Shown here: positions 1 to 64,000 of the stretch, piece after piece
Layout of the letters: the number at the start of each line of letters is the position of its first letter
Position numbering within the stretch: position 1 is the first letter of the stretch
Notes under the pieces: model-generated
Seen by the model: only the letters and a program-made list of their open reading frames with translations
Told to the model about the DNA's origin: nothing
The model's database searches: none
From: a virus
Taxonomy: Duplodnaviria > Caudoviricetes
Virus record (IMG/VR): IMGVR_UViG_2897748404_000006
Coordinates: 4,730 to 68,729 of that record
Length of the DNA stretch: 64,000 nt
Reading direction: 5' to 3' (one strand)
Position numbers and translations under genes: made by a program

Positions 1-573
1 AATGTTTTTTTTCTTACCAACTTTTTTATCGTAACAATTCCAAAAATCTTCAAACGTTGGAAAAATTTCTACTTCGGCATAGGTTATATTCTTAAGTTCT
101 TCTCTTTCTTTTTTTTCTTTTATTTCTTCTCTTTCTTTATTTCTTATATTCTTTAGTTGTTGCGATTTGTCTGCGATTTGTTTGCGATCTGTCTGCGATT
201 TGTTTGCGATCTGTCTGCGATCTGTCTGCGATTTATCTGTTAAGTTGCTTGTCATCAACTCTTCTTTAATTTGCATTTCTTCCCATTTGACAAGGGTTAT
301 GAGCTGAAATTTGTTTGTTGTTTTCCTTGTTACTTCTCCGCTATCTTCTAGTTTTTTCATTGCGGTTCTGCATTGACTTACTGATAGTTTTATTTGTTTA
401 GCGAGATTTGCCCAACTTAAAACCATCGACCCCGATTTAATTACAATACCACGCCATTTTTTATCTTCAAAATTGACGGAAAGTAAAAGATGAACTAAAA
501 GGCGAGAAGTATTAGAATCGTCATACCACTCCCATTTTAAAAATGACCTATGTAATTTTACCCAACCACTCAT
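1..573 (-). CDS. Phage replication initiator (lambda O/DnaD-like HTH), 3' end runs off the window
   Basis: Not in the ORF track. Hand translation from ATG at 573 gives MSGWVKLHRSFLKWEWYDDSNTSRLLVHLLLSVNFEDKKWRG...FPTFEDFWNCYDKKVGKK, open to base 1. The GWVKLHR start and FEDFWxxYxKK motif are typical of phage replisome organisers, and the gene has internal iterons. Confidence 0.8.
   Translation of the reverse strand, partial: MSGWVKLHRSFLKWEWYDDSNTSRLLVHLLLSVNFEDKKWRGIVIKSGSMVLSWANLAKQIKLSVSQCRTAMKKLEDSGEVTRKTTNKFQLITLVKWEEMQIKEELMTSNLTDKSQTDRRQIANKSQTDRKQIADKSQQLKNIRNKEREEIKEKKEREELKNITYAEVEIFPTFEDFWNCYDKKVGKKKNI
161..237. repeat. Seven tandem 11-bp iterons (TGCGATYTRTY), probable phage replication origin
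   Basis: TGCGATTTGTC/TGCGATTTGTT/TGCGATCTGTC/TGCGATTTGTT/TGCGATCTGTC/TGCGATCTGTC/TGCGATTTATC lie inside the initiator gene, next to an AT/pyrimidine-rich tract (~90-160), as in lambdoid origins. Confidence 0.75.
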
Positions 574-665
574 TTTTTTACTTATAAAAAGAGAGAAGCT
601 AACCTTAAGATTTCTCCGGCTTGCGTCCAAGAGGTTAGCCACCGCATTGTTTCTCTCTTAAATTT

Positions 666-860
666 TTACTCCGTTTCTAAAAACTTAATCACCTTAGTCC
701 GCCCAATAAGCTTACTATGTTCTAATTCTAACTGTGCGGACTTTAGCATAGCGTTTGATGTTGCTACTAGGTTTTTACCTGTTGACACATCAATCTCCCC
801 GTTTTTTACTCCTTCAAATACTTTTACCAACTCCTTTCTTAACTGTTGTACGTTTTTCAT
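666..860 (-). CDS. Hypothetical phage protein (64 aa)
   Basis: ORF track; coupled to the upstream ORF by an ATGA-type overlap. Confidence 0.7.
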   Translation of the reverse strand: MKNVQQLRKELVKVFEGVKNGEIDVSTGKNLVATSNAMLKSAQLELEHSKLIGRTKVIKFLETE

Positions 861-1492
861 TGTAGTTCCCTTTTTAGTAATATGTAAAACTTCTTTGCCT
901 CGACAAATTCAGGATATTTCAATACGTCTCTTCTGGTTAAGCGACCTTTGCTATACATTACGATAGCGGTTACTGTATTTTTTGTATTGATGCTATACAT
1001 ATGGTTTTGATATGCTTCACATTCTTTACATAAATACATTCTGTTATCTTCGGTCAATGACGTATATAAAAAGTCCAGAATAGACTTTTCTTTTTCGCAG
1101 ACCAGACACCTTTTTTTTCTATCAAAAACATCTAAGCCATGATTTCTTTGATGATACCTTTCAAAATCTCTTTTTTTAGTTTTTTCCTTTTGATCTGGTT
1201 TACGACAATATTCAAGATGTTTGTCTTTTCTATTTTCCCTGTTTCTTTTTTGCGTTGCTCGCCCTTCTTCGGTTTTATTATATTGTTGATTACGTTTCTT
1301 TATTCTTTCAAAATTCTTTTTACGATATTCCTTATCGTATTCTCTTTTAATCGCTTTCTTTTTTTCTGTGGTAAATCGTCTACTTTCCCAATGGCATTGC
1401 TTGTTACAAAACATAGGTTTTCCCTCTCTTAATGCCCTGTTTATTGCTCCTTGAGTTTTGTTTACTTTTTTACCACAATGATTGCAATTCAT
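857..1492 (-). CDS. Basic Zn-finger protein (HNH-endonuclease-associated type), possibly nuclease-derived
   Basis: CxxC motifs (CNHC, CNKQC, CLVC, CKEC) and K/R-rich helices. Confidence 0.55.
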   Translation of the reverse strand: MNCNHCGKKVNKTQGAINRALREGKPMFCNKQCHWESRRFTTEKKKAIKREYDKEYRKKNFERIKKRNQQYNKTEEGRATQKRNRENRKDKHLEYCRKPDQKEKTKKRDFERYHQRNHGLDVFDRKKRCLVCEKEKSILDFLYTSLTEDNRMYLCKECEAYQNHMYSINTKNTVTAIVMYSKGRLTRRDVLKYPEFVEAKKFYILLKRELQ

Positions 1493-1587
1493 ATCCTTTT
1501 AAAAACAGGGGAGATAAGATAATTTTATTCCCCAAAATTATTTCTTCGCCTTATCTGTATTCCCCTGTTTCCTGCTTAAAAATTAAC

Positions 1588-1977
1588 CTAATCGTCAAAC
1601 GGCAAATCGTCGTTTTTTTCTTCTTTTTCTGCTGTTCTTTTATCCCCTAAAAAAGCAAAATCTGATACCTCTACTTTTGTGGTGTAATGGGTTACTCCAT
1701 TTTTTTCGTAACTACTGGTTTTGTTTTTACCCTCTATGTAAATTTTAGAACCCTTAGTAACATATTTATTAAGTATCTCCGCTATTTTCCCAAAAGCAGA
1801 GATTTTATGCCACTCCGTTTTTGTTACTCTTTCACCACTGGTTTTGTCTTTGTAGTTCTCACTTGTTGCCAGAGAGAAAGAACTAACCTCATTCCCACTT
1901 TTTGTAGTGTTTTTCTCTGGCGCATTTCCTACGTTCCCGATAAGCATTACTTTGTTTAACATCCCTCTATTGTTCAA
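1588..1977 (-). CDS. ssb: Single-stranded DNA-binding protein
   Basis: LNKVMLIGNVG, FSLATSE, TEWHKI, KGSKIYIEG motifs and an acidic DDLPF tail. Confidence 0.95.
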   Translation of the reverse strand: MNNRGMLNKVMLIGNVGNAPEKNTTKSGNEVSSFSLATSENYKDKTSGERVTKTEWHKISAFGKIAEILNKYVTKGSKIYIEGKNKTSSYEKNGVTHYTTKVEVSDFAFLGDKRTAEKEEKNDDLPFDD

Positions 1978-2722
1978 AGATTCTTAATTGCGGGTATTTG
2001 GCGTTTATTTCGCCTAGTTCAGCCTCTATAATGTTTCTGGCTTCCCTATCCACATATTGTTTAATATCCGGACTCACTAAAAGACAGGTTAAATCGTAAG
2101 GATCAATATCTATTTCAACCTCAAAAGTTTGTTCTGGTTGCCCTTCAAAAACCGCTAGTGTTATCATAAAACCTTTAGGTAGATTGCTTTTTACGGCTTG
2201 CGCTTTTAAGTCCGTTAAATTGCCCCTGTTATCACTTGTTAGTTCGATTTGTTTGTCAACGGTTGCCTTAAAGTTTTGAAGCTGGCTTACAAGCTCCATT
2301 GCCTTTGTTTTGTCCTCAAACATATATTGATGCATCCTAATGAATTGCGCCAAGGTTTTAGGGTTATACTCTTTACTAGAATTTAAGCCCGTTAATTGTA
2401 GGTCTTGAGAGAGTTCTAATGTTCCTTTATACGTTTGGCAACTCTCATAAACCGCCCCATTGTTTTGAATGAAATCTATGCCTCTACGGTTGATGGAGTA
2501 GGTAACAAAAGAATTATCAAAATTTAAGTCCTCTTCTTTTGCTTTTAGAATGTGTTCTTTAGGTATGGTAATTTGCCCCTGTACATAAAAATCACACCTA
2601 TGTTTTAGCGGTGGTGCTTCTCCTGTTCGGATTTCTGTTACTCCTGAATTTGGGGTAATCTGATAATTTCCAGTTGTTCCGTCGTAGTTTAAAAAACTGT
2701 TGCCTAATGTTGATACGCTCAT
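1967..2722 (-). CDS. Conserved phage protein, YfdQ/DUF2303-like
   Basis: 251 aa; C-terminal 'LPKGFMITLAVFEG...FEVEI' resembles this family from memory; lies in the recombination operon. Confidence 0.45.
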   Translation of the reverse strand: MSVSTLGNSFLNYDGTTGNYQITPNSGVTEIRTGEAPPLKHRCDFYVQGQITIPKEHILKAKEEDLNFDNSFVTYSINRRGIDFIQNNGAVYESCQTYKGTLELSQDLQLTGLNSSKEYNPKTLAQFIRMHQYMFEDKTKAMELVSQLQNFKATVDKQIELTSDNRGNLTDLKAQAVKSNLPKGFMITLAVFEGQPEQTFEVEIDIDPYDLTCLLVSPDIKQYVDREARNIIEAELGEINAKYPQLRIFEQ

Positions 2723-3138
2723 TATATTGATTTTTGGTGTGTGATTAGATGCAATTGTCTTTCATTTTGTCTAAGTGGTCGCTGACGGATCAGCACACCC
2801 TTCCCATTGAAGTATGCCATTTGCCCTTCTTCTTGGTAGTCTATTAAGTACAAGGGTTCGGTAACTTCTTTAACACCTGTGCGTAATAAAGCTAATTGCT
2901 CTTTTGTCTCGTCTGAAATAGGCTTCTTTTCGCTATTAAGTTCCTCTGTGAATTTCTTTCGCTTTTCTTCCAGAACCGCAAGCTTAATCGAATTTTGTGC
3001 GTGTTGTTCTTTGAGTTCTAACAATTCCTCTTCTGATAAAGAAATGGAATAGGTGTGTTCTTCATTAGTTAATGCATTATCCCGAAGCATAATTTTTCGT
3101 TCATCTTCGGCATAGTCCTGAAATAAATGTTGATCCAT
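2722..3138 (-). CDS. Hypothetical coiled-coil phage protein
   Basis: ORF track; overlapping stop/start with the next gene. Confidence 0.7.
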   Translation of the reverse strand: MDQHLFQDYAEDERKIMLRDNALTNEEHTYSISLSEEELLELKEQHAQNSIKLAVLEEKRKKFTEELNSEKKPISDETKEQLALLRTGVKEVTEPLYLIDYQEEGQMAYFNGKGVLIRQRPLRQNERQLHLITHQKSI

Positions 3139-3149
3139 GTGATTTATGT

Positions 3150-3614
3150 TTAAAAATTAATTACTAAACTTCTTGATCCATATTTTTTAATTTGCACTTT
3201 TGGTATTTCAATTCCCTCACTATCGTAAATCGTATCTTTGGATTTATAAGACACCCTTAAAAGCTCCTTACGATCTGCTAACTTTTCTTTAAGTTCCTTG
3301 TATACTTCGTCCTGTTCATAGTCTAAAAGGTCGCCTGTATTACGTGAAGAAAATTGTACTCCTTGCATTGATACCATTTTGTCAATATCCTCAACTTCCT
3401 TGCTTTGTTTGAGTTCTTCAAAAAGGGCTGTAACTACCTCTTTTAAGCGAACTACATTTGTTAATGCTTCTATTACGCCAACCTCTCCGGCTTCAATGAT
3501 TTTTTGTGCGGCAACCCGTCCGGTATTTTGAGCGTCTTTCTTGGTGAAACCTGAATCATAACCCAAGTTACCGGACTGTACCACCTCTAAGAAAATGTCC
3601 TTACTTTTTCCCAT
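3150..3614 (-). CDS. Hypothetical phage protein, RecT-adjacent
   Basis: ORF track, operon context. Confidence 0.7.
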   Translation of the reverse strand: MGKSKDIFLEVVQSGNLGYDSGFTKKDAQNTGRVAAQKIIEAGEVGVIEALTNVVRLKEVVTALFEELKQSKEVEDIDKMVSMQGVQFSSRNTGDLLDYEQDEVYKELKEKLADRKELLRVSYKSKDTIYDSEGIEIPKVQIKKYGSRSLVINF

Positions 3615-3618
3615 CTGT

Positions 3619-4503
3619 TTAACCTTCTATTTCTTGTAATTGGTTTTGCAATGCCGTTTTATGCTCTGGTGACATTGTTTTGTACTTTGTACCATACCGT
3701 GTAAGGGTCGCTTTTATCCCCTGCGGGGTACTCTTCATTGCCTTATTAAATTGTTCTTCTGTAAGGAATACGATTTCAGGCTCTTTGATTTCTTTAGGTG
3801 CGCTTTCTACGGGTTCATTATCTACATACCTGTATGAACCTTCTTCTTCCTGTACTGCTTGATCCGCTAAGTGTGCGGTTTGCATTTGGACACTCATAAT
3901 TCCCCACTTGGAGATTGTATTTTTAATCACAGTTTTCTTTGCCATTGCATCAAACTGTTTCGTCCAAGGTGAATTTTTATCTCCGTAAGATGTACTGTAT
4001 TTTTTTGCGTGATCGATCACTTTTTGTTTGCTCCAAAAAACAGTTTTTTCCATACCGTTGTGAAGCCTAAAATAAGCCGCATATCCAACTACTTCGCCCT
4101 TACCTACAAGATTGAAATTCGCTACAATTTCCTCGGTTAACGCATTGTGCGCAGTGAATTGATTTTCGTATACCTCTGTAACATTTAGTTTTTTGTATTG
4201 CCCCGATCTAATGGCGAGTTGAACAAAACCTTTCCATCCTACTTGAAACTGTGCTTTTCCTTTATACGCCACAACCCACGCAAAACCTAAACTTGGATTT
4301 ATGGGAAGGTCTAGGATTGCGGCTGTGGCTACTGCGTGGAGGACTGTTTGCGGATCAGCCGAACTAAGGTATTTGTCTGAATTGACAACCTGTAATGCGG
4401 ATGATATATAACTTTGTGCTTTTTCGCCTAGTATAGACTTAAATTGATCTTGGATTGAGTCCTGCATGAAGAGAGTAGTAGCAGGGGTTAATGAATTAGC
4501 CAT
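3619..4503 (-). CDS. recT: RecT/Redbeta-family single-strand annealing recombinase
   Basis: LPINPSLGFAWVVAY, AQFQVGWKGFVQLAIRSGQY, SPW..FDAMAKKTV motifs. Confidence 0.92.
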   Translation of the reverse strand: MANSLTPATTLFMQDSIQDQFKSILGEKAQSYISSALQVVNSDKYLSSADPQTVLHAVATAAILDLPINPSLGFAWVVAYKGKAQFQVGWKGFVQLAIRSGQYKKLNVTEVYENQFTAHNALTEEIVANFNLVGKGEVVGYAAYFRLHNGMEKTVFWSKQKVIDHAKKYSTSYGDKNSPWTKQFDAMAKKTVIKNTISKWGIMSVQMQTAHLADQAVQEEEGSYRYVDNEPVESAPKEIKEPEIVFLTEEQFNKAMKSTPQGIKATLTRYGTKYKTMSPEHKTALQNQLQEIEG

Positions 4504-4508
4504 ATTGA

Positions 4509-4748
4509 TTAGTTTACTATGATTATATCCGTTTTAAATATGTCTGTGATAATTTGTGTAGCCGTAGGGACGGTTTCCTTATCTATGTACCAGTAGAGTT
4601 CTTTTTGATAGTCTGCCAAGATGTAACACTCCTTTGTTTGTTCGTCTGTGGCATCGATCTGGTTTTTAGCATAGCCTAAAGCTTCTAATACTTCAACCGT
4701 GTGATCGAGGTTTGACTTGATTAAGCAAAATTTGTTTTTTAAATCCAT
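4509..4748 (-). CDS. Hypothetical protein
   Basis: ORF track, operon context. Confidence 0.65.
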   Translation of the reverse strand: MDLKNKFCLIKSNLDHTVEVLEALGYAKNQIDATDEQTKECYILADYQKELYWYIDKETVPTATQIITDIFKTDIIIVN

Positions 4749-5047
4749 TATGCGTGTCCTTTATATGACAGGTAACTATCAAGTTGTGCCTTGGTTATAA
4801 TGTATTTACGTCCTGCTTTTTTACATTCTAAATAGCCCTCTCGAATATGAAGTCGTAGTGTTTCAGTATGGACACCTAGCATTTTAGAAACCTGTTTAAC
4901 GGTAAAGATTTCTTCCCCTTGTTCTTTGGTGATATGTGCTAGGATTCTATCAATTTTAGAACCTATATTTCTGTGAATTGATTTTTCTACAAGAGCCTGT
5001 AAGTCAGACTCTTCCATCCCTATTAAGTGGATTTGAGTTTCCTTCAT
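4748..5047 (-). CDS. Excisionase-like HTH (HTH_17/MerR-type) DNA-binding protein
   Basis: FTVKQVSKMLGVHTETLRLHIREGYL..KAGRKYII motif; first gene of the early leftward operon. Confidence 0.85.
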   Translation of the reverse strand: MKETQIHLIGMEESDLQALVEKSIHRNIGSKIDRILAHITKEQGEEIFTVKQVSKMLGVHTETLRLHIREGYLECKKAGRKYIITKAQLDSYLSYKGHA

Positions 5048-5111
5048 TTTAAAAAAATTATATACGGTTTGAGAAGCTAGATAATAGCCTCATTTAAAAT
5101 CTTGATTGTGC

Positions 5112-5268
5112 GCTCGAATTGAGCCGGATTCTTTAGGTGATTTCTGACGTATGTCTGCTCGAAGTAGAGCCGAATTCTTTAAAATATTGTACGCGAAGTA
5201 CTGCTCGAATTGAGCCGGATTCTTTGGTAATCTAAATGTAATTTTGCTCGAATTGAGCCGGATTCTTT
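5112..5268. repeat. Mini array: four 23-24 bp direct repeats (GCTCGAATTGAGCCGGATTCTTT) with unique 20-22 bp spacers
   Basis: Repeats at 5112-5134, 5157-5180 (variant GCTCGAAGTAGAGCCGAATTCTTT), 5203-5225 and 5246-5268; each contains a GCTC/GAGC inverted repeat; non-coding. Confidence 0.9.
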
Positions 5269-5465
5269 AAATAGTAACTTACAAGAGATTCGCTTTTGGG
5301 AATACTTAAGCTGAATTATGTGTAAGCTTGTGTTTTAGAGGGATACCAAATTAAACTATTTTTTTGATATAACAACGGTTTTATTCGTTTTTTTTAAACA
5401 TAGTTATTAAAATACGTGTGTTTCGTACAAAAACATAACACTCACAGGTATTGGGAAACATTGGG

Positions 5466-8400
5466 TTAATTTCCCTCTCTTCTTTCTTTCACTGCTTTAG
5501 TTAAGGCTCTGGTTTTTTGAGATTCTTTAGCCCTAACTTTTTCCATTTTCTCTTCAACATCTTCTGTGGTTTCTAACCACCCGTTTGTTTTGTATCGAGA
5601 ATACATGAGCCAATTTCTAAAATCATCCATTTCTTTTTCACCTGTGGCATACTGGTAATTTAGATACGTAAATTTCTTTACATTGCTGTAAGGCAGACCT
5701 GTAAGCATTTCTATTCCGATACCCAATGCATCGACCAGTTGTTCGGGGTCTTCTGTTTTATAAAACTTTTTGCCCTTGCTATATACTTTGTTTATTTTAC
5801 TACCAAAAGATAACGGGCTAAATTCAAACGGTTTTTCTTTATATTGGTTGTAGGCGTGTTGTACCATCGGTGCTATAATAGGCATTGACCACAACGTTGC
5901 ACTTAACGGGTTTCCTTTTATTATTGCTTCCTCTATATCATCCTCTTCAAAATCCAACGCCCCTTGTACTAAAGGGAATAAAGCAGGAAGCACTACACCG
6001 TAAACAATTAAATTTCTTCCATCCTCCCATGTTGCCTTACCTCTTTGTATATTTCTTACAGAGTCCCTTATTTTTTGGAAATACTGTATTTGTGAACTCA
6101 TATAGGTAGTAAACAAGTTCCCTGCCTTGTTTCTTTGATAGGCTGAAAGGTTTTCTATAGAACTAGATTGTTGGGTACTGTCTGTAAAGTTTTCAAAATC
6201 CCTCAACGCCATTTCTCGCGCTTTTTTCGGACTGTGTTTTTTAGAGTATTGTTTTGTTTTTGCATTTACATATCCTACGCCTCCTAAGATAATTCCCGCA
6301 GCATCACCATACCGAGTTAAGAGCATGAGTTTAGATGCTAAATTTGATTTTTTAGATAGTACTTGCTCGTAATCCCTAGCCATTTGTGCGGTAACATCAC
6401 GATTATAGCCCCTCTCTAAACGCTCCTTCATAAAAGGGGTGTTCATTATATCTTTATACGTCTTAAAGTTCTTTATAGGAGAACTAAAAGTTCCTGCTGT
6501 CCATGCTCTAAATCCTGCCCCTGTCATATAAGCGGGGAATGACGCTATTTGAGACATTGCAGAAGGTAGGTTTAAGGCTAACGAAGCGGTTACTGCCTTG
6601 TTTTTAATATTGATGATAGCGGTTAATAGATCATTGGCTTTTGCACCATCGTTAGCAATATCAACGATATGCTGATCTACGAGTTTCATAAACTCTTTTC
6701 CTTGTCTTTGTACAACGGCTCTACGTACTTTTTCGTTTTTAAAAACATCACTTAATTGACGTACTGCGGGTTCAAACGTAGTGAACTGTATCATGTTATT
6801 AACATATCGATATAGCACGCTTTCTGCTCCAGACTCAAACCCTAACGGTTTTCTGTGGTTTGTTCTGGCAATTACATTGGGTGACATTGCCGAGGCTGTT
6901 GTGAAATCTACATCATCAACGGATATTTCTTTTGTTTGGTTCTCTAAAACTTCGGTAGGGCTATACATTTCTGTTATAGGCATATCTACCCCAAACATTT
7001 TTTTATACGTTGGGTTAACTTTTTTGTACATATTAGGGTAAAATTCTTCCACCAGAAAATCACCGTATTTCTGTATTTCGGGATTCTTATTTATAATCCC
7101 TTGAACCGCTTCTATTGCTGCATCACTAAAACCGTTATCGTTCTTTAGTTTTTCTAAAGTGGTAGGGTTCTTTGTATACATATATAATTGCAAAAACTGA
7201 CCGAGTGTTTTATCATTTAGGTTTATACTTTTTTGAATAGTATTCCCTTGGCGATCTTTAATGCTTCCTTTAAAAATACCTAAGTCGTTTTTTTTGTCTC
7301 GTTGGTTTAATTTCTTAGATATGCTTTTGTAGTTTTTGCCTAAGACTTTTTTCTTTCCGTCCAATAATTCTTTATAGACTTCTTGATTCATTTTGTCTTT
7401 GCTTCTCCTTGCTGATTGCACTAAATCAGCCAATCTTTTTAACTTATTATCCTTAGAATAATCCAATTGAGCCATAAGCCCTCTAAAACCTTCCATTTTA
7501 TTGAACACACCTTTTGTTTTACCAACGACATTGTTAAGCATATAAGACATAAACTTATCTGTCTTTTCTGTAGGGGATAAGCCTTTTTTAGTGTAGTCTC
7601 TTTTGTTTGTTCTTTGCGTTAAAACATCTTGAGAGTCCACCAACGCTTCGTCTTTTAAAATCGCTTGCGTTGTGTCTTCACGGTTTTTTGTTTTTTCGGC
7701 TAGATCTTTTTTAGCCTTTTCGTTAAATTTGGCTTTTCCTTCAAGCAATAAGGCTTGAAGGTTATTATAAGAATCCTCTAATAACTCCGTTGCTTTTAGT
7801 TTGGTGTCTATGTAATCAATAGTCCCTTTAGGTGTTTTCTTGGTAAGGTTATTTAAGTCGTTACCCCGTACGATCTGCAATGCCGTATTTAGGTCTGTAA
7901 TCAAATCTAAAGAGCTATCTAAGTTTTCCGTAGTGGTATTTGCCTCTGCATCCCTTATGTCCTGCAAAATATCATCGGGGGTTTTTTGTATGTTTTTTAA
8001 AATTTTACCAAATCTTTTTCGTACATCTTCCGATACTTTTTTGGCTTTAAGCTTTTTGTTCTCCGTTTTTAAGAAGGTTTGAGGCTCTTTAAGCATCTTC
8101 TTTAAGTCTTTAGCTACGGCTTTATGTCCTAGTAAAGACAACTCTGAGTCAATGGCTAATAATGCCTTATTTACTTGCGCCATTGTATTAGCCTTTGCAA
8201 GCTTAGAGTTAAGATTTGTAAGATTTGTTTTAGTGGCAACGCCTATTTTTTGATTATCCAGAACGCTTTTTATATGGGCTAACGCTTCTTTTTTGGCTTC
8301 TAGAACATCGGTCTTTTCTGTTTTGAAACGTTCTTTTAGTCTACCTTTTTCTTTTCTTCCTTGGGCTAACCCTTGTTTTCTTCCTATGGCTTTCCCTTCT

Positions 8401-11400
8401 TTTAAAGATTCTTGACGTATAACTTTAAACGGGTCTAAGAGTTGCTTTTGAATATCAATTGCGGCTTTTTGATCTTTTGCATCAAGATTTTTGTAGTAGT
8501 CAGTGCTTTTGATGTAGTTCACACCCGCACTAACAATGTCCGCAGAAGTTTTGGCGGTCTTTACTGCGGCTTGCATTGCTAAGATTGTTCCTTTAGCTAA
8601 AGGAACGAACATATTCATTCCTAAGTTTTCTTTTCCGAACTTATCTACATTCTTGTACATTTCGGCAAGGAAAGCGTCTACTTGATTTAATTTAAAGGCT
8701 TCGGCAAGGTCTACGGCTTCGGTTGCCTGTGGTTTGGCTTGGTTAGCCTTTGACGTTTTTGAGTTAGCCTGTTTTTTACCTTGGTTAGCCTGTTCCGTTT
8801 TTTTGGCAGCCTGTGGTTTGGCTTCGCTTATTTTTGGTTGGCTTTGGCTTGCTTCTGATTGGCTAGGTCTAGCACCTTCTTTTTGAACTGCGGGTCTTGA
8901 TCCATCTGGCGCAATAGTTCCGCTTTTGCTCCCAACTCCTGTAGGGGCGTTTCCAGTTGTTTCGGCTGCGTTTGCTTGTTCTCTTTCATTTAGCAAAGAT
9001 AGTATTTCATTTGTATCTAAATAATCTATAACAGAAGCGTTTTCATTTTTAGCAATTTGCTGTTCTAATGCTTTCTGTATGTATTTATCGGTTGCGGGTA
9101 GTCCTGTAAGGTTTGTAAAGGCTTGTTTTAATGGATCAACTTTTTCCTTTCTTACATTGGTATATACTTCTTGCGCACCGTTAGGGTTATTAACAATAAA
9201 GTCAACAATATCCTGTTCGGTGATCTCTGTCCCGCTATCTTCGCTCATTTCTTGCGCCAAGTCGTCAAGCTGTCTGCCCTCTGTATCGCTCAAGTAACTT
9301 TTACCGATACTACGGGTACGTAGGTTCTTATCTCCAAAGTTGTTAAAACTTTTTCCTGACACTTTACTAATATTTTCAGCAATGATCCGGTCTTTGTTTC
9401 CTACGTTTTCCTCTAAAAAGGCTCTATTATTTACCTGCTGCAAAACACTTGCTATCTCTGCGGGATTCTTAGAGTTTTCCGCAACGGAAATAGAGTAATC
9501 TTGGTTTTGTGAAGGTGGCGCAATATCTCCCTGCGTATAATCCACAGTTTCCGCATACTTATCTCTAAGTTTACGGTGTGTTGGTCTGGAAACTGGTTTT
9601 CCGTTATTGTCGGTAAAACTTATTTCTGCGCCCTCTTCACGTTTAGGTGTGTATTTTTTAGCATTATTCGCCTCACTTAATACAATTTCTTTCGGGGGTT
9701 GTACTTCGGGCTGCGTTTGCTGCTGCTCTTGGACTTGGGTTTGCTCATTGGTCGGTGCTTTTGGCTCGACTGTCTGTTGATCTTGGACTGCTTCATCTGT
9801 CTTTGGTGTTACGGGTTCATTTAATATTTGTTCTTTTTTCTCTGACTTCTCAACGAATTCTTTGTTTTTACTGTCTAGAACAATCTCTTTTGTTTGTGGT
9901 GACATAGATTGATCTTCTTGAATTTCTTGTGCTGTCTGTGTTAATTCTCTAATCTGCTTATCGATATCTAAAACTTCCTGAATTTTTTCAGGGGTCATAG
10001 ATTCAACTTTATTTATTGCGGCATTTAATACCTCTACATTCCCCTTAGTTAAGGACTCTAGTTTTTTATCAATCTCTTTAACAGCCGTAGGGGATAAGTC
10101 TGGATTGCTATCTCTTTCCTTTTTTAGTTGCTCAATTTCTTTGATGTTATTATCCATCGTTTTTTTAGTGATAGCATTACCAAAGGTTTGTAATCCTTTA
10201 CCTACTGCCATAGGTGCGGCTGTCATTGCAACACCTCCAATAAAACCTCCACTTGCCATTGAATCGGTCACTCCGTCCCAAACACTTTTATCTGTTTGAT
10301 CTAAATAATGAATATCAATAAGGTTTTGAGCTAATTGGTTTGCCCCTTCTGAAAAACCCTCTTTTGCAAAATTATATCCTGTTTTAGTTACGAATTCTTT
10401 TGTGAATTGTTTAAATCCTTGCTGTGCAAACTCTTTTGATCCTTCACCTAGAATACTTTTAAACATTCTTTTTCCTATCCCAAAGGTAATACGCTCACTA
10501 GCGGCTTCAATTCCTCCAAAAGCCAAGGCTGCGGCATTTAATTGAAACTTAGAATAATTAGTTTCCCCTGTTTTATTAGAGTCCATTAATTCCCCTCTTT
10601 TTTGCCCTGCGGCACTTGAGCCAACGGTAACTAATCCGGCTGTCCCGCCTGTAGCTCCAATAACGGCAATGTTAGGAAGTTGCGTTGCTAACTGCTGTAG
10701 TCCCCAGACTACGGCATCCCCTTTGTCTTCAATCTCTGAAACGCTTAATTGTGGTCTAATGGTCTGCTCAAAAAGTTTTTCTCCTTCTCGTAAGTCGTCT
10801 ACCATTTCCCTAGCTTCCTGAACAAGTTTTTCGTTTCTAAGTGGTTGTACGGCATCAGGAATTATGTCATCTAATAAAAATGCGGCTTCTCCTAATCCAC
10901 TTATCACTTTAGACATTCCAAGAGTTGCCATATCGGTTAAACTTTCAAGCATACCGTAGTTACGTTTTAGGTAACTAATCTCTTCCTGAAAAGAGCCTAA
11001 ATCGTCGCTGTTATTATCAAACTCAACTACATTGTTTTTTAGCTGTTTTACAATATCGTCATACTCCGTTTTTATCCCTTGCCAGTTGTCTAGCCATTCC
11101 TGGGGGACTTCTCCGTTTTCTGCTTTCCTTTTGTCGTATATCCCTTGATATTGCTGACCTTTTTGAATTAAGCTTTTTGCTTTTTCCCCTAAGATTTTGT
11201 TTTCTTTTACTAAATTTTGATTTTCTACGTCTAAATTCACAAAGTTATCTACGGCAAAATTATTGAGTTTTAATTTTTGATCTTCTGGTAAATTTTCAAG
11301 GTATTCAACACGCATACGTTTTCTATCTTCTGGTGTTTCTCCTTTAGAAAATGAAGCGGTATATTGATCGTATAGATTTGCTACATCTTGATCTACAGGA

Positions 11401-11789
11401 ACGGTTTCACCTTTACGATTTAGTAATACGGTTGGTATCTCCGGCATTGCAAATTCTGGATCAGTTCCTTGTTGTTGTGTACCCGAAGAATCGGGTAGCA
11501 TAGGAGGTCTGAAATTCGAGTCCGAACTTTGATCTTGAGAAGTAGAAGGAGAGTCTTGTTTTGGCTCGTCTTTTTTTTTTAACATAAGATCATTAAACTC
11601 TTCTTGGCTCTTAGAGAAACTATCTCCTAATTCTCCCTTTAGGGCAGTATACACTTTATCAGAATAACCGTCTTGTGTATCTAAGGCGGTATTAAATTCT
11701 TGTTCGGATTTAGAAAAACTATCTCCTAACTCACCTTTTAAGGCGGTGTACACTTTTTTTCTATATTTTGGGTCTGTTGCTGCTTCCAT
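5466..11789 (-). CDS. Very large virion internal/ejection (cargo) protein, 2107 aa
   Basis: Last gene of the virion operon; helical and K/Q/E-rich, with a Gly/Ala hydrophobic segment and a duplicated N-terminal KVYTALKGELGDSFSKS motif. Confidence 0.7.
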   Translation of the reverse strand: MEAATDPKYRKKVYTALKGELGDSFSKSEQEFNTALDTQDGYSDKVYTALKGELGDSFSKSQEEFNDLMLKKKDEPKQDSPSTSQDQSSDSNFRPPMLPDSSGTQQQGTDPEFAMPEIPTVLLNRKGETVPVDQDVANLYDQYTASFSKGETPEDRKRMRVEYLENLPEDQKLKLNNFAVDNFVNLDVENQNLVKENKILGEKAKSLIQKGQQYQGIYDKRKAENGEVPQEWLDNWQGIKTEYDDIVKQLKNNVVEFDNNSDDLGSFQEEISYLKRNYGMLESLTDMATLGMSKVISGLGEAAFLLDDIIPDAVQPLRNEKLVQEAREMVDDLREGEKLFEQTIRPQLSVSEIEDKGDAVVWGLQQLATQLPNIAVIGATGGTAGLVTVGSSAAGQKRGELMDSNKTGETNYSKFQLNAAALAFGGIEAASERITFGIGKRMFKSILGEGSKEFAQQGFKQFTKEFVTKTGYNFAKEGFSEGANQLAQNLIDIHYLDQTDKSVWDGVTDSMASGGFIGGVAMTAAPMAVGKGLQTFGNAITKKTMDNNIKEIEQLKKERDSNPDLSPTAVKEIDKKLESLTKGNVEVLNAAINKVESMTPEKIQEVLDIDKQIRELTQTAQEIQEDQSMSPQTKEIVLDSKNKEFVEKSEKKEQILNEPVTPKTDEAVQDQQTVEPKAPTNEQTQVQEQQQTQPEVQPPKEIVLSEANNAKKYTPKREEGAEISFTDNNGKPVSRPTHRKLRDKYAETVDYTQGDIAPPSQNQDYSISVAENSKNPAEIASVLQQVNNRAFLEENVGNKDRIIAENISKVSGKSFNNFGDKNLRTRSIGKSYLSDTEGRQLDDLAQEMSEDSGTEITEQDIVDFIVNNPNGAQEVYTNVRKEKVDPLKQAFTNLTGLPATDKYIQKALEQQIAKNENASVIDYLDTNEILSLLNEREQANAAETTGNAPTGVGSKSGTIAPDGSRPAVQKEGARPSQSEASQSQPKISEAKPQAAKKTEQANQGKKQANSKTSKANQAKPQATEAVDLAEAFKLNQVDAFLAEMYKNVDKFGKENLGMNMFVPLAKGTILAMQAAVKTAKTSADIVSAGVNYIKSTDYYKNLDAKDQKAAIDIQKQLLDPFKVIRQESLKEGKAIGRKQGLAQGRKEKGRLKERFKTEKTDVLEAKKEALAHIKSVLDNQKIGVATKTNLTNLNSKLAKANTMAQVNKALLAIDSELSLLGHKAVAKDLKKMLKEPQTFLKTENKKLKAKKVSEDVRKRFGKILKNIQKTPDDILQDIRDAEANTTTENLDSSLDLITDLNTALQIVRGNDLNNLTKKTPKGTIDYIDTKLKATELLEDSYNNLQALLLEGKAKFNEKAKKDLAEKTKNREDTTQAILKDEALVDSQDVLTQRTNKRDYTKKGLSPTEKTDKFMSYMLNNVVGKTKGVFNKMEGFRGLMAQLDYSKDNKLKRLADLVQSARRSKDKMNQEVYKELLDGKKKVLGKNYKSISKKLNQRDKKNDLGIFKGSIKDRQGNTIQKSINLNDKTLGQFLQLYMYTKNPTTLEKLKNDNGFSDAAIEAVQGIINKNPEIQKYGDFLVEEFYPNMYKKVNPTYKKMFGVDMPITEMYSPTEVLENQTKEISVDDVDFTTASAMSPNVIARTNHRKPLGFESGAESVLYRYVNNMIQFTTFEPAVRQLSDVFKNEKVRRAVVQRQGKEFMKLVDQHIVDIANDGAKANDLLTAIINIKNKAVTASLALNLPSAMSQIASFPAYMTGAGFRAWTAGTFSSPIKNFKTYKDIMNTPFMKERLERGYNRDVTAQMARDYEQVLSKKSNLASKLMLLTRYGDAAGIILGGVGYVNAKTKQYSKKHSPKKAREMALRDFENFTDSTQQSSSIENLSAYQRNKAGNLFTTYMSSQIQYFQKIRDSVRNIQRGKATWEDGRNLIVYGVVLPALFPLVQGALDFEEDDIEEAIIKGNPLSATLWSMPIIAPMVQHAYNQYKEKPFEFSPLSFGSKINKVYSKGKKFYKTEDPEQLVDALGIGIEMLTGLPYSNVKKFTYLNYQYATGEKEMDDFRNWLMYSRYKTNGWLETTEDVEEKMEKVRAKESQKTRALTKAVKERREGN

Positions 11790-13288
11790 TAGATACCGTA
11801 ATCGTTGCCAGTTTCTTTTTTATTCTTTTTCGCTGATTTAGCTTGTTGTTCTTCTTTATTTTTTTCCACCAAATTCATCAATGTCCCGTCTAAGTCTTCA
11901 AGATCATCGTAATAACCCTCTGTTCCTTCTTTTCTCATTCGTCTTGAATAGTCACTAATTTCGTTTTTGTCACGAATAAGTCTTTCTCTTGTTTGTGGAA
12001 CTTCTAGTTTTTTACCTTTTTCATCAGCCAATATTTCTTCTTGGATGGTCATTTCTATATCACCATTAGGATCACGGGATATTTGTTTAACAATTGATTT
12101 TCCTTTACCTACTTCTTTAATGTCTATCGGGATATTTAAACTAAAGTTATAAACCCCCGGCTCTTGTCCTTCTGCCTGTTCTGCTCCGGGTGACTTCAAA
12201 GGGTTGCCTTTTTCATCGGTCTTTAATCTAATCTGACCTAAAGGCACTTTATCTTTATTCTCTTTGGCTTTATTGGCTCGTTTCTTTTCGTTTGCATTTA
12301 TCCGTCCTGTTAAGCCTCTTTGGTCTATTGTGTTTTCATCTCCCAAGTTTTTGGTGGCTTTTATCATTTCAGCATATTCATCCGTTAACATTTGTCTTTC
12401 TTCATCGTCAATAACTTCAACATCCTCTTCCGATAATCTAAGGTTTTGCCTAGCAAAAGAATACCCAAATTGAGATAAGCCCCCTGCTTCCTCACCAAAG
12501 AGTTGACTAGCCGCATAATCTTTTAGTCTATCGTCGCTAATGTCTCTATCTTTACTTGTTCTAAAACCTGTTTGAGAAACATTTTCCTGTACTGCAAAGT
12601 TTTTTGCGTCTTCTGTTAATTTTTCAGCTAAATTAAAGGCTCTATGTGGGGTCGGTCTTTTCTTTCCACTCATCCAATCAGAATAACTAATATATTCAGG
12701 AATACCGTCACTTTCTGCGTTTTTAAAAGCAAGTACTAACTCCCCTGTATCATCTATAGTCATATCTACCTCTTTGTTTTCCGAGAACATAGTTTGCAGC
12801 TTGTTACTAAAATTTTCATCCTTGATAATCTTTCCGTTGGCAACCCCTGTATTGTAAGCGGTTATTTCTTTAGTAACATTGTCAGAAAAACTATGCATCA
12901 TTTCAGGTAATTTTGCTAATTGATCTAATTTTAACTGTAGGTTTCTTCTCTCTTCTGGGTTTAAATTTGGATCATCTAATTTTACTGCGGTTTCTCCTAA
13001 GACTTGCTTTGCTCTGGAAAGGGCATTAAAGTTTATTTCGTTAAGGCTTTTAGATTTGGTGTCCCACATCTTTAAACCTCCCTCGATCTTTGCTAGTTTA
13101 GCCTCTTTTGCTTTTGCTTCGGCTCTTTTTTCTTGTCGTTTTTTTTCGTCTAAAGCTGCTTTTCGCCCTTCTCTTGCGTCATTTCTACGTGCGGCAATGC
13201 CTCCCCAATATTGGGCTGCCTGACTAATGCCATCATCTAATCTTCTTAATCTTTGATATGCTGCGCCTCCACCTCCTGCTTTTGCCAT
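11789..13288 (-). CDS. Putative virion ejection/internal protein (499 aa)
   Basis: Synteny between the small and large ejection proteins. Confidence 0.6.
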   Translation of the reverse strand: MAKAGGGGAAYQRLRRLDDGISQAAQYWGGIAARRNDAREGRKAALDEKKRQEKRAEAKAKEAKLAKIEGGLKMWDTKSKSLNEINFNALSRAKQVLGETAVKLDDPNLNPEERRNLQLKLDQLAKLPEMMHSFSDNVTKEITAYNTGVANGKIIKDENFSNKLQTMFSENKEVDMTIDDTGELVLAFKNAESDGIPEYISYSDWMSGKKRPTPHRAFNLAEKLTEDAKNFAVQENVSQTGFRTSKDRDISDDRLKDYAASQLFGEEAGGLSQFGYSFARQNLRLSEEDVEVIDDEERQMLTDEYAEMIKATKNLGDENTIDQRGLTGRINANEKKRANKAKENKDKVPLGQIRLKTDEKGNPLKSPGAEQAEGQEPGVYNFSLNIPIDIKEVGKGKSIVKQISRDPNGDIEMTIQEEILADEKGKKLEVPQTRERLIRDKNEISDYSRRMRKEGTEGYYDDLEDLDGTLMNLVEKNKEEQQAKSAKKNKKETGNDYGI

Positions 13289-13306
13289 TTTTCTTGTTTT
13301 TTTATA

Positions 13307-13963
13307 TTACCCCCATCTAGAATTACTATATCTATTTCCTGACATAACACTACCCATTCCTGCGGCACTATTATATTGTGAACCACCACCACCGCCCATC
13401 ATGCCGCCGCCACCGCCGCCCATCATGCCGCCTAACATACCACCGCCCATAAACGAAGACATAAGGCTCATGCCGTGTTCTGATTGTTGGTTTCCTATGT
13501 TCATAAGATCAGCATAAGATTGATATCTCATAGACCTTCCTACATCTAACATCTGACCGTAACCTTGCAACTCTTCTGCTTGTCTTTTTTCCTGCATCCC
13601 TCGTATTCTGGTTTGATCTTGTGCGGCTGAAAAGTTGATTGCCTTTTGTTGCTCGTCTAAGTTCGCACCGATTTGACGGTTCATTGTTGTGCTGTTTTGG
13701 GTTAAGCCTCCAATGCCTCCTAAAACACCTCTTGCTCCAGAGCCGCCTAACATATTCATTGCCTGTGCATTAAATCGGGCGTTTTCTTCTCTTTGTAAAT
13801 CTGCCGATCTGGTACTTACTTGCAAGTCATTAAAAGGGTTGTTGAGTTCTTGCCACTCAAAATTATCAATGGCTGCCTGTGCTTCACCTTGCATCCTTTT
13901 TCCTTCTTTCCCTTTCTTAATTGCTCCAACCGCACCAACGGCATTTCCAACACTTGCTGCCAT
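13307..13963 (-). CDS. Gly/Met/Gln-rich small ejection (pilot) protein
   Basis: Gly-rich hydrophobic ends and Q-rich helical core, typical of podovirus DNA-transfer proteins. Confidence 0.65.
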   Translation of the reverse strand: MAASVGNAVGAVGAIKKGKEGKRMQGEAQAAIDNFEWQELNNPFNDLQVSTRSADLQREENARFNAQAMNMLGGSGARGVLGGIGGLTQNSTTMNRQIGANLDEQQKAINFSAAQDQTRIRGMQEKRQAEELQGYGQMLDVGRSMRYQSYADLMNIGNQQSEHGMSLMSSFMGGGMLGGMMGGGGGGMMGGGGGSQYNSAAGMGSVMSGNRYSNSRWG

Positions 13964-13965
13964 AA

Positions 13966-14358
13966 CTATAAGTTTAAAAAATAATAATTCGTTTTTTCTA
14001 AAAATTCAAACCCCGATTTCTCTAAACTTTTCATTAATCCAGAGATATTACAGGTAATTATGAACCGTTTATACCCTTGATATTTCATGCACGTTTTTAC
14101 TACGTCCATCAAATACGGAATAACCGTTAATCGATCTTTTCTGGATGCCTCTGGATTGATTGTTATAAATCCGAGGTAACAAAAATCTGCATCTGAAACA
14201 AATACAGGAATTGCTAATACATCTTTATTATCATCATATGCTATAAAAATTCTACTAGGTAGAGCCGAAGAGGGTAATACAGGGAAATTGTGCGCTTTCC
14301 ACCATTTCACTAATTCTACATAATAGGTGTCCCTTGTCTCTAATCTCCATTTATACAT
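13966..14358 (-). CDS. GNAT-like acetyltransferase-fold protein in the virion operon
   Basis: 130 aa ending ...LMKSLEKSGF; sits between tail and ejection genes like T7 gp13-type proteins. Confidence 0.5.
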   Translation of the reverse strand: MYKWRLETRDTYYVELVKWWKAHNFPVLPSSALPSRIFIAYDDNKDVLAIPVFVSDADFCYLGFITINPEASRKDRLTVIPYLMDVVKTCMKYQGYKRFIITCNISGLMKSLEKSGFEFLEKTNYYFLNL

Positions 14359-17300
14359 ATGATTTTACTGTGTTTGTAGAAACGGCAAATAATTCAGCCA
14401 TTTCTGTATCTGTATTTTCTAATTCTACCTCTAAATAATACCCCCGCATTGATCCTGACTCTACACGGCTATTTTTAGTAGCAAAACAATATAATCCTAC
14501 ACTTAAAAGCGCAATAGAAGGGGCTGCAAGACCAATAATATTATCAGAAATGCTTAACACCTCTCCAACCAATGCGTTTACGCCCCCAACTATTGCGTAT
14601 AAATTATCCCCAACGCTTACATACGATGGTATCTCATTAAATTCTATTTCTTGATTGCTAATTAAATTAGCAATGTTTCCGATTCCATTAGCGGATAATC
14701 CGGTAAAGTCTTCTACATCTTCATTTCTACGGGTATACGCATAATATCTACTCTCTCTTTTAAAATACTCGTCAACTGTTATCGTGCTTTGGGTGTAGTT
14801 GGTTTTTAATGTTGCAGACCACGGACTGTTTGACTGTGTAACCAGTGTTTTAAATATCTTGTCGTCTGCTGCTGCTTCATTAAAAATGAGCGAAACTTTA
14901 GAGGTGTATTGTGTTCCGTAAAAATTGTTTCGCGGTACGCTTTCACTGTTATGGATATACAAATCTCCATTTTTAAAAGAGTACAAATGATTGTTCATAC
15001 TAATCATAAGTTCTGGCACAAAACTGTAAAAGCTCGTCCATCCTTTTTGTGCTTCACTAAACCCTATTGTCATGTATTCGTTTCCATCGGTAATAACCAA
15101 AAGATACTCGTCAAAATAAGGGTTATAAGCCGCTTGGTATATCTCATAAACATTGTTTCTAAATAAATCTTTAAAAAAATCATTAAGCCCGAAAACCGAA
15201 ATTTCATTAACCCCGTCAATACTTAATCTTAAAGGCGATCCTCTTTTAGAATCTACGCAATACACCCTATTGCCAAAAAAAGCAAAACTTTCAGGGTTTT
15301 TGGAGATGCCATACTCGCCTGTATAAGCAATGTACGCCCCAAAAACATTGTTAACAGAAATTAAATCAAAAGAACCGTCCTCTTTAAAAGTTGCGTCTTT
15401 TTGATACAGTAATTGCCCTAATTTATCCTCTTGCATAACCAGAATATTATCATCTCTAAAAAACAATTTCTGTATACTCCCGTATTTTTTTTCTAAATCA
15501 ATAAAGTTTACTAAAGAGAGGTTAAAAACGTTTAATTCGTTTTTAGTTGTAGAGTCACTAAAGACACCGCTATGAGTAATAGAAACAGGTCTGTATACTC
15601 TGGTGTATTCTATTGTAGAAACCGCACTAGGTCTACTATCAATCCCTAGTTTTTTCTGGTTAAATTCGTCTCTTATTTTATAACTTTCTACTCCGCTTCC
15701 TTGAATAAAAGCGTTAAAAAAAGTCAACTCTGATACCGCAGGCAAAGAAGAGGTTTGATTTCTTACATTTCCTTGGTGTCGATTGTTAATAATTTCAAAT
15801 GTATCTGGTGTTTCATAAAAAACAGGAGTCTCTATAATATCGGGTTCTGTTTCAAAAATAACCGATCCCTGTGCTAAAGAAATCTCTATCTGACAACTTA
15901 ATTTTGATCTTTCTGTGCTTGTCCCTGTCTCATTTCCCGTAACCCTCATTATTAAAGCGTTATTTGGGGAATCAATAGGTATTGGTGTACCAAAAATCAC
16001 CTGAAAATCAATATCTCTCAAAAATTCAAAAGAAAACAATGCCCCGTCTAAATCTCCAACTTCAGTATCAAACCATTCCTGAAAATTATCATATGTATTT
16101 TGTGCTATAAAATTCCTTTCGTACAATTCGTTATACCCGTCACTTTCATAGTTTCTAAATCTTAATAAAATACGTGATCCTGCGCCTATTTGGTAGTCCA
16201 CATATTTACTTGTAGCAGAATCAAAATACCCTACTAAAGTCCTTTGCGAAAACCCCATATAAACGGTAGGTCGACCTGAACTAACTTTCCTTCCTTGGTC
16301 GTATTGAAAGAATAAATTTTGATTATAATTTATATTAACATTTACAGGTTTTATTTTTGCATATAAGCCGGGTTCTTCTATAATAGCATTATCGTTTTCG
16401 TCTGTATTATCTGCAATAAAATCGGTTTCTTTTGTAACTAGCTCTATAATCCTAAACTTAGAAAGTTCATCAACAAAACCGTCAAGATCAGATTTAATAA
16501 TAAGTCGATCCCCTTCTTTTACTTTATTGACATTTGCCCCTTCTATCTTAAGCCATCTAAACAGACCTTCTTCATAAAACTTGTTTACGTAAACAACATC
16601 ATAATCAAAACTATTTTGTTTAATAACGAACTTATATTTTGTAGCCCAACTAGGCGGCTTATGATTTAGTGTAACTTCTATTTGGTTTTGTTTTTCTGCT
16701 AGACGGTGAGGAACGTAAACTGTATTTGTTTTAGAGGTTAGGGCTGTGGTTGACCTATTTGCATCGTCATAGTACACCACGGCAATTTCGTAGTCCCTAT
16801 TTGTCTTTACTGTTGGAGAAACTGTAGAAAGCCCATAGAACGCTCGGCTACTACTTTGAATAAAGTTCCAAAACGAATATACATCACTAAAATCACTATC
16901 GTTAGGATCAAGAGGGGTGTTATCTACCTCATATATAACATATGGGGCTATCACACTAAAGCCTGTAGTATCTACCTCTGTAATTACAAAATCAGAAATA
17001 CTTTTAACCGTGCTATTTGCAGGCGGGTCTTCATCTATGTAATTTAACCTAAACCTGTTCGTCCATATTGTTGTTATAAAGTTTGTAAACTCCACACTAT
17101 TTACAAGAGCAGGAATATTGGCGTAGTTTTTATTTAAAATGAACTGAAAGAAATCATCAAAACGGCTTGCAGCGTTTGTGTCTTCTTCGTTTTTAACCTC
17201 AAAAGCCAATACTCTTTTCTCTTTTAACTGAACCCCAACAAGGTTGTACCGTATTTTTGCGTTTTGAATAGTTGGACTTCCCCCAACTCCATATGTATGT

Positions 17301-18415
17301 GCTGAAGTAGAAACAGGTATAAGGTTGCCCGATAGGTCTTTTGACACTATATTAAGGCTGTAATCCATCTTTATTTTTTGACCTCCGCTATCGTTTAACT
17401 CGTACCCTTCGTAATAATTATAATACCCTATCCTGTTCCCTAGTAGTTCCTGTCCCATTGCTTCAACGGGAATATTATCAAATAATCGCCCAAGTTCTTG
17501 AGATGGAAGGGCGGCATAGGTCTTGTTATTTGCGAAAACAAAACTTTGCTCTGTATTATTTCCCCATCCCTCTAAAGCCTTGTCAAAAGACTCTATGATG
17601 TATACAGTATTACTCTCATCTTCTTTATACAAGATTTCAACACCAACAACTCTTTCACTTCCCGTATTAATGGTGATCTCAACCGCATTAAAAGCGTTTA
17701 ACATCCCTTCATTTTCTAAGGTGTCATAGTTTATTCTTGATCTACTAGGAAGAAAAGGGGTTTCGCTAAAGAATGAAATTGCAGAATACATTTCATCTAA
17801 GTATTTATAGCGATATGCGAATTTGAAAAATCGATCTTCAAAGTAATTTTCTTCTGACGTATCGGTAAAGGTTAAGGTTACTCTAGGCGCAAAACGTGGC
17901 GGTTTTTTAATCACTGAAATATCATCTTCAATAAAGCCGCTTCTACTATAACCTTTTGCTCTTTCTATATTTATCATTCTAGGGGGAAGACCTTCCTGAA
18001 CCCAAAACAAAAGATTTCCTATGTTTTCATCAGCAAAAACAATATCCATGTTGTTTATTCTTTTGCCGTTGTTAAACCTCAAAATGTTGTTGGGGGAGTC
18101 TTCTAAGACATACCGAGAACTATTGGTCTTTAAATCGTATTCTACAATCCCCTCAAGAGTGTCAGATACAACAACCCAATAGATTTTTTCATTTACATCA
18201 TCCTTAGTCCCGCCTATAGACCTACCGTTTACTAAATTCAAGTTAATGAGCTGGAGATTTCCTAAAACATTTTCTATTGCCCCAACGTCTGAACCTTCAG
18301 AATTACCAACACGTATATTGGTAGCTTTACGATATTGACCATTAGGCAATAAACGTTCGTCTACATCTTGGTTCATTTTACCCTGAACAAATACACGTTC
18401 TAGTCTCTGCATCAT
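14351..18415 (-). CDS. Tail stabilisation/nozzle protein (P22 gp10-like, crAss-type)
   Basis: N-terminal GKMNQDVDERLLPNGQYR..NIR...GAIEN and C-terminal GWTSFYSF, RNNFYG, MRGYYLEV motifs typical of Bacteroidota podoviruses. Confidence 0.8.
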   Translation of the reverse strand: MMQRLERVFVQGKMNQDVDERLLPNGQYRKATNIRVGNSEGSDVGAIENVLGNLQLINLNLVNGRSIGGTKDDVNEKIYWVVVSDTLEGIVEYDLKTNSSRYVLEDSPNNILRFNNGKRINNMDIVFADENIGNLLFWVQEGLPPRMINIERAKGYSRSGFIEDDISVIKKPPRFAPRVTLTFTDTSEENYFEDRFFKFAYRYKYLDEMYSAISFFSETPFLPSRSRINYDTLENEGMLNAFNAVEITINTGSERVVGVEILYKEDESNTVYIIESFDKALEGWGNNTEQSFVFANNKTYAALPSQELGRLFDNIPVEAMGQELLGNRIGYYNYYEGYELNDSGGQKIKMDYSLNIVSKDLSGNLIPVSTSAHTYGVGGSPTIQNAKIRYNLVGVQLKEKRVLAFEVKNEEDTNAASRFDDFFQFILNKNYANIPALVNSVEFTNFITTIWTNRFRLNYIDEDPPANSTVKSISDFVITEVDTTGFSVIAPYVIYEVDNTPLDPNDSDFSDVYSFWNFIQSSSRAFYGLSTVSPTVKTNRDYEIAVVYYDDANRSTTALTSKTNTVYVPHRLAEKQNQIEVTLNHKPPSWATKYKFVIKQNSFDYDVVYVNKFYEEGLFRWLKIEGANVNKVKEGDRLIIKSDLDGFVDELSKFRIIELVTKETDFIADNTDENDNAIIEEPGLYAKIKPVNVNINYNQNLFFQYDQGRKVSSGRPTVYMGFSQRTLVGYFDSATSKYVDYQIGAGSRILLRFRNYESDGYNELYERNFIAQNTYDNFQEWFDTEVGDLDGALFSFEFLRDIDFQVIFGTPIPIDSPNNALIMRVTGNETGTSTERSKLSCQIEISLAQGSVIFETEPDIIETPVFYETPDTFEIINNRHQGNVRNQTSSLPAVSELTFFNAFIQGSGVESYKIRDEFNQKKLGIDSRPSAVSTIEYTRVYRPVSITHSGVFSDSTTKNELNVFNLSLVNFIDLEKKYGSIQKLFFRDDNILVMQEDKLGQLLYQKDATFKEDGSFDLISVNNVFGAYIAYTGEYGISKNPESFAFFGNRVYCVDSKRGSPLRLSIDGVNEISVFGLNDFFKDLFRNNVYEIYQAAYNPYFDEYLLVITDGNEYMTIGFSEAQKGWTSFYSFVPELMISMNNHLYSFKNGDLYIHNSESVPRNNFYGTQYTSKVSLIFNEAAADDKIFKTLVTQSNSPWSATLKTNYTQSTITVDEYFKRESRYYAYTRRNEDVEDFTGLSANGIGNIANLISNQEIEFNEIPSYVSVGDNLYAIVGGVNALVGEVLSISDNIIGLAAPSIALLSVGLYCFATKNSRVESGSMRGYYLEVELENTDTEMAELFAVSTNTVKSYV

Positions 18416-19287
18416 GTTTTAACAGGTTTAAAGGCTGACCTCATTACTCTCATTATTCTTTGAGGGTCTAGGTTCAACATTAGTACTTTTGCTATATGCT
18501 TGTTGGTTTTGTATTCTCTTTTTGCTCTTTCCTTTTCGTTATATGGTACATTTCTTTTTCGCCTAATCGCTGCATAATAAATGTAATTTTCTAAGGGTTC
18601 TTTGTAGTACTTGTGTATTGTAATTGGTTGGTTTTTTACTGCTTTTTCATTAAGCCCGTCAGATAGGTATTGTAAAACAATATCCCTTCCGGCAAGGTTG
18701 CTGCTAAAAGAGATAACCCCTCGTCGTTGGTCAATGTCAAATTCCCCATGACGAGTAAACTTTGAGGTGTCCGCATTTATATTATAATCATGGGCGTAAT
18801 GATCGTGTCTTAAATATTCCGCATATCTATTTCCAAATTCATAAATTTTATGCCCTCTCCTAAAAGTGTTATTTCCGTCTACGTTTATGGGCGCACCTTC
18901 ACTATCAAAAATAATATCGTATTCATGGTCTTGTAAGTATGCTTTTCCCATGTGTATACTTGGATTGTAGTCTAATGTTTCAAGGTGAAAATCTTCACTA
19001 ATTACAGATACCTTTAAATAATCCACGTAGTCTTGAGGTAATATGAATTGCAAATCATCACCTATGTTAATCTCTAGTTCTATAACATCACCCTGACCAC
19101 TAAAAGCCATATCTCGAAGTCCTGCAACTGCATACTTCTTTAGCAAAAACCGATCTACATTTTTTAAATAACTATCGGTGTCCGCTTGTGACTCTAAAAC
19201 CAAAGAATCTAACACCTCTGTTAATGGGAAAAACTGATACGATCCGTAATTATTTGGGTCGCTATAATATTCTTGTCCTGTTTGCAT
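18412..19287 (-). CDS. Tail ring/tubular (head-tail adaptor) protein
   Basis: LPQDYVDY, IVLQYLSDGL, VPYNEKERAKRE motifs; synteny. Confidence 0.65.
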   Translation of the reverse strand: MQTGQEYYSDPNNYGSYQFFPLTEVLDSLVLESQADTDSYLKNVDRFLLKKYAVAGLRDMAFSGQGDVIELEINIGDDLQFILPQDYVDYLKVSVISEDFHLETLDYNPSIHMGKAYLQDHEYDIIFDSEGAPINVDGNNTFRRGHKIYEFGNRYAEYLRHDHYAHDYNINADTSKFTRHGEFDIDQRRGVISFSSNLAGRDIVLQYLSDGLNEKAVKNQPITIHKYYKEPLENYIYYAAIRRKRNVPYNEKERAKREYKTNKHIAKVLMLNLDPQRIMRVMRSAFKPVKT

Positions 19288-19289
19288 AA

Positions 19290-20003
19290 TTATGAGGCAT
19301 TTTCTTGTTGATATTTTTGGTTTTCTTCTGCCGCCATATAAGCCGTTAGGTCAGGTTCTTTCAGGTTGATGCCTAGTTTTACGAGTACTCTTCTTATTAA
19401 GGCTTCCTCTTCGCTTGGATGCATATCTACATCCTGAAAATCGGACGCACTAGGATTATATAATTCAGAGTTATTAACTATGGTATACGTCCATTTTGGC
19501 ACTAAGGGACTTCTTAGAAAACAAACCTTTAAGGGATCGTAAGTACTGTTTATTGGGTCTAACAAGTCGGGTAGTATCTGTAAGTTATTTCCCTTTCTTA
19601 AATAAACAGGGCAGGATCTGTCCGGTATTATGTCTGTTTGATTTTTGACCAGATAAAATATTCGGCTGTTTTTTGCGCTTTCTATCTCAATCTCTTCTAA
19701 GAAAACACCGTCAAGATATCTAAGGTTTTCAGGTAGGGTATATACCCCGTCTAAAGTTGTTATTTCCTGTTCGGACAAATAGTATTGTATCTTTTCCCTT
19801 AAATAGTCCGGTACGTCTGCAAAGTCAGTATTAGTAAGCCCTCTATTAGATCGGGTTAATAATCTATTAAGTTCAAAAAAGTATTCTTCGTACCTCTCTA
19901 ACATTGCATTATATAAGGCAATATTATATTCTTGAGGCGTAACATTTCCCCTCAACTCATTGTTAGAAATTACCAGTATAGTTTTATAAATATTATCTAT
20001 CAT
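19290..20003 (-). CDS. Tail ring/adaptor protein
   Basis: G.VTPQEYN, P..PKWTY, YNPSAS.D..MHPSEE motifs; synteny. Confidence 0.65.
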   Translation of the reverse strand: MIDNIYKTILVISNNELRGNVTPQEYNIALYNAMLERYEEYFFELNRLLTRSNRGLTNTDFADVPDYLREKIQYYLSEQEITTLDGVYTLPENLRYLDGVFLEEIEIESAKNSRIFYLVKNQTDIIPDRSCPVYLRKGNNLQILPDLLDPINSTYDPLKVCFLRSPLVPKWTYTIVNNSELYNPSASDFQDVDMHPSEEEALIRRVLVKLGINLKEPDLTAYMAAEENQKYQQENAS

Positions 20004-20024
20004 AATCAGTAATTATTATCAATC

Positions 20025-20052
20025 AAAAAAACCCCCTTATCACAGGGGTTTT
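20025..20052 (-). terminator. Rho-independent terminator
   Basis: Minus strand reads AAAACCCCTGTGATAAGGGGGTTTTTTT. Confidence 0.7.
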
Positions 20053-20093
20053 AAGGGAAAAACAAAAAATCGAAACCAGTCAATTTTAATCTT

Positions 20094-20891
20094 CTAAGCT
20101 GTTTTACGGCTCACTGTCTTTTTTGCTTTGCTTCTTACGGGTCTTGACGCAGTAGAGAGTCTTTGAATTCTCTTATTGATCTCAAGAAAAAGATCATTGC
20201 CTTTATCGTCAACGATGTAATCAACAACCGTGGCTACTTGTTTTTTACCTAGTGTGATAGGCATAACAATTTCCCGCGTATCTCCCCAAACAACATTTGT
20301 TTTACTTGGGTCTACAGAGAGAATGTTATTACTAAAAGCAAGCATCACGTAATATGCTGTTTCTGTTTTAGGATCACGCAAAGCTTTTAATACCCTGTCA
20401 GGGTCTTTTTGCGCTTGTTTATAACAGATTAGTTTTTTCTTGGAAGGTGTAAAATATGCTGCATTTACCGTACTGCTTGTCAAGGCTTGTGCTAACGCAG
20501 AATAATCTTCTAATTCTCCTAAAAGCGTCTTAACTTCGTCAACTTTTTCTAATGCTGCTAACTCTGCCACTGCTTCCGCTTCTGGATCATCAAGTTTAAA
20601 AACTGTGTTGTATTCGGGATGATTTTCTAAATACTCTATAAGTATTGAGTCGCTTTTGTTTACGCTTAGTTTGCCCTCTTCAAACCACAACTGTTTTACT
20701 TTTGGCTCGATCTCTTTTGGGTAATCTTCTTTCCAAATAGAGTGTCCCCCCATAACATAAATCATTTGACGTAACCCAATGCTTTTACCGTCTACAATTC
20801 GATTTTTAAAAACATTATTTGTTCTAAGCTGCCAACTAATAGGTTGTTTTTTGCTTTTTAAAACATAATATCTTACTGCTTCATTTTCCAT
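20094..20891 (-). CDS. Conserved capsid-adjacent virion/assembly protein
   Basis: FEEGKLSV...L.EYLENHP motif; directly after the MCP as in crAss-like phages. Confidence 0.55.
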   Translation of the reverse strand: MENEAVRYYVLKSKKQPISWQLRTNNVFKNRIVDGKSIGLRQMIYVMGGHSIWKEDYPKEIEPKVKQLWFEEGKLSVNKSDSILIEYLENHPEYNTVFKLDDPEAEAVAELAALEKVDEVKTLLGELEDYSALAQALTSSTVNAAYFTPSKKKLICYKQAQKDPDRVLKALRDPKTETAYYVMLAFSNNILSVDPSKTNVVWGDTREIVMPITLGKKQVATVVDYIVDDKGNDLFLEINKRIQRLSTASRPVRSKAKKTVSRKTA

Positions 20892-20902
20892 GTTTATATA
20901 TT

Positions 20903-20933
20903 AAAAAGGGGAAGGGTTTAAAGTTTCCCCTTT
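20903..20933 (-). terminator. Terminator/hairpin after the major capsid gene
   Basis: AAAGGGGAA...TTCCCCTTT inverted repeat with a T-run on the minus strand. Confidence 0.65.
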
Positions 20934-20942
20934 GTGTGTTGC

Positions 20943-22268
20943 TTATCGTTTTACTACGATAAATTCATTAGCCCCAACAACTTGGTTTGTTTGTTCAGAG
21001 ATATATTGAACTTCCATTTTGTCCTCTCTGATTTCAGTACCAGGTAATCCAAATATTTTAGTTCGGATTTGTCTGTTTACGTCCCCTTGTTGTCTGTATC
21101 TAATACAGATATATGGCGCTGCTTCTTTCGATCCTGTCTCGTTGGTAACTTCTCTTTCTCCCGCAGGCACAAATAATGCGGCTACGTTAGTTTGCAGGAA
21201 GTTTGCGCCCCCCATAACTGTAGGATCATTTAATAGTTTCCAATCTGTTAAGTGGAAAGAAATACCGTTTCGGCTAAAAGATTCAAAGTCTAAATGAATC
21301 GCAAGGTCTTTGGAGTTGTTAAACACCCCGTAGTTTGCGCCAGTATCAGCATATCTATTTACTGCTCCTAAGATGTTACTCATTAGGATTCTTTGGTCTT
21401 GGTCACACCATCCTGTATATGAAGTCGCGTCGCCTTGTCTTCTAATACGCTTAGTATATGCATCGATTTCGTCAAGGGTTCTTATGTAGTCATTTCCTAC
21501 ATTTCCTCGTTCCTCTACAATCGGAACAATACCATTCATCCCGCCTAATCCTGCGGTGTCTGCTGCTGAACCTGACTCTGCTCTTTTACTAAAGATGTGC
21601 GTTAATTCTTGTTTGTTCTGGAATTTAATACGGTTACGTTCCAGTTCGTAACTATACCACATATCTTGCCCTTCAGGGGTAGAAAGCCACGTGGCATGAG
21701 CCATGTCACTCTCCGCAACATCGTAGAATTCTTTGATTATGTGTGTGTAGTTCGTATAAATGTCTGGATCGTAAGTATACCCTTGGGTAAACCCTGCTGT
21801 CCCTTTTCCCCACTCACTTGAGAAAATAGAAATGTTTACGTTTCCAGTAAAAGAAAACGCTCCTGCCTCTCTGTTGGCAACAACAAATTCCGAAGTACTA
21901 TTTACGGCTGTTACAACCCCTTGTGCTTCGGTTGTTCCATCAGAGATTAAAATAGCGTCATTCACCCTTATGTTACTTGCTGCTCCACCAGAAGTAGTAA
22001 ACGTACTTCCTGCTACAGTAACATCGGTTAAAAAATTCATTAAACGGGATTGCTCACCGTGTAATACAACATCAGAGTTATAGGCTTTTTCTGCTCCAAC
22101 GATTTTACAGAAACCAGTAATTAAACCGTTACCGTATCGTGGGTGCAAACCCAAAACTTTGTTTGGTTCGTATTGTGTCGCATAATCATATTGCGATATA
22201 TAATTGAAGGATGTACGCAAGACTCCACTAGGAGACGTTACGACACCCGGATTTGGTAATAATGCCAT
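20943..22268 (-). CDS. Major capsid protein (HK97 fold)
   Basis: 441 aa after the scaffold gene; SEWGKGT, NYTHIIKE.Y.V..SD, DWKLLNDPT motifs as in Bacteroidota podovirus MCPs. Confidence 0.85.
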   Translation of the reverse strand: MALLPNPGVVTSPSGVLRTSFNYISQYDYATQYEPNKVLGLHPRYGNGLITGFCKIVGAEKAYNSDVVLHGEQSRLMNFLTDVTVAGSTFTTSGGAASNIRVNDAILISDGTTEAQGVVTAVNSTSEFVVANREAGAFSFTGNVNISIFSSEWGKGTAGFTQGYTYDPDIYTNYTHIIKEFYDVAESDMAHATWLSTPEGQDMWYSYELERNRIKFQNKQELTHIFSKRAESGSAADTAGLGGMNGIVPIVEERGNVGNDYIRTLDEIDAYTKRIRRQGDATSYTGWCDQDQRILMSNILGAVNRYADTGANYGVFNNSKDLAIHLDFESFSRNGISFHLTDWKLLNDPTVMGGANFLQTNVAALFVPAGEREVTNETGSKEAAPYICIRYRQQGDVNRQIRTKIFGLPGTEIREDKMEVQYISEQTNQVVGANEFIVVKR

Positions 22269-22280
22269 CGTGTTTTAATT

Positions 22281-23501
22281 TTACGGGTTAAATGGAAATT
22301 TAACAGAGAACCCGCCACTTGGACGAACTCCCACCTCTCCGTAACCATTCTTCGCTTTTGGCTCTGTTGGTTTTGGATTGGTTGTAAAATCGATGTTTCG
22401 TTCTTCTTTTAATACACTATTCACACCTAAACTATAGGCTTGTTGAACCATGCTTTTTTGTACTTTTTCCCAATTTTTCGGATTCCCAAAAAACAAAGCC
22501 TGATTAAGTTCTTTGTGTTTTAATCCTCCCTCTTCGTTTATGTATGGTAACAGCAACTTATCTAAGTCATTTGACCCTGCCAACATTTCTTGTTTGTCTG
22601 GATCGGTAAAATCATAGTTAAGTTTATGTGTCTTATTACCTGTTGCATCGGATATTACTAAATCAATTTCCACTCCCTTTAATTCACTAACCGCTTGGCT
22701 GCTTGATTGTAGATACTCTTCTCTTAGTTTTTGATGTTCTTCCTTAGAAATTTGCTGACCACCAATAGTAATAGTCTCACCATTCGGTTGAGATTTTTCA
22801 GTAGGTTTTTCAGTTTTCTCTAAAGGAGTAAGGTATTTTTCTTGCTCTGCTTTTAATTCATTCTTAAAAGTATTCGCAAGTACTTTTAAACGTAGTTTAT
22901 CTTTATGTTCTAAGTCGTCAAGGTCTTCTGTATCAACCCCAAGTTCTTGAGATAATAATATTCTTAAATCTTCTGTGTTTAGATTGATGCCTTTATTATC
23001 ATTTTTGATCTTATCAAAGGCTAATTGCATATCACTTTTATTATCGTGATTTTCATTTAGTTTGATCCAATCCTGCATCCCGCGACCAGTTTCCTTTTTG
23101 AAGTTTAAAAACTTCTGTGTCTCTTCGTCATATTCGGGTTGCACTTCCTTTACAACTTCTTTTTCAATTTCTTTTGTTAAAGATTGGTTGTACTCTTCAA
23201 TTGTTTTAAAAGAGGTGTTGCTTTTTTTGTTTAGGAAGTTTAATATTTCGGCTTCTTTATCTACTACAGGCGTAGGACTTCCTACATCGTTGTTTTCTTG
23301 TTCTGGTTTTTGCTCTGGTTCTGCCTGTGGTTCAGGTGTTGGAGTTTCTTCTTGCTGTGGTTCTGGCGTTGGTGGAGGTGTTGGCTCTGACTCATTAGTC
23401 GGCTCTGATTGTGGTGTGTCTGCAACTTTTTCAGGAGTAATTACCCCGTCAAAATCTCCAGTTTCCATTTTATCAAAATCATATGATACTCCAATAGCCA
23501 T
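22281..23501 (-). CDS. Capsid scaffolding protein
   Basis: Acidic P/E-rich N-terminus, FLNFKKETGRG..DW motif, immediately upstream of the MCP. Confidence 0.7.
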   Translation of the reverse strand: MAIGVSYDFDKMETGDFDGVITPEKVADTPQSEPTNESEPTPPPTPEPQQEETPTPEPQAEPEQKPEQENNDVGSPTPVVDKEAEILNFLNKKSNTSFKTIEEYNQSLTKEIEKEVVKEVQPEYDEETQKFLNFKKETGRGMQDWIKLNENHDNKSDMQLAFDKIKNDNKGINLNTEDLRILLSQELGVDTEDLDDLEHKDKLRLKVLANTFKNELKAEQEKYLTPLEKTEKPTEKSQPNGETITIGGQQISKEEHQKLREEYLQSSSQAVSELKGVEIDLVISDATGNKTHKLNYDFTDPDKQEMLAGSNDLDKLLLPYINEEGGLKHKELNQALFFGNPKNWEKVQKSMVQQAYSLGVNSVLKEERNIDFTTNPKPTEPKAKNGYGEVGVRPSGGFSVKFPFNP

Positions 23502-23525
23502 AAGTTTATCTTATATAATGTCTTA

Positions 23526-23533
23526 CAAATATA
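23526..23533 (-). promoter_or_regulatory. Bacteroidota sigma70 -7 element (TATATTTG) for the capsid operon
   Basis: Matches TAnnTTTG on the minus strand, 25 bp upstream of the scaffold ATG. Confidence 0.55.
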
Positions 23534-23861
23534 GATAAAATCTATTGTAATTCAAATACTCATAGATTATTCTTATATACATAAAGGTATCGGGTGATCA
23601 AAATGAATTATGGTTTTCCGTAAAGAAAATTACGGTATAACCTTACAAAAAATGAGGGTTTTTTGCATTTTAATTTATTGTATTACAGACATTTAACAAT
23701 TTATTTTTTTAATTATTCATTTCAAAAAACTGAAATCTGACGTTTTGCAGGTTAATATTTTGTTAAAAATGTGGAAAAAACCACCAAATTTGCCAAAAAA
23801 ATCGGCGAAATTACACCTAAAATAGGAGAAATACTATGGTGTTTTTACAGAAATATTTCTA

Positions 23862-23869
23862 TAGTTTTG
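23862..23869 (+). promoter_or_regulatory. Bacteroidota -7 element (TAGTTTTG) upstream of the lipopeptide gene
   Basis: Matches TAnnTTTG. Confidence 0.45.
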
Positions 23870-23940
23870 CTTGTAAATCAATGCTTTGGAAGTATTGAAT
23901 ATGAAACATAAAGAATCCTTAAATTTTAAAAATTTAAACT

Positions 23941-24108
23941 ATGAGAAATTTGCCAATTTATTTAAAAGCTATTTTCCTATTTTTAACCATCACTATTTTA
24001 ACAAGCTGTGAATCTGAATCTCTAAATGAAGAAATAGGAATAAATGAACAAGATACATTCCAAATTGACAAAGACGAACTACAACACCCAGACGACAGGG
24101 GAAACTAA
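23941..24108 (+). CDS. Small lipoprotein/peptide precursor (55 aa)
   Basis: Below the ORF-track cutoff. MRNLPIYLKAIFLFLTITILTSC-ESESLNEEIGINEQDTFQIDKDELQHPDDRGN: signal peptide II with lipobox LTSC and an acidic tail. Confidence 0.75.
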   Translation: MRNLPIYLKAIFLFLTITILTSCESESLNEEIGINEQDTFQIDKDELQHPDDRGN

Positions 24109-24679
24109 TATTATAATAATTATACTTACTATAGGTGCAATAGTAGCTGCTATTGCACCTTTTTTACATATTTTATGTTCAAAAGAATCTAAAATAGAAC
24201 TTTTTGGATTTAGAAATGCAAGAATGTTTTTCTATGCAATTGGTTTGCCCGTCACACTTTTAATTAGTTCAATTATACTATCCTATATTTCCAACTTTAT
24301 TGGAATCAAAAAAATAAATCAAGCAGTCAGGAGTATTGCTTTTATTTTTCTTTCAGTCTCTTTCTACTATATCGTATGGACATTTTGGGCTAAAGCGGAT
24401 TTTCCACCAATAGTATACTATGGTATGATAATCTTAATTGCTTGCTCATTTGGTTTTTGTATGAATAAATTTCTTAGATATATATCCACCAGTACGAAGA
24501 GACTATTAGAGATATCAAACAAAATTCCTAATCTAGATTTACGAATAAAAACAGTTAATGATATTGCTAATATAATGCCAGATGATAATGAAGACTTAGT
24601 TACCTATAAAACAATGGTTGATGTAACTGGCGACAATTTAAAAGAAACAATTACAGAAATTAAAAAAGACCTGAATTAA
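24044..24679 (+). CDS. Membrane protein with 4 predicted TM helices and a C-terminal soluble helical domain
   Basis: Four hydrophobic stretches; overlaps the peptide gene, so the true start is uncertain. Confidence 0.75.
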   Translation: MNKIHSKLTKTNYNTQTTGETNIIIIILTIGAIVAAIAPFLHILCSKESKIELFGFRNARMFFYAIGLPVTLLISSIILSYISNFIGIKKINQAVRSIAFIFLSVSFYYIVWTFWAKADFPPIVYYGMIILIACSFGFCMNKFLRYISTSTKRLLEISNKIPNLDLRIKTVNDIANIMPDDNEDLVTYKTMVDVTGDNLKETITEIKKDLN

Positions 24680-24888
24680 TGGCGAGCAAGAATAATCAAA
24701 ATAACTTGTCAAGAAAAGAACTTCTTAGAAAACTAAAACGTGAATTTGAAGAATCTGAAACCCTTCAATGGTTTATTGAAGTTGAAATTAAGAGGTTAAC
24801 TTCGAAAGGTAGCAACTATGAAGAAATAAAAAAACTAGCAAAACTTTCAGAAGAACAAATTTTTAAATCGAAAAAGAAAAAAGAATGA
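24679..24888 (+). CDS. Small basic helical protein (69 aa)
   Basis: Coupled (TAATG) to the membrane protein gene. Confidence 0.65.
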   Translation: MASKNNQNNLSRKELLRKLKREFEESETLQWFIEVEIKRLTSKGSNYEEIKKLAKLSEEQIFKSKKKKE

Positions 24889-24892
24889 GAAA

Positions 24893-25345
24893 TCAAGAAA
24901 CATCGTTGTTTTCCTTTAGACCTGTAAGATAACTAGAAATTATGTCATAAAATTTATCATCTTTTATGAGTTCTAGTAATTTTTGAGAAGCAAACGTATT
25001 GATCTCTTTACCAATTATATACTTAAATGCGCTCTGTATCTCTTCATCAACAGTTATTAAACGAATTAATTTATCCTTTAATTTTTCGTCGACATCATTT
25101 TCTTGTAGTATTACTTCTTTTGGCTTACTGATCGTCGTAGAATCAGAAACTTTTAGTTCACCTTTTATAAGCCAGTTAAGATTTACATCAGGGTAATATG
25201 ATATAAATTTTAATATGTTATCTTCTGTTATACCGCTCTTACTATCCAATACGCCCCTAGTAATACCAGTCTCTTTGTAAAACTTGTATTTTGTTATACC
25301 CTTGGCGGCAATATACTCAAGCATCCTTTTCTTTATAGACGACAT
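24893..25345 (-). CDS. CI/Xre-like phage repressor (Bacteroidota type)
   Basis: IKKRMLEYI..KGITKYKFYKETGITRGVL...I.KFISYYPDVNLNWLIKG HTH; no recognisable S24 peptidase domain. Confidence 0.85.
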   Translation of the reverse strand: MSSIKKRMLEYIAAKGITKYKFYKETGITRGVLDSKSGITEDNILKFISYYPDVNLNWLIKGELKVSDSTTISKPKEVILQENDVDEKLKDKLIRLITVDEEIQSAFKYIIGKEINTFASQKLLELIKDDKFYDIISSYLTGLKENNDVS

Positions 25346-25383
25346 TTTTTGTTCTTTTTATAGTATAAACAGATTATTTTGCT

Positions 25384-25447
25384 TATATTTGGTATATTAA
25401 CCAATATATTATAACAAACATACAACATATTACGGTTAAACCGTAAT
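25384..25447. promoter_or_regulatory. Divergent promoter/operator switch region
   Basis: Plus-strand TATATTTG at 25384-25391, minus-strand TATGTTTG at 25415-25422, and palindrome ATTACGGTT-A-AACCGTAAT at 25429-25447. Confidence 0.65.
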
Positions 25448-25496
25448 TTATTACTCATATTTAACAGTATCTACTAACAAATTTAACTAAAGAGTT

Positions 25497-25775
25497 ATGC
25501 TAAAAAAAGAAATATACAATAAAAATCGGGTATTATCTCCTTTTTACACTTCAACCATGTCATACGAGAATGATATTTTTGATCTTTTGCGTATCGACCC
25601 TAATCATTTTGAAGAATGTGTAAGAAACCATAAAACCTATGCGCTTTTATTAAGAAACTGGATTAAGGAGTGTTCGGAACAAAACACCCCTACTAATAAG
25701 GTTGCAAAAAATATAGTACAGTCAGGAGTATTATACTATATGGGATTAACACCTACCTTAAAATTTAGAACTTGA
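25497..25775 (+). CDS. Hypothetical protein (start may be the Met at 25557)
   Basis: ORF track; divergent from the repressor. Confidence 0.6.
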   Translation: MLKKEIYNKNRVLSPFYTSTMSYENDIFDLLRIDPNHFEECVRNHKTYALLLRNWIKECSEQNTPTNKVAKNIVQSGVLYYMGLTPTLKFRT

Positions 25776-25910
25776 TATAATAATCCTATCATAAAGCTAC
25801 TCACGGCTTAACGACAAAAACAATCGTCATATCATTTTTGAAGTATTGAATATACTATACACTCACATCTAGTATACATACTTCTATAGAACTTGATATA
25901 CATATAGGAT

Positions 25911-26141
25911 ATGAACAGATTAAATACAAGACAGCGAGTAGAAAGCTGGCTAAATACCTTTGGTCACTTGTTTAATAAAAATGCGCTTGAACGAGAAGTA
26001 AATATATCTAAAGGAATTTTACAAAAACACTTAAAATATGGCAGGAAGATAACCAACGAGGACATTATAGAGTTAAGAAAATTAATGAAAGAATTTAATG
26101 ACTTTTTTAAAAGAGTTGAGCACTCTAAAAAAAACCAATAA
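25911..26141 (+). CDS. Small Cro-like HTH protein
   Basis: NKNALEREVNISKGILQKHLKYGRKI resembles an HTH. Confidence 0.55.
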   Translation: MNRLNTRQRVESWLNTFGHLFNKNALEREVNISKGILQKHLKYGRKITNEDIIELRKLMKEFNDFFKRVEHSKKNQ

Positions 26142-26250
26142 ATCCTATTATATAATCTTATAAAGGAAGGCAGGAGTAATACCTACATAAGTGAGTTTGT
26201 GTATAACCCCAATTTAATTGCTCCTGTGTCCTTTTTAATTTAACTCTTAT

Positions 26251-26427
26251 ATGCTACCAGACCATTTAGACGAAATACCTCCAGAGTTTCTTTTTGCCAA
26301 CTTAAAGGATTTAAACATAGATATAGGCGAATTTATGTATCAGCTTTTAAACGATAATCCAGAAGCCATAAAAATTTATATTAACATATATATAAAACAT
26401 AATACTAGTAAGCCCCCAGAGTCTTAA
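26251..26427 (+). CDS. Small hypothetical protein (58 aa)
   Basis: Hand translation MLPDHLDEIPPEFLFANLKDLNIDIGEFMYQLL...; below the track cutoff. Confidence 0.4.
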   Translation: MLPDHLDEIPPEFLFANLKDLNIDIGEFMYQLLNDNPEAIKIYINIYIKHNTSKPPES

Positions 26428-26773
26428 CCGAACTCTAAATTTCATAAAACCTACTTATGCATTTTGGTATAAAAGGACATTTCCAGATTGTTCGTTTTAA
26501 AAAGCGTTACAGATATCTGTAAGGATTTTATTTAAAGTTGTTTTACTTTTACAATGAAAAACAACTTGTGTTTAATAACCTAAAAACCAAACCTATGAAA
26601 CAATACCAAATTACCCCTAAGTAGAATCGCATAATACCCCTTTTAAGACAATTAAATTATAGCGCTGTAATTATTGTTTTAAACTCTAAGGCTTTTCTAC
26701 TTTATCAAACCCAATATATTACTTCGGGCTTGATATTTTTTAACATAAATAGTAACCATTAAATTGACTCAAA

Positions 26774-28219
26774 ATGAACAAATCATTTGTATGGGGCTTG
26801 CTATGCATTGCCCTGACCTATGCGCAGACTTCTTTTGCGCAGGACTGTACTGAAAAAGTCGCAGTCGCCAAAGATTATTTACCTGTTTTAGAATTCCTAA
26901 CAACAGAGCACAAAAAAGATTTAAAGGAAAGCATTATTCAATGCGCTAACAACGGAAACGAAGAGGCGCAATACACTATTGCAGTCCTTAATCTTTCAAT
27001 TAACCCAAGTGAAGGGCAACAAAAACTTTCTTTTACAACTATTAAGCAAAGGGCTGAAAGTGGAGATACTTCCGCGTTTGGAAAACTTGCTATGTTGTAT
27101 AAAAAAGGAATAGGAACAGACGTGAATTTAACTGAATCATATAAGTGGTTTGATAGAGCCGCAGGAGATGGCGATTCGTTTTCTACGTATGCATTAGGTT
27201 ATTTTCAAATGAAAGGTCTTGGAGAGGCAAGACAAGACTATTCAGGCGCACAAGATTGGTTTCAATCTGGAGATGAACCAATGGCTGAACTTTGGTTTTA
27301 TGTTATGCGATATTTTGGCTATGGCATTTCAGCAAACAAACCACAAGCAATTAACGCTCTTAATGCGTTGAATACCCCTGAAAGCAATACATTGGCTCAT
27401 TATTTAAGAAACCAATACGTTGAACCCTCTTCCCTGTCAAGTATAGAGGATTTTGTTATAAAAAACATGGATAACCCATTGTATAACAATCCTACAGGAA
27501 CAGCTTACGACACTAGCACCGACTTAAAAAATGAGTACACAGGGAAGTTAGTTGAAATGGACTGGAAAAAACAAACACCAACCAGAGTAATAAACGAGTT
27601 CAAATTAAAAATCTTAGATAGAGAATCATACTATCCCAGATACTCTATAACCATAGGAACAACAACTAAGACAGGTGCATTAAAAATTAATTCAGGAAGC
27701 CTACAATTAGAAAATCTTACTTTTCCTATTGAGGAATTATACAGAACAAATCCAGACAGGGATTTTGTAACGCTTAAACTTGGAGGAATAGACTTGAGTT
27801 ACGTTAAAAGCACACCTACAGAACCAAGTGAAGCCAAAGAAGTGGGACGTTTACACGCCTCTATTGTAGAGTACGATGACGAACCCGCACCACCTATATT
27901 CTTATTCCTCGATGCAGTAGATAAAGAACCAGAAGTACCGACACCACCAACACCTCCCGCAGTTGCAGAAATCACAAGTGTTTCACCTAATCCAACAAGA
28001 GGTAGAATTACGGTTCATTATTCAAAACCGGAAATAGCGGACTCATATTTAGTTTTAGATCAAGGAGCGAGAGAACTTGCAGTTTCAAAAATAAACACTA
28101 AAACAGGAGATTTTCAACATTCGTTTGACGACCTACTCTTCTATCCTTCAGGAGTTTATTACGTGAGGCTTTTTATAAATGGCAGAGCTGTAGACACTAA
28201 ACAAGTTGTTAAACAATAA
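26774..28219 (+). CDS. Secreted Sel1-repeat protein with a T9SS type-A C-terminal sorting domain
   Basis: Signal peptide; Sel1 repeats (LAMLYKKGIGTDVNLTESYKWFDRAA, LGYFQMKGLG..QDY..A.DWF); CTD VSPNPTRG...YPSGVYYVRLFING...TKQVVKQ. Confidence 0.9.
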   Translation: MNKSFVWGLLCIALTYAQTSFAQDCTEKVAVAKDYLPVLEFLTTEHKKDLKESIIQCANNGNEEAQYTIAVLNLSINPSEGQQKLSFTTIKQRAESGDTSAFGKLAMLYKKGIGTDVNLTESYKWFDRAAGDGDSFSTYALGYFQMKGLGEARQDYSGAQDWFQSGDEPMAELWFYVMRYFGYGISANKPQAINALNALNTPESNTLAHYLRNQYVEPSSLSSIEDFVIKNMDNPLYNNPTGTAYDTSTDLKNEYTGKLVEMDWKKQTPTRVINEFKLKILDRESYYPRYSITIGTTTKTGALKINSGSLQLENLTFPIEELYRTNPDRDFVTLKLGGIDLSYVKSTPTEPSEAKEVGRLHASIVEYDDEPAPPIFLFLDAVDKEPEVPTPPTPPAVAEITSVSPNPTRGRITVHYSKPEIADSYLVLDQGARELAVSKINTKTGDFQHSFDDLLFYPSGVYYVRLFINGRAVDTKQVVKQ

Positions 28220-28231
28220 AACTATCCTATT

Positions 28232-30691
28232 ATGAAATCTATATATAAAATTTTGATAATAGGTATAGTGTTCCTATTATCAGCTAACAGTCACGCTCAA
28301 TTTGAATCAAAAACAGATATTACAGATTTTGATGAATACGAAGCTAAAGCAGGTCTAAACGCCTGTTATTGTGATTCAGAATTAGCTTACAATTTACTTC
28401 TACAACGATTAGACCAATTAGAAGGTCAAAGAAAACAGGAGTGGTTAGAAGGGCAACAGGTAAGGCTTAAAAATGAAATTGACCGAAGACTCAACGAAAC
28501 ACATCCTAATTATGCAGAAGCGGAAAAACAGCTTTTAAAAAGACATTACAAAGGCGATAATGATGCAATTATAAATCCATTAGCAGAACAAGCTAGCAAA
28601 AACTCTTTTGAGGACAAGAGAAAAGTTCAACAAAGAAGAGTTGAATATAATGTTTTAACTCATAGAGACGATGTAAGCGATATATTAGCTGATTATACTT
28701 TTGGTGATTTAACAAGCAAAGGGGTTAAGATCAAGGGTATGACACGCAGTCAAATTTTTGATAGAAGAAGAGAAATTCTTGATGAAATAAACCACACCTA
28801 TAAACCCTCTGCAAATGCATCGTCTAAATTTTGGGATGGACTTAAAAAAGTTATTGACCAAGAATATATTTTAAACCGAATGGCTGAATTAGCCAAAGCA
28901 CGTTATGACTCTTATAGCGTAGAGAACAGAGTAAAAGTAATAACAAAACTACTTGTAGAGCGAAATTTCGGTAATGGATGGGGAGCATATAATGAGGTGC
29001 CCTTGGTTTATAACACTAATGAGCATAACTATAGAGATTTAGCCCTTATTAGAGCCGATCAATTAGGAAATGTACAAAGCATCCCTCCAACAGAGCCAAC
29101 AGGTGCAGAGTCAATAGCAGCTCACGCTTTAACTAATATTAGCCCAAGCGTTTTTGCTAACCTATACCAAAACGAGAAGTATAAAGACATAACAAGTGAA
29201 ATAAACAAGTTCTTTAACAGATCAAACTATCACTTTGCTTCAATACGATCATTACGTAATGTAATAAACTTTCAAGAAAGCTTATTGCCACGAGTAAACG
29301 CAAGTGATGTAAGTAGCTATGGGATACCTCCAGTATATCAGTCTGCTTCAAACACAGAATTAGCAATGTCGTTTCGTGCAGATCGTGACGCACCAAATTA
29401 CCACACATGGAGAGGAGTTGGAAACGTATTAGCAGAAATGTACGAAACCGACTTTTTACCAAACAGCTTGCAACAAGAAGGGTTTATAATAGCAAAGATT
29501 TTTAATAGTAATGGTATTAGTGTTCCTGATTGGGTTACAAACCAAGCCCTTGGAGAAATATTTGATTTTAACAAAACTCCATATGGCGGTAAACCCGGGT
29601 CTAATTTTTATTATCGTTTTGAAGTTATATTTAAACCCTCTATTGGTATACAGCTTTGGAATCAAAGTATAAATATAAATAACTTATTTGATGATCCTAT
29701 ACATATCGAAGGGGCTTCGGCACTAGCTAGAGGTGAATCTTTTAATTTTGCTTTTAGAAAAAAAGTATATGCTTTTTCTAATGCCTTAAATCTTAATACA
29801 AGTCAAAGAGATTGGCTAATTGATGATAAAAACAGGAAAGAATTTGATATTTTATATGACTTTTTTGAAAATAATGGATACAATGTTGATAATGTAGATT
29901 TTGGTAGGCAGTCAATAGTAACATTTATGAATGAAAACATGATACTTCCTGTAATTTCTTTCGATCAAAATTTTCCAAGATCAACTTACATGAAAGAGAT
30001 TGTCAGAATGAATAAATGGATCAGACTTTTCGGTAATCGAGAATTAGGACAATTTATTGAAGCTATAACACCAAACCTTCCAAGCCTGACAAATCAAGAA
30101 TTGTATAATTTATATAGCTTTACTTGGGAAGCACATAAAGACCTTAAATTAGCATATTATAGAATTCCAATTGAAACAGTTGTGGTCTTCCAACCATTTG
30201 TAGAACTTATTCTTTTTGATACAGGAATTGGGGTAGCGATTGCATTATTAGAAAAACTCCCCGCAGCAATTAGATCGGCAGAGATACTAGCAATAATTAA
30301 TCGTTTAAGATCAGCGTCTCAATTTGGAGAATTAAAACACGCCAAAACATTTGGAATTAACACATACAATTCATTAGTTAGCACATTTAAAGCTTTGGGG
30401 TTGTCAAGGTTAAAAATGGGGGTTCAATTTCATCATTTATTTGAACAACGATTTGTGACACAATTAAAAGCATTACTAGGAGCAAATACAGGGAAATGGG
30501 AAAGTGTAGTTTTAACAGTAGAAGAACACCAAAAAATTACCCAAGCATGGAGAAGAATAATTGGGTATAATGGACAAGCAGTAGGAACAAGTGGAAAAGT
30601 CACAGCTACAGCAACACTAGCAGACATTCAAGCAGCAGCTAAAGAAGTATATAAAAATTATCCAGAAATATTAAAAGCACTAGGACTATGA
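28232..30691 (+). CDS. Secreted polymorphic toxin with a C-terminal His-rich (HNH-like) nuclease domain
   Basis: Signal peptide; C-terminus QFHHLFEQRF...VLTVEEHQKITQAWRRIIGY...AAKEVYKNYPEILKAL resembles toxin tips seen on RHS proteins; followed by a coupled gene. Confidence 0.7.
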   Translation: MKSIYKILIIGIVFLLSANSHAQFESKTDITDFDEYEAKAGLNACYCDSELAYNLLLQRLDQLEGQRKQEWLEGQQVRLKNEIDRRLNETHPNYAEAEKQLLKRHYKGDNDAIINPLAEQASKNSFEDKRKVQQRRVEYNVLTHRDDVSDILADYTFGDLTSKGVKIKGMTRSQIFDRRREILDEINHTYKPSANASSKFWDGLKKVIDQEYILNRMAELAKARYDSYSVENRVKVITKLLVERNFGNGWGAYNEVPLVYNTNEHNYRDLALIRADQLGNVQSIPPTEPTGAESIAAHALTNISPSVFANLYQNEKYKDITSEINKFFNRSNYHFASIRSLRNVINFQESLLPRVNASDVSSYGIPPVYQSASNTELAMSFRADRDAPNYHTWRGVGNVLAEMYETDFLPNSLQQEGFIIAKIFNSNGISVPDWVTNQALGEIFDFNKTPYGGKPGSNFYYRFEVIFKPSIGIQLWNQSININNLFDDPIHIEGASALARGESFNFAFRKKVYAFSNALNLNTSQRDWLIDDKNRKEFDILYDFFENNGYNVDNVDFGRQSIVTFMNENMILPVISFDQNFPRSTYMKEIVRMNKWIRLFGNRELGQFIEAITPNLPSLTNQELYNLYSFTWEAHKDLKLAYYRIPIETVVVFQPFVELILFDTGIGVAIALLEKLPAAIRSAEILAIINRLRSASQFGELKHAKTFGINTYNSLVSTFKALGLSRLKMGVQFHHLFEQRFVTQLKALLGANTGKWESVVLTVEEHQKITQAWRRIIGYNGQAVGTSGKVTATATLADIQAAAKEVYKNYPEILKALGL

Positions 30692-31539
30692 TAAAAAAAC
30701 ACAGCATATTTGCGAATTGGAGAAAAAAAGATGTTGACTTTTTAGCAAATCTTGGAATCACAATTGAAGAAGGTTATTTTTCTTTTCTTATTGAAGAGGG
30801 GTCTGTTTACAACGAAATAATAAAGCATTACACTGAAAATAAAGGTTTTTTTGTAAACAGAACACCTAAAGAATTTTCAAGCAAATTTGCTGTGGTTGAG
30901 TTTTCTATGGAAGAATTGGACAATTCAAAGTATTTCGTTTTACAAAACATAGGAAAACCAAAAGGGTATCCCTTTCCTAAAAACAACTTTGACAAAATGA
31001 CCGAAGAAACATATACAAATTATTGTAAAAAATGTGAATCTAATCGTCAACAAAAAGCTCCTTTTAAAATAGAAAAAGAGCCTAAATTGTCTAAAAACCA
31101 AGTAAACTTTTCTTTCCATACAATTTTTGATGAAATGTTTTTTAATATAGATTTTTTCCAAGAGGTTTTAAAACCTCTTGGATTAAAATCTAAAGAAGTT
31201 TTAATTGGGAACACAGGTGTTCCTTCTAAAAATGTTGTTCAGCTCATAATTCCAGAAGCAGAAAGCTCTTTGTTATTAGATAATTCTGTATATGATATAA
31301 ATACCTCCTGTGAAATTTGTGATACAAAAAAATATACTCAACAAATTTTAGGATTCATGCCTTCATTTAAAACGGACTTTGATTTCTTAATATGCAAAAC
31401 GAAAGAATTTTTTGGAGAAACAGAAACCCGTCAGGCTATGAGGCGAATAATCATATCTAAAGAATTTTGTGACATATTAGTTAAACATAAGATAATTCAT
31501 TATAACACAAATGAAATTTACCCAATAACTAATAAATAA
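30688..31539 (+). CDS. Putative immunity protein with two CxxC motifs
   Basis: ATGA overlap with the toxin gene; CKKC and CEIC motifs; T.EFFG...R.IIISK.F motif; no signal peptide. Confidence 0.6.
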   Translation: MIKKHSIFANWRKKDVDFLANLGITIEEGYFSFLIEEGSVYNEIIKHYTENKGFFVNRTPKEFSSKFAVVEFSMEELDNSKYFVLQNIGKPKGYPFPKNNFDKMTEETYTNYCKKCESNRQQKAPFKIEKEPKLSKNQVNFSFHTIFDEMFFNIDFFQEVLKPLGLKSKEVLIGNTGVPSKNVVQLIIPEAESSLLLDNSVYDINTSCEICDTKKYTQQILGFMPSFKTDFDFLICKTKEFFGETETRQAMRRIIISKEFCDILVKHKIIHYNTNEIYPITNK

Positions 31540-31604
31540 ATATTATAAAAAACCATATTCGAAGAACAATAAGAAAACTCTTATATAACCTAAACAAATA
31601 ACAA

Positions 31605-32159
31605 ATGAAAAAAACAATTCTATTATTAAGTATTATAACCGCAATGGTAATGTTTGGATGTAAATCTGATGATGAAGAAGTGCCAGAAAAATTTGATCAT
31701 TTTGATTATACTCAAGAAGAAAAAAACGCAGAAATTGAAAAGATAAGGAACTACATTAAAGACAACAGCATTGAAGGAATGACAGAAACCGAGGATGGTA
31801 TGTTTTATCGTATCGAAAAAAAAGGAGAAGGACTAACTGGTGAAAATTTTCAAGATGTAACTGTTTCTTTTGAGATAAAAATTACAAGTACAGGAGAAAT
31901 TGGCTTTGGACATGGTGATAAAGATATCTATCCTAATGGTGCAATATGGGATTTTTTTGGTTTTGAAGGTCTTTATGAAGGAATAGAAGACAGTATTGAA
32001 CTAATCAATGAAGGAGGTGAGATTTTTTCGATTATTCCTCCTTATATGCATATTGGCAAAAATGACCCTAATACTGGAGAAGATATATTTGAAGAACAAT
32101 ACGATGAAATTGTGACTCTTAAACTAGAATTAAAGCATCTTATACGATATAGAAATTAG
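31605..32159 (+). CDS. FKBP-type peptidyl-prolyl isomerase-like lipoprotein
   Basis: Lipobox MFGC; I.NYIKDN, TEDGMFYRIEKKGEG, G....IELINEGG...IIPPY motifs. Confidence 0.75.
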   Translation: MKKTILLLSIITAMVMFGCKSDDEEVPEKFDHFDYTQEEKNAEIEKIRNYIKDNSIEGMTETEDGMFYRIEKKGEGLTGENFQDVTVSFEIKITSTGEIGFGHGDKDIYPNGAIWDFFGFEGLYEGIEDSIELINEGGEIFSIIPPYMHIGKNDPNTGEDIFEEQYDEIVTLKLELKHLIRYRN

Positions 32160-32280
32160 CATCTCTCTAAATATACTTAACAAAGAGGATGACCAATGGA
32201 CTTTAGCAGACAAAAAATCTCTTGGAATGTATTAAGACAAACCACAAAACCCCATATAGTTGAATAGTCCCAACTATATT

Positions 32281-32318
32281 AAAGGCGGGGTTAACTCCCC
32301 CTAGTTCCCCGCCTTTTT
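32281..32318 (+). terminator. Rho-independent terminator ending the island
   Basis: AAAGGCGGGG...CCCCGCCTTTTT. Confidence 0.75.
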
Positions 32319-32380
32319 ATTCCTTTAACAAGAGTTAATTACCCCCTCAACCTTTGCGTATAGACAATCTATACGCTACT

Positions 32381-32413
32381 AAAAAGGGAAGTTGTTGTGT
32401 ACTTCCCTTTTTT
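32381..32413. terminator. Bidirectional terminator after the portal gene
   Basis: AAAAAGGGAAGT...ACTTCCCTTTTTT immediately after the portal stop. Confidence 0.75.
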
Positions 32414-34852
32414 CTATTGCTGCGGTGTTGTTCTTGGTTGAAGAGACTGTGCGGCATCCTTTATATTAAATCTGTTTTCAAAATTGATAGGCGCAGAATT
32501 TTCTTGTTGTCTTTGAGAGATCATTTTACTCATGTTTGTATCAATCAAATCCTGCCTTTTGTCTTTACGATCTTCCTTGTACATTGTCTCTTGTTCTCGA
32601 CCTAAAGACTTTAATTTTTCTACAAAAATCTCAACTTGATATTCGCGTTCTTCTTTGGCTTGGTTGACTTTGTTTAGTTCTGCCTGTTTCATAACCTCAA
32701 TCATTGCCTTTTCCTTTTCTAGTTGAACGGCTAATTGTGTCTCAAACTGCATGGTTTCTCGCTTGGCTTGTTCCGCTTGCATTGCTGCTTGTGCATTGCT
32801 TTGCGATTGGGCTTGTATTTGTCGCATTTGTTCTTCCTCTTTCTCCTTCATGCTCTTTTTTCTGCGATAGGTCAAATATGTTTCTGCCTGTTTGATATTC
32901 ATTAGCGCAATACGTTCGGCTTTGATCTTATCGTCTACAGTTATAGAACCTTCTTGTAGGGCTATTCCCATACTTTCCTTAAACTCCTGCATTTCTACTT
33001 CGGTAGGTAGCATTTGTATGATAAAACCGAACTCATGCAAATGGCGATCTTCCAAGGCTCTTACGGCTTCAAGGTTTTGAGAACCTACGGCATTAGTGTA
33101 TACATCTTTTAGGTCTTTGCCAAACCGGAAAATATCACCAAGGCGTGTACTAATGGTTTCACAGGTTTTTTTAGTGATCTCCATAGAAGCGTCAACGATC
33201 CCCTGTGTAGCGGTATTAGATTGCAGGATTTGCATTTGTTGTACTCCTACAAGGGTATCGCTTGGTGTACTCCCGTCACGGGCTGCATTTACTCCTGTTA
33301 AGTCTCGGATAATATTATAGTAGTGTAGCCAAGCTCGTACTAATTGCTCAAGCTTTGTGGACTGCGCACTTGTTGGGGTTCTAAGGGCAGCACGATCTTT
33401 TATCCCTTCGTCGCCTAAATCCGCACGGGTACTAAAGACGATACCTTTAGAGTTAAACAGGTTTAAAGCATCTTCCCACGTAAGCTTTTTCCCGCTTTTC
33501 GTGCTTAGTTCTGCCAGCATATCAATATCAATTTCTACACCGTCTGGGCGTAACTCTGCGATAAGTTGCTGCGTCTTTAAGTGTATACGTTGCATCTGTC
33601 CGTCAATAGGCTCGATAGTGTCTACAAAAGAGTTTAGTCTATTGTTATAAATATTGCTAGATCGTGCAATAAAACAAGGCATTGCACGGTTGTTTTTGTC
33701 TCTGGCAAGGATTTCACTTTCTTTATATCCGTAGATATAATCAGAACCCATAATAAAATTCCCCTCGTACCATGTGTCTAGTGTTTTGGCAACACGTTCA
33801 TTCTCGCTACGTTTAGAGGTATATGTAGATTCACGTTTAACCATTGTGAAACTACCATGTTTGTTTTTGCGCTTTTTATAGGTTATGTTTTTAGAGGTTC
33901 TAAAAGTGAAGCGTAGCACGTTGATTTTGTAATTTAAAACCTCGTTTATTTTTACTCTCCTAAAGTCTAAAATAGTTTGCCCTTGGTTCGTGTTTTGGGT
34001 TGCGTATTTCTCTGCTATTTTTCTAAGTGTCGCCTCGTCATAACCAGACTCTTGTTGTATTTGGCTCAAGGTTATGGTATCTACTTCAGCAAAATAATGA
34101 GCGTCACTAAAATCTTTCTTACGCACGTAGGAGTGTATGAAGTTTTCTATGTCTACATACTTGACAACAACCCCGTTATATTTATCGGTATAGACACGTA
34201 CAACGCCCAAAGCATTTTCTACGATATCCTTATCCACCATTTCCTTAATTAACTTCCAGTTGTTTGTGCTTTTTACGTATTTAATTAGCAGTTCTTCGGC
34301 TATCTCTATTTTAGGCTTAAAGGCTAACTCGGTATGCATTTCGATATCCTCATTATCCTCTGGGATATATCCTTCATCCCTTAGATCGATCCCTAACATT
34401 TGGTTTGCCTTTTCTAGCATAGGGGCGGCAACCATTTTCTTTTTTAAACCTTCTTTAAATTTCTTTTTCTCTAAGGCTGCGGTGCTGTCTATTGCGGAAA
34501 TATCAAGGCGGTACAAATCTTCACGAATACCGTTAGCCACGATATCCACGAACTTACCCGCAATATTAAGGGGCGACCAATCCATGTTCATGTAGTTTAA
34601 ATCCCCTTGATTTCTTGCGGCTATATTTTTATCACGGTCAATACTTTGTTTCCCTCTGGAGAACAAGCGATTTTGCACAATACGTTCCCTACGGTTTTTG
34701 TAATCCGCACCGTTACTAATCATGCCCCCGTTAAACCACTCTAAAGAGATTGCTTTAGCCGCCTGTAGCCCGTATGCGTCCCCTTTTTTTTCTTCGTCGG
34801 ATGCTAACGGGTCAGGGAAATAATCCCTTTTCATTTTTGTTTCCATGTCCAT
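32414..34852 (-). CDS. Portal protein
   Basis: 812 aa directly after TerL; YMNMDWSPLNIAGKFVDIVANG and IRDLTGVNAARDGS motifs, plus a Q-rich C-terminal barrel. Confidence 0.9.
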   Translation of the reverse strand: MDMETKMKRDYFPDPLASDEEKKGDAYGLQAAKAISLEWFNGGMISNGADYKNRRERIVQNRLFSRGKQSIDRDKNIAARNQGDLNYMNMDWSPLNIAGKFVDIVANGIREDLYRLDISAIDSTAALEKKKFKEGLKKKMVAAPMLEKANQMLGIDLRDEGYIPEDNEDIEMHTELAFKPKIEIAEELLIKYVKSTNNWKLIKEMVDKDIVENALGVVRVYTDKYNGVVVKYVDIENFIHSYVRKKDFSDAHYFAEVDTITLSQIQQESGYDEATLRKIAEKYATQNTNQGQTILDFRRVKINEVLNYKINVLRFTFRTSKNITYKKRKNKHGSFTMVKRESTYTSKRSENERVAKTLDTWYEGNFIMGSDYIYGYKESEILARDKNNRAMPCFIARSSNIYNNRLNSFVDTIEPIDGQMQRIHLKTQQLIAELRPDGVEIDIDMLAELSTKSGKKLTWEDALNLFNSKGIVFSTRADLGDEGIKDRAALRTPTSAQSTKLEQLVRAWLHYYNIIRDLTGVNAARDGSTPSDTLVGVQQMQILQSNTATQGIVDASMEITKKTCETISTRLGDIFRFGKDLKDVYTNAVGSQNLEAVRALEDRHLHEFGFIIQMLPTEVEMQEFKESMGIALQEGSITVDDKIKAERIALMNIKQAETYLTYRRKKSMKEKEEEQMRQIQAQSQSNAQAAMQAEQAKRETMQFETQLAVQLEKEKAMIEVMKQAELNKVNQAKEEREYQVEIFVEKLKSLGREQETMYKEDRKDKRQDLIDTNMSKMISQRQQENSAPINFENRFNIKDAAQSLQPRTTPQQ

Positions 34853-34855
34853 AGC

Positions 34856-37096
34856 CTATGCCTTTAATACGCTTACAGTTCCCTTGTTATTCCAAGTAGA
34901 AAGCTGTAACACTCGTTTTTTTACTACTCTTGTTGGTGCTGCGGTCAATTTTTGGTTTGCTAATAATGCTAGGCTTGAACTTATATATGCATCGTATTTT
35001 GTTCTCTTCTCTGGGTCTACATCTTTCCAGTGGGTTAAGGTTCTGGAAAAAGGCATTGTTCCCATTTCCCCTGTGGGTCTATAGGTGTTTGTTCTGGCAA
35101 CTCCTACATAATCGTTAATGTGAGATTCAACCGCATAAAACTGTGCGTCTGCAATTTTATTTCCTTGTGCGGGGACACCTCCGAACTCTTTTTCCGTAGG
35201 GCTTAATTCATTCCATTTTAGTCCTGGTCTATTCATGGAGAATCCTCTGTAACCTCTATTGTATAAGACAGTTAGGAATTTCTCATTTGATAATTCTATC
35301 AAAGTTGGCATGGAAAAGTAGCGCATTGCAAGTATCATGTCCTCGAAAAAATGCTCGACTTTTGCGGGTCGATCTATGTATTCTAAAACAAACTGATTGC
35401 ATGGCGCACCCACCATATTGTATTTTGTATAAAGGTGAATAGAGCCTTTAGAACCTCTTTTGTCAACGGTCTGACTTCTATTGTATGGATCACAACCAAA
35501 AGCCCCTACGTGTTCCGCTTTAGGGTGTCTGGAATATACCCCGCGAACGGTCTTCCACTCAAATTGATTTCTAATCTCTTTGGGGGGATGCCACGTAAGA
35601 AAAAACCGTCCATTCTTATCAGGATTCCACTGTGCCTCGCTGTCCTTAATGCCGTCTTTCCAATAAAAATTTCCTCGTTGTACATAGTCTTTTGGTAACT
35701 CTTTTTCGTTATGATCTAGTTGCTCGTAGATTTTCATTATATCAAATCGACAATCCCCTGCTTCATCTCTAAAGGCGTGTTCTTCTTTCCTTGGGAATTG
35801 CCGTAAATGTTCGTTATAGTCAATTGCGTTGCTCTCTAAGGCTTGCAGTTCATTATCTAAATATGTATTTGATCCACAGGTAACTTTTTCCCCAAACTCA
35901 TTATAAAGAAATGTCTCTGGATCATTAGGAATACTAAACCCATATTGATCGAAAAACCCTTCATATCCATATTGTGCGGGAATGAATAAATGATATAATC
36001 CTGAAACCGTTTGACCGTTTTTTGTTCTTTGGGTAGGATCAGAATCATAGTATATATTTTTGAATTCTAAACCTCCCTTGCTCATAGCGTTAACGGTTGA
36101 TCCCACTAAACTTTTTCCCACAATACGGCTACCTAAACGGTGCGAGGTTTTTATAATACTCCAGTACCGATCAAAAGGCGTTTCTTTAGGGAATTTTCCG
36201 GCTTCATCGATTGCGGATCGTAACACCCGTTCCCCATCCATTGCGTTTAATACCGTTGAGTAGTATTTAATTGTAGTGTCTAGTCCTTCGTTCATTTTCT
36301 TTGTTGAGGACGAACTACGTTTACGGGTGGGTTCTGATAAGATCAATTCTTTTTTCGGGGTGGTTGTACCGTCCCAAACAGGTTGAAAAAATGGAGGTAA
36401 TTTTTTAAAGGCTCGGATTAGTCGCCCAAACATCGAACGGGCATCTTCTCCGGTTTTAGAAATAATTCCACACAGTCCGTTTTCGGTTCTGGTGGCTATT
36501 TCCAATTGTTCCCCGATACATAATGCTGTCCATCCCCAACGTCTATTTTTTACATAACAGATCCCGTAACATCTTTGGTCTGCTTTACAAGCCTCCCAAT
36601 ACAACATAAGTTCATTTTGTATCACTCTAAAAGTAGGATAACCTTCATCGAGTTTTACCCAATTCAAAAAGAAATACATTGTACCTGTAATGTATTGTGT
36701 TTTGCCTCCAATATTTATAAAAAGCCCGTTATCTCTACGATGCCATTGTCGCTCTATATACGACTCATATGCTTTATCAAATTGGGTTTCTTCCGTTAAT
36801 CCTTTAGGTAGCGGGTCACGTTGCCATTTTTGGTTATGAGGTGCAAGATCATGGTTGAGTATTTCCTTTTTTAAAGGGGTGGCGGGTAGTGCAATTTTAA
36901 TAGAATTGATGGTAATTATTTTCCCTATTGTCCCATCTTTGCTAATCACAACAATATCGTATTCAGGCTCATATCCATATTTCCAAGACTTCGCTTTATT
37001 GCGCATACGCACTGTAGTTCGTGGAACTATAGTGTTGTCTTTTTCCATATGTCCTAAATAGTTAATCACCCTAATTTTGCTTTTCGTTTTGTCCAA
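34856..37096 (-). CDS. terL: Terminase large subunit
   Basis: KNRRWGWT (Walker A variant), IDEAGK (Walker B), GSTVN coupling motif, GAFGCDPY RNase H-like nuclease, YDAYISS. Confidence 0.93.
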   Translation of the reverse strand: MDKTKSKIRVINYLGHMEKDNTIVPRTTVRMRNKAKSWKYGYEPEYDIVVISKDGTIGKIITINSIKIALPATPLKKEILNHDLAPHNQKWQRDPLPKGLTEETQFDKAYESYIERQWHRRDNGLFINIGGKTQYITGTMYFFLNWVKLDEGYPTFRVIQNELMLYWEACKADQRCYGICYVKNRRWGWTALCIGEQLEIATRTENGLCGIISKTGEDARSMFGRLIRAFKKLPPFFQPVWDGTTTPKKELILSEPTRKRSSSSTKKMNEGLDTTIKYYSTVLNAMDGERVLRSAIDEAGKFPKETPFDRYWSIIKTSHRLGSRIVGKSLVGSTVNAMSKGGLEFKNIYYDSDPTQRTKNGQTVSGLYHLFIPAQYGYEGFFDQYGFSIPNDPETFLYNEFGEKVTCGSNTYLDNELQALESNAIDYNEHLRQFPRKEEHAFRDEAGDCRFDIMKIYEQLDHNEKELPKDYVQRGNFYWKDGIKDSEAQWNPDKNGRFFLTWHPPKEIRNQFEWKTVRGVYSRHPKAEHVGAFGCDPYNRSQTVDKRGSKGSIHLYTKYNMVGAPCNQFVLEYIDRPAKVEHFFEDMILAMRYFSMPTLIELSNEKFLTVLYNRGYRGFSMNRPGLKWNELSPTEKEFGGVPAQGNKIADAQFYAVESHINDYVGVARTNTYRPTGEMGTMPFSRTLTHWKDVDPEKRTKYDAYISSSLALLANQKLTAAPTRVVKKRVLQLSTWNNKGTVSVLKA

Positions 37097-37593
37097 TTCA
37101 TAATGACTGTTTCATCCTTAGAATCGTCCTCGCTTTCTCCTATTAATATTTTCTCTAATTCATCTACTTTTTTAGAAGCCCATACTGCGTGTTCTGCGGC
37201 TAGTCTTCTCGATACAAGTGCGGATTTCATCCCGCTTTCTTTTAGTTTTTTACTTATGGTTTTATCGACGATATCTAAATTATTGTCTACCATTCCTTTT
37301 AATTCTTTGATTAGGCGGGGGATCACTTTTGTTAAATATGTGAGATCAGAAAAAGCGTCTTTTTCTTCGTCCCCTCCCAATTCAAATTTCATTCGCCCTA
37401 TTTCTTTGGCTGACCATATCACATCTTCGACGGCTAATTTTCTTGATTCTAAAGCCGCCTTTAACTCGTTTTCTTTGGTGGCAGGATCAATGTTTTTACT
37501 GACCACTTCCAAACTATTTTCTAGCATGGTTTTTAGTTTCGCCACTAGATCGGGTAAGGTTTCTTTGTAATATGATTTGCGTTTTGTTTTCAT
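37066..37593 (-). CDS. Putative terminase small subunit with an internal tandem duplication
   Basis: Immediately upstream of TerL; two ~80-aa similar halves (LKAALESRKLAVEDVIW / MKSALVSRRLAAEHAVW). Confidence 0.55.
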   Translation of the reverse strand: MKTKRKSYYKETLPDLVAKLKTMLENSLEVVSKNIDPATKENELKAALESRKLAVEDVIWSAKEIGRMKFELGGDEEKDAFSDLTYLTKVIPRLIKELKGMVDNNLDIVDKTISKKLKESGMKSALVSRRLAAEHAVWASKKVDELEKILIGESEDDSKDETVIMNWTKRKAKLG

Positions 37594-38213
37594 GTCACTA
37601 CAGCTAACAAATCCCTATTATCCATACAATAGTATACCTCACCATCTAGTCTAAATTCATAATCTCCAAAGTCCACGAAAAAAACCTTATCGCCTTTTTT
37701 TACTCCTTGCTCTTTTAGTTCATCATTTAGATATTTCACATGACCATATTGTTGTATATATCCGTGTGTATTTGATTCTATTTTTGTGTTATAAAAGTTA
37801 TCCGGTAAGGAGAATCCTTTTATTTGGTAATCTTCTTTCTTTGCCTTTATGGGTTGCACTAAAACATGAATATGATTGCATTGCCATTCATCTTGTGGCG
37901 TTGCTCTGTACATTACAATGAGATCGTTCTCAATCCGGTAATGTCCTTTTTCCTTATCCATTAAATAAATAGGGTCTGTTTTAACCCCTTTATATACTTG
38001 GTACATCAGTACGGTATGGACGACTAAAACCTCATAGCCCACTTTTATTTTAGTGACATAATCCCTTGGCACTGCAATTACTTTTCCTATACGATTGGTA
38101 TGTCTTGTCTTATCAAAAGACGGGTCTATATCCAAGGTTAATGTCCCATAGGTTACTTTATCTTTGAGTGGTTTTTTTATCTCAACGGTGAATTCATTTA
38201 AGGCTTTTAGCAT
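37590..38213 (-). CDS. Tandem GroES-like-fold protein
   Basis: Two GroES-like units (GKVIAVP..IKVGYEVLV; GHVKY...GVKKGDKVFF..YEF.LDG..YY.M...DLLAV). Confidence 0.55.
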   Translation of the reverse strand: MLKALNEFTVEIKKPLKDKVTYGTLTLDIDPSFDKTRHTNRIGKVIAVPRDYVTKIKVGYEVLVVHTVLMYQVYKGVKTDPIYLMDKEKGHYRIENDLIVMYRATPQDEWQCNHIHVLVQPIKAKKEDYQIKGFSLPDNFYNTKIESNTHGYIQQYGHVKYLNDELKEQGVKKGDKVFFVDFGDYEFRLDGEVYYCMDNRDLLAVVT

Positions 38214-38374
38214 TTGGATTCTTTGTTTTTTTGCCCTTCAAACCAGTTCCAAAAATCTGCGTGTGTTACTTGTCTTTTATTTTCAAGATTCACTAAATTA
38301 TTTTCCCTTGAGTTTGATAACATATAGTTTCCAAAAGCGGTTAATTGTTCGATTGTAAAAGTTTCTGTTTCCAT
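38207..38374 (-). CDS. Small conserved phage protein (55 aa)
   Basis: Hand translation METETFTIEQLTAFGNYMLS...RQVTHADFWNW; fills the gap and overlaps the next start. Confidence 0.6.
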   Translation of the reverse strand: METETFTIEQLTAFGNYMLSNSRENNLVNLENKRQVTHADFWNWFEGQKNKESKC

Positions 38375-38384
38375 ATTTTTTGTT

Positions 38385-40451
38385 TTAAAAAGTTGAAGCT
38401 GTCATATATGTTCCTGAAATCCGTATTTGACCACCACCACCAACGAAACTAACAGCACTATAAAGAGAGCCTGAATTACTGTTTAATGCGTTTTTAATTA
38501 GTATTTGGATCGTTGTGTCATCTGAATCATCGATAATCCCTCTCATGTTGTAGTAGTTGACATTTCCCCCTGTGATTTGTGGTTGAGAAATTTCGGCATC
38601 GTAGAGGCAACTGTATGGCAGTCCTTGAATAACTAATTGACCTGTAGGAACACCTACATTACCCACCTGTATTAGATACATGGTGAAATACACTAGAGAG
38701 CCAATTTTTAGATACCTAGCGTGTTGCAGTGTATAATTGTATGTTGCTCCACCGCCTAAATCTGCTATTACAGGGTTAAAAGTTCCCCGTTCTTCAGTTA
38801 AGCCTCCAATAAGGGCTAGTCTTCCGTCTAAATATCCTTTATCTATTAATGATCGGTCTTCGTAATCTGCGGAGTAATCCGCACCGTATTTGATCCCACC
38901 ATAATTACTATAATCAAAATATGTTGCTCCTGAAACATTGTTTATTTCTAAATGGGACTCGGTAGGGGAAACGCCCCCAAAGTCACCTGTTCCAAGCGTT
39001 AAGGATTCGCCCCCGTTTATGGTTATTCCTTTGCCTAACGGTTTGCTGTTTGTGCCTATGGTAATCCTTTTGTTTAATTGACCAGTAGAAGCCCTTTTTT
39101 GTAAATCAACATTACCAACGGTATTGACCTCGAAATTGACCTCTAAATCTGATCGAAATTGTGTTGTGCTGATCATACTGCCATGAGCAATACTTTTATA
39201 CTCTCCAAAATCTTCGTTCCAAACCACATAATTCGGGTTATCAGAACCATCATTAAAAGCGTCTTTAATTCGGTATATTTTATTAATATCTCCAGTAGCG
39301 GGTAAGTCCGTAGTAAAATCTACCAGAACTAAAGCAGAAGATGAAGCCGCAAAAAGGTTTTCTACAAATTCCTTGTCTACTAGCGACCTATCGGTATAGG
39401 CAAGTGAATAATCTGCGTCATATCTAATTCCTCCAGTATTGGTGTTGTCTAAGATCACTGCGCCTGTGTCTCTCATTGTAATGGAAATCCCTTCACTTAA
39501 TAGTTTACCGCCACCTTTTAAGGTCATTGAGCCACCTTCTAAAACTGTTGATGAGTCAGTAGGCGAAAATGGGTTCATCGTGAGCCTACTATAGTCTGTG
39601 GTAGTTCCGTCACCATCCCTTAAAATCCTGACACTTCCCTGACCTCCTGTAACCACAACGGCATTATCTTCGTAGTTCATTACTACGTTACCATATGTTT
39701 TTCCGTTTAGTAAACTCAAGTAATCAGACCGTATCGTGTCCCAATGTAAAAACGTATTAGAATAATCGGCAGGGTCTTGTATTACATATATTTTTGTAGG
39801 ATCACCAGTAGCGGGTAAGTTCCCGAAACTATCTAAAAAAACAAGTTCTGTACCCGGATTGCTTTGTTGTAAAGTACCGTCAAGACTACTAAAAGAGAGA
39901 ACATTATTTATTACAGGCGTTCCTATTGATGGTGAGTTAACCCGTATAGTTGTATCGGTTAAATAAATAGTGGATTCATCAGTGCCGAGTTTAGCGATAA
40001 GACCTAAACTTTTTACATTTGCCTCTAGTTTTTTTTCTCCCCCTGCACCAGAACCCGCATTTAGTTCTATGAAATTAGGCTTAAAGGAAATGCTAAAACT
40101 ATCCCCGTCTATTATGTGTGAGTTTACAACATCAAAAGAATCTGGGGCTAAAGAAAAGACACCGAAAGTTGTAGGGCTACTTATGTTATATAACAAACTT
40201 GCATTATTCGCACCATCATCATTTATACTTGCAATAATCTCTTTATTGATATCTCCTAACTCAATATTTTGGTTATCTATTTTAACCCCTCCGTCTATTG
40301 CGGTAAGATCAGTACCCCCTGCGGTTGGTGCTAAAGCAATAATATCACGAATAGGAAAATTCTTGGTTTGGTTGCTTTGTTCTGCATCCGTTCCTAAGAC
40401 AAAATCATCTATGGTTACTTTATCGTCTTTTTCAAATTCTTCTACTCTCAT
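38385..40451 (-). CDS. Tail fibre/spike protein (paralogue A)
   Basis: G/S/T-rich beta protein; N-terminus shared with the neighbouring gene; internal repeats (GGI.Y.ADYS..Y.DRSL.DK). Confidence 0.7.
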   Translation of the reverse strand: MRVEEFEKDDKVTIDDFVLGTDAEQSNQTKNFPIRDIIALAPTAGGTDLTAIDGGVKIDNQNIELGDINKEIIASINDDGANNASLLYNISSPTTFGVFSLAPDSFDVVNSHIIDGDSFSISFKPNFIELNAGSGAGGEKKLEANVKSLGLIAKLGTDESTIYLTDTTIRVNSPSIGTPVINNVLSFSSLDGTLQQSNPGTELVFLDSFGNLPATGDPTKIYVIQDPADYSNTFLHWDTIRSDYLSLLNGKTYGNVVMNYEDNAVVVTGGQGSVRILRDGDGTTTDYSRLTMNPFSPTDSSTVLEGGSMTLKGGGKLLSEGISITMRDTGAVILDNTNTGGIRYDADYSLAYTDRSLVDKEFVENLFAASSSALVLVDFTTDLPATGDINKIYRIKDAFNDGSDNPNYVVWNEDFGEYKSIAHGSMISTTQFRSDLEVNFEVNTVGNVDLQKRASTGQLNKRITIGTNSKPLGKGITINGGESLTLGTGDFGGVSPTESHLEINNVSGATYFDYSNYGGIKYGADYSADYEDRSLIDKGYLDGRLALIGGLTEERGTFNPVIADLGGGATYNYTLQHARYLKIGSLVYFTMYLIQVGNVGVPTGQLVIQGLPYSCLYDAEISQPQITGGNVNYYNMRGIIDDSDDTTIQILIKNALNSNSGSLYSAVSFVGGGGQIRISGTYMTASTF

Positions 40452-40462
40452 AGCGGTTTGTT

Positions 40463-41854
40463 TTAGTCATTAGTTAGATAGGTTGCTGATAATTGTATTC
40501 TTTGATCTGATCCCGAAAAGGTTATTGCTGCATAGTTTCTTCCTGTTTGTGGAAGACCACTGTTTGCGGGTTTGATTTGAAATCTAAATTGATCGGTTGT
40601 CCCTCCCGATCTCACAAAAACGCCTTTTATAATATCAAAATCAACTGAGGGTGAAGCGGCTCTAAAGTCGGTTACAATCACTGTTCCATCTCCAGAGACT
40701 TCAAAAGGCATCCCTTGTATTGCTAAAATCCCTGTAGGAATATTGGTTGTGGTTATAGAAGAGATAAGCAACTCTAAATAAACAAGCTTTCCAATTCTGT
40801 AATAGGTAGCGGATTGAGTAAAGGCATATGTCGCGCCACCTCCGAAATCTAGTAATTCAGCCGTCCATACGCCCTCACTAGCGACTCCTGACAAACCAGT
40901 AACAAAAGCTCTATCCACTAATGACCTGTCGGTATAGTTAGAAGAGTAGTCACTTGCATATCTAAGCCCTCCGGTATTGGTGTTGTCTCGAAGAATTGCG
41001 CCCGTTTGACTCATTGTAATGGAAGCACCTTCAGAAATCAAACTCCCGCCTCCTTGTAAAAACAATGTCCCGCCTTTTAAGCTTACTCCATTGTTTGCTC
41101 CTGAACTTATTTCTAATTCACCGAAATTTGCTGCTGTTCCGTCGCCTTCTCTGGCTACCCTAAATTGTCCGGTAGTCCCTACTATTTCATAAAAATAATC
41201 TTCAAATAAAATTTCTACTGAATTCTGTGTTTTTCCGTTGGATATACTTGTGTATTCACCAATACCACTATCGAAATGATAAAATGCTTCGTAATCTTCG
41301 TTAGGGTCTTGTATTAAGTATATTTTTGAAGAGTCCCCATTTGAAGGTAAAGACGCATAACTATTGAGGATAACTATGTCCCCACCTGATCCTGAACTTG
41401 GTGTGCTTTGCCCGATAGTTCCGGTTGCATCTATAAAGGATAAAACGTTGCCTGCAACTGGTGTTCCTATAAAGTGGGAGTTAATTTTTATTCCTGTTAC
41501 ATCAACATTTATCGAGTTTTTATTTGCTGTTGCTCCATCCTCAAGGAGTATTCCACTGGTAGAGATTGAGAACAATTGCATTGCTTTTGCGCCTCTTCCT
41601 TCAATTCTAAAAGTGTTCCCTGCGCCTATAGCAAGGGTAGTGTCTTGTGCTGTTGTTCCTCCAATCTCAATATTATTCCCATCTAAAATAACACCTCCCG
41701 TACCATCTGCGGTAAGGTCAATTCCTTCTGAAGCTAAAGCAATAATATCACGAATAGCAAAGTTTTTGGTTTGGTTGGTCTGCTCTGCATCCGTTCCAAG
41801 CACAAAGTCGTTTATCGTTACATTGTCGTCTTTTTCAAAATCTTCTACTCGCAT
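40463..41854 (-). CDS. Tail fibre/spike protein (paralogue B)
   Basis: MRVEDFEKDD..IND FVLGTDAEQ.NQTKNF N-terminus near-identical to paralogue A; shared C-terminal D.GGGATY..Y..IG.LVY domain. Confidence 0.7.
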   Translation of the reverse strand: MRVEDFEKDDNVTINDFVLGTDAEQTNQTKNFAIRDIIALASEGIDLTADGTGGVILDGNNIEIGGTTAQDTTLAIGAGNTFRIEGRGAKAMQLFSISTSGILLEDGATANKNSINVDVTGIKINSHFIGTPVAGNVLSFIDATGTIGQSTPSSGSGGDIVILNSYASLPSNGDSSKIYLIQDPNEDYEAFYHFDSGIGEYTSISNGKTQNSVEILFEDYFYEIVGTTGQFRVAREGDGTAANFGELEISSGANNGVSLKGGTLFLQGGGSLISEGASITMSQTGAILRDNTNTGGLRYASDYSSNYTDRSLVDRAFVTGLSGVASEGVWTAELLDFGGGATYAFTQSATYYRIGKLVYLELLISSITTTNIPTGILAIQGMPFEVSGDGTVIVTDFRAASPSVDFDIIKGVFVRSGGTTDQFRFQIKPANSGLPQTGRNYAAITFSGSDQRIQLSATYLTND

Positions 41855-41873
41855 AATGGTTTATTTTTATGAA

Positions 41874-43133
41874 TCAAACTCCTATAGTTTGATCGTATAC
41901 GCTTTTAATTTCTACCTCTGTCAATAGCCTTTTCCATACGAAAAAATATCGTAGAGAACCGTCCATGCTTTCTGCATCATTATTGTTAACTGCTCCAATC
42001 AAAAAATCCCTGGTCGAAGTCCCAACGGTTACGGCTGAAGTTTCATTAAGTCTTTCGGTTAGGTTTTGATACACAATCGTTTTATCATTGGTGTTATCAC
42101 GTTGCAGGGTTATCATTGTTTCATCTATGGGCGGTGCTTCTGTATAGTTTTTAAACACCCTACCATCGTGAAAAAAGAGTCTACCGGATTTAAAACTAAG
42201 TCCCATCTGACCTAAAGAGCCTGAAATGTTACCAAGCCAATCACCGGTATTTGCTCCTGTTCCACAAATAGCAATTATAGTGTAGTCTGTAGCGGGTTGT
42301 GGAAAATTTAAATCTCCGACTATTCCAAAATCTAAAAAGTCCCCGTTTCCTTGGAATCTTATTTGTCTTCTTCCTCCTGCTTCTTCAATAACTGGCTGTC
42401 TATTAATGTCTGTCTGCTCTGCAAATGGGGCGGTGCTTCCTGAAATTATATTTCTCCATTGCTCAACACTTTCCCCAATTAAGGCGGCACTTCCTGTAGT
42501 GGTATATGCGGACTCTGGGGTAAGAGCAACTAAAGCGTCTGCGGGTAATGCCAATTCGTCTGCGGGGGCGTGTCTGTATACTCGTTCTATCTTATAAACA
42601 ATATCAAAAACTCCCGCCTCCCCGTCACAGGTAAGGTAAAATGTACCTCCATTAGTTAAAAAGGTTTCACTGGTATAGAAATCTAAATCTTCGGTAACGG
42701 CTGTTACTACGGTTGCACCTCTGGCAAGTCTAATGGTTCTCGTCCATATCGTGCCGACTGCCCCGCCTATATCTAGTTCTAAGGTTAGGTTTCTATTGTT
42801 TAATGTTGGGTTGACATTAAATCTAACCCGTACCCTGTAGGTGTCTAACTCGTTGTCAGGCATGAATTTATTTGCTACTAGCCAATCCGTACTTCCAGAA
42901 GGGGCGGCTGTATTAACAACATTTGCCCCGTTGTTTTCTAATACGGTTCTTGCTCCTGTAACAAGATTTAAAGGTATACCGCTTGTATATTGGTCGTCGG
43001 CATATTGAACCCACCCTAAAAATGCTTTTTCTACTTTCCTCTTGTTAAGCCGTTGTACATTTGCCGTGTTGTTATCTATTTCCGAAGTAAGATCGACAAT
43101 TGTGTTTTCTAGATATTCTGTTAACCTTGGCAT
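41874..43133 (-). CDS. Virion protein with a C-terminal LamG/ConA-like domain
   Basis: VEQWRN...A.Q..INRQP and FLIGA...MDG.L.YFFVW.R.LT..EI motifs. Confidence 0.65.
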   Translation of the reverse strand: MPRLTEYLENTIVDLTSEIDNNTANVQRLNKRKVEKAFLGWVQYADDQYTSGIPLNLVTGARTVLENNGANVVNTAAPSGSTDWLVANKFMPDNELDTYRVRVRFNVNPTLNNRNLTLELDIGGAVGTIWTRTIRLARGATVVTAVTEDLDFYTSETFLTNGGTFYLTCDGEAGVFDIVYKIERVYRHAPADELALPADALVALTPESAYTTTGSAALIGESVEQWRNIISGSTAPFAEQTDINRQPVIEEAGGRRQIRFQGNGDFLDFGIVGDLNFPQPATDYTIIAICGTGANTGDWLGNISGSLGQMGLSFKSGRLFFHDGRVFKNYTEAPPIDETMITLQRDNTNDKTIVYQNLTERLNETSAVTVGTSTRDFLIGAVNNNDAESMDGSLRYFFVWKRLLTEVEIKSVYDQTIGV

Positions 43134-43139
43134 AATTTT

Positions 43140-43325
43140 TTATTTTTCATTTGCATTTTTTCCGATCAAATACCCAAGCATTGTAGTGATTAGGTAGTCA
43201 ATTCTTAGTTTGTCATTTTCTGGCATCCCATCATGTGTAATCCCTCCTATAAAAGCCAAGAGTACCCCTACAATGATGCATCCTAAAAAGGCGTAAGTAA
43301 TGATATGATTAGGGTCGTTTTTCAT
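43140..43325 (-). CDS. Small two-TM membrane protein, possible holin
   Basis: 61 aa with two hydrophobic segments and a charged C-terminus. Confidence 0.4.
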   Translation of the reverse strand: MKNDPNHIITYAFLGCIIVGVLLAFIGGITHDGMPENDKLRIDYLITTMLGYLIGKNANEK

Positions 43326-46300
43326 TACCAGTATATTTCTACAGAAAAGCCGTCATTAACTGCTGTACCCGCTTGTAATACATCTACAATAATATTCCCT
43401 ATACTAACACCATAGTTACAAGTCATTTGTTGCCCCGCAGTATGTTTAGGTGTTGCTATTACAGAAGTAGCATCGTCAAATAAAACAGTTCCCGCATTAA
43501 TTGAATACTGACCTGTAGTAACTCTGGTCGTAGTAACAGCACCTAAATAAGTACCGTGTCTACCCGTTATATTACCCGATCCATCTATAGTTAATATTAG
43601 GGTGTTACCCGTAGAGGTATTATCGTCATGGTTAATTACCGTTTTTCCTCCTTCAACCGCCCAAACGTTACCTCTAGGGAATCCGGTTTCAGTAAATGTG
43701 ACTTCTTTTTGAGGAAGCACTTCGTATTCACTTACACCACCAAATAATTGATGGTCGTCGTCTAGCCCTTTTACGATACATGGTTCTGTAGAGCCGTTTA
43801 CAATAGTAAAGGTGTTTCCGAAATCATATAAGCCTTTGGGAACACGCAATATTATTGCAGAATTGACATTAGGAACATTGTAGCGTAAACCAGTAGTAAT
43901 CGCTTTTTTGTCCAGAGTAACATCGAGATCGGATGTATCCATTGTGTACATTGTTACTGACTGTATCGACATATCATTAACAGCGTTTCCGGGCGGTATA
44001 TAAAAGAAAGTTCCTCTATCTGTAGTACCACCACCACCATAAGTAACTTCACCTATTTTACTACCTTCTAAGTGTATCTCTGCTACATCACTATTAGGTG
44101 GGCAAATCATACTTATTGTATGCATTACATCTCTATCAATATCAAATGTTGTGTTACCTCCAGTATTAATCATAGTGATCTGTAGTTGACCTGTAGTAAC
44201 GGTAACATTAAACTCAAAACGTCCATTACTACCCCAAGAAGTATTATTAGGCTCAATATCAGCCCATATTTGCCCGTCATGAGTAGCACCAAACATCATC
44301 CTAAAGTCAACACGAAAACCGTTGGCTCTGGCAGTGTCCCACAGTGCTTGTGTATTATTAGGTGCTTTTGCGGTTACTGTACCTCCTGTTTGAGTTATTC
44401 TGATAACTTCTGGAAATCCTTGGTGGTTAAGAGTATTTACCCATCTTACCATATTAGAGCCTGTCCATCCAGAGTCAGCAAGGGTATTTCCTTCTGCAAA
44501 AAAGAATTGTCCTGTGTCTACAGAACTAAAGTTAATACGGGTAGTATTGAAATACGCCCAATCTTCACCGTCATAAATTATGGGTCTATTATCCGCTAAC
44601 CCATTTAAAGCAATTGTACCCTCTGGGTGGTTTGCGCTAGTTGTTGGAATTATACGAGGGGGTAAGAATCCACGCATAGGACTATCTAGCTGTAGCACGG
44701 TGTTTGCTTCTAACGCAGGCTCATCTACAAAAACTGTCAGACTGTAGTTAAACAAATAAACAGTTTGAGACGTACCCGTAGACCTTTTTCTTAAAATTAC
44801 TTGCGTATCACCATTACCAGAGGTAAACTCAAAGACAAACGTATTTACATCTCCTACATCGTTATTAGATGCGGGGATATCAAAAGACATTAATTGATTG
44901 TTGTTTGTGTCTACTATCTCATAATCTTGAGTCGTACCCCCTGAAGAGGTTGCCGTCCCAAAGGTCATAGTAAATTGAATCCGTTGGAATAAACAATTAG
45001 CAAATGTAATCGCCAAACCACGAGTTCCCGAACTTGTAGTAAATCTTAGCCCTCTATGCGCAGCATCAAACCCTGTCATGGTTGCTACATTTGTGCCGCC
45101 ATTATCTATAGCACTTAACGTAATACTAGAGCTTGGGTTTAATGTGGTATCATCAGAGGTAAGCCTTTTTTCTGCTATCAAGTTTGTCCAATAGGTGGCA
45201 TCAAAAAGCCAATCTGTAGAAGTAGGCGCAGTCCATGAGCCATATTCCCCCGCACTTAGTCTAGTTCCTATTTTAGAAAATCTACCTATTACTGTTGCTT
45301 CTGCGTGTAGGTCTACTGTTTCATTTTCAAAATCAATCCATGCGATTTCATTAGCGTGCGCACCGATACTTTTTGTTGCTATACCTCCTGTAGAACCTTG
45401 GATTACACCTTGATCTCTCCAGTTTACCGTATCTATTGATACCACTATTTCTTGATTAGCGGTGTCGGTATGTAAAGTTCCTGCTCCAAATACTGTACCC
45501 GCTTCATAATTAACAAGAAGGTTAGAAGACATAGTGCCGTTCCAAGTTCTCCCTGAATCAAAATTCATTTGAAACATTAAAGCAGAGTTCACATCTGTCT
45601 GATCTGCTCTAACAAATCTAAACTGCGTATCTGCCAGAGATACATTACCCTCTTCTATAACCTGACTCAATGTTATAGAATCATTACTATTAGGATCGTC
45701 TACACCTCTTATGACTGTTCCTAAAACAGAGAAAGTAATCACAGCGTTAGTTGTAGGACTCGTTAGAAATAAATCTAAGTCAATATGGGAAACATCTGGC
45801 GCAGTTACCGCAGACCAAGTAATTAAATTGTACCACCCTGTATTTGAGCCTCCTAAATTGGTTAGTGTTGCAAAGTCAGGATTAAAGCCTAAAGCATTTA
45901 CTAGATTATAATTACTATTATAAATTATAAGGGCATCATCACTAACAGCCTTATAAATCATTTGATTAATCCCTGTGGTTGGATAGGTTGTTGTTGTCGA
46001 TCCGTCTGTATTTCCTAACCAGTGATACCCTAGTGCAACCCCATGAGAAAGGGCGTGTATTTCTCCGCTATAGGTAATTGTAAAGTTGTCCGCATTTGTA
46101 ATTTTGGTGATAACCCCGTCGGCTAAAGTAGATTCATTTGAGGCGTTTGCCTGTGTCCAAGTCCCTGAACTTTGTAAGTATAAGGGGGCATAAAGATCAG
46201 TAGCGGTAAACCCATGCGCGACTTGCGTTATATTTTCACTTAGGTTAGTTTCCATATGTTCCCAAGCCCCATCCTTGAAAATGTAGTGCGCTCTTTGGTT

Positions 46301-46915
46301 TGCGGAATAGACCATATCCCCATTTACTGCGGTAACAAAAACGTATGATGCAGAGTCCCACCGAGCAAAGTTATTTTCTTGTCCTACCCATGCGCCTGTT
46401 GCTAAACCGCCAAGCCCTGCAACAATATAACGCCCGTCTGTTACAGGGGTTGTTGGAGGTGTTACTAGCGATACATCAACAACTTTTTCGTAGTTCTGTT
46501 GTTCCCTGTTATCAACAATGGTTTGTCCGATAGATTGACTTACTACTACATCGTATCTATTGGTCGCGACTTGATTTATTTGTAGAATAGCATTACTAAT
46601 ATCAATTTCTAACGCCCCTGTGGTATATGTCCCTTTGTTTTGTGGGGTTTGAAATTCGCTCGTAGCATCACCAATAGTAACAATGTTGTTTGCTAAAGTT
46701 TCAATACTACTATCTGAATTGGTAAAATGCCAAAATCCTTCGGACTCATCATTTAGTGTTAAGGCAACTACGCCCGATATCCCTTTTAGGTCGTATGTTC
46801 CAGAACGTAAATCTGTAGCACTAACACTAATTACTTCGACTGTTTCTCTGTCGAAAATGTCCTGAAATCCTTTGGATAGCAGGGCATTGTACTGTATTTT
46901 CTTTTTTTTTCCCAT
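43325..46915 (-). CDS. Large tail fibre/receptor-binding protein with a DUF2793-like segment
   Basis: PPTTPVTDGRYIV..ATGAWVGQEN..A.W motif; RGFLPPR motif; mosaic beta-rich domains. Confidence 0.7.
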   Translation of the reverse strand: MGKKKKIQYNALLSKGFQDIFDRETVEVISVSATDLRSGTYDLKGISGVVALTLNDESEGFWHFTNSDSSIETLANNIVTIGDATSEFQTPQNKGTYTTGALEIDISNAILQINQVATNRYDVVVSQSIGQTIVDNREQQNYEKVVDVSLVTPPTTPVTDGRYIVAGLGGLATGAWVGQENNFARWDSASYVFVTAVNGDMVYSANQRAHYIFKDGAWEHMETNLSENITQVAHGFTATDLYAPLYLQSSGTWTQANASNESTLADGVITKITNADNFTITYSGEIHALSHGVALGYHWLGNTDGSTTTTYPTTGINQMIYKAVSDDALIIYNSNYNLVNALGFNPDFATLTNLGGSNTGWYNLITWSAVTAPDVSHIDLDLFLTSPTTNAVITFSVLGTVIRGVDDPNSNDSITLSQVIEEGNVSLADTQFRFVRADQTDVNSALMFQMNFDSGRTWNGTMSSNLLVNYEAGTVFGAGTLHTDTANQEIVVSIDTVNWRDQGVIQGSTGGIATKSIGAHANEIAWIDFENETVDLHAEATVIGRFSKIGTRLSAGEYGSWTAPTSTDWLFDATYWTNLIAEKRLTSDDTTLNPSSSITLSAIDNGGTNVATMTGFDAAHRGLRFTTSSGTRGLAITFANCLFQRIQFTMTFGTATSSGGTTQDYEIVDTNNNQLMSFDIPASNNDVGDVNTFVFEFTSGNGDTQVILRKRSTGTSQTVYLFNYSLTVFVDEPALEANTVLQLDSPMRGFLPPRIIPTTSANHPEGTIALNGLADNRPIIYDGEDWAYFNTTRINFSSVDTGQFFFAEGNTLADSGWTGSNMVRWVNTLNHQGFPEVIRITQTGGTVTAKAPNNTQALWDTARANGFRVDFRMMFGATHDGQIWADIEPNNTSWGSNGRFEFNVTVTTGQLQITMINTGGNTTFDIDRDVMHTISMICPPNSDVAEIHLEGSKIGEVTYGGGGTTDRGTFFYIPPGNAVNDMSIQSVTMYTMDTSDLDVTLDKKAITTGLRYNVPNVNSAIILRVPKGLYDFGNTFTIVNGSTEPCIVKGLDDDHQLFGGVSEYEVLPQKEVTFTETGFPRGNVWAVEGGKTVINHDDNTSTGNTLILTIDGSGNITGRHGTYLGAVTTTRVTTGQYSINAGTVLFDDATSVIATPKHTAGQQMTCNYGVSIGNIIVDVLQAGTAVNDGFSVEIYW

Positions 46916-47448
46916 TATGAAAGTTGTCCGGGGTTAACAGGGTAAAAGTTTCCGGCACTGCCCGCCCAAACAATAGTTTCCACTATAGTTGCCCCTGCGC
47001 CTAATGTTGCCGAGGAATGGGTGATTGTGCTTGGTCGTTGGTCTTCTGTGCCTATGTCTAACCATGCGATTGTGGGGATATAATCATCTTGACTTCTTAG
47101 TAAGTCAATAATGCTTGTTCTAAGGGTTAGGGTTCGTAGCAAGGCAATCATTTCGTTTTGTTTTGCTTCCGAAGCATCACCACCGCCACCGCCACCGCCA
47201 CCGCCTACCGAACCTGTGCTTGAGAACATCATAGCTCGTAAGGTGTCTTCTGTATAGGGTACGTTAAGTGCGTCTGCGGTAAGATTGACTGCTATTCGAT
47301 AGTAACTGTAAGCGTTATCGTTGTATTTTAATACTAGAAAACCATCTCCAACCGATGCGGTTACGTCTCTAGCAGGCTTCATAAAATCATAGCTAAAATC
47401 TTCATTTTGAACCACTAGATAATTATTATCAATGTATACTCTTTTCAT
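46915..47448 (-). CDS. Structural protein with a poly-Gly linker
   Basis: GGGGGGGGGDASEAKQ motif; first gene of the fibre operon. Confidence 0.6.
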   Translation of the reverse strand: MKRVYIDNNYLVVQNEDFSYDFMKPARDVTASVGDGFLVLKYNDNAYSYYRIAVNLTADALNVPYTEDTLRAMMFSSTGSVGGGGGGGGGDASEAKQNEMIALLRTLTLRTSIIDLLRSQDDYIPTIAWLDIGTEDQRPSTITHSSATLGAGATIVETIVWAGSAGNFYPVNPGQLS

Positions 47449-47489
47449 GATAAAGAAAACTTATTATTAATAAAATCTATGGAGATAAA

Positions 47490-47532
47490 CAAAGTTATAG
47501 TTTTTATTTATAATAAACAATTTGTAGTTTTG
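47490..47532. promoter_or_regulatory. Divergent Bacteroidota -7 elements
   Basis: Minus-strand TAACTTTG at 47490-47497 (fibre/terminase operon); plus-strand TAGTTTTG at 47525-47532 just before the ATG at 47537. Confidence 0.5.
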
Positions 47533-47536
47533 TGAG

Positions 47537-48121
47537 ATGGATAACATAAAAAAGGATACTAAAGAACCGTTCCCTATTCGGGTTCACCCTGACACACAAG
47601 AGGCGTTAAAGAAGCGTGGTATATACTTGGGAAGAAACCCGCACAAAAGGAAATACAACCATTCTGTCTTTCATTTGAACGATCATTATAATTTTTTAGA
47701 ATATCTTCTTGTGGTTCGTATACACCTCCAAAAGAAGTATAATATTAGTTGGAGGCGTTTAGAGTTTTTACTTTACCTGTTTCCTAAACAATTTTTCACT
47801 TACTATGACTTTGTAGAATTCCCTGCGCCCTATAATATGAGGCGTATTAAAGAGATGACTCAAGACGGTTTTGTAGAGAAGTTTGAAAACCGAAAAAAGA
47901 AGGGTCAGGGCATGACTATTTATTGTTTAACCCGTCGGGGAAAACAGATTGTTACAGACTTCTATCAGTATTTATCTGGAGAGAAAAAGCTACCACTAGG
48001 AAAACTCTACAGTCCTTTAATGGCTGAAAAACCGAACATTCAAAGAACGCTCAAGATGCAAAAGATGATTAAAAAACTAGCAACTCAAGATGGTTTGCGT
48101 TTTAAGATAGAAGAGGACTAG
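47537..48121 (+). CDS. Winged-helix (MarR-like) DNA-binding protein, possible late regulator
   Basis: LEFLLYL...GFVEKF......IYCLTRRGKQIV wing motif; divergent from the late operon. Confidence 0.55.
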   Translation: MDNIKKDTKEPFPIRVHPDTQEALKKRGIYLGRNPHKRKYNHSVFHLNDHYNFLEYLLVVRIHLQKKYNISWRRLEFLLYLFPKQFFTYYDFVEFPAPYNMRRIKEMTQDGFVEKFENRKKKGQGMTIYCLTRRGKQIVTDFYQYLSGEKKLPLGKLYSPLMAEKPNIQRTLKMQKMIKKLATQDGLRFKIEED

Positions 48122-48606
48122 CGTTTACTGCGGTAGTTGTCAACCAATTTTTGATAGGGTTTTTCTTTTTCTTCACGGATCATTGTAGCGCGATCCTCTT
48201 CCGTTGTTTTACAGAAATAGACGGGATTTATTCTATACACCCCACGTTTTGTTTTGCTTACAAGGTCGTGTTTTGCGAGTTCTATAAAGGCTTTATTTAT
48301 GGTGTTATCTGAAAACGAACGCTTACTATAGGCAGCCGCTTTATTCATGTTTTTCTTAAACAAAGCATTGTTTGAAACGTAGTTATTTCTATCCATATTT
48401 TCGAGACAAAAATCTAATACACTTCTTGCGCCTCTGCTAAGATCGAGCAGTATTGTAACCGCAGACTCGTAGGTTTTTACGTGGTCTTTTTGTGCCTGAA
48501 AAACAAACCATGATACCATTCCAATACGTCTTTCTTTTGAAAGTTCTTTATCGTAGGATAAATACCGTATTAGAGAGGTTGATTTATTCATCTTCTTCAA
48601 CCGCAA
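48118..48606 (-). CDS. RepL-like winged-helix protein
   Basis: TINKAFIELAKHDLVSK.KRGVYRINP.YF motif. Confidence 0.6.
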   Translation of the reverse strand: MRLKKMNKSTSLIRYLSYDKELSKERRIGMVSWFVFQAQKDHVKTYESAVTILLDLSRGARSVLDFCLENMDRNNYVSNNALFKKNMNKAAAYSKRSFSDNTINKAFIELAKHDLVSKTKRGVYRINPVYFCKTTEEDRATMIREEKEKPYQKLVDNYRSKR

Positions 48607-48871
48607 AACATTGCATTTCTTTTAATAACAGGTGTTGTTTGCTGTCTTTAATAACGGGTATTCCCGATCCTTCATAGAAGCGTACTTTTTCACCTACTTT
48701 CAACTTCATGGTATAAAATGGCGTTCCTTTCCCAACGACTTTAACTGTTCCCGATTTTATTTTTCTGCCAGAAATAGGAATTATGATACCGCCTTTTGTT
48801 TTGTTTTCCATTGGGGCTAGTTCCACCAGTACAATATCTCTTAGGGTTACTATTTCTTTTTTCTCTGTCAT
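48584..48871 (-). CDS. groES: Co-chaperonin GroES homologue
   Basis: LRDIVLVE....ENKTKGGIIIP......GTVKVVGKG....LKVGEKVRF..SG. Confidence 0.9.
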   Translation of the reverse strand: MTEKKEIVTLRDIVLVELAPMENKTKGGIIIPISGRKIKSGTVKVVGKGTPFYTMKLKVGEKVRFYEGSGIPVIKDSKQHLLLKEMQCFAVEEDE

Positions 48872-48882
48872 GGCTTGTTTAT

Positions 48883-49224
48883 TTATAACCGCCTACTGAT
48901 AAGCCTCCTTTCGTAGTGAACACCTATACATTTGCCTTGCGATTCATTGATTTGGTCTACTTCAGTTTTGTCATCATCGATATGGATATCAAAGCCCGAT
49001 AAATACCCGCTTTTTGCTTCGTAGTTGGTAAACTGAATATTTTTTTCTATTCCTAGTTCTCTTGCTACATTTAGTAAATCTTCGTGTACGATATGGACGG
49101 CATTACGCCTCAAGGTTCTTGAGGTGGTTATCCAAACTTCGCTTCCAAGGTCGATATGTTTCTTTGCCAAGTCTTGCATTTCTTCGTATTCTAAAACGCT
49201 ATCGTAATCAAAGCTTATTTTCAT
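48883..49224 (-). CDS. HAD-superfamily-like small protein
   Basis: ISFDYDSVL, WITTSR, K, HIDDD motifs. Confidence 0.65.
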   Translation of the reverse strand: MKISFDYDSVLEYEEMQDLAKKHIDLGSEVWITTSRTLRRNAVHIVHEDLLNVARELGIEKNIQFTNYEAKSGYLSGFDIHIDDDKTEVDQINESQGKCIGVHYERRLISRRL

Positions 49225-49411
49225 TTTCTTCTGTTTTGGAAGCCGCTATGTATGCGATTTCAGATAGGTTAATAAAAAAGATTGGATTGTCGTTTTCGTC
49301 GGAAAATATCTGGAATGTTTTAGCCTCACCTTTTATTATTTTTTCTTTTAAAATTTTCGCAATAGCTACACTGATTTCTACGCGATCCCGATTTTTAAAT
49401 ACTATTGTCAT
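49208..49411 (-). CDS. Hypothetical protein
   Basis: ORF track, operon context. Confidence 0.55.
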   Translation of the reverse strand: MTIVFKNRDRVEISVAIAKILKEKIIKGEAKTFQIFSDENDNPIFFINLSEIAYIAASKTEENENKL

Positions 49412-49580
49412 GTTTTTTATTTATGTTATGGATAAAGGGGGTTTTAGTTTTCTTTAGGATCATAAGTGTGCATCATCATTAAATCAATCGTTACATCATC
49501 CTTACATTGTTCACATACGTAATGTGATCTGGCTTTTTTTATGTATTCGGCTTCACAGCACAATGTTTTATACTTTTCTC

Positions 49581-50024
49581 TCATAACACATTTATCGTTA
49601 CTTCAGTTCGGGGAACAAGCCCGTATATTTTAGTACTACTCACTTTGCATATTCTGGCATCATCCGTAAAAACGATCCCACCCATAGCATCAAACAGCCC
49701 TTTCATTAGATTATCGGTAAGGTCTGGTTTTGTTATTTTATAAATAATCCCGCCCTCTTTTAAGAATGCTAGTTTTTTCTTTGTCCATGATTTCAGGGGA
49801 GGGAATACAAACGTTACTTTTACCCCAATTGCGTTGTCATAAGGAATGTGGTTTAGAGGTAGTTGAGATTTCACGTCGTATGCAATATTCCTTTCATTTT
49901 GCACCACTTCTTTTTTTTGATATGAGGACACAAAACTTTTTCCATTTCTCCCTTTGGCAATTCTAAATCGTGCCGATTGTTTTGCTTGTGGAGTTCCTAG
50001 AATTTTAAAAGATATTTCGCTCAT
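49581..50024 (-). CDS. rusA: RusA-family Holliday junction resolvase
   Basis: G.P.AKQ.AR, KPDLTDNLMKGLFDAMGGIVFTDDARI, K.Y...PR.EV.I motifs. Confidence 0.9.
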   Translation of the reverse strand: MSEISFKILGTPQAKQSARFRIAKGRNGKSFVSSYQKKEVVQNERNIAYDVKSQLPLNHIPYDNAIGVKVTFVFPPLKSWTKKKLAFLKEGGIIYKITKPDLTDNLMKGLFDAMGGIVFTDDARICKVSSTKIYGLVPRTEVTINVL

Positions 50025-50164
50025 ATATATAAAAAAATAAACCCCCGATAAAGAGGGTTTATGAAATTCAAGACTTTAGGTCATTAGCTAACCTACACAG
50101 AAACCACTCTGTTTTTTTTAAATTTTAACAAAATAAATTTGCTTTAAACATACTTACACCAGTA

Positions 50165-50240
50165 CAAATATACAAAAAAGATACATTTTATCCACTTAAA
50201 GTGGATAATATATCCACTTTAAGTGGATGTATTATCCATT
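50165..50240. promoter_or_regulatory. Leftward promoter with tandem palindromic operators
   Basis: Minus-strand TATATTTG at 50165-50172; palindromes TTATCCACTT-A-AAGTGGATAA (50188-50208) and ATCCACTT-T-AAGTGGAT (50212-50228); half-site at 50232-50240. Confidence 0.7.
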
Positions 50241-50455
50241 AACTATTTTACAAAATATTGTAAATGAATTATTTAAGTCAAAAAAAACCCATATAGACAA
50301 ATTTATTTGACTTTTTTTTTGTTTTTATATGCTATAATTTTTTTTTCATTATATTTATTTGAATATCAGCAGTTTATAATTTTAACATAAAAAAACATTA
50401 TTTTAATTAAGAAAATTTTATATATCTTAGACTCGAAATTTATTGACGACTCTAC

Positions 50456-50788
50456 ATGAAACCGCTAAATGCCTTTAAACTAATTACTTTCATTACTGTT
50501 CTAGTGATACTTTGTTTTTTGGATCATTCTTTTTCTTTTCTTGTTTTCATTATTTTCATAGCCTTAAACCTATCATTTACCCTTGCTTTGCGTTGGTTTG
50601 CGTATCGTACTACAAGACTTGTTGCGTTTAGAAGAACTCTATTCAATAACGATATTCAAAACGAAACCGATTTTTATAACCATTTACCAAGCTTCAACAA
50701 AATGTTGTACTCTGTAAAACCTTTACTCCTTGAAGAGTGGCAAGCTAAAACCAATAGCGACAATGAAAAAACAAAAATTCCCAATTGA
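50456..50788 (+). CDS. Membrane protein (2 TM)
   Basis: ORF track; hydrophobic N-terminal half. Confidence 0.6.
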   Translation: MKPLNAFKLITFITVLVILCFLDHSFSFLVFIIFIALNLSFTLALRWFAYRTTRLVAFRRTLFNNDIQNETDFYNHLPSFNKMLYSVKPLLLEEWQAKTNSDNEKTKIPN

Positions 50789-51401
50789 ACAATTAGAAAA
50801 CACAGTAAAGGACTTGTGGATATGTAATGTGTACCATTCAAAAATGAATTTACCTTTGCTTTTTTTTGCTGATAAAATTTCTGACCATTTTGATTTTGGA
50901 ATAAGTAAAAACGAAGTAAAATCGAGAGTTATAGAACATTTAAAAGACTACAAACCAACACAGGAAGAAATAGACGACTGCATAGATCGATGTGAGAACG
51001 AAGGGAAAGCGAACCGACCTCGAATTAAGGTTATTGATCTTACCGACATAGATATTCCCGAAGAGGTAATGGATGCAGTGAAAGCCACGGTTACGGAAAT
51101 TTTCAATGTTGATTTTGAAGAACTACAAAACACCAATCGATACAAAGAGGAAGAACGTAAGTTTCTTTTAAAAACGATAGCCGAACATGAGGATGATATC
51201 ATTGCGGGGATGCAAGACAACTCGAAAGGTAAGGAATACCAAACGGCTAATACCATGCATCATATTTCAGAACTTATGTTTCTTAAAATAAAAATAGAAA
51301 AAGAAGTTCAAGAAAAAGCAAACCATGATCTTTTAGACTGTATCGTAGATATAAAACGAATCATTAATCATTGTAAGCCTTTTGTTGAAATAGTAGCCTA
51401 A
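50730..51401 (+). CDS. Hypothetical protein (start probably at 50763)
   Basis: ORF track. Confidence 0.65.
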   Translation: MKSGKLKPIATMKKQKFPIEQLENTVKDLWICNVYHSKMNLPLLFFADKISDHFDFGISKNEVKSRVIEHLKDYKPTQEEIDDCIDRCENEGKANRPRIKVIDLTDIDIPEEVMDAVKATVTEIFNVDFEELQNTNRYKEEERKFLLKTIAEHEDDIIAGMQDNSKGKEYQTANTMHHISELMFLKIKIEKEVQEKANHDLLDCIVDIKRIINHCKPFVEIVA

Positions 51402-51404
51402 ACG

Positions 51405-51578
51405 ATGGATAAGGCTATCAACATATTAGAACCGATACGTATCGATATTTACGAGGACTATTACAAGTTCTTAACCAAAAACGGCAAAGAGCCTTGTCCT
51501 GAAAAAATACAACATTATTACATAGATCACAACGGGAACAGGATATGTCTTGGGGAGCAGATGGTTATTGTAAGGTAA
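51405..51578 (+). CDS. Small hypothetical protein (57 aa)
   Basis: Hand translation MDKAINILEPIRIDIYEDYYKFL... Confidence 0.45.
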   Translation: MDKAINILEPIRIDIYEDYYKFLTKNGKEPCPEKIQHYYIDHNGNRICLGEQMVIVR

Positions 51579-51619
51579 CCATAAGACCTGTTCCCGTTAT
51601 AAAATAAAACTCAAAAATT

Positions 51620-52426
51620 ATGAAACAAAAAAAACTAAACACACTTTTAGGCTTAACGGATCACTTACGATTCCAGTACAAAGCAATGGTTAATGATTAC
51701 AATAAGTTTTTTTCTAATAAACAAGGGGCATTTACTGGAGAAAAATCGACCTACACCCCAAAAGACGGGACAATGGACGTACCTAGTAAACGAAACAACA
51801 AACGAGTAACCACTACGGTTAAAGAAAAACTCGATTATTTTATAGAGAATACAGGCGATTTTATAGATGCTTTATTCTCGCAAGAACGCACCAATGCAGG
51901 GGGAACAGTAAAAGCCGAATTAATTATTGAGGGGGACTCTTGGGGAGAGTTTACCGTGTTAGAATTATTGCGGTTACGTTCCCTTGTTGAAGGTACGGAG
52001 TTAGGAAAATTAAGCACTATGATAGAGTCAATTCCGGTACGTTCGGACTCTGAATATTGGAACAAGTCCGAGAATGAAGAACATACCGGACGGGATATCT
52101 ACGAAACAGCCTTAACTACTGGAGTAAATAAGTCAACGGTAAAAACGCCTTTTATCCCTTTAGACCCCAACTTACAAGGAAAAGAATTGCCTGTAAATTA
52201 TCAAGCCCCTGTGGTTACTAAAGACGAAATCCTTGAATTAGGAGATTATTCGCACCAAAAATTTTCTGGCGAAATTTCCCATAGAGAACGAGCAATGATG
52301 TTACTAAGAAGGAACACCCTTGCTACTGCGATAACCAAGGCATTGAAAGAGGCAAATGACTGCCCTGTAGAAGAATCGGAACTAACAGGGAAAAGAATAT
52401 TTAATTATTTGTTTTACGGTAATTAA
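51620..52426 (+). CDS. Conserved uncharacterised 268-aa protein preceding a structured ncRNA
   Basis: KLNTLL..., G..STY.PKD, ELL.L, W, KFSG.IS..ER..L.R...L..A...AL.EAN, IFNYLF; from memory it resembles a phage/actinobacterial family of unknown function. Confidence 0.75.
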   Translation: MKQKKLNTLLGLTDHLRFQYKAMVNDYNKFFSNKQGAFTGEKSTYTPKDGTMDVPSKRNNKRVTTTVKEKLDYFIENTGDFIDALFSQERTNAGGTVKAELIIEGDSWGEFTVLELLRLRSLVEGTELGKLSTMIESIPVRSDSEYWNKSENEEHTGRDIYETALTTGVNKSTVKTPFIPLDPNLQGKELPVNYQAPVVTKDEILELGDYSHQKFSGEISHRERAMMLLRRNTLATAITKALKEANDCPVEESELTGKRIFNYLFYGN

Positions 52427-52433
52427 AGATAAT

Positions 52434-52715
52434 GACTACAGCGATAGCTTTAACTTCAACTTTAGCAAGAATACTCGGTTATTTTTCTGTGTTGTGTCAT
52501 AGCTTTACCTATAGTCTTAATGGTGATAATACTAATTAGCATACTACAACAAACGGTCACGGGTTCGAGTCCCGTACCGCCCTCCAAGATTACCCTAGAA
52601 AGGGCGGTTAGTTCAGTTGGTAGAACATTTGGTACTTGGTGTAAGACATAGGCTAATTAAATGTAGAATCACACAAAAACCCCCCAGACCAGAAGGAAAT
52701 TGATCTCTGGGGGGT
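52434..52715 (+). ncRNA. Structured ncRNA with hexamer repeats and a circularly permuted tRNA-like (YrlA-like) domain
   Basis: T-arm ACGGG-TTCGAGT-CCCGT (52559-52575), then ACCGCCC-T-CCA (52576-52586), a loop, GGGCGGT (52602-52608) and D-arm GTTC-AGTTGGTA-GAAC (52611-52626). Closed by CAAA/TTTG, TAATTAGC/GCTAATTA and GTGAT/ATCAC; terminal hairpin at 52679-52715. Confidence 0.8.
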
Positions 52716-52728
52716 ATATTAAACATAT

Positions 52729-52852
52729 GGCGGGATGGTGGAACTGGTAGACACACATTGATATTTGATTCAATTTCCTTCCTCGTTACTGTCTTATAGA
52801 CCGAGTTCAAACATAGACAAGAGGATTACAGGTTCGAGTCCTGTTCCTGCCA
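52729..52852 (+). tRNA. Atypical tRNA-like gene (Leu-type D-arm, non-canonical anticodon loop, ~50-nt extra arm)
   Basis: Acceptor GGCGGGA/TCCTGCC-A, D-arm GTGGAACTGGTAGACAC, T-arm ACAGG-TTCGAGT-CCTGT. ATTGA/TCAAT stem with an 8-nt loop; no encoded CCA; anticodon not assignable. Confidence 0.6.
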
Positions 52853-52872
52853 CTAAAGTAATATAGATCAAT

Positions 52873-53334
52873 ATGGAAGATAAAAACACTAGAAATAAAA
52901 CCTTGTTATCTTTTTTTAAAAAGACACTGCGCACGGATAAAATACACTTAAACCGAAACTTAAATTCGCCCGCATTTATCTATGATTACAAAAAAGTTTT
53001 AGCCTGTACCGTTAGGGAATCAGAATTACTTTTAAAAGAAGACTATAGAGGTCGTGTTTTAGATACTTTAGAGATCACCAAAAATATTACCTATGATCCG
53101 AAAAAACTAAAAGAGTGGTTTAAGAACAGTACCCATAGAAAGTGCTATACTATTAGGGTTAAAGATAAAACACTTAGATTAGCAGGGTGGAATTTTTTGT
53201 TTCCAGACAAAAATAACCCAAAGGGAAAATACCCTGTTTTTTCAGAAGAACAGTTTAATATATATTTTCAGAAACATATTGCCGAAGACATTGCCTTTAA
53301 TTATGCCGAAGGGGTGGAATTGGTGGTAGAATAA
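52873..53334 (+). CDS. Hypothetical protein
   Basis: ORF track. Confidence 0.65.
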   Translation: MEDKNTRNKTLLSFFKKTLRTDKIHLNRNLNSPAFIYDYKKVLACTVRESELLLKEDYRGRVLDTLEITKNITYDPKKLKEWFKNSTHRKCYTIRVKDKTLRLAGWNFLFPDKNNPKGKYPVFSEEQFNIYFQKHIAEDIAFNYAEGVELVVE

Positions 53335-53346
53335 ACCGTATAAAAA

Positions 53347-53601
53347 ATGAAAGAAGAAGATGAATTTTTGCAAGAATATGAAACAAGCTTTTTCACAGGC
53401 TCAAGATATTACGACCTACTAACCAAAAGAGGAAGAACATCTATGCCAACGTATACAAAATATACACATCGGTATCCTACAGGAATGTGGGAACTAGAGA
53501 AAGCCTATAAGATCACACAAGACCCAAAACAAAAAAACAGGTTTGTAAAAAGACCTAATAAAATATTAGTAGACAAATTCCCTAAAATGTTTGGATTATG
53601 A
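53347..53601 (+). CDS. Hypothetical protein
   Basis: ORF track. Confidence 0.6.
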   Translation: MKEEDEFLQEYETSFFTGSRYYDLLTKRGRTSMPTYTKYTHRYPTGMWELEKAYKITQDPKQKNRFVKRPNKILVDKFPKMFGL

Positions 53602-54026
53602 TTAATTTATTTGAAACACCGAGCCTCTATAAACCAAGAAAGAAACATCGATTCTTAACGTATAAAAACGGACTGATTGTAAGTTATCTTTTTGTATACC
53701 TACTCTTTTCATCCTTGATTCTTGCTTTTATTTTTTTAGTCATGGCATTTTTTGATAAAAGCGCACTTTTCCTATTACACATCTCCACTTTATCCCTATA
53801 TGTAGGAGTTGCAATTTATTACGGTGTAATATTCTCCCTTCTGTATCTATATCACTGGAATAAAAACAAACTTGTTTTTACAGCGTCGGAAATGTCGCAT
53901 ATAGGAGCATTTAAAACCATTGGCGAAAAAATCAATGTTTCTGATGGAAACGGTTTTAGTATACCCGTAAAGATTACTAAAATCACAAAGCGCAAAAACG
54001 GCACGTATATAATCCGGTACAGATGA
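53598..54026 (+). CDS. Membrane protein (2 TM)
   Basis: ORF track; ATGA coupling. Confidence 0.6.
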   Translation: MINLFETPSLYKPRKKHRFLTYKNGLIVSYLFVYLLFSSLILAFIFLVMAFFDKSALFLLHISTLSLYVGVAIYYGVIFSLLYLYHWNKNKLVFTASEMSHIGAFKTIGEKINVSDGNGFSIPVKITKITKRKNGTYIIRYR

Positions 54027-54171
54027 AGAAGAAACCAACCTATGTGATTAACGATAAATTTTACCCCCATTCTATACACTGCTATACCTGTGGTAAAACC
54101 AGTTATAACCATATGGACGTAAAAGAAAAATACTGCGGTCATTGTAATAAATTTCACGAATTCAATGCAAA

Positions 54172-54336
54172 ATGAAACTAAGAAAAGACCAAGTTATACA
54201 AATCGTACTAAGCATTGCTATAGTACTTGCTTGTATTGGTTATATGTATATACATGGCTTTTCATTCTTAGTTTTTACCGTTGGATTTATCAATGCCTTA
54301 GTTACAGTATTATTGCTGTTTTATAAAATGAAATAA
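54172..54336 (+). CDS. Small 2-TM protein (54 aa)
   Basis: Hand translation MKLRKDQVIQIVLSIAIVLACIGYMYIHGFSFLVFTVGFINALVTVLLLFYKMK. Confidence 0.5.
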   Translation: MKLRKDQVIQIVLSIAIVLACIGYMYIHGFSFLVFTVGFINALVTVLLLFYKMK

Positions 54337-54348
54337 TAAACCAAAAAT

Positions 54349-54747
54349 ATGAAACAATTAGAAACAGATCCCGTGCTAAAAGAATGGTACGATTCTAGAC
54401 CAAAAATTATCCAACAATTATACGAAAAATGCCCTTTTGGTGAATACATTATCAGTAATGACGCACCTTACGCGCTTACCTGCCCAGGTACTACAGTAGA
54501 AGTTATCGGCTACAGAATAACAGGCGAAATAATCGTAAAACTCCTAAGAGAAAATATGCTGCCCGAAGCACTAAAACACGAAGCCGAACTTATAGAAAAA
54601 TACCAAACACCAAAAGAAAATATAGAAACTATAATTACAGCAGATGGAATGAAAACAGTAGTAGAACCAGAACACTTAATACCCAAAAAAAAAGACCGAC
54701 CGGACACCACTTTACCTTTGTCCAATCGGTCAAACGTGAAAATTTAG
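54349..54747 (+). CDS. Hypothetical protein
   Basis: ORF track. Confidence 0.65.
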   Translation: MKQLETDPVLKEWYDSRPKIIQQLYEKCPFGEYIISNDAPYALTCPGTTVEVIGYRITGEIIVKLLRENMLPEALKHEAELIEKYQTPKENIETIITADGMKTVVEPEHLIPKKKDRPDTTLPLSNRSNVKI

Positions 54748-54782
54748 ACGTAAAATTCTCATCTCAAATATAGTATTTTAAA

Positions 54783-55034
54783 ATGAATCAAACCATACAA
54801 CAATTTAGCCAGTGGATCAGAGGGCAGCCCGAATACATAAAAAGAACCTCTCAAGGGTGGCATATAAAAGCCCAAGAAGAGACAACAACCATTATTATAT
54901 ACGATCCCGACGGGTGGGATAGAACAAACTTTGATTACTCCTTTTTTGAGGAATATATCACCGCCAAAGAATTTGAAAAAAGAATGATAAACTCAACTAT
55001 AATGTTTGGAAAGCATGAACGAACAAGAGATTAG
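54783..55034 (+). CDS. Conserved small phage protein (IYDPDGWDRTNF motif)
   Basis: ORF track; DPDGWDR...SF.E.IT..EF..R motif is common in phages. Confidence 0.65.
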   Translation: MNQTIQQFSQWIRGQPEYIKRTSQGWHIKAQEETTTIIIYDPDGWDRTNFDYSFFEEYITAKEFEKRMINSTIMFGKHERTRD

Positions 55035-55452
55035 AGAACTGTATAAAAAAACCCCGCCATCGCTACTACTAGACTACCTCGTACAAGAAATAATGCAAGG
55101 ACAAGAACTCATATCAGGAATAGAACAAACAGCAGATCGAATAAAAAACTCACAGGAATATATGCACTACCTAGAAGATACCTACGAGATCGCTATAGAA
55201 AAAGCAAATACCATCATAAATACCTCTATGAAACGAGGGAGTCTACTAAAAGAAGTTCTGATAAAATTCTTTATAGGCGTAGGACTATTTATTATCATAG
55301 ACCTCGCTCTTACCCTAGACCTATTGTTCTTTAAAGCAGTCCCTACCAAAACAATTGCTATACTGCGAACTTATGATTTTTCCCTCTTTATGATCTTTGT
55401 CCTGTCCCTATCTATTTATGTCAGAATAAAAATGAAAAAAATAAAGAAATGA
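55006..55452 (+). CDS. Membrane protein (2 C-terminal TM)
   Basis: ORF track. Confidence 0.6.
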   Translation: MESMNEQEIRELYKKTPPSLLLDYLVQEIMQGQELISGIEQTADRIKNSQEYMHYLEDTYEIAIEKANTIINTSMKRGSLLKEVLIKFFIGVGLFIIIDLALTLDLLFFKAVPTKTIAILRTYDFSLFMIFVLSLSIYVRIKMKKIKK

Positions 55453-55631
55453 CCATAATAACTGATAGAATAACAAACGTAGAATATAAAGATAATACCC
55501 TCTCGTTACATTGGAGTAAATCCGGTATTCATTCCTTTACAGAAATAGAACCTAACACTTGGATATCCAAGAAAAGTAAAAAACTATGCTCTAAAAAAAT
55601 GAACGACTTTTTAAATAACCTGAAAAAATAA
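55449..55631 (+). CDS. Hypothetical protein
   Basis: ORF track; coupled. Confidence 0.55.
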   Translation: MTIITDRITNVEYKDNTLSLHWSKSGIHSFTEIEPNTWISKKSKKLCSKKMNDFLNNLKK

Positions 55632-55635
55632 AGAA

Positions 55636-56121
55636 ATGAGTATATATAACCTCTTAAACCCTACCAGACCAGAAACTTGCCACGTTCTGCCATTATTAGG
55701 AAAACACCCTAGAAAAGAATATCCAAGGTTTAGAAATAGCTTTCTTACCGAAGAAAAAAAAATAGTCCTTATGACTAGAACAGGAGGCGGTAATAGAAAA
55801 GCTTATAAAATAGAAAATAGAGCCATAAAAAAACACCCTAACTACCTCTATGACTATGACGACCCCTTCGATAAAACATTCGCATACTGGTTCTTCTCTG
55901 TACCCGAAGAGTTTGAAAATGATGTAACACTAATTCTACTAAACCTATTTAAAGGAACTTCAAAAGAATACCAAAATACCATTAAAACCATAATGATAGA
56001 ACAAAAAGAACAACTCGAAATATTATACGAAGGAACAGCCGAAAGTATACCTATACAACCAGTTTCCGAAGATTGGATAAAAAGCCATATAAAAAACTCT
56101 ATTGAAGCAATGAAAAAATGA
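55636..56121 (+). CDS. Conserved phage protein (TRTGGGNR...HPNYL.D.DD.FD.T.A motif)
   Basis: ORF track; motif familiar from uncharacterised phage proteins. Confidence 0.65.
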   Translation: MSIYNLLNPTRPETCHVLPLLGKHPRKEYPRFRNSFLTEEKKIVLMTRTGGGNRKAYKIENRAIKKHPNYLYDYDDPFDKTFAYWFFSVPEEFENDVTLILLNLFKGTSKEYQNTIKTIMIEQKEQLEILYEGTAESIPIQPVSEDWIKSHIKNSIEAMKK

Positions 56122-56525
56122 AAGTCATTATTGCCGGAGGACGAGATTTTGACGACTACCAATTTTTGAAAAAAAAATGTGACGAAATACTAAAAAAACT
56201 AACCAAAATAAAAATCGTCACAGGTAAACAAAAATCCTACGACAAAAAAACAAAACACTACTACGGAGCAGACTACTACGGAGAAAAATATGCAGAAGAA
56301 AAAGGACACATCATCGTAGAATTCCCCGCAGATTGGGACAACTTAGGACTAGCAGCCGGAGCAATACGAAATAAACAAATGGCTCAATATGCCGATGCAC
56401 TTATCGCCTTTTGGGATGGTCAATCAAAAGGAACTAAAAATATGATCGACCAAGCAAAAAAACTAAACCTTAAAACCAGAGTCATTACATATACCAAACA
56501 TGAAAGTCACCATAGGAACACATAA
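56118..56525 (+). CDS. YspA/SLOG-family protein (DUF2493-like)
   Basis: MKVIIAGGRDF.DY, GAD..GE.YA, FPADW..LG.AAG.IRN.QMA.YADALIAFWDG.SKGT.NMI motifs. Confidence 0.88.
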   Translation: MKVIIAGGRDFDDYQFLKKKCDEILKKLTKIKIVTGKQKSYDKKTKHYYGADYYGEKYAEEKGHIIVEFPADWDNLGLAAGAIRNKQMAQYADALIAFWDGQSKGTKNMIDQAKKLNLKTRVITYTKHESHHRNT

Positions 56526-56694
56526 AGGATTTGAAGGAGATCAAGCTTGGTTTACTATCCATAACCAAACCTTTTTCCTGCAACCCGTAGAATCTCCAGA
56601 ACTCGCACAATGGTACGCTAAAAACCTTAAAATAGCCATTGAAAAACTAGACGTAAAAGTAAAGAAAACCAAAAAAAGCCCATACGACCTATGA
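56500..56694 (+). CDS. Hypothetical protein
   Basis: ORF track; part of a coupled chain of small ORFs. Confidence 0.55.
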   Translation: MKVTIGTHKGFEGDQAWFTIHNQTFFLQPVESPELAQWYAKNLKIAIEKLDVKVKKTKKSPYDL

Positions 56695-56882
56695 TAAAAG
56701 AAGAAGTAGAAAAACTTACCGACGAAGTAAGAAGCATTATGAAAAAAGGAAAACTCCCATATGCCTTACTTACCCTAGAACCCGAAGAAATGGAGATACA
56801 AGCAAGTGGAACACTAAACGATGATATGTTCGTCATAGTCCTTGAAGAAATCCTATCAAAAATGAAATCAAAAACAAAATGA
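56691..56882 (+). CDS. Hypothetical protein
   Basis: ORF track; ATGA coupling. Confidence 0.55.
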   Translation: MIKEEVEKLTDEVRSIMKKGKLPYALLTLEPEEMEIQASGTLNDDMFVIVLEEILSKMKSKTK

Positions 56883-57127
56883 CACGAAAAGAACAAATTG
56901 AAAAGTATTTTAATGATCCTGTCATAAAAAACTATCAAACACAACTTAAAAACCTGTTCCTTCATAGTCCAAAAACCCTAGTCCTAAAAGATAATGAAGA
57001 GATATACCATTACCCCGAAGAAACACACAAAAAAGCCTCGGAACTATGGAGACTAACTCTAAAACATACAGCAAATAATTACCCCGAAATTAAACCCGAT
57101 AGAGACGGTGAAATACACAATAAATGA
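56879..57127 (+). CDS. Hypothetical protein
   Basis: ORF track; ATGA coupling. Confidence 0.55.
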   Translation: MTRKEQIEKYFNDPVIKNYQTQLKNLFLHSPKTLVLKDNEEIYHYPEETHKKASELWRLTLKHTANNYPEIKPDRDGEIHNK

Positions 57128-57321
57128 AAAATAAACCACCAACCAACTCATTAGCAGAATTTGCAGTAAAAACCCTTAAAGAATACGCACACCAAAATCA
57201 ACTACCACCAAGATCAACAAGCGACCTATCACCCCTAGAAAAATGGCTTATCGAGAAATTACTATACAGAGATATAATCATAAAAGACCTACTCTATGAT
57301 ACTAAAGATAAAACTAAATAG
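57124..57321 (+). CDS. Hypothetical protein
   Basis: ORF track; ATGA coupling. Confidence 0.55.
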   Translation: MKNKPPTNSLAEFAVKTLKEYAHQNQLPPRSTSDLSPLEKWLIEKLLYRDIIIKDLLYDTKDKTK

Positions 57322-57350
57322 CTATATTTAATACCTTAAAATACAAGACT

Positions 57351-57653
57351 ATGACCAAAGAACAAGCGATACAACTCATAGAAACCAAACAAAAAGAAAA
57401 ACATATCCTACTCAATCAACTCGAAAAAATTAAAAATGAAGTCGAATACTTTATCGATAATGTCGAAACCTCAAATAAAACCGTAGAAGACGTAGAGAAT
57501 ACAGACCGCCAATCAAGAGAAGTGCTAATGCAACTCTATGACATAAATACAGACCTTCTCTTAGCCTATGTAGTCCTTGAGAAAAATATCTCCATACTCG
57601 CAGCAGAAAACGCAATGTACGAGCCTTATATCGAAAAACTAATGAATAAATAG
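57351..57653 (+). CDS. Hypothetical coiled-coil protein
   Basis: ORF track. Confidence 0.6.
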   Translation: MTKEQAIQLIETKQKEKHILLNQLEKIKNEVEYFIDNVETSNKTVEDVENTDRQSREVLMQLYDINTDLLLAYVVLEKNISILAAENAMYEPYIEKLMNK

Positions 57654-57667
57654 AAATACGCTGAAAT

Positions 57668-57880
57668 ATGACACCAGAACAAGCAAATAAACTTAAAATA
57701 AATGATAAAGTCCTGTATAGAAAATCAGAAGTATATACCCTAGAAGAACAAGGGTTTATTGACGAAATAAAACACTTCCCCAATGACTACGAACTTATCA
57801 ACGGTGAACTTATTAGACACTACAAAATGACCGATCCCGAAGCATATCAAGCTATTGAACAATACCTTAAAAAGAATTAA
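57668..57880 (+). CDS. Hypothetical protein
   Basis: ORF track. Confidence 0.55.
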   Translation: MTPEQANKLKINDKVLYRKSEVYTLEEQGFIDEIKHFPNDYELINGELIRHYKMTDPEAYQAIEQYLKKN

Positions 57881-58675
57881 TTACACCTCCTATAACTTAT
57901 GACCGTATAGATAAACCCTAATAGAAAAACACTGTCTGGTCGTGAATGTGAGACTGTTTTTGTTTTTGTGGCGATTCCCCCGAAAAGGAAATTCGTTTTG
58001 GTTTTGCATAGGGGGGTGATTTTTCGCGGTTGTTTCGTCAGATTTTTGAGTTTTTGTTTTTCGCCAGTGTTTAGGGTTTTATCATACTAATTTCTTATTA
58101 CTCTCTTTGCTATATGTCATTTTTATTCATGCTATTTATATATAATAAAAACCTTACTATAAGATTAAGTTATAATAATAGCATTGTAAATCCCTTGTGA
58201 TTACTCACCTTGTGTAGTACTGTGTGTTGTGTTGTCCCTGTTATCGTCCCTTATATGTGTATTTCCTCATGGTCAACCCCAAATGCTGGGCGTATTTAAA
58301 AATTACTGTACCTTAGTACTGTACACTCTCTTAATTTCCCACTATAAACCAAGGATTATGTTAAAATACTCTTAATATAGGGTATATTACTACACTTGAT
58401 TATATGTGTACGTTTGTTTGTGCGTGATAAAAACACAGTCTTACACAGTCTTTATTGAAACATACAGTATGACGTTACATTGTAATCTTTGTTTATCCCT
58501 TTTTTTTTCTCCATGCGTAGTGCAACTATGTTAAGGTTTATTTATTCTTTTCAATTCTCTTTTATAATGTATAGGTTTGTTTTTCTTAAATACTTATAGT
58601 TGTGTATAAGTTCCCGTTGTAAGCGGATTCTTAAACGTAAACGCAATCTAATGGTTTTTTAAGTTCGTCAATTGC

Positions 58676-58702
58676 AGCCCTGTTTGATTACGGGGCTTTT
58701 TG
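58676..58702 (+). terminator. Rho-independent terminator
   Basis: AGCCCTGT-TTGATT-ACGGGGCT followed by TTTTGT. Confidence 0.6.
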
Positions 58703-58802
58703 TTTCTTGATAGTCTTTATTTATGGGGTATTTCGGGTATATATAAGTTTTCTTTATGTTATGTGTGTTTTGCATAAGAAATAAATATCAATAAATATTA
58801 AG

Positions 58803-58849
58803 AAAAGTTCAGTTAGTAGCTGAACTTTTAAAATAAAGTGTTATATTTG
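58803..58849 (+). promoter_or_regulatory. Early promoter with an overlapping inverted repeat
   Basis: AAAAGTTCAG...CTGAACTTTT (58803-58829) upstream of TATATTTG (58842-58849). Confidence 0.6.
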
Positions 58850-58903
58850 TACCATCAATGTGTCACAAGGGCGATTGAGTTAAATTATTAAAATTATAGT
58901 ATT

Positions 58904-59233
58904 ATGACAACTTTAAGAACATTATTAGTAGCGGTATTATTATCAACTTCATTAACTGCTAGTGCATCGACTATCGGTGACAACGACAACACATCTAAAG
59001 AGGTAGTAAACACATTAAACAACAAATTACAGGTATCAGTAAATGGTATGTTTGTGACGGTTGATTCTGTGGAAAAATATAGCGGTGTTAAGATCAAGTT
59101 ATTTGTTGCTGATACGATGGAGCATATTACTACTAAGAAAAGTTCAAACGAATTTGATTTCACGCAGTTAGGCGCGGGTGTTTACACTTTTGAGGTTGAA
59201 GGGTTCGCACCTACTACTATCGAGGTAAAGTAA
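58904..59233 (+). CDS. Small secreted protein resembling a stand-alone T9SS C-terminal domain
   Basis: Signal peptide (..SLTASA) plus ~85 aa ending FDFTQLGAGVYTFEVEG...TIEVK. Confidence 0.6.
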   Translation: MTTLRTLLVAVLLSTSLTASASTIGDNDNTSKEVVNTLNNKLQVSVNGMFVTVDSVEKYSGVKIKLFVADTMEHITTKKSSNEFDFTQLGAGVYTFEVEGFAPTTIEVK

Positions 59234-59235
59234 AA

Positions 59236-59289
59236 GTTTAACTGATGAGGCTTTAATAGCCGAAACACTCTTAATTGAGTGTCTTAAAC
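59236..59289 (+). ncRNA. Hammerhead ribozyme (type I topology)
   Basis: Stem I GTTTAA/TTAAAC, core CTGATGA, stem II GGCT/AGCC, GAA, stem III ACACTC/GAGTGT, cleavage triplet GTC (C at 59283). Confidence 0.9.
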
Positions 59290-59376
59290 AGAGTTCATTG
59301 ACATAGTGTAATTATTATAAGCTTCTTAGGGGTTCGTCCTTTATAAGAATAAAAGAAAGTTACACTTTTGATAAAA

Positions 59377-59448
59377 TTACGGGAATGGTAAAACAACGAA
59401 AGAGATGATTATAGTAAATTGTTTAAAGGTTCGATTCCTTGCCCGTGA
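59377..59448 (+). other. Degenerate tRNA-like element
   Basis: TTACGGG/CCCGTGA acceptor-like stem, AAGG-TTCGATT-CCTT T-arm, AAACAA/TTGTTT stem; no proper D or anticodon arm. Confidence 0.45.
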
Positions 59449-59464
59449 CTAACACCCCAAATTA

Positions 59465-59587
59465 ATGACATTATCTATAGTATGTATTGTTCTTTTATTG
59501 CTTTGGGTACTTATTGAGCTTATTAGATTAATAAGGGCTTACAAACGATATAACAGGACTAAAAAGAGAGATAACAACAACCGTTAA
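59465..59587 (+). CDS. Small single-TM protein (40 aa)
   Basis: Hand translation MTLSIVCIVLLLLWVLIELIRLIRAYKRYNRTKKRDNNNR. Confidence 0.45.
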   Translation: MTLSIVCIVLLLLWVLIELIRLIRAYKRYNRTKKRDNNNR

Positions 59588-59635
59588 TGTGCTACGGTTT
59601 TCAAAGCACAGTTAAATTATTAAAATTATAAGTAT

Positions 59636-59983
59636 ATGAGAAATTTATTAGTAGTAGCGGTATTATTTATTACTTCATTAGCAACCGCACAATTTGATCC
59701 TAATACGGGAACTAACACGGGTGAAGTTTTCACGGTTGATAGTGTTAGTCGTGAGGTATGGCAAACTTCGAAGGGTACAAAGTATTTGTTTTGCATAAAT
59801 CCAGAGAATAACAATCCTTATGCGGTTTGGTTATTTACTGCCACTAATGAGAAGGACGAAGACGGGCGATTGAAGTACATAAGTAAGAAGGGTTCAAAGT
59901 GTGTTTATAAGATTGGCAAGTCTGGTAATCCTTACCCAAATTGGGATAAGAAGGAGAAAAAGAAAGTAATTGCAAACAACTAA
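59636..59983 (+). CDS. Small secreted protein
   Basis: Signal peptide MRNLLVVAVLFITSLATAQ. Confidence 0.7.
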   Translation: MRNLLVVAVLFITSLATAQFDPNTGTNTGEVFTVDSVSREVWQTSKGTKYLFCINPENNNPYAVWLFTATNEKDEDGRLKYISKKGSKCVYKIGKSGNPYPNWDKKEKKKVIANN

Positions 59984-59988
59984 TTATT

Positions 59989-60210
59989 ATGAGTACTACA
60001 AATTTAGATTACTTATTTATCGATCAAATAACAAATTTTGCACATTTGGTTACGATAGAGCCACAGACAAAGACACAATTTTTAGAAGTCATTAAAAAAA
60101 CGTATTGTCTTACTAATCCAAAAACGGAGTTGTTTTATTCATCAACGGAAAGATCCGTTTTTAATACAATAAGACTAGATAATAAAAGAGAGTCTATTTT
60201 ATTTGACTAA
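59989..60210 (+). CDS. Hypothetical protein
   Basis: ORF track. Confidence 0.55.
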   Translation: MSTTNLDYLFIDQITNFAHLVTIEPQTKTQFLEVIKKTYCLTNPKTELFYSSTERSVFNTIRLDNKRESILFD

Positions 60211-60289
60211 ACAAAACTAACTAGGTTAACGGTTGTTATCGGGGGTTCGATTCCCCCGAACCATCTAAATATAAACTAAAACAAATACT

Positions 60290-60481
60290 ATGAAAGTAGA
60301 AAACATAAAGCATGGTGAAATGGTTGCCAGAGTTAAAAAAGACGGCAAGCGAATGAGTAAGACATTTATTCGTGGTGAGTATAACAGGAGCGAAAAATGT
60401 TACGAGTTACAGAACTACGACGACATTAACGACTATGTTTATGTAAAAAAAGGCACTGAATTAATGTTAGTTGATTATTAA
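60290..60481 (+). CDS. Hypothetical phage protein
   Basis: ORF track; RGEYNRSEK.YEL..YDDIN motif. Confidence 0.65.
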   Translation: MKVENIKHGEMVARVKKDGKRMSKTFIRGEYNRSEKCYELQNYDDINDYVYVKKGTELMLVDY

Positions 60482-60496
60482 ACAAAAAATAAGATT

Positions 60497-60706
60497 ATGA
60501 GTAAATGGTTTTACCCTGCGCAAAAGGAGATTAGCAAAGAAATAAACAAAAACAGTCGTTTTGTTAATCAAGTTATCGCTAAAAATGATGTATTTGAAAA
60601 GTACATTATTCAAGAAAATAACGAAATGTATTGTATGCTTTACCAGATCAAAAAAGATGAATACAACGAAAAAGGATATAAAATATTAAGATTTAGAGGG
60701 TTATAA
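60497..60706 (+). CDS. Hypothetical protein
   Basis: ORF track. Confidence 0.55.
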   Translation: MSKWFYPAQKEISKEINKNSRFVNQVIAKNDVFEKYIIQENNEMYCMLYQIKKDEYNEKGYKILRFRGL

Positions 60707-60836
60707 CCCCAAATTAAGAGCATATTTAAAAATTTCTGTACATATGTACGGAATACGGGCAACATAAACCACTAAAAAACAACCTGTTAACTACGCACAG
60801 GACAAAAGCGTATTACATTATTAAAATTATATTATT

Positions 60837-61397
60837 ATGAAATTAGAAGAGACACCAAGAGTATTTTTAACAGATTATGCCAGTTATAACGAAGGAACAC
60901 AATTTGAGTTTGGGCACTGGGTTGATTTAGACGATTACAGCGACGAAACGGAGTTAATGGAATACATATCTAACCATTTCGATGAATGCGACGAGAAACG
61001 CCCTTTATTATGCGGTAGTGAGCGTGAAGAAATAATGATAACAGATTATGAAGGTTTTCCAAAGGAATTATATAGCGAATCAGGCGGTAATTTTGAACAA
61101 ATCTATGAGTTTATTAATTTAAGTGACGATCAAAAAATTGCGGTTGCCTTTATGATAGAGCAAAATTGTGATTTAGAGTATGCAATCGATCATTGTGAGG
61201 ATGTTTATTTAAGGGAGTTTGACCGACACGGAAACGATAAAATAGAATTGTTTGCGGAATATTACCCAGAAGCAGACAAAGCCGACGACGATCATACATA
61301 CTTAAGAATTGATTATGATTCATTTCTTGAGAATGAATTTACAGAATTTGAGTACGAAGGAACAAACTACATAATTCATGATTCTTGGAATCACTAA
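60837..61397 (+). CDS. ardA: ArdA-like antirestriction protein (DNA mimic)
   Basis: Very acidic; VFLTDYASYNEG...G.WVDL, EE.MITDYEGFP and C-terminal IDYD.F motifs. Confidence 0.85.
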   Translation: MKLEETPRVFLTDYASYNEGTQFEFGHWVDLDDYSDETELMEYISNHFDECDEKRPLLCGSEREEIMITDYEGFPKELYSESGGNFEQIYEFINLSDDQKIAVAFMIEQNCDLEYAIDHCEDVYLREFDRHGNDKIELFAEYYPEADKADDDHTYLRIDYDSFLENEFTEFEYEGTNYIIHDSWNH

Positions 61398-61407
61398 AAT
61401 TTGAAAT

Positions 61408-61584
61408 ATGCATCAAATATTCACTAAAAAACAAGAATACACCAGAACCTTAGAACTTTTTGAAGAAATCTATAAAAACAAAGGGTTGTATTATGCTATT
61501 GCTTTTTTATATGATAGTGGTTATCAAAACAAGCATTTAGGCGAAATGATGAAATTAATAGAACCTAAAAAACGGGAACTATGA
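61408..61584 (+). CDS. Small hypothetical protein (58 aa)
   Basis: Hand translation MHQIFTKKQEYTRTLELFEEIYKNKGLYYAIAFLYDSGY...; coupled to the next ORF. Confidence 0.5.
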   Translation: MHQIFTKKQEYTRTLELFEEIYKNKGLYYAIAFLYDSGYQNKHLGEMMKLIEPKKREL

Positions 61585-61946
61585 CACATTTAATATATTC
61601 AGATCATAACGTCTTTGTTGATGATTTTGAAGAAGGAGAAAAAGACCACGTTAATTTTTACGAAAATAACGCACAAGTAAAAGCCGAAAATTTGCTACAG
61701 GCTATTGAATTGTATATAACTGAAAAATTATATTATACCTTCAAAAAAGAGTATTTATATCTTGACGAAGGAACGCACGTAATCCATTATGATGTTCTGG
61801 TAGACAATGACCAACAAGAGTTAACAGAAATAGAGCGTAAACAATGGGAGAAGGGAGAAATTACAGCCTATGCAAACAGGTTTGAAATGCAGGTTTACGA
61901 AATTAATAAAGTAGAATTAAAAGACGTTAAACTATGGAATCATTAG
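61581..61946 (+). CDS. Acidic hypothetical early protein
   Basis: ORF track. Confidence 0.65.
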   Translation: MTHLIYSDHNVFVDDFEEGEKDHVNFYENNAQVKAENLLQAIELYITEKLYYTFKKEYLYLDEGTHVIHYDVLVDNDQQELTEIERKQWEKGEITAYANRFEMQVYEINKVELKDVKLWNH

Positions 61947-62040
61947 AAGAATTATTTTATATGGCAATCGGGGTGTTAATCCTCGGTTGCCTACAATGGA
62001 CATTTACCTATTTTAAAAACAAAAGGAAAAAGTAAAAATT

Positions 62041-62397
62041 ATGACACCAGAAGACAAGAAATTTTTTAAACAGCAAGCCACAAAAAAGGCTATCGAGTAT
62101 TGCAAGACATTAGGTAATAGAAACGAAGCATATAAAACGTCTAGAATGCACATAAAATTCAGTACACATCTTACTGTATCAGAAATAGTAGAAATAGCAG
62201 AAAACGACTCTAAAAGGGTGTTAAACGAAGCTAAAGCGTATTGGTCAGAATTAGGAGATGTTCCCGTAAATGAAAACGACGAAATAGACGAGGATTTTAA
62301 AGATTTTCCGAAAGGCACAGATAAATTTGAAATCTGGCATTACGTTGAGGAACATTTTAACGTTAGTATTGTCGAGGACTTAATGTATGACAAGTAA
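62041..62397 (+). CDS. Hypothetical early protein
   Basis: ORF track; W..LGDVPV..D.EIDE.F..FP.GT..FEIWH..EE.FN.S motif familiar from phages. Confidence 0.7.
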   Translation: MTPEDKKFFKQQATKKAIEYCKTLGNRNEAYKTSRMHIKFSTHLTVSEIVEIAENDSKRVLNEAKAYWSELGDVPVNENDEIDEDFKDFPKGTDKFEIWHYVEEHFNVSIVEDLMYDK

Positions 62398-62409
62398 CAA
62401 AAGGAAAAA

Positions 62410-62670
62410 GTGAAAATTATGACACCGTATTACAAAATATTCGTCTATAAAAAAGAAGCACACCAAGACGATAAAAATAATCCATCATATAAAACCCTTT
62501 TTTCTACAGAAAAACAACCTGTTAAATTTAAAACCGAAATAAGAGAACCTTTTAAAGAACTCAAAGAAAAGTTTCCCGAACCGGATTATCTGGTAGAAGC
62601 ATTTATCTGTAAAGTTGATCTTATAACGGTTAATAACGAGGATGATTTGTTAAAAAAGGAATTAGTTTAA
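62410..62670 (+). CDS. Hypothetical protein
   Basis: ORF track. Confidence 0.55.
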   Translation: MKIMTPYYKIFVYKKEAHQDDKNNPSYKTLFSTEKQPVKFKTEIREPFKELKEKFPEPDYLVEAFICKVDLITVNNEDDLLKKELV

Positions 62671-62702
62671 CAACAAAAGAATAATACACAGCTTACAGGC
62701 TT

Positions 62703-62930
62703 TTGCTTGTATGGGTGAAAAAATCAAAAAGAATGAAAACATTATTAAAGTATTTAACAGAATTAACGGAACTTCAATTTAGAAATATTACGGGAGAAAC
62801 AGATCCTAAGTTATACGATAATTTTACACGGGAAATTAACAAATACGGGTTACTTCCTTTTGATGGATTAAGTTATACGACACAACAATTATTAATAGCG
62901 CACTACTATATAACCAATAAAAATGTTTAA
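62703..62930 (+). CDS. Hypothetical protein (start likely at 62733)
   Basis: ORF track. Confidence 0.5.
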   Translation: MLVWVKKSKRMKTLLKYLTELTELQFRNITGETDPKLYDNFTREINKYGLLPFDGLSYTTQQLLIAHYYITNKNV

Positions 62931-63192
62931 ATACCTCAAAAAACACCTACTAAACTAAGAAGGCAAATTTTAATACATACCCCTATGAAAAAGAGAATAT
63001 CATCTTACGAAAAACCGTTCGTCGACAAAACAATAATTGTTAACGAAAAAGAAAAAAATATTTCAAAAACGTGTAATGTAATTAACGAGAATATTTACAC
63101 TTTGAGATATATTTAACAAAAAACCCTTTAAAATCAAGTTAATATTGGGAAATTAATTTGATTTCGAGAAGTTTAAGAAAGTTTTTTTAAGG

Positions 63193-63540
63193 GTGTTTTT
63201 CTTTCAGTTTATTTATACACAACAAAAAAAAACAATGGAACTTGAAAGTAGACTAAAAAAAAATCCAAATCTAGGCTATGTCTTTACAACTATTATAAGA
63301 GACAAACAAGGCTATGATTGGAAAGTAGTAACATCTAAAGTCGTTGGACAAAAAGGTATTATTTGTAGAATTACTAAGGGAAAACAAAGGGAAGAACGTT
63401 TTATCCCAGAAAAAGGAACAACAGACATTATCCTTATTAAAGAGGATATAAAAAGCACAAAAGAAGACGTTAGCCGTATTCATTGTCAAACGCTTATTCT
63501 TGATTTGCTTGAATCTCCTAACAAACCATTACCGCATTAA
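63193..63540 (+). CDS. Hypothetical protein (start likely at 63235)
   Basis: ORF track. Confidence 0.55.
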   Translation: MFFFQFIYTQQKKTMELESRLKKNPNLGYVFTTIIRDKQGYDWKVVTSKVVGQKGIICRITKGKQREERFIPEKGTTDIILIKEDIKSTKEDVSRIHCQTLILDLLESPNKPLPH

Positions 63541-63577
63541 CTAGCATTAATTTATTAAACCTTAAAAATTCAAGAAC

Positions 63578-64000
63578 ATGAAAACCATTTTAAAAGTATT
63601 TATTGTTGCTTTTATAGCAACCTCATGCAGTTCTGACGACGACACAGGCACAGCATTTGAATTATCAAAAGCGAATTTAACCGGAACATGGACACAAACA
63701 AAGGTGACGGGTTCTAATGGAATTGAAAACCCTGTCAGTTGTGACGGAACAACAGCAACATTGCGGTTTTTTGAACAAGGTAATGCAATAGGGCAAGTTG
63801 TAGACCCTTCCACGCCTTGCTCTATTAACGAAATTGATTTTAAAAGCTATTCTATAGATGCAAACTCAATAACCTTGCTAGGCGCAGAACCTCCAACCGA
63901 TCCGGAAAGAGTCAAATTCAATGTTTTAGAATTTTCTGCAAACAATTTAGTTATTGAAGGGGTAGAAAACGACGATACAACGCAAACGTATTCGCGTTAA
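63578..64000 (+). CDS. Lipocalin-like lipoprotein
   Basis: Lipobox ATSC, LTGTW motif, beta-barrel pattern ending TYSR. Confidence 0.75.
   Translation: MKTILKVFIVAFIATSCSSDDDTGTAFELSKANLTGTWTQTKVTGSNGIENPVSCDGTTATLRFFEQGNAIGQVVDPSTPCSINEIDFKSYSIDANSITLLGAEPPTDPERVKFNVLEFSANNLVIEGVENDDTTQTYSR

Follow-up and report, generated by a model that had tools for sequence, protein, structure and literature searches.

A short array of four nearly identical repeats, separated by unrelated segments of almost constant length (fillers), lies directly upstream of the recombination–replication operon of the phage described here, and one filler is identical over all its 22 nt to a site in the head module of another phage. 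The array is read here as transcribed, Cas-less, and guide-like, and as aimed at a competing phage; this is the interpretation towards which we lean, tentatively and with somewhat less than even confidence. It is the only one that explains the exact filler match. A second interpretation, in which the repeats are double-stranded DNA sites bound by a phage regulator, is close to it in weight.

The window, i.e. the whole 64,000-nt stretch of DNA that was analysed, comprises bases 4730–68729 of a 68,729-nt virus record, which is assigned to a provirus by IMG/VR and rated complete by CheckV; no integrase turned up in the ORFs that were scanned. Among named phages, the closest have Cellulophaga, Flavobacterium, and Tenacibaculum as hosts, with identities of 47.7% at best for the terminase and ca. 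29% for the large virion protein. The array is situated in a 418-nt gap between the gene of a 2107-aa virion protein, which belongs to the upstream virion module (a capsid-type protein of phrog_13704, portal, large terminase, the crAss-type muzzle PF25729/PF25731, and the 2107-aa protein itself), and a minus-strand operon coding for a 99-aa HTH_17 protein, a 79-aa ORF, RecT, a DUF2303-like protein, SSB, and the replication initiator. As the neighbouring genes are all encoded by the minus strand, the array precedes the HTH_17 gene in the direction of transcription, at 65 to 220 nt from its start codon. Read in that direction, the locus has the following features:

5466–11789, minus strand: gene of the 2107-aa virion protein (phrog_22602, E 8.2e-27), its end 198 nt from the first repeat
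5347–5376, minus strand: promoter-like element, GTTG, 18 nt, TTAATTTG; a consensus match only
5246–5268, minus strand: repeat 1, exact 23-mer, bordering the AT-rich promoter-like side when read on the minus strand
5226–5245, minus strand: filler 3, 20 nt, unique
5203–5225, minus strand: repeat 2, exact 23-mer
5181–5202, minus strand: filler 2, 22 nt, with an exact match in two viral contigs
5157–5180, minus strand: repeat 3, a 24-nt variant with the dyad kept, the loop longer by one base, and one tail base altered
5135–5156, minus strand: filler 1, 22 nt, unique
5112–5134, minus strand: repeat 4, exact 23-mer
5076–5098, minus strand: degenerate fifth copy sharing 12 of 23 bases, with the dyad GCTA/TAGC
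4748–5047, minus strand: gene of the 99-aa HTH_17 protein (Xis/MerR-like winged helix; PF12728, E 3.9e-10), the first gene past the array

The A+T content reaches 75–80% in the stretch surrounding the promoter-like element (ca. 5328–5407), and if this element is used, the array is part of a transcribed leader. A scan of positions 4700–5700 found no terminator-like site on the minus strand. Directly upstream of the HTH_17 start codon there is what we take to be a −7-like box, without a good −33 element.

Every measurable point of the original prediction concerning the anatomy proved correct: there are four repeats of 23–24 nt with unrelated spacers of 22, 22, and 20 nt, and the period of 43–46 nt corresponds to repeat starts 45, 46, and 43 nt apart. 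That these repeats and fillers form a unique array is established. The 23-mer, which reads GCTCGAATTGAGCCGGATTCTTT on the plus strand, is present in three unchanged copies (5112–5134, 5203–5225, and 5246–5268), and the variant repeat (5157–5180), when aligned with it, has one additional loop base and three substitutions. The three fillers have no likeness to one another. Three matches to the repeat at up to three mismatches were observed, against 0 in 100 dinucleotide shuffles of the window; in the full 68,729-nt record the repeat pattern occurs four times in the forward and never in the reverse orientation (backwards control, 0), and no further sites were found elsewhere in the record. Identical direct repeats with unique spacers of near-constant length between them are the plan of a CRISPR array. 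The sizes do not fit it: the repeats have 23–24 nt and the fillers 20–22 nt, whereas CRISPR repeats are typically 25–36 nt long and the spacers of similar size, as stated in the account of CRISPR and related arrays in PMC12045711, and the spacers are indeed, as had been remarked, short for a canonical CRISPR.

It is very improbable that the array has no function and is a remnant of local duplications. Such an origin would agree with its being a singleton, without relatives to show conservation, but if a unit of 45 nt were duplicated, its filler would be copied along with the repeat. The repeats are identical and the fillers share nothing, which points to selection or copying acting on the 23-mer alone.

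The fifth copy lies 29–51 nt upstream of the HTH_17 start codon, overlapping the region 20–45 nt upstream of it, and is separated from repeat 4 by a gap of only 13 nt, compared with 20–22 nt in the fillers. Its score is equalled at 11 of the 137,412 positions of the record, six of which are the array itself and five unrelated, and about 0.002 such copies are expected by chance in the 64 nt that separate the array from the start codon (arithmetic). As only five unrelated positions of the record score as well, the fifth copy is unlikely to be there, at exactly that place, by chance.

A search for the spacers among phages, proposed together with the original prediction, succeeded in part. All 22 nt of filler 2 recur unchanged in two viral contigs, L228 and L229, which are 99.7% identical to each other and represent fragments, 9% and 11% complete. 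On the negative side, filler 1 has no exact match in viral contigs (the scans of these contigs covered two fillers, 1 and 2, of which one matched and one did not), and fillers 1 and 3 are absent from the target records at up to three mismatches. Against phage records filler 3 gave only a chance-level match of 19 nt (E 9, Bacillus phages). When the array was compared by BLAST with 50,697 phage and 72,556 plasmid records (2.3 and 7.3 Gb, respectively), the matches were at chance level only (E between 3 and 9), and no part of the array gave a 22/22 match.

The match of filler 2 is exactly 22 nt long: the flanking sequences diverge on both sides at the filler borders and differ from the repeat ends. 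It is the longest exact identity between the 13-kb target contig and the 68.7-kb record, the next one being of 16 nt. No protein homology was found between the two phages (seven target proteins compared with the record, best E 0.96), and the identity of filler 2 is therefore not a remnant of gene homology. The genes of the target contigs code for terminase, portal, head protease, major head protein, and PhoH; the capsid protein has its closest relative (57% identity) in Flavobacterium phage vB_FspM_immuto, a 160-kb myophage, and the ORF containing the match has relatives solely in those Flavobacterium myophages. The G+C content of the target contigs is 33%, that of the array-bearing phage 35.7%. 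Judged by these genes, the target is a myophage of Flavobacteriia type, unrelated to the phage that carries the array. The matched site lies within the last 15 codons of a 481-aa ORF and ends 24 nt before the start codon of the head protease gene. The plus strand of the window corresponds to the sense strand of this ORF, and RNA transcribed as the neighbouring genes are, on the minus strand, would thus pair as antisense with the target mRNA. The exactness and strand sense of the match are established, as are the relationships of the target phage.

According to the BLAST statistic, a 231-nt query against 2.3 Gb gives E 3 for a 20/20 and E 9 for a 19/19 match, and for one fixed 22-mer about 0.001 exact matches are expected in 2.3 Gb (arithmetic). 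In the viral collection, whose size was assumed to be 13–40 times that of the phage library, ca. 0.01–0.05 chance matches are expected per filler; the chance of at least one match in two filler scans is 0.03–0.1, a value which is not negligible and which rests on the assumed size. An 8-kb control stretch of the array-bearing phage yielded 175 records at E <= 10, of which 34 were short and at least 99% identical, in agreement with the statistic. There was no Flavobacteriia phage among the ten commonest organism names of the control matches or among the 60 of the 175 that were listed. The phage matched by filler 2 belongs to the same host group and has the same base composition, which makes chance still less probable, a point made post hoc.

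In the guide-like interpretation, transcription would proceed along the minus strand from the AT-rich promoter-like region (ca. 5376–5347), the array forming either an independent unit or the leader of the HTH_17–RecT operon. The transcript would comprise the four 23–24-nt repeats, each with a short hairpin at its end and then a unique segment of 20–22 nt, and these unique segments would serve as guides. Segment 2 has perfect complementarity to a head-module gene of an unrelated T4-like myophage of Flavobacteriia type, both in its mRNA and in its coding DNA strand, and the pairing would hamper the incoming competitor, resulting in superinfection exclusion. This might be achieved through an RNA-guided effector, of phage or host, that has so far escaped recognition, or by plain antisense action (cleavage of the double-stranded RNA or a block of expression). 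The transcription and processing of the array, its effector, and its biological outcome are inferred.

Several features argue for guides: the identical 23-mers and the variant are combined with unrelated fillers of near-constant length, filler 2 has an exact match in a myophage of Flavobacteriia type, and the array has a promoter-like element on its far side and a degenerate copy at the opposite end. In addition, the repeats are not helically phased, and hence DNA geometry seems irrelevant. Against guides speak the failure to find a second array with this repeat, since a functional system should have relatives, the lack of an effector among the scanned ORFs, the shortness of the units, and the weakness of the hairpin; moreover, the position of the fifth copy, only 13 nt away from repeat 4, agrees better with a binding site that overlaps the promoter than with a terminal repeat. 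The interpretation is therefore fragile, as it depends on one filler match and an estimated null, with neither an effector nor kin. It is rather doubtful that the array is, in the full sense, a Cas-independent guide-RNA array of a new kind, with a unit of one 23-nt hairpin repeat and one 20–22-nt guide, directed by a temperate Flavobacteriia phage against a T4-like competitor; if it is, it may act via an effector family not yet recognised or as antisense on the mRNA of the competitor's head gene.

If the array does encode guides, Bacteroidota phages carry compact arrays that are independent of known CRISPR repeats or Cas proteins and that every CRISPR finder skips because their units are too short. 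It would be a new weapon of phage against phage and possibly a very small programmable guide format. The guide function is directly testable, since the carrier is part of a bacterial contig that has been sequenced and the phage it would target is known. If the repeats are operators instead, the locus is an ordinary cluster of regulatory sites, and exact 22-nt matches in huge viral collections need empirical nulls.

The suggestion that the array provides guides for an effector of a kind not known before is in part upheld: one of the two scanned fillers has a 22/22 match, a thin basis, while the effector search was empty. The 52 ORFs scanned with Pfam include no Cas, Nop/Tas, Argonaute, or other known effector, PADLOC reported nothing for the ten ORFs submitted to it, and neither next to the array nor elsewhere in the phage is there a cas gene among the ORFs covered by these two scans. 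A separate observation concerns an 819-aa ORF, for which Atlas gave leads to nuclease-toxin families, all of them sub-threshold.

The repeat was looked for in several collections. The near-exact repeat pattern is absent from 2.9 million viral contigs. The genomes of 185,579 species, from which the host genome may have been excluded, have the repeat only in 62 single-copy stretches and not as an array, and in 241 million metagenome records there is likewise no array but 113 stretches with one copy each. Among Bacteroidia-class genomes no array was found at up to three mismatches, with single matches in 2 of 401 genomes and in 1 of a further 185 (one family, probably not Flavobacteriaceae) and one match for the backwards control. 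No Rfam family, those of CRISPR repeats included, matches the repeat at E <= 1. Thus, comparison with known CRISPR repeats, which had been recommended, brought neither a matching family in Rfam nor an array in the collections searched, and no likeness to a host repeat emerged from the viral, genome, metagenome, or Rfam searches (with the same reservation about the host genome).

These results bear on the idea that the array is a virus-borne mini-CRISPR or an RNA anti-CRISPR that uses the CRISPR-Cas system of the host, with repeats copied from a host array. It would account for the cas-less intergenic repeat–spacer anatomy and for one filler matching another phage, and the 43–46-nt unit resembles the mature crRNAs of single-effector systems. 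It is quite improbable, however, as no array with this repeat is present in the genomes of the 185,579 species (the host genome perhaps being left out), in the metagenomes, or in the viral contigs, nor, at up to three mismatches, in the 401 and 185 Bacteroidia-class genomes, and no CRISPR family of Rfam matches. The original prediction of a phage mini-CRISPR or RNA anti-CRISPR working with host Cas is therefore not supported. According to Medvedeva et al. [quoted passage not shown] The array resembles the arrays of that account in being cas-less and intergenic, with few spacers and, on one side, a leader that has a promoter (a putative one here), in having a spacer 100% identical to another virus that probably shares the host, and in the proposed role, heterotypic superinfection exclusion. 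It differs from them in that its repeat was found in no CRISPR array searched, its units are shorter, and its target is an unrelated myophage.

TIGR arrays are another possible parallel. As described by Faure et al. (2025, PMC12045711), a TIGR unit has two alternating repeats of 8–12 nt and two 9-nt spacers, gives a 36-nt product, and contains box C/D motifs, and the arrays adjoin a gene of a Nop-domain (Tas) protein. Short guides, occurrence mostly in phages and proviruses, and being overlooked by CRISPR finders are common to the TIGR-Tas systems of that paper and the array. In contrast to them, the 43–46-nt unit of the array consists of one 23-nt repeat and one 20–22-nt filler, and its neighbours code for a virion protein, the HTH_17 protein, a 79-aa ORF, and RecT, with no Nop domain in Pfam scans. 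RNA anti-CRISPRs, i.e. solitary repeat units, are also phage-borne repeat-like elements without cas genes. These Racrs, which Camara-Wilpert et al. are said to have described in 2023, reportedly mimic host CRISPR repeats and need no fillers matching other phages. For the array no host-like repeat was found, and one of its fillers does match another phage.

The strong rival of the guide-like interpretation is an operator- or enhancer-like array, i.e. double-stranded DNA sites of the same orientation bound by a phage regulator, the likeliest being the 99-aa protein, which would switch or autoregulate the recombination–replication operon. This is a real possibility, though we would not rate it above about one chance among three. 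The array lies directly upstream of the operon that opens with the HTH_17 gene, beside the putative promoter of the regulator itself. The model of the 99-aa protein has a long N-terminal helix followed by a winged helix (mean pLDDT 73.6), and the latter superposes within 1.4–2.4 A over ca. 50 residues on Xis of mycobacteriophage Pukovnik, BldC–DNA, RacA–DNA, the RdfS excisionase, and MerR-family domains, i.e. on DNA-binding domains; the fold matches are local, with a probability of ~1, yet every E value exceeds 0.001. Xis and BldC bind direct repeats head to tail. Proteins with three to seven HTH_17 stretches in tandem are among the matches of a wide HTH_17 search, a hint that the domain may commonly be directed to arrays of direct sites. 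Every repeat contains the dyad GCTC/GAGC and two similar 7-nt half-sites ca. 10 nt apart, and the weak fifth copy covers the region just upstream of the start codon, by the −7-like box. Arrays of Xis, BldC, or MerR-like operators share with the locus the repeats in one orientation beside a regulator gene and the weak extra site over the promoter.

The spacing is unfavourable to operators. The centres of the sites are 45, 46, 43, and 36 nt apart, leaving remainders of 3.0, 4.0, 1.0, and 4.5 nt on a 10.5-nt turn (arithmetic), so they are in no helical register and the proposal of helically phased DNA sites is not supported. Filaments of the Xis/BldC type step by 10–11 nt, far more tightly than 43–46 nt, whereas the sites of the array, three of them identical and one filler between them matching a foreign phage, are spaced without regard to the helical turn that separates the operators of such proteins. 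Further, the variant copy has a 1-nt insertion between the halves of the site, identity at 23 of 23 positions in three sites is unusual for operators, there is no other site in the 68.7-kb record, and nothing similar lies upstream of related modules in the other phages examined. With an operator array, moreover, the exact 22-nt identity to a phage from the same host group would be a coincidence. Predicted sites for the HTH_17 protein, unphased, are nevertheless still in contention with guides.

Relatives of the locus are scarce. In a search of 5.8 billion proteins the HTH_17 protein matched only itself, and no relative of its locus was found in the viral and metagenome collections; the best full-length relative of the protein, at 44% identity, is encoded on a 990-nt contig. 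A homologue with 35% identity, present in one of the 401 Bacteroidia-class genomes, has no array upstream of its gene. Viral contigs contain no close relatives of the 499-aa virion protein or the large terminase, and the C-terminus of the 2107-aa protein has relatives at 25% identity only, in a different context. At 42 loci, 38 of them anchored on RecT, a script searching for at least three copies of an 11-mer within 120 nt detected no analogous array, only unrelated short-period repeats, and none is located past the big virion gene or before the recombination modules in phi38:1, phi46:3, phi39:1, MW202828, or BI-TP1. The phage as a whole has no close relatives in any collection searched.

The direct repeats, adjoining an AT-rich stretch and beside replication and recombination genes, might also be iterons of a replication origin, partition sites, or sites of packaging recognition, each of which we consider very improbable. 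In an origin of the lambda O type the iterons lie inside the initiator gene. The array shares with such an origin the direct repeats by an AT-rich tract in a replication module, yet the architecture of the latter is found elsewhere in the same phage: at ca. 85–247 of the window, inside the initiator gene (phrog_270, E 6e-19), a gene 4.4 kb away from the array, there are eight 11-bp direct repeats followed by an A/G-rich tract. The array has no such structure, and the gap contains no DnaA-box-like site at up to one mismatch. For partition or packaging, no partition NTPase was found among the scanned ORFs, and the terminase genes are ca. 30 kb away. The replication origin of the phage is likely to be formed by the iterons in the initiator gene, away from the array, as judged from their arrangement.

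The virion RNA polymerase promoters of the N4/crAss style were considered as well and excluded, no DxDxD motif being present in reading frames of at least 150 aa, that of the 2107-aa protein included. In the phi14:2 preprint (10.1101/2020.03.07.982082), the early transcripts are presented as having no common upstream motif.

Finally, the repeats could act as hairpins in the leader RNA, bound by a protein in antitermination or in the control of stability or translation, with the fillers as mere linkers that guide nothing. The promoter-like element upstream on the coding strand and the lack of a terminator-like site before the gene are compatible with this, as is the 4-bp dyad, which is retained in all five copies while the loop varies in size and sequence; the conservation of the GCTC/GAGC hairpin in the variant repeat, noted originally, was confirmed by the alignment. 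In the fifth copy a C–G pair of the dyad is exchanged for A–T. This compensatory pair, taken at first as a sign of selection on an RNA hairpin, does exist, but the covariation is not significant: 12 of 12 cells are paired with one compensatory pair, among three distinct sequences, and 173 of 500 shuffles do likewise. The stems of four pairs are weak, single-repeat hairpins having −2.0 to −3.0 kcal/mol as DNA (z −0.4 to −1.6), no better than shuffles, and the fold of the whole array has a z of −1.24 on the minus and −1.77 on the plus strand. The structure is compatible with an RNA or single-strand role and yet gives no evidence for either. Rfam gave no match, no RNA-binding protein was identified nearby, and the filler match is left unexplained, so that protein-binding leader hairpins are improbable. 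A terminator scan flagged three of the repeats as terminator-like on the plus strand, antisense to all genes and with weak stems.

The replication region contains eight 11-bp direct repeats at window 85-247, whose period of 11 is not a multiple of 3 and which are followed by an A/G-rich tract. Both the repeats and the tract are situated within the gene of the replication initiator:

L109:4487-5371 (whole-record coordinates), ending at window 642, minus strand: replication initiator gene, 294 aa, matching phrog_270 (E 6e-19)

The initiator also gives weak O-like and DnaD-like matches. The repeats together with the tract are probably the replication origin of the phage, and the layout of this candidate origin is as in lambda O.

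Many distant relatives sharing the HTH_17 domain with the 99-aa winged-helix protein (P0003, P0005, and P0011 among them, 160-600 aa in size) comprise 3-7 tandem HTH_17 stretches, an architecture which suggests that these relatives bind direct-repeat arrays. An intergenic gap of L046 contains a pair of 24-nt direct repeats at a distance of 40 nt from each other (L046:8265-8328); L046 is a contig of a phage distantly related to that encoding the 2107-aa virion protein and differing from it in composition. For the ORF located downstream of these repeats (L046:8361-8702), no similarity to the HTH_17 protein of the window was found by BLASTP.

The terminase and virion proteins of the phage are nearest to those of the ca. 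72-kb Cellulophaga podophages (Pachyviridae/Pervagoviridae), and one gene codes for a protein of the crAss-virus type:

window 14351-18415: crAss-virus muzzle-type protein, 1354 aa (PF25729, E 2.3e-19; PF25731, E 7.9e-15)

The whole record (G000, 68,729 nt) carries a provirus label, and the recorded location of the HTH_17 protein is a contig of 168,714 nt; despite the label, no integrase or other recombinase was found among the scanned ORFs of G000.

A low-G+C island (G+C 0.29-0.35) occupies window 24044-32159 on the plus strand and is read opposite to the flanking modules. It comprises:

within window 24044-32159, plus strand: Sel1-repeat protein, 481 aa
within window 24044-32159, plus strand: orphan protein, 819 aa

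The sole leads for the orphan are sub-threshold Atlas matches to nuclease-toxin families of the HNH/AHH type. The island may be a moron or a conflict cassette. Further genes are:

window 37590-38213: Cpn10 (GroES)-like ORF, one of two
window 48584-48871: Cpn10 (GroES)-like ORF, the other of the two
window 49581-50024: RusA-like resolvase
window 60837-61397: ArdA antirestriction protein

What the first reader, a model, noticed from the sequence alone, without database searches (positions are those of the whole stretch)
23941..25447. Lipopeptide precursor + 4-TM protein + small protein converging on a CI-like repressor: possible peptide-based lysis-lysogeny communication module
Seen: an unannotated 55-aa lipoprotein (lipobox LTSC; acidic tail ending IDKDELQHPDDRGN) overlaps a 4-TM membrane protein, which is coupled to a 69-aa protein. 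This operon meets an Xre/CI repressor tail-to-tail, and the repressor has no recognisable autocleavage peptidase domain. From memory, short lipoproteins of this shape precede TPR sensor kinases in Flavobacteriaceae. Known: arbitrium (AimP/AimR) is peptide signalling in Bacillus phages. Inference: the surface or released peptide is sensed by the membrane protein and relayed by the 69-aa protein (antirepressor?) to the repressor. That would be a Gram-negative, membrane-receptor counterpart of arbitrium. Superinfection exclusion is the main alternative.
Basis: partly seen in the sequence, partly recalled or inferred. Interest (0 to 1): 0.78.

Follow-up and report, generated by a model that had tools for sequence, protein, structure and literature searches.

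The report
Lipoprotein-coupled membrane sensor beside repressor
A small lipoprotein gene, an overlapping four-helix membrane-sensor gene and a tiny partner gene form a conserved, undescribed Flavobacteriaceae cassette that sits tail-to-tail with a phage-type repressor, here as an insert inside a prophage; nothing shows it to be a phage-to-phage peptide communication system.

Summary
A 55-aa lipobox ORF overlaps a 4-TM gene by 65 nt. That gene is coupled (TAATG) to a 69-aa gene, which ends 4 nt from a convergent HTH repressor with no S24 peptidase domain.

The lipoprotein/4-TM pair is a conserved Flavobacteriaceae unit: 36 of 39 family genes have the overlapping lipoprotein. The 4-TM domain is homologous to the input domain of two HisKA_3 histidine kinases and one LuxR-type regulator, so a sensor role is plausible. 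In one locus an s69-like domain is fused to an AraC DNA-binding domain. A convergent small gene follows in 19 of 39 loci: 11 repressor-type, 3 with Pfam HTH_3, 5 with weak or no HTH hits. A terminator-like hairpin with covariation lies just after the lipoprotein gene.

However, the cassette is not tied to phages. In Aquimarina it occurs in three contexts. In this window it is part of an ~8.9-kb insert between the portal and scaffold genes, and the repressor faces an operon leading into secreted-protein cargo.

Best reading (0.45): an envelope-sensing relay that controls the repressor. An arbitrium-like communication system remains possible (~0.1). No binding or expression data could be obtained.

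The parts
23502..32413 (.). ~8.9-kb insert (control cassette plus secreted-protein cargo, mostly + strand) between the scaffold-like gene and the portal gene of a tailed prophage whose structural genes are on the - strand
   Evidence: Scaffold-like 22281-23501 (phrog_16786), MCP 20943-22268 (phrog_13704), portal 32414-34852 and TerL 34856-37096. In the one related viral contig found, L102, portal and scaffold are separated by a single 105-aa ORF.
23610..23940 (+). Conserved non-coding leader of the cassette: imperfect palindrome 23630-23646 (second copy of the operator-like site), CTGACGTTTT at 23737-23746, small hairpin at 23771-23784, and a Bacteroidota-type -7 box TAGTTTTG at 23862-23869 followed by CTTGTAAATCAAT
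   Evidence: A -7-like box (TAnnTTTG, or TAnnTTTA/TAnnTTAG) is at the same position in 10 of 10 Aquimarina loci. The palindrome lies at -300 to -310 from the lipo ATG in 4 of 10 loci at <=3 mismatches. The consensus of the -7 box itself is recalled, not tested.
23941..24108 (+). lipo55: 55-aa lipoprotein precursor (lipobox LTSC; mature 33 aa, acidic; tail motif QIDKDELQHPDDRGN)
   Evidence: An overlapping lipobox ORF lies upstream of 36 of 39 family genes.
24044..24679 (+). TM211: 4-TM protein, predicted N-in/C-in, with a cytoplasmic helical hairpin (res. ~140-210) in place of a kinase; a kinase-less relative of a sensor input domain
24133..24166 (+). Terminator-like hairpin (12-bp stem, 4-nt loop) plus T-run inside the TM1 codons of TM211, 25 nt after the lipo55 stop; candidate attenuator or RNA-stabilising stem that would give more lipo55 than TM211/s69
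   Evidence: covariation 0.358 against 0.198 in shuffles, 0 of 500 reaching it. No Rfam family.
24679..24888 (+). s69: 69-aa helical, basic protein, translationally coupled to TM211; candidate adaptor or antirepressor
   Evidence: fused to an AraC HTH_18 domain in L005.
24893..25345 (-). rep150: lambda-type HTH (res. 1-62), disordered linker (65-84) and a three-helix C-terminal domain (87-147); no S24 peptidase
25346..25496 (.). Switch region: -7 boxes TATATTTG at 25384-25391 (+, towards o92) and TATGTTTG at 25415-25422 (-, towards rep150); perfect palindrome ATTACGGTT-A-AACCGTAAT at 25429-25447 (operator candidate)
   Evidence: The palindrome recurs about 88 nt from the rep start in 7 of 10 Aquimarina loci.
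25497..26427 (+). o92 (25497-25775), o76 (25911-26141; HTH-like by eye) and o58 (26251-26427): small genes of the operon divergent from rep150
   Evidence: homologues found in 6, 9 and 5 of the 10 loci; no significant Pfam hit.
26774..32159 (+). Cargo: Sel1-repeat protein with a weak T9SS C-terminal sorting hit (26774-28219), then 819-aa, 283-aa and 184-aa proteins of unknown function
   Evidence: (Sel1 3.1e-8; Por_Secre_tail sub-threshold). Cargo differs between loci.

Best explanation
lipo55, TM211 and s69 form a membrane signal-transduction cassette of Flavobacteriaceae. In Aquimarina it is wired to the convergent, S24-less lambda-type repressor rep150.

Proposed working:
1. The cassette has its own promoter. 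lipo55 is made in excess over TM211 and s69, because a terminator-like hairpin sits just after its stop codon.
2. lipo55 is a small acidic lipoprotein whose conserved tail (aromatic-x-[IT]-D-K-[DEK]-x-[VI]-x-x-P-[GD]-D) is the part read by TM211. It acts either as a tethered co-sensor or as a sentinel of lipoprotein export or envelope state. This would resemble NlpE with CpxA or RcsF with IgaA.
3. TM211 is a kinase-less relative of a sensor input domain. It signals through its cytoplasmic helical hairpin by holding or releasing s69.
4. Free s69 acts on rep150 as an antirepressor. The operon divergent from rep150 (o92-o76-o58 and the secreted-protein cargo) is then switched, together with whatever else the two palindromic operators control.

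Shown: gene order, overlap, purifying selection, homology of the 4-TM domain to sensor domains, the AraC fusion, the conserved hairpin and the conserved palindromes.

Inferred: every binding step, the direction of signalling, the nature of the signal and the target of rep150.
For: 1. The lipoprotein and 4-TM genes are an obligate pair. 36 of 39 distinct family genes have an overlapping upstream lipobox ORF; one has a signal peptide without Cys; the two paralogues in L005 have none. These 39 genes are the window, 11 genes in 10 Aquimarina loci, 24 genes from 21 of 301 Flavobacteriaceae genomes with a match, and 3 more loci from a second search in which 9 of 401 genomes matched.
2. The 4-TM domain looks like a sensor domain. 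A profile of it finds 314 proteins at E<=1e-3. Of 62 scanned (the window protein plus 61 that I picked from the 150 listed), 2 carry HisKA_3+HATPase_c and 1 carries GerE/LuxR directly after the 4-TM domain. BLASTP of TM211 gives 1e-20 against the kinase P0061 and 9e-26 against the LuxR form P0049. In the AF2 model TM4 runs on into a cytoplasmic helical hairpin, where kinases have their DHp.
3. There is a link to transcription. In L005 the gene coupled to the TM gene is an s69-like N-terminus (invariant T28, L29, W31, E36, R39, Y47, K51) fused to AraC HTH_18 (5.8e-11). It lies upstream of the same o92/o58/Sel1 genes, and rep150 is missing there.
4. A convergent small gene lies within -25 to +24 nt of the partner's stop in 19 of 39 loci. 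11 are rep150-type. Of the other 8, three have HTH_3 above the Pfam cut-off, four have sub-threshold HTH hits and one has none.
5. The s69-type partner and the TM C-terminal motif co-occur: 12 of 13 s69-type partners sit beside a TM protein carrying the motif.
6. The hairpin plus T-run is strong (z<=-3.7) in 20 of 33 assessed genes, including 10 of 10 Aquimarina loci that have the lipoprotein. It is lost in both lipoprotein-less L005 paralogues although the protein motif APF[VL]HI stays. Covariation: 71.7% of cells paired against 60.7% in shuffles, 48 both-side changes against 22.4, score 0.358 against 0.198 (0 of 500 shuffles reach it) and against at most 0.202 when slid.
7. rep150 is a lambda-type HTH with a helical C-domain and no S24, so it would need a non-RecA route of inactivation.
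8. A conserved palindrome and paired -7 boxes lie in the rep150/o92 switch region, and a second palindrome lies about 305 nt upstream of lipo55.
Against: Only 3 of 62 scanned relatives carry a recognised output domain. Whether the kinase forms also have the lipoprotein could not be checked.

TM211 has only short periplasmic loops (~14 and ~7 residues). The residues after the lipid-bearing Cys are acidic, loosely like the Bacteroidota surface-export signal (SDDFE, SDDDD or K-(D/E)2; PMC5080379). If lipo55 is exported to the cell surface, it cannot normally touch an inner-membrane protein.

About half of the family loci have no adjacent HTH, so the repressor link is not intrinsic to the trio. 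L005 works without a lipoprotein.

s69 has no detectable similarity to the rep150 C-domain or to any solved or curated family.

The co-occurrence of partner type, TM C-domain and repressor type is confounded by shared descent.

Convergent genes 4 nt apart could influence each other by transcriptional interference alone.

The hairpin structure was derived from the window sequence. Codon periodicity raises the +/-3 slid controls to 51% paired.
Confidence: 0.45

Rival explanations
1. lipo55 or a released fragment is a communication peptide, sensed by TM211 and relayed by s69 to the prophage's master repressor. Lysis-lysogeny would then depend on the density of lysogens, as a membrane-receptor analogue of arbitrium or of ComX/ComP and AgrD/AgrC.
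For: A ~50-aa exported peptide gene lies immediately upstream of a polytopic sensor whose relatives include HisKA_3 kinases. This is the layout of ComX/ComP and AgrD/AgrC (recalled). The attenuator-like hairpin would give an excess of peptide over receptor. Two loci (L044, L051) carry the tail motif twice in tandem, as multi-copy pheromone precursors do. No other CI-like repressor, S24 peptidase or integrase was found in the 68.7-kb provirus record; there is only a weak HTH_3 at its far left end. rep150 could therefore be the phage's repressor. The second palindrome lies ~130 nt from the start of the leftward scaffold/capsid operon.
Against: The cassette is not phage-specific. In the window it is an insert within structural genes, and its divergent operon leads to secreted cargo. 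The peptide is lipid-anchored by prediction and no processing or export gene is adjacent. The tail motif is conserved across genera and dN/dS is 0.36, with no pherotype-like diversification. No TPR receptor of the RRNPP/AimR type was found among the module proteins. RRNPP systems are described as a propeptide plus an intracellular receptor in Firmicutes (PMC10075063; search listing and start of abstract only).
Confidence: 0.1
2. Lysogenic-conversion or superinfection-exclusion genes. The lipoprotein and the membrane protein alter the envelope to block incoming phage or DNA entry, and they are merely parked beside a regulator.
For: It is a prophage-borne, separately promoted operon encoding a small lipoprotein and an inner-membrane protein, placed in a moron-like insert. 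In 4 of 10 Aquimarina loci (L003, L006, L008, L011) the upstream neighbour looks like an endolysin gene, which is where conversion genes often sit; it was scanned only in L003 (phrog_2649 1e-37) and read by eye in the others. Known exclusion proteins such as T5 Llp, phi80 Cor and TP-J34 Ltp are small lipoproteins (recalled).
Against: There are no PADLOC hits and no informative PHROG hits. The 4-TM domain is fused to kinase or LuxR outputs in relatives. The partner domain is fused to an AraC HTH. The pair also occurs among housekeeping-like genes without any mobile-element signature in the 1.5-kb flanks. The tight tail-to-tail link to small, often HTH-type genes in 19 of 39 loci would be left unexplained.
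Confidence: 0.15
3. An accessory to the neighbouring cargo: an immunity, release or secretion helper for the secreted proteins encoded downstream, comparable to a bacteriocin immunity protein plus a lysis lipoprotein.
For: The cargo downstream of the switch consists of secreted proteins (Sel1/T9SS-like, an 819-aa protein with a signal peptide by eye). In other loci the cargo looks like Hcp-type or GG-leader peptide clusters (by eye). Small lipoproteins and 4-TM proteins serve as release and immunity proteins in colicin systems (recalled).
Against: The trio is constant while the cargo varies or is absent. It is transcribed away from the cargo, on the other side of the repressor. There is also the sensor-domain homology.
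Confidence: 0.07
4. Part of a lysis cassette, of a spanin or holin kind.
For: A small lipoprotein gene overlapping a membrane-protein gene recalls Rz/Rz1. In four loci (L003, L006, L008, L011) the pair appears to follow an endolysin gene directly: scanned in L003, by eye in the others.
Against: The gene order is reversed: the lipoprotein comes first. TM211 has four TM helices and a cytoplasmic C-terminus, not one TM helix with a periplasmic coiled coil. In the window no lysis gene is adjacent. Relatives are fused to kinases.
Confidence: 0.03

Closest known systems
Lipoprotein sentinels of envelope stress sensors: NlpE with CpxA, RcsF with IgaA/Rcs (E. coli)
   Same: A small lipoprotein is functionally coupled to an inner-membrane sensor. 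NlpE reports defects in lipoprotein trafficking to the outer membrane (PMC6538781; search listing and start of abstract). This is the working model I prefer for lipo55 and TM211.
   Different: There is no sequence or fold relationship. TM211 has no periplasmic domain and no kinase. The two genes overlap. The output is a phage-type repressor on a mobile insert. The RcsF details are recalled.
Peptide pheromone plus polytopic sensor kinase operons: ComX/ComP, AgrD/AgrC (Firmicutes)
   Same: A ~50-aa modified, exported peptide is encoded next to a multi-TM sensor. Relatives of TM211 carry a HisKA_3 kinase. That ComP is of the same kinase class is recalled.
   Different: lipo55 has a lipoprotein signal peptide. 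No maturation gene (ComQ/AgrB type) is adjacent. TM211 lacks the kinase. No hypervariable pherotypes are seen.
Arbitrium (AimP/AimR/AimX) and other RRNPP systems
   Same: A small exported peptide gene lies close to a regulator on a prophage.
   Different: The RRNPP receptor is intracellular (PMC10075063, abstract start) and is a TPR protein (recalled). No TPR was found in TM211, s69 or rep150. The host is Bacteroidota, not Firmicutes. The cassette is also found outside phages.
Small-protein antirepressors of HTH repressors: SinI/SinR, MOR/CI of TP901-1, Qtip/cI of VP882, Tum/CI of 186
   Same: The repressor has an HTH plus a helical C-domain and a small helical protein is encoded beside it. 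The rep150 model's best fold matches include SinR (1b0n, 3qq6) and TP901-1 CI (6tri, 3zhi). Qtip is a quorum-sensing-activated antirepressor of a Gram-negative phage (bioRxiv 10.1101/2019.12.16.877910; listing and start of abstract).
   Different: s69 has no sequence similarity to rep150 or to any known antirepressor. Binding was not tested. Here the small protein is co-translated with a membrane protein. The Tum details are recalled.
Prophage lipoproteins of superinfection exclusion (T5 Llp, phi80/N15 Cor, TP-J34 Ltp)
   Same: A small prophage-borne lipoprotein expressed from its own promoter.
   Different: lipo55 is always paired with a sensor-type 4-TM gene, is conserved outside prophages, and has no hit in PADLOC or PHROGs. 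All three examples are recalled.
Leaky terminators after structural genes (lantibiotic prepeptide and pilin operons)
   Same: A stem-loop plus U-run directly after a small structural gene would give that gene a higher transcript level than the genes behind it.
   Different: Here the stem-loop lies inside the coding sequence of the next, overlapping gene. Termination was not measured. The comparison is recalled.

Membership tests
Arbitrium / RRNPP peptide communication | Cytoplasmic TPR-type receptor that binds the re-imported peptide and is itself the regulator (AimR) | tested here: not met
   There is no TPR or other receptor family in TM211, s69 or rep150 (Pfam; NCBIfam). The only Sel1/TPR-like protein (26774-28219) has a signal peptide by eye and a weak T9SS tail hit, so it is exported.
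Arbitrium / RRNPP peptide communication | Short Sec-exported propeptide adjacent to the receptor gene and processed to a free oligopeptide | tested here: inconclusive
   A small exported peptide gene is present, but it has a lipobox, so it is predicted to be lipid-anchored. Processing and release cannot be tested with these tools.
Arbitrium / RRNPP peptide communication | Carried by phages or other mobile elements of Firmicutes, with peptide variants specific to phage groups | tested here: not met
   The host is Aquimarina/Flavobacteriaceae by homologue names. The tail motif is shared across loci and genera, and dN/dS is 0.36.
Lambda CI / LexA-type autocleaving repressor | N-terminal lambda-type HTH DNA-binding domain | tested here: met
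   It is 48-65% identical to the HTH of S24-bearing repressors P0033 and P0034. The AF2 N-domain aligns over 61-67 columns at about 2 A to C.AhdI, SinR, 434 and P22 c2, and at 2.5 A to ImmR. Pfam HTH models are only sub-threshold and PF07022 does not match.
Lambda CI / LexA-type autocleaving repressor | C-terminal Peptidase_S24 domain with a Ser-Lys dyad | tested here: not met
   There is no PF00717 in rep150 or anywhere in the 68.7-kb record. The C-domain is a three-helix bundle in the model.
Two-component sensor histidine kinase | Membrane input domain | tested here: met
   TM211 residues ~20-168 match the N-terminal 4-TM domain of kinases P0061 (profile 2e-23; BLASTP 1e-20) and P0088 (2.9e-17).
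Two-component sensor histidine kinase | HisKA/DHp with a phospho-acceptor His, plus an HATPase_c domain | tested here: not met
   TM211 has no Pfam hit of this kind. In the BLASTP alignment the kinase's ELHD aligns with IMPD in TM211. The protein ends at residue 211 after a helical hairpin.
Bacterial lipoprotein (signal peptidase II substrate) | N-terminal signal peptide ending in a lipobox with an invariant Cys | tested here: met
   The window has ...ILTSC. A Cys at the end of the hydrophobic stretch is present in 36 of 39 family loci. Lipidation itself is not testable here.
Bacteroidota surface-exposed lipoproteins (lipoprotein export signal) | Polar residue then acidic residues at +2 to +6 (SDDFE, SDDDD, K-(D/E)2) | tested here: inconclusive
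   The mature N-terminus is C-E-S-E-S-L-N-E-E. It is acidic but not the published motifs (PMC5080379, passages and section 11).
Two-component spanin (Rz/Rz1 type) | i-spanin with one N-terminal TM helix and a periplasmic coiled coil; o-spanin lipoprotein gene embedded in or overlapping its 3' part; next to holin and endolysin | tested here: not met
   TM211 has four TM helices and a cytoplasmic C-terminus. The lipoprotein gene is 5' of it. No lysis gene is adjacent in the window. The spanin definition is recalled.
Known anti-phage defence or exclusion systems | Match to a curated defence-system model | tested here: not met
   PADLOC gave 0 families for all 10 proteins scanned. PHROGs gave nothing significant for lipo55, TM211 or s69.
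Intrinsic terminator / attenuator | G+C-containing stem-loop followed by a U-run, conserved by compensatory change | tested here: met
   12-bp stem at 24133-24160 plus TTTTTT. 9 of 12 pairs show changes on both sides, and the covariation exceeds all 500 shuffles and all slid controls. Actual termination is not testable here.

The most novel reading that the evidence does not exclude
Flavobacteriaceae mobile elements carry a lipidated-peptide signalling system. lipo55 is over-produced through the embedded attenuator. It is exported, perhaps on outer-membrane vesicles, and read by the kinase-less 4-TM receptor of sister cells. That receptor frees a small antirepressor, which inactivates an S24-less CI-type repressor. 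This would be the first peptide-based cell-to-cell or element-to-element communication switch in Bacteroidota, built from parts unrelated to arbitrium or to Gram-positive peptide quorum sensing.
Probability: 0.1. Interest if true: 0.9.

Novelty: new variant of a known kind. Interest (0 to 1): 0.6.

Why it matters
Many repressors of prophages and other mobile elements in Bacteroidota lack the RecA-cleavable S24 domain, and how they are switched is largely unknown (my own knowledge). This cassette offers a concrete, testable candidate route: an envelope-facing lipoprotein, a kinase-less membrane sensor and a small cytoplasmic partner encoded tail-to-tail with the repressor.

The lipoprotein/4-TM pair has no match in Pfam, NCBIfam, PHROGs or PADLOC. 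It occurs in 21 of 301 sampled Flavobacteriaceae genomes. It also carries an unusual feature: a covarying terminator-like hairpin written into the codons of the first transmembrane helix of an overlapping gene.

If the relay is real, it defines a new input domain for bacterial signalling and a new induction logic for mobile elements that carry secreted, possibly antagonistic, cargo.

Tried and rejected
- DNA similarity of 20500-28400 to 50,697 phage records: no match (one search was one base over the size limit and was resent).
- TM211 in viral contigs: 28 pattern matches, none confirmed.
- The window's MCP was not found in the five Aquimarina genomes that carry the cassette.
- Foldseek of the TM211 model against PDB: nothing at E<=1e-3.
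- PDB sequence searches with the rep150 and s69 profiles: only chance-level hits, or hits due to the AraC part of L005.
- ESM Atlas: only unnamed Bacteroidota clusters.
- The search for homologous proteins with A4 and 'longer' searched only proteins of 833-2375 aa, because the range was set by the alignment width, and found nothing. It is uninformative about fused forms.
- Attempts to see the neighbourhood of the kinase-fused homologues failed. A second family sample found no kinase form (9 of 401 genomes matched). The 46 metagenome loci found with P0061 gave no match to the 4-TM profile among their ORFs, and the five inspected are TPR-type kinases.
- hhalign of s69 against rep150: no similarity.
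- The 18-nt repeat at 23885/25836 is not conserved in other loci.
- No flanking direct repeats that would mark the ends of the 8.9-kb insert; the best pair is 15 nt at 23438/32336, with one mismatch, and was not followed up.
- The sigma-70-type promoter scan was at chance level.
- Rfam: nothing.
- Sequencing runs: none was listed and no RNA holder was listed.
- Literature searches found no description of this cassette. They were two keyword searches, not an exhaustive check, and supplementary files were not consulted.


Full report
WHAT IS THERE

The window is bases 4730-68729 of a 68.7-kb record classed as a provirus. Homologue names place the host in Aquimarina, Flavobacteriaceae.

The four ORFs of the finding are real:
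- lipo55 (23941-24108, +) has a signal peptide ending in the lipobox LTSC and a 33-residue acidic mature part.
- TM211 (24044-24679, +) starts inside lipo55, in the +1 frame, with a 65-nt overlap.
- s69 (24679-24888, +) starts on the last base of the TM211 stop codon.
- rep150 (24893-25345, -) ends 4 nt from s69.

Beyond rep150 a divergent operon runs rightwards. It holds o92, o76 and o58, then a Sel1-repeat protein with a weak T9SS-tail hit and three further proteins, up to 32159.

On both sides lie structural genes of a tailed phage on the minus strand. The scaffold-like gene and major capsid protein are on the left; portal and large terminase are on the right. In the single related viral contig recovered (L102, capsid 44% identical), portal and scaffold are separated by one 105-aa ORF. 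So 23502-32413 is an ~8.9-kb insert in the structural module.

No tyrosine or serine recombinase, no S24 peptidase and no PF07022 match was found in the record. There is only a weak HTH_3 at its far left end.

CONSERVATION

A word-index search with TM211 found 15 proteins at E<=0.01 among 232 candidates, and those that carry names are from Aquimarina. I aligned 14 of them with the window protein, leaving out the identical P0001, to give alignment A1.

A scan of one genome per species found 10 loci. In 9 of 10, lipo55, TM211, s69 and rep150 recur in the same order. The tenth, L005, has two TM paralogues, no lipoprotein and no rep150.

Median pairwise dN/dS is 0.36 for lipo55, 0.28 for TM211 and 0.18 for s69. 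The +1 overlap of 56-95 nt is kept in all 10 loci that have the lipoprotein.

The lipoprotein alignment shows the lipobox and a conserved tail, NEEIG.NEQ..F..QIDKD[ED][VI]Q.P.D.

The neighbourhood differs between loci:
- In L003, L006, L008 and L011 the cassette follows what looks like an endolysin gene. This was scanned only in L003 (phrog_2649, 1e-37) and read by eye in the other three.
- For L003 (G001) and L008 (G005) I also fetched the wider flanks. There the element is ~24 kb. By eye, another HTH-like gene lies near its other end, with a serine recombinase (G001) or a tyrosine integrase (G005) at the far end.
- In G002, G003 and G004 the cassette lies between genes that look like ordinary host genes by eye. 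I saw no phage structural gene or integrase in about 6 kb upstream and 20 kb downstream.
- The window's capsid protein was not found in those five genomes.

The cargo behind o58 varies between loci.

THE WIDER FAMILY

A profile of A1 searched against 1.84 billion representatives gave 314 proteins at E<=1e-3, 136 at <=1e-10 and 9 at <=1e-30. Most match only the 4-TM part, positions ~1-160.

I aligned the window protein with 61 of the 150 listed hits. The choice was my own: mostly the top-ranked hits and the longer ones (A4). Pfam on these 62 gave HisKA_3+HATPase_c in 2 and GerE/LuxR in 1:
- P0061 (359 aa; source names it a Tenacibaculum sensor histidine kinase) and P0088 (394 aa) have the 4-TM domain directly followed by the kinase.
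- P0049 (217 aa) has it followed by a LuxR HTH.

BLASTP of TM211 gives 1e-20 against P0061 (31% over 150 aa) and 9e-26 against P0049.

The AF2 model of TM211 (62-row alignment, pLDDT 91.6) has helices at 20-44, 59-83, 89-114 and 122-177, then 183-210. TM4 therefore continues into a cytoplasmic helical hairpin, where kinases have their DHp. In the pairwise alignment the kinase's ELHD aligns with IMPD in TM211. Foldseek found no solved relative.

A4 searched in 301 Flavobacteriaceae genomes matched in 21 and gave 25 loci, one of which repeats L003. A second sample added three loci (9 of 401 genomes matched).

Over all 39 distinct family genes:
- An upstream, overlapping lipobox ORF of 44-72 aa is present in 36. 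A script found 26. I read 10 more from translations.
- One locus, L030, has a signal peptide without Cys. The two L005 paralogues have none.
- Most tails share aromatic-x-[IT]-[DE]-[KR]-x-x-[VI]-x-x-P-[GD]. L037 and L038 depart from this. L044 and L051 carry the motif twice.
- Some tails (CPPNDRNCNGIPDNQE, PGDKDGDGKPDKP) recall calcium-binding thrombospondin-type-3 repeats. This is a recollection and was not tested.
- A same-strand small gene (47-98 aa; 192 aa in the L005 fusion) starting within 70 nt of the TM stop is present in 29 of 39. 13 of these are s69-like.
- 12 of the 13 s69-like partners sit beside a TM protein with the C-terminal motif VN.IA.IMP / YK.MVD.
- A convergent small gene lies within -25 to +24 nt in 19 of 39. 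11 are rep150-type. Of the other 8, three have HTH_3 above the Pfam cut-off, four have sub-threshold HTH hits and one has none.
- The remaining 20 of 39 have no such gene. Some are flanked by genes that look like housekeeping genes by eye.

THE REPRESSOR AND THE PARTNER

The full-length rep150 family is confined to Aquimarina in the search (19 hits among 57 candidates). Its N-terminal 60 residues are 48-65% identical to the HTH of repressors that carry Peptidase_S24.

The model has an HTH at 1-62, a disordered stretch at 65-84 and three helices at 87-147, with pLDDT 72. Its N-domain fits lambda-type HTH domains at about 2 A. These include C.AhdI, SinR, 434, P22 c2, ImmR and TP901-1 CI, although the Foldseek E-values are weak for so short a domain.

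s69 has no family, no solved relative and no similarity to rep150.

In L005 the gene coupled to the TM gene begins with an s69-like segment, with seven invariant positions in alignment A3. It continues into an AraC HTH_18 domain (5.8e-11). It stands upstream of o92-, o58- and Sel1-like genes, where the other loci have s69 plus rep150. I read this as a replacement of 'small partner plus repressor' by 'partner domain fused to an activator'. That links the trio to transcription of that operon.

REGULATORY DNA

A Bacteroidota-type -7 box (TAnnTTTG; the consensus is recalled) is not enriched in the window overall: 86 found against 92 expected. It does occur three times in the 151-nt rep150/o92 spacer and once 72 nt before lipo55.

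The lipo55-proximal box and the following CTGTAAATCAAT are at the same place in all 10 Aquimarina loci, as TAnnTTTG or a one-base variant.

In the spacer, a plus-strand and a minus-strand box lie ~30 nt apart. Next to them is the perfect palindrome ATTACGGTT-A-AACCGTAAT (25429-25447). It recurs about 88 nt from the rep start in 7 of 10 loci.

A degenerate second copy lies at 23630-23646. That is 300-310 nt before lipo55 in 4 of 10 loci at <=3 mismatches. It sits within a ~330-nt leader that is conserved whatever lies further upstream. In the window this second site is ~130 nt from the start of the leftward scaffold/capsid operon.

A HAIRPIN INSIDE THE SENSOR GENE

The terminator scan flagged a 12-bp stem, 4-nt loop and T-run at 24133-24166. 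This is 25 nt after the lipo55 stop and inside the codons for GAIVAAIAPFLH of TM1.

The stem is kept in all 10 Aquimarina loci with the lipoprotein through paired changes that also change the protein: GATVAAVAP, GVIAGAIAP, GAMIAIIAP, GAVIAITAP.

Of 33 family genes in which the anchor motif could be placed, 20 have a strong hairpin ending at the T-run (z<=-3.7 against shuffles). Six genes were not assessed and one duplicate was dropped. The 13 without a strong hairpin include both lipoprotein-less L005 paralogues, although they keep APF[VL]HI.

On the ungapped alignment of all 33 (A5), the measures were:

| Measure | Observed | Control |
|---|---|---|
| Cells paired | 71.7% | 60.7% in shuffles |
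| Cells changed on both sides | 48 | 22.4 in shuffles |
| Covariation score | 0.358 | 0.198 in shuffles (0 of 500 reach it); at most 0.202 when slid |
| Pairs with compensatory change | 9 of 12 | - |

Two caveats apply. The structure was taken from the window sequence, and codon periodicity lifts the +/-3 slides to 51% paired. No Rfam family matches.

I read this as an attenuator or a stabilising 3' stem that makes lipo55 more abundant than TM211 and s69. Termination itself is untested.

HOW IT MOST LIKELY WORKS

Some things are firmly shown. The lipoprotein and the 4-TM protein belong together. The 4-TM domain is of a kind that feeds kinases and DNA-binding domains. The cassette is repeatedly joined tail-to-tail to small, often HTH-type regulators.

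I therefore favour (0.45) a relay in four steps:
1. lipo55 is an envelope-side co-sensor or sentinel.
2. TM211 is a kinase-less transducer.
3. s69 is held or released by the TM211 tail.
4. rep150 is the target, and the o92-cargo operon, and possibly more, is the output.

The NlpE/CpxA logic is an attractive model: a lipoprotein that engages the inner-membrane sensor when its export fails (PMC6538781, abstract start only). It fits two features. TM211 has only short periplasmic loops. The acidic residues after the lipidated Cys loosely resemble the Bacteroidota surface-export signal (PMC5080379, passages and section 11). That part is inference.

The excess of peptide, the tandem tail motifs and the ComX/ComP-like layout speak for it. 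Against it stand the predicted lipid anchor, the conserved rather than diversified tail, the non-phage contexts and the position of the cassette in this phage.

Superinfection exclusion (0.15), a cargo accessory (0.07) and a lysis role (0.03) explain fewer of the observations.

WHAT COULD NOT BE DONE

No sequencing run was listed. The neighbourhoods of the kinase-fused homologues could not be reached. Supplementary files of the papers were not consulted.

Noticed in passing
window 26774-32159: The cargo of the insert is a Sel1-repeat protein with a signal peptide (by eye) and a sub-threshold T9SS sorting-domain hit, then an 819-aa protein with a signal peptide, then 283-aa and 184-aa proteins with no family. 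In L004 the homologous large protein shares only its first ~540 residues and is followed by three paralogous small secreted proteins. By eye this is the pattern of a polymorphic toxin with immunity genes.
   Followed up: partly
L013+L003+L014 (G001) and L018+L008+L019 (G005): ~24-kb elements that end in a serine recombinase (L014:1990-3579) or a tyrosine integrase (L019:2052-3299), both assigned by eye. They contain a membrane-anchored endolysin (L003:4945-5538, phrog_2649) but no recognisable capsid, portal or terminase in the PHROG scan of eight upstream ORFs. They could be a small tailless or otherwise undescribed phage type.
   Followed up: partly
L011:9012-11447 and L012:8555-12141: In other loci the cargo looks, by eye only, like an Hcp-type type VI secretion protein with a large neighbour (L011), or like a GG-leader peptide with radical-SAM-like and ATP-grasp-like genes (L012). 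The same control cassette therefore fronts different competition-type cargos.
   Followed up: no
window 23610-23940: A ~330-nt conserved non-coding leader lies upstream of lipo55 in all 10 Aquimarina loci. It has an invariant-looking CTGACGTTTT (23737-23746) and a small hairpin whose stem changes in a compensatory way between loci (GTGG/CCAC in the window at 23771-23784; GCGG/CCGC elsewhere), followed in most loci by a T-run. It could be a small RNA or an insulating terminator.
   Followed up: partly
window 23885-23902 and 25836-25853: An 18-nt direct repeat (17 of 18 identical) lies ~40-55 nt upstream of lipo55 and ~60-75 nt upstream of o76. It is not conserved in the other loci.
   Followed up: yes
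window 25820-25835 and equivalents: The motif TCGTCATATCA is conserved ~80 nt upstream of o76 in most Aquimarina loci. It is a further candidate regulatory site inside the divergent operon.
   Followed up: no
L004:4966-5448(-), L007:4956-5441(-), L009:4685-5176(+), L005:7272-7763(+): A 160-aa protein family (N-terminus MALENLIS...) with no Pfam, PHROG or NCBIfam hit accompanies the cassette in four loci that show no phage genes. It is absent from the window.
   Followed up: partly
L044 and L051 (lipoprotein ORFs upstream of the TM genes): These two lipoproteins carry the tail motif twice in tandem (for example ...YGIDKDKVVPPGEKGRQQ repeated). This suggests that the motif is a discrete functional unit.
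   Followed up: no
window 49581-50024 (-), 60837-61397 (+): Other phage genes in the window: a RusA-like resolvase by eye (MSEISFKILGTPQAKQSARF...) and an anti-restriction protein (phrog_2059, 8e-15).
   Followed up: no
window 24044-24108: In the overlap, the acidic lipoprotein tail (GAx-rich codons) read in the +1 frame gives the Lys/Thr/Asn-rich cytoplasmic N-terminus of TM211. One stretch of DNA thus encodes an acidic exported tail and a basic 'positive-inside' segment.
   Followed up: partly
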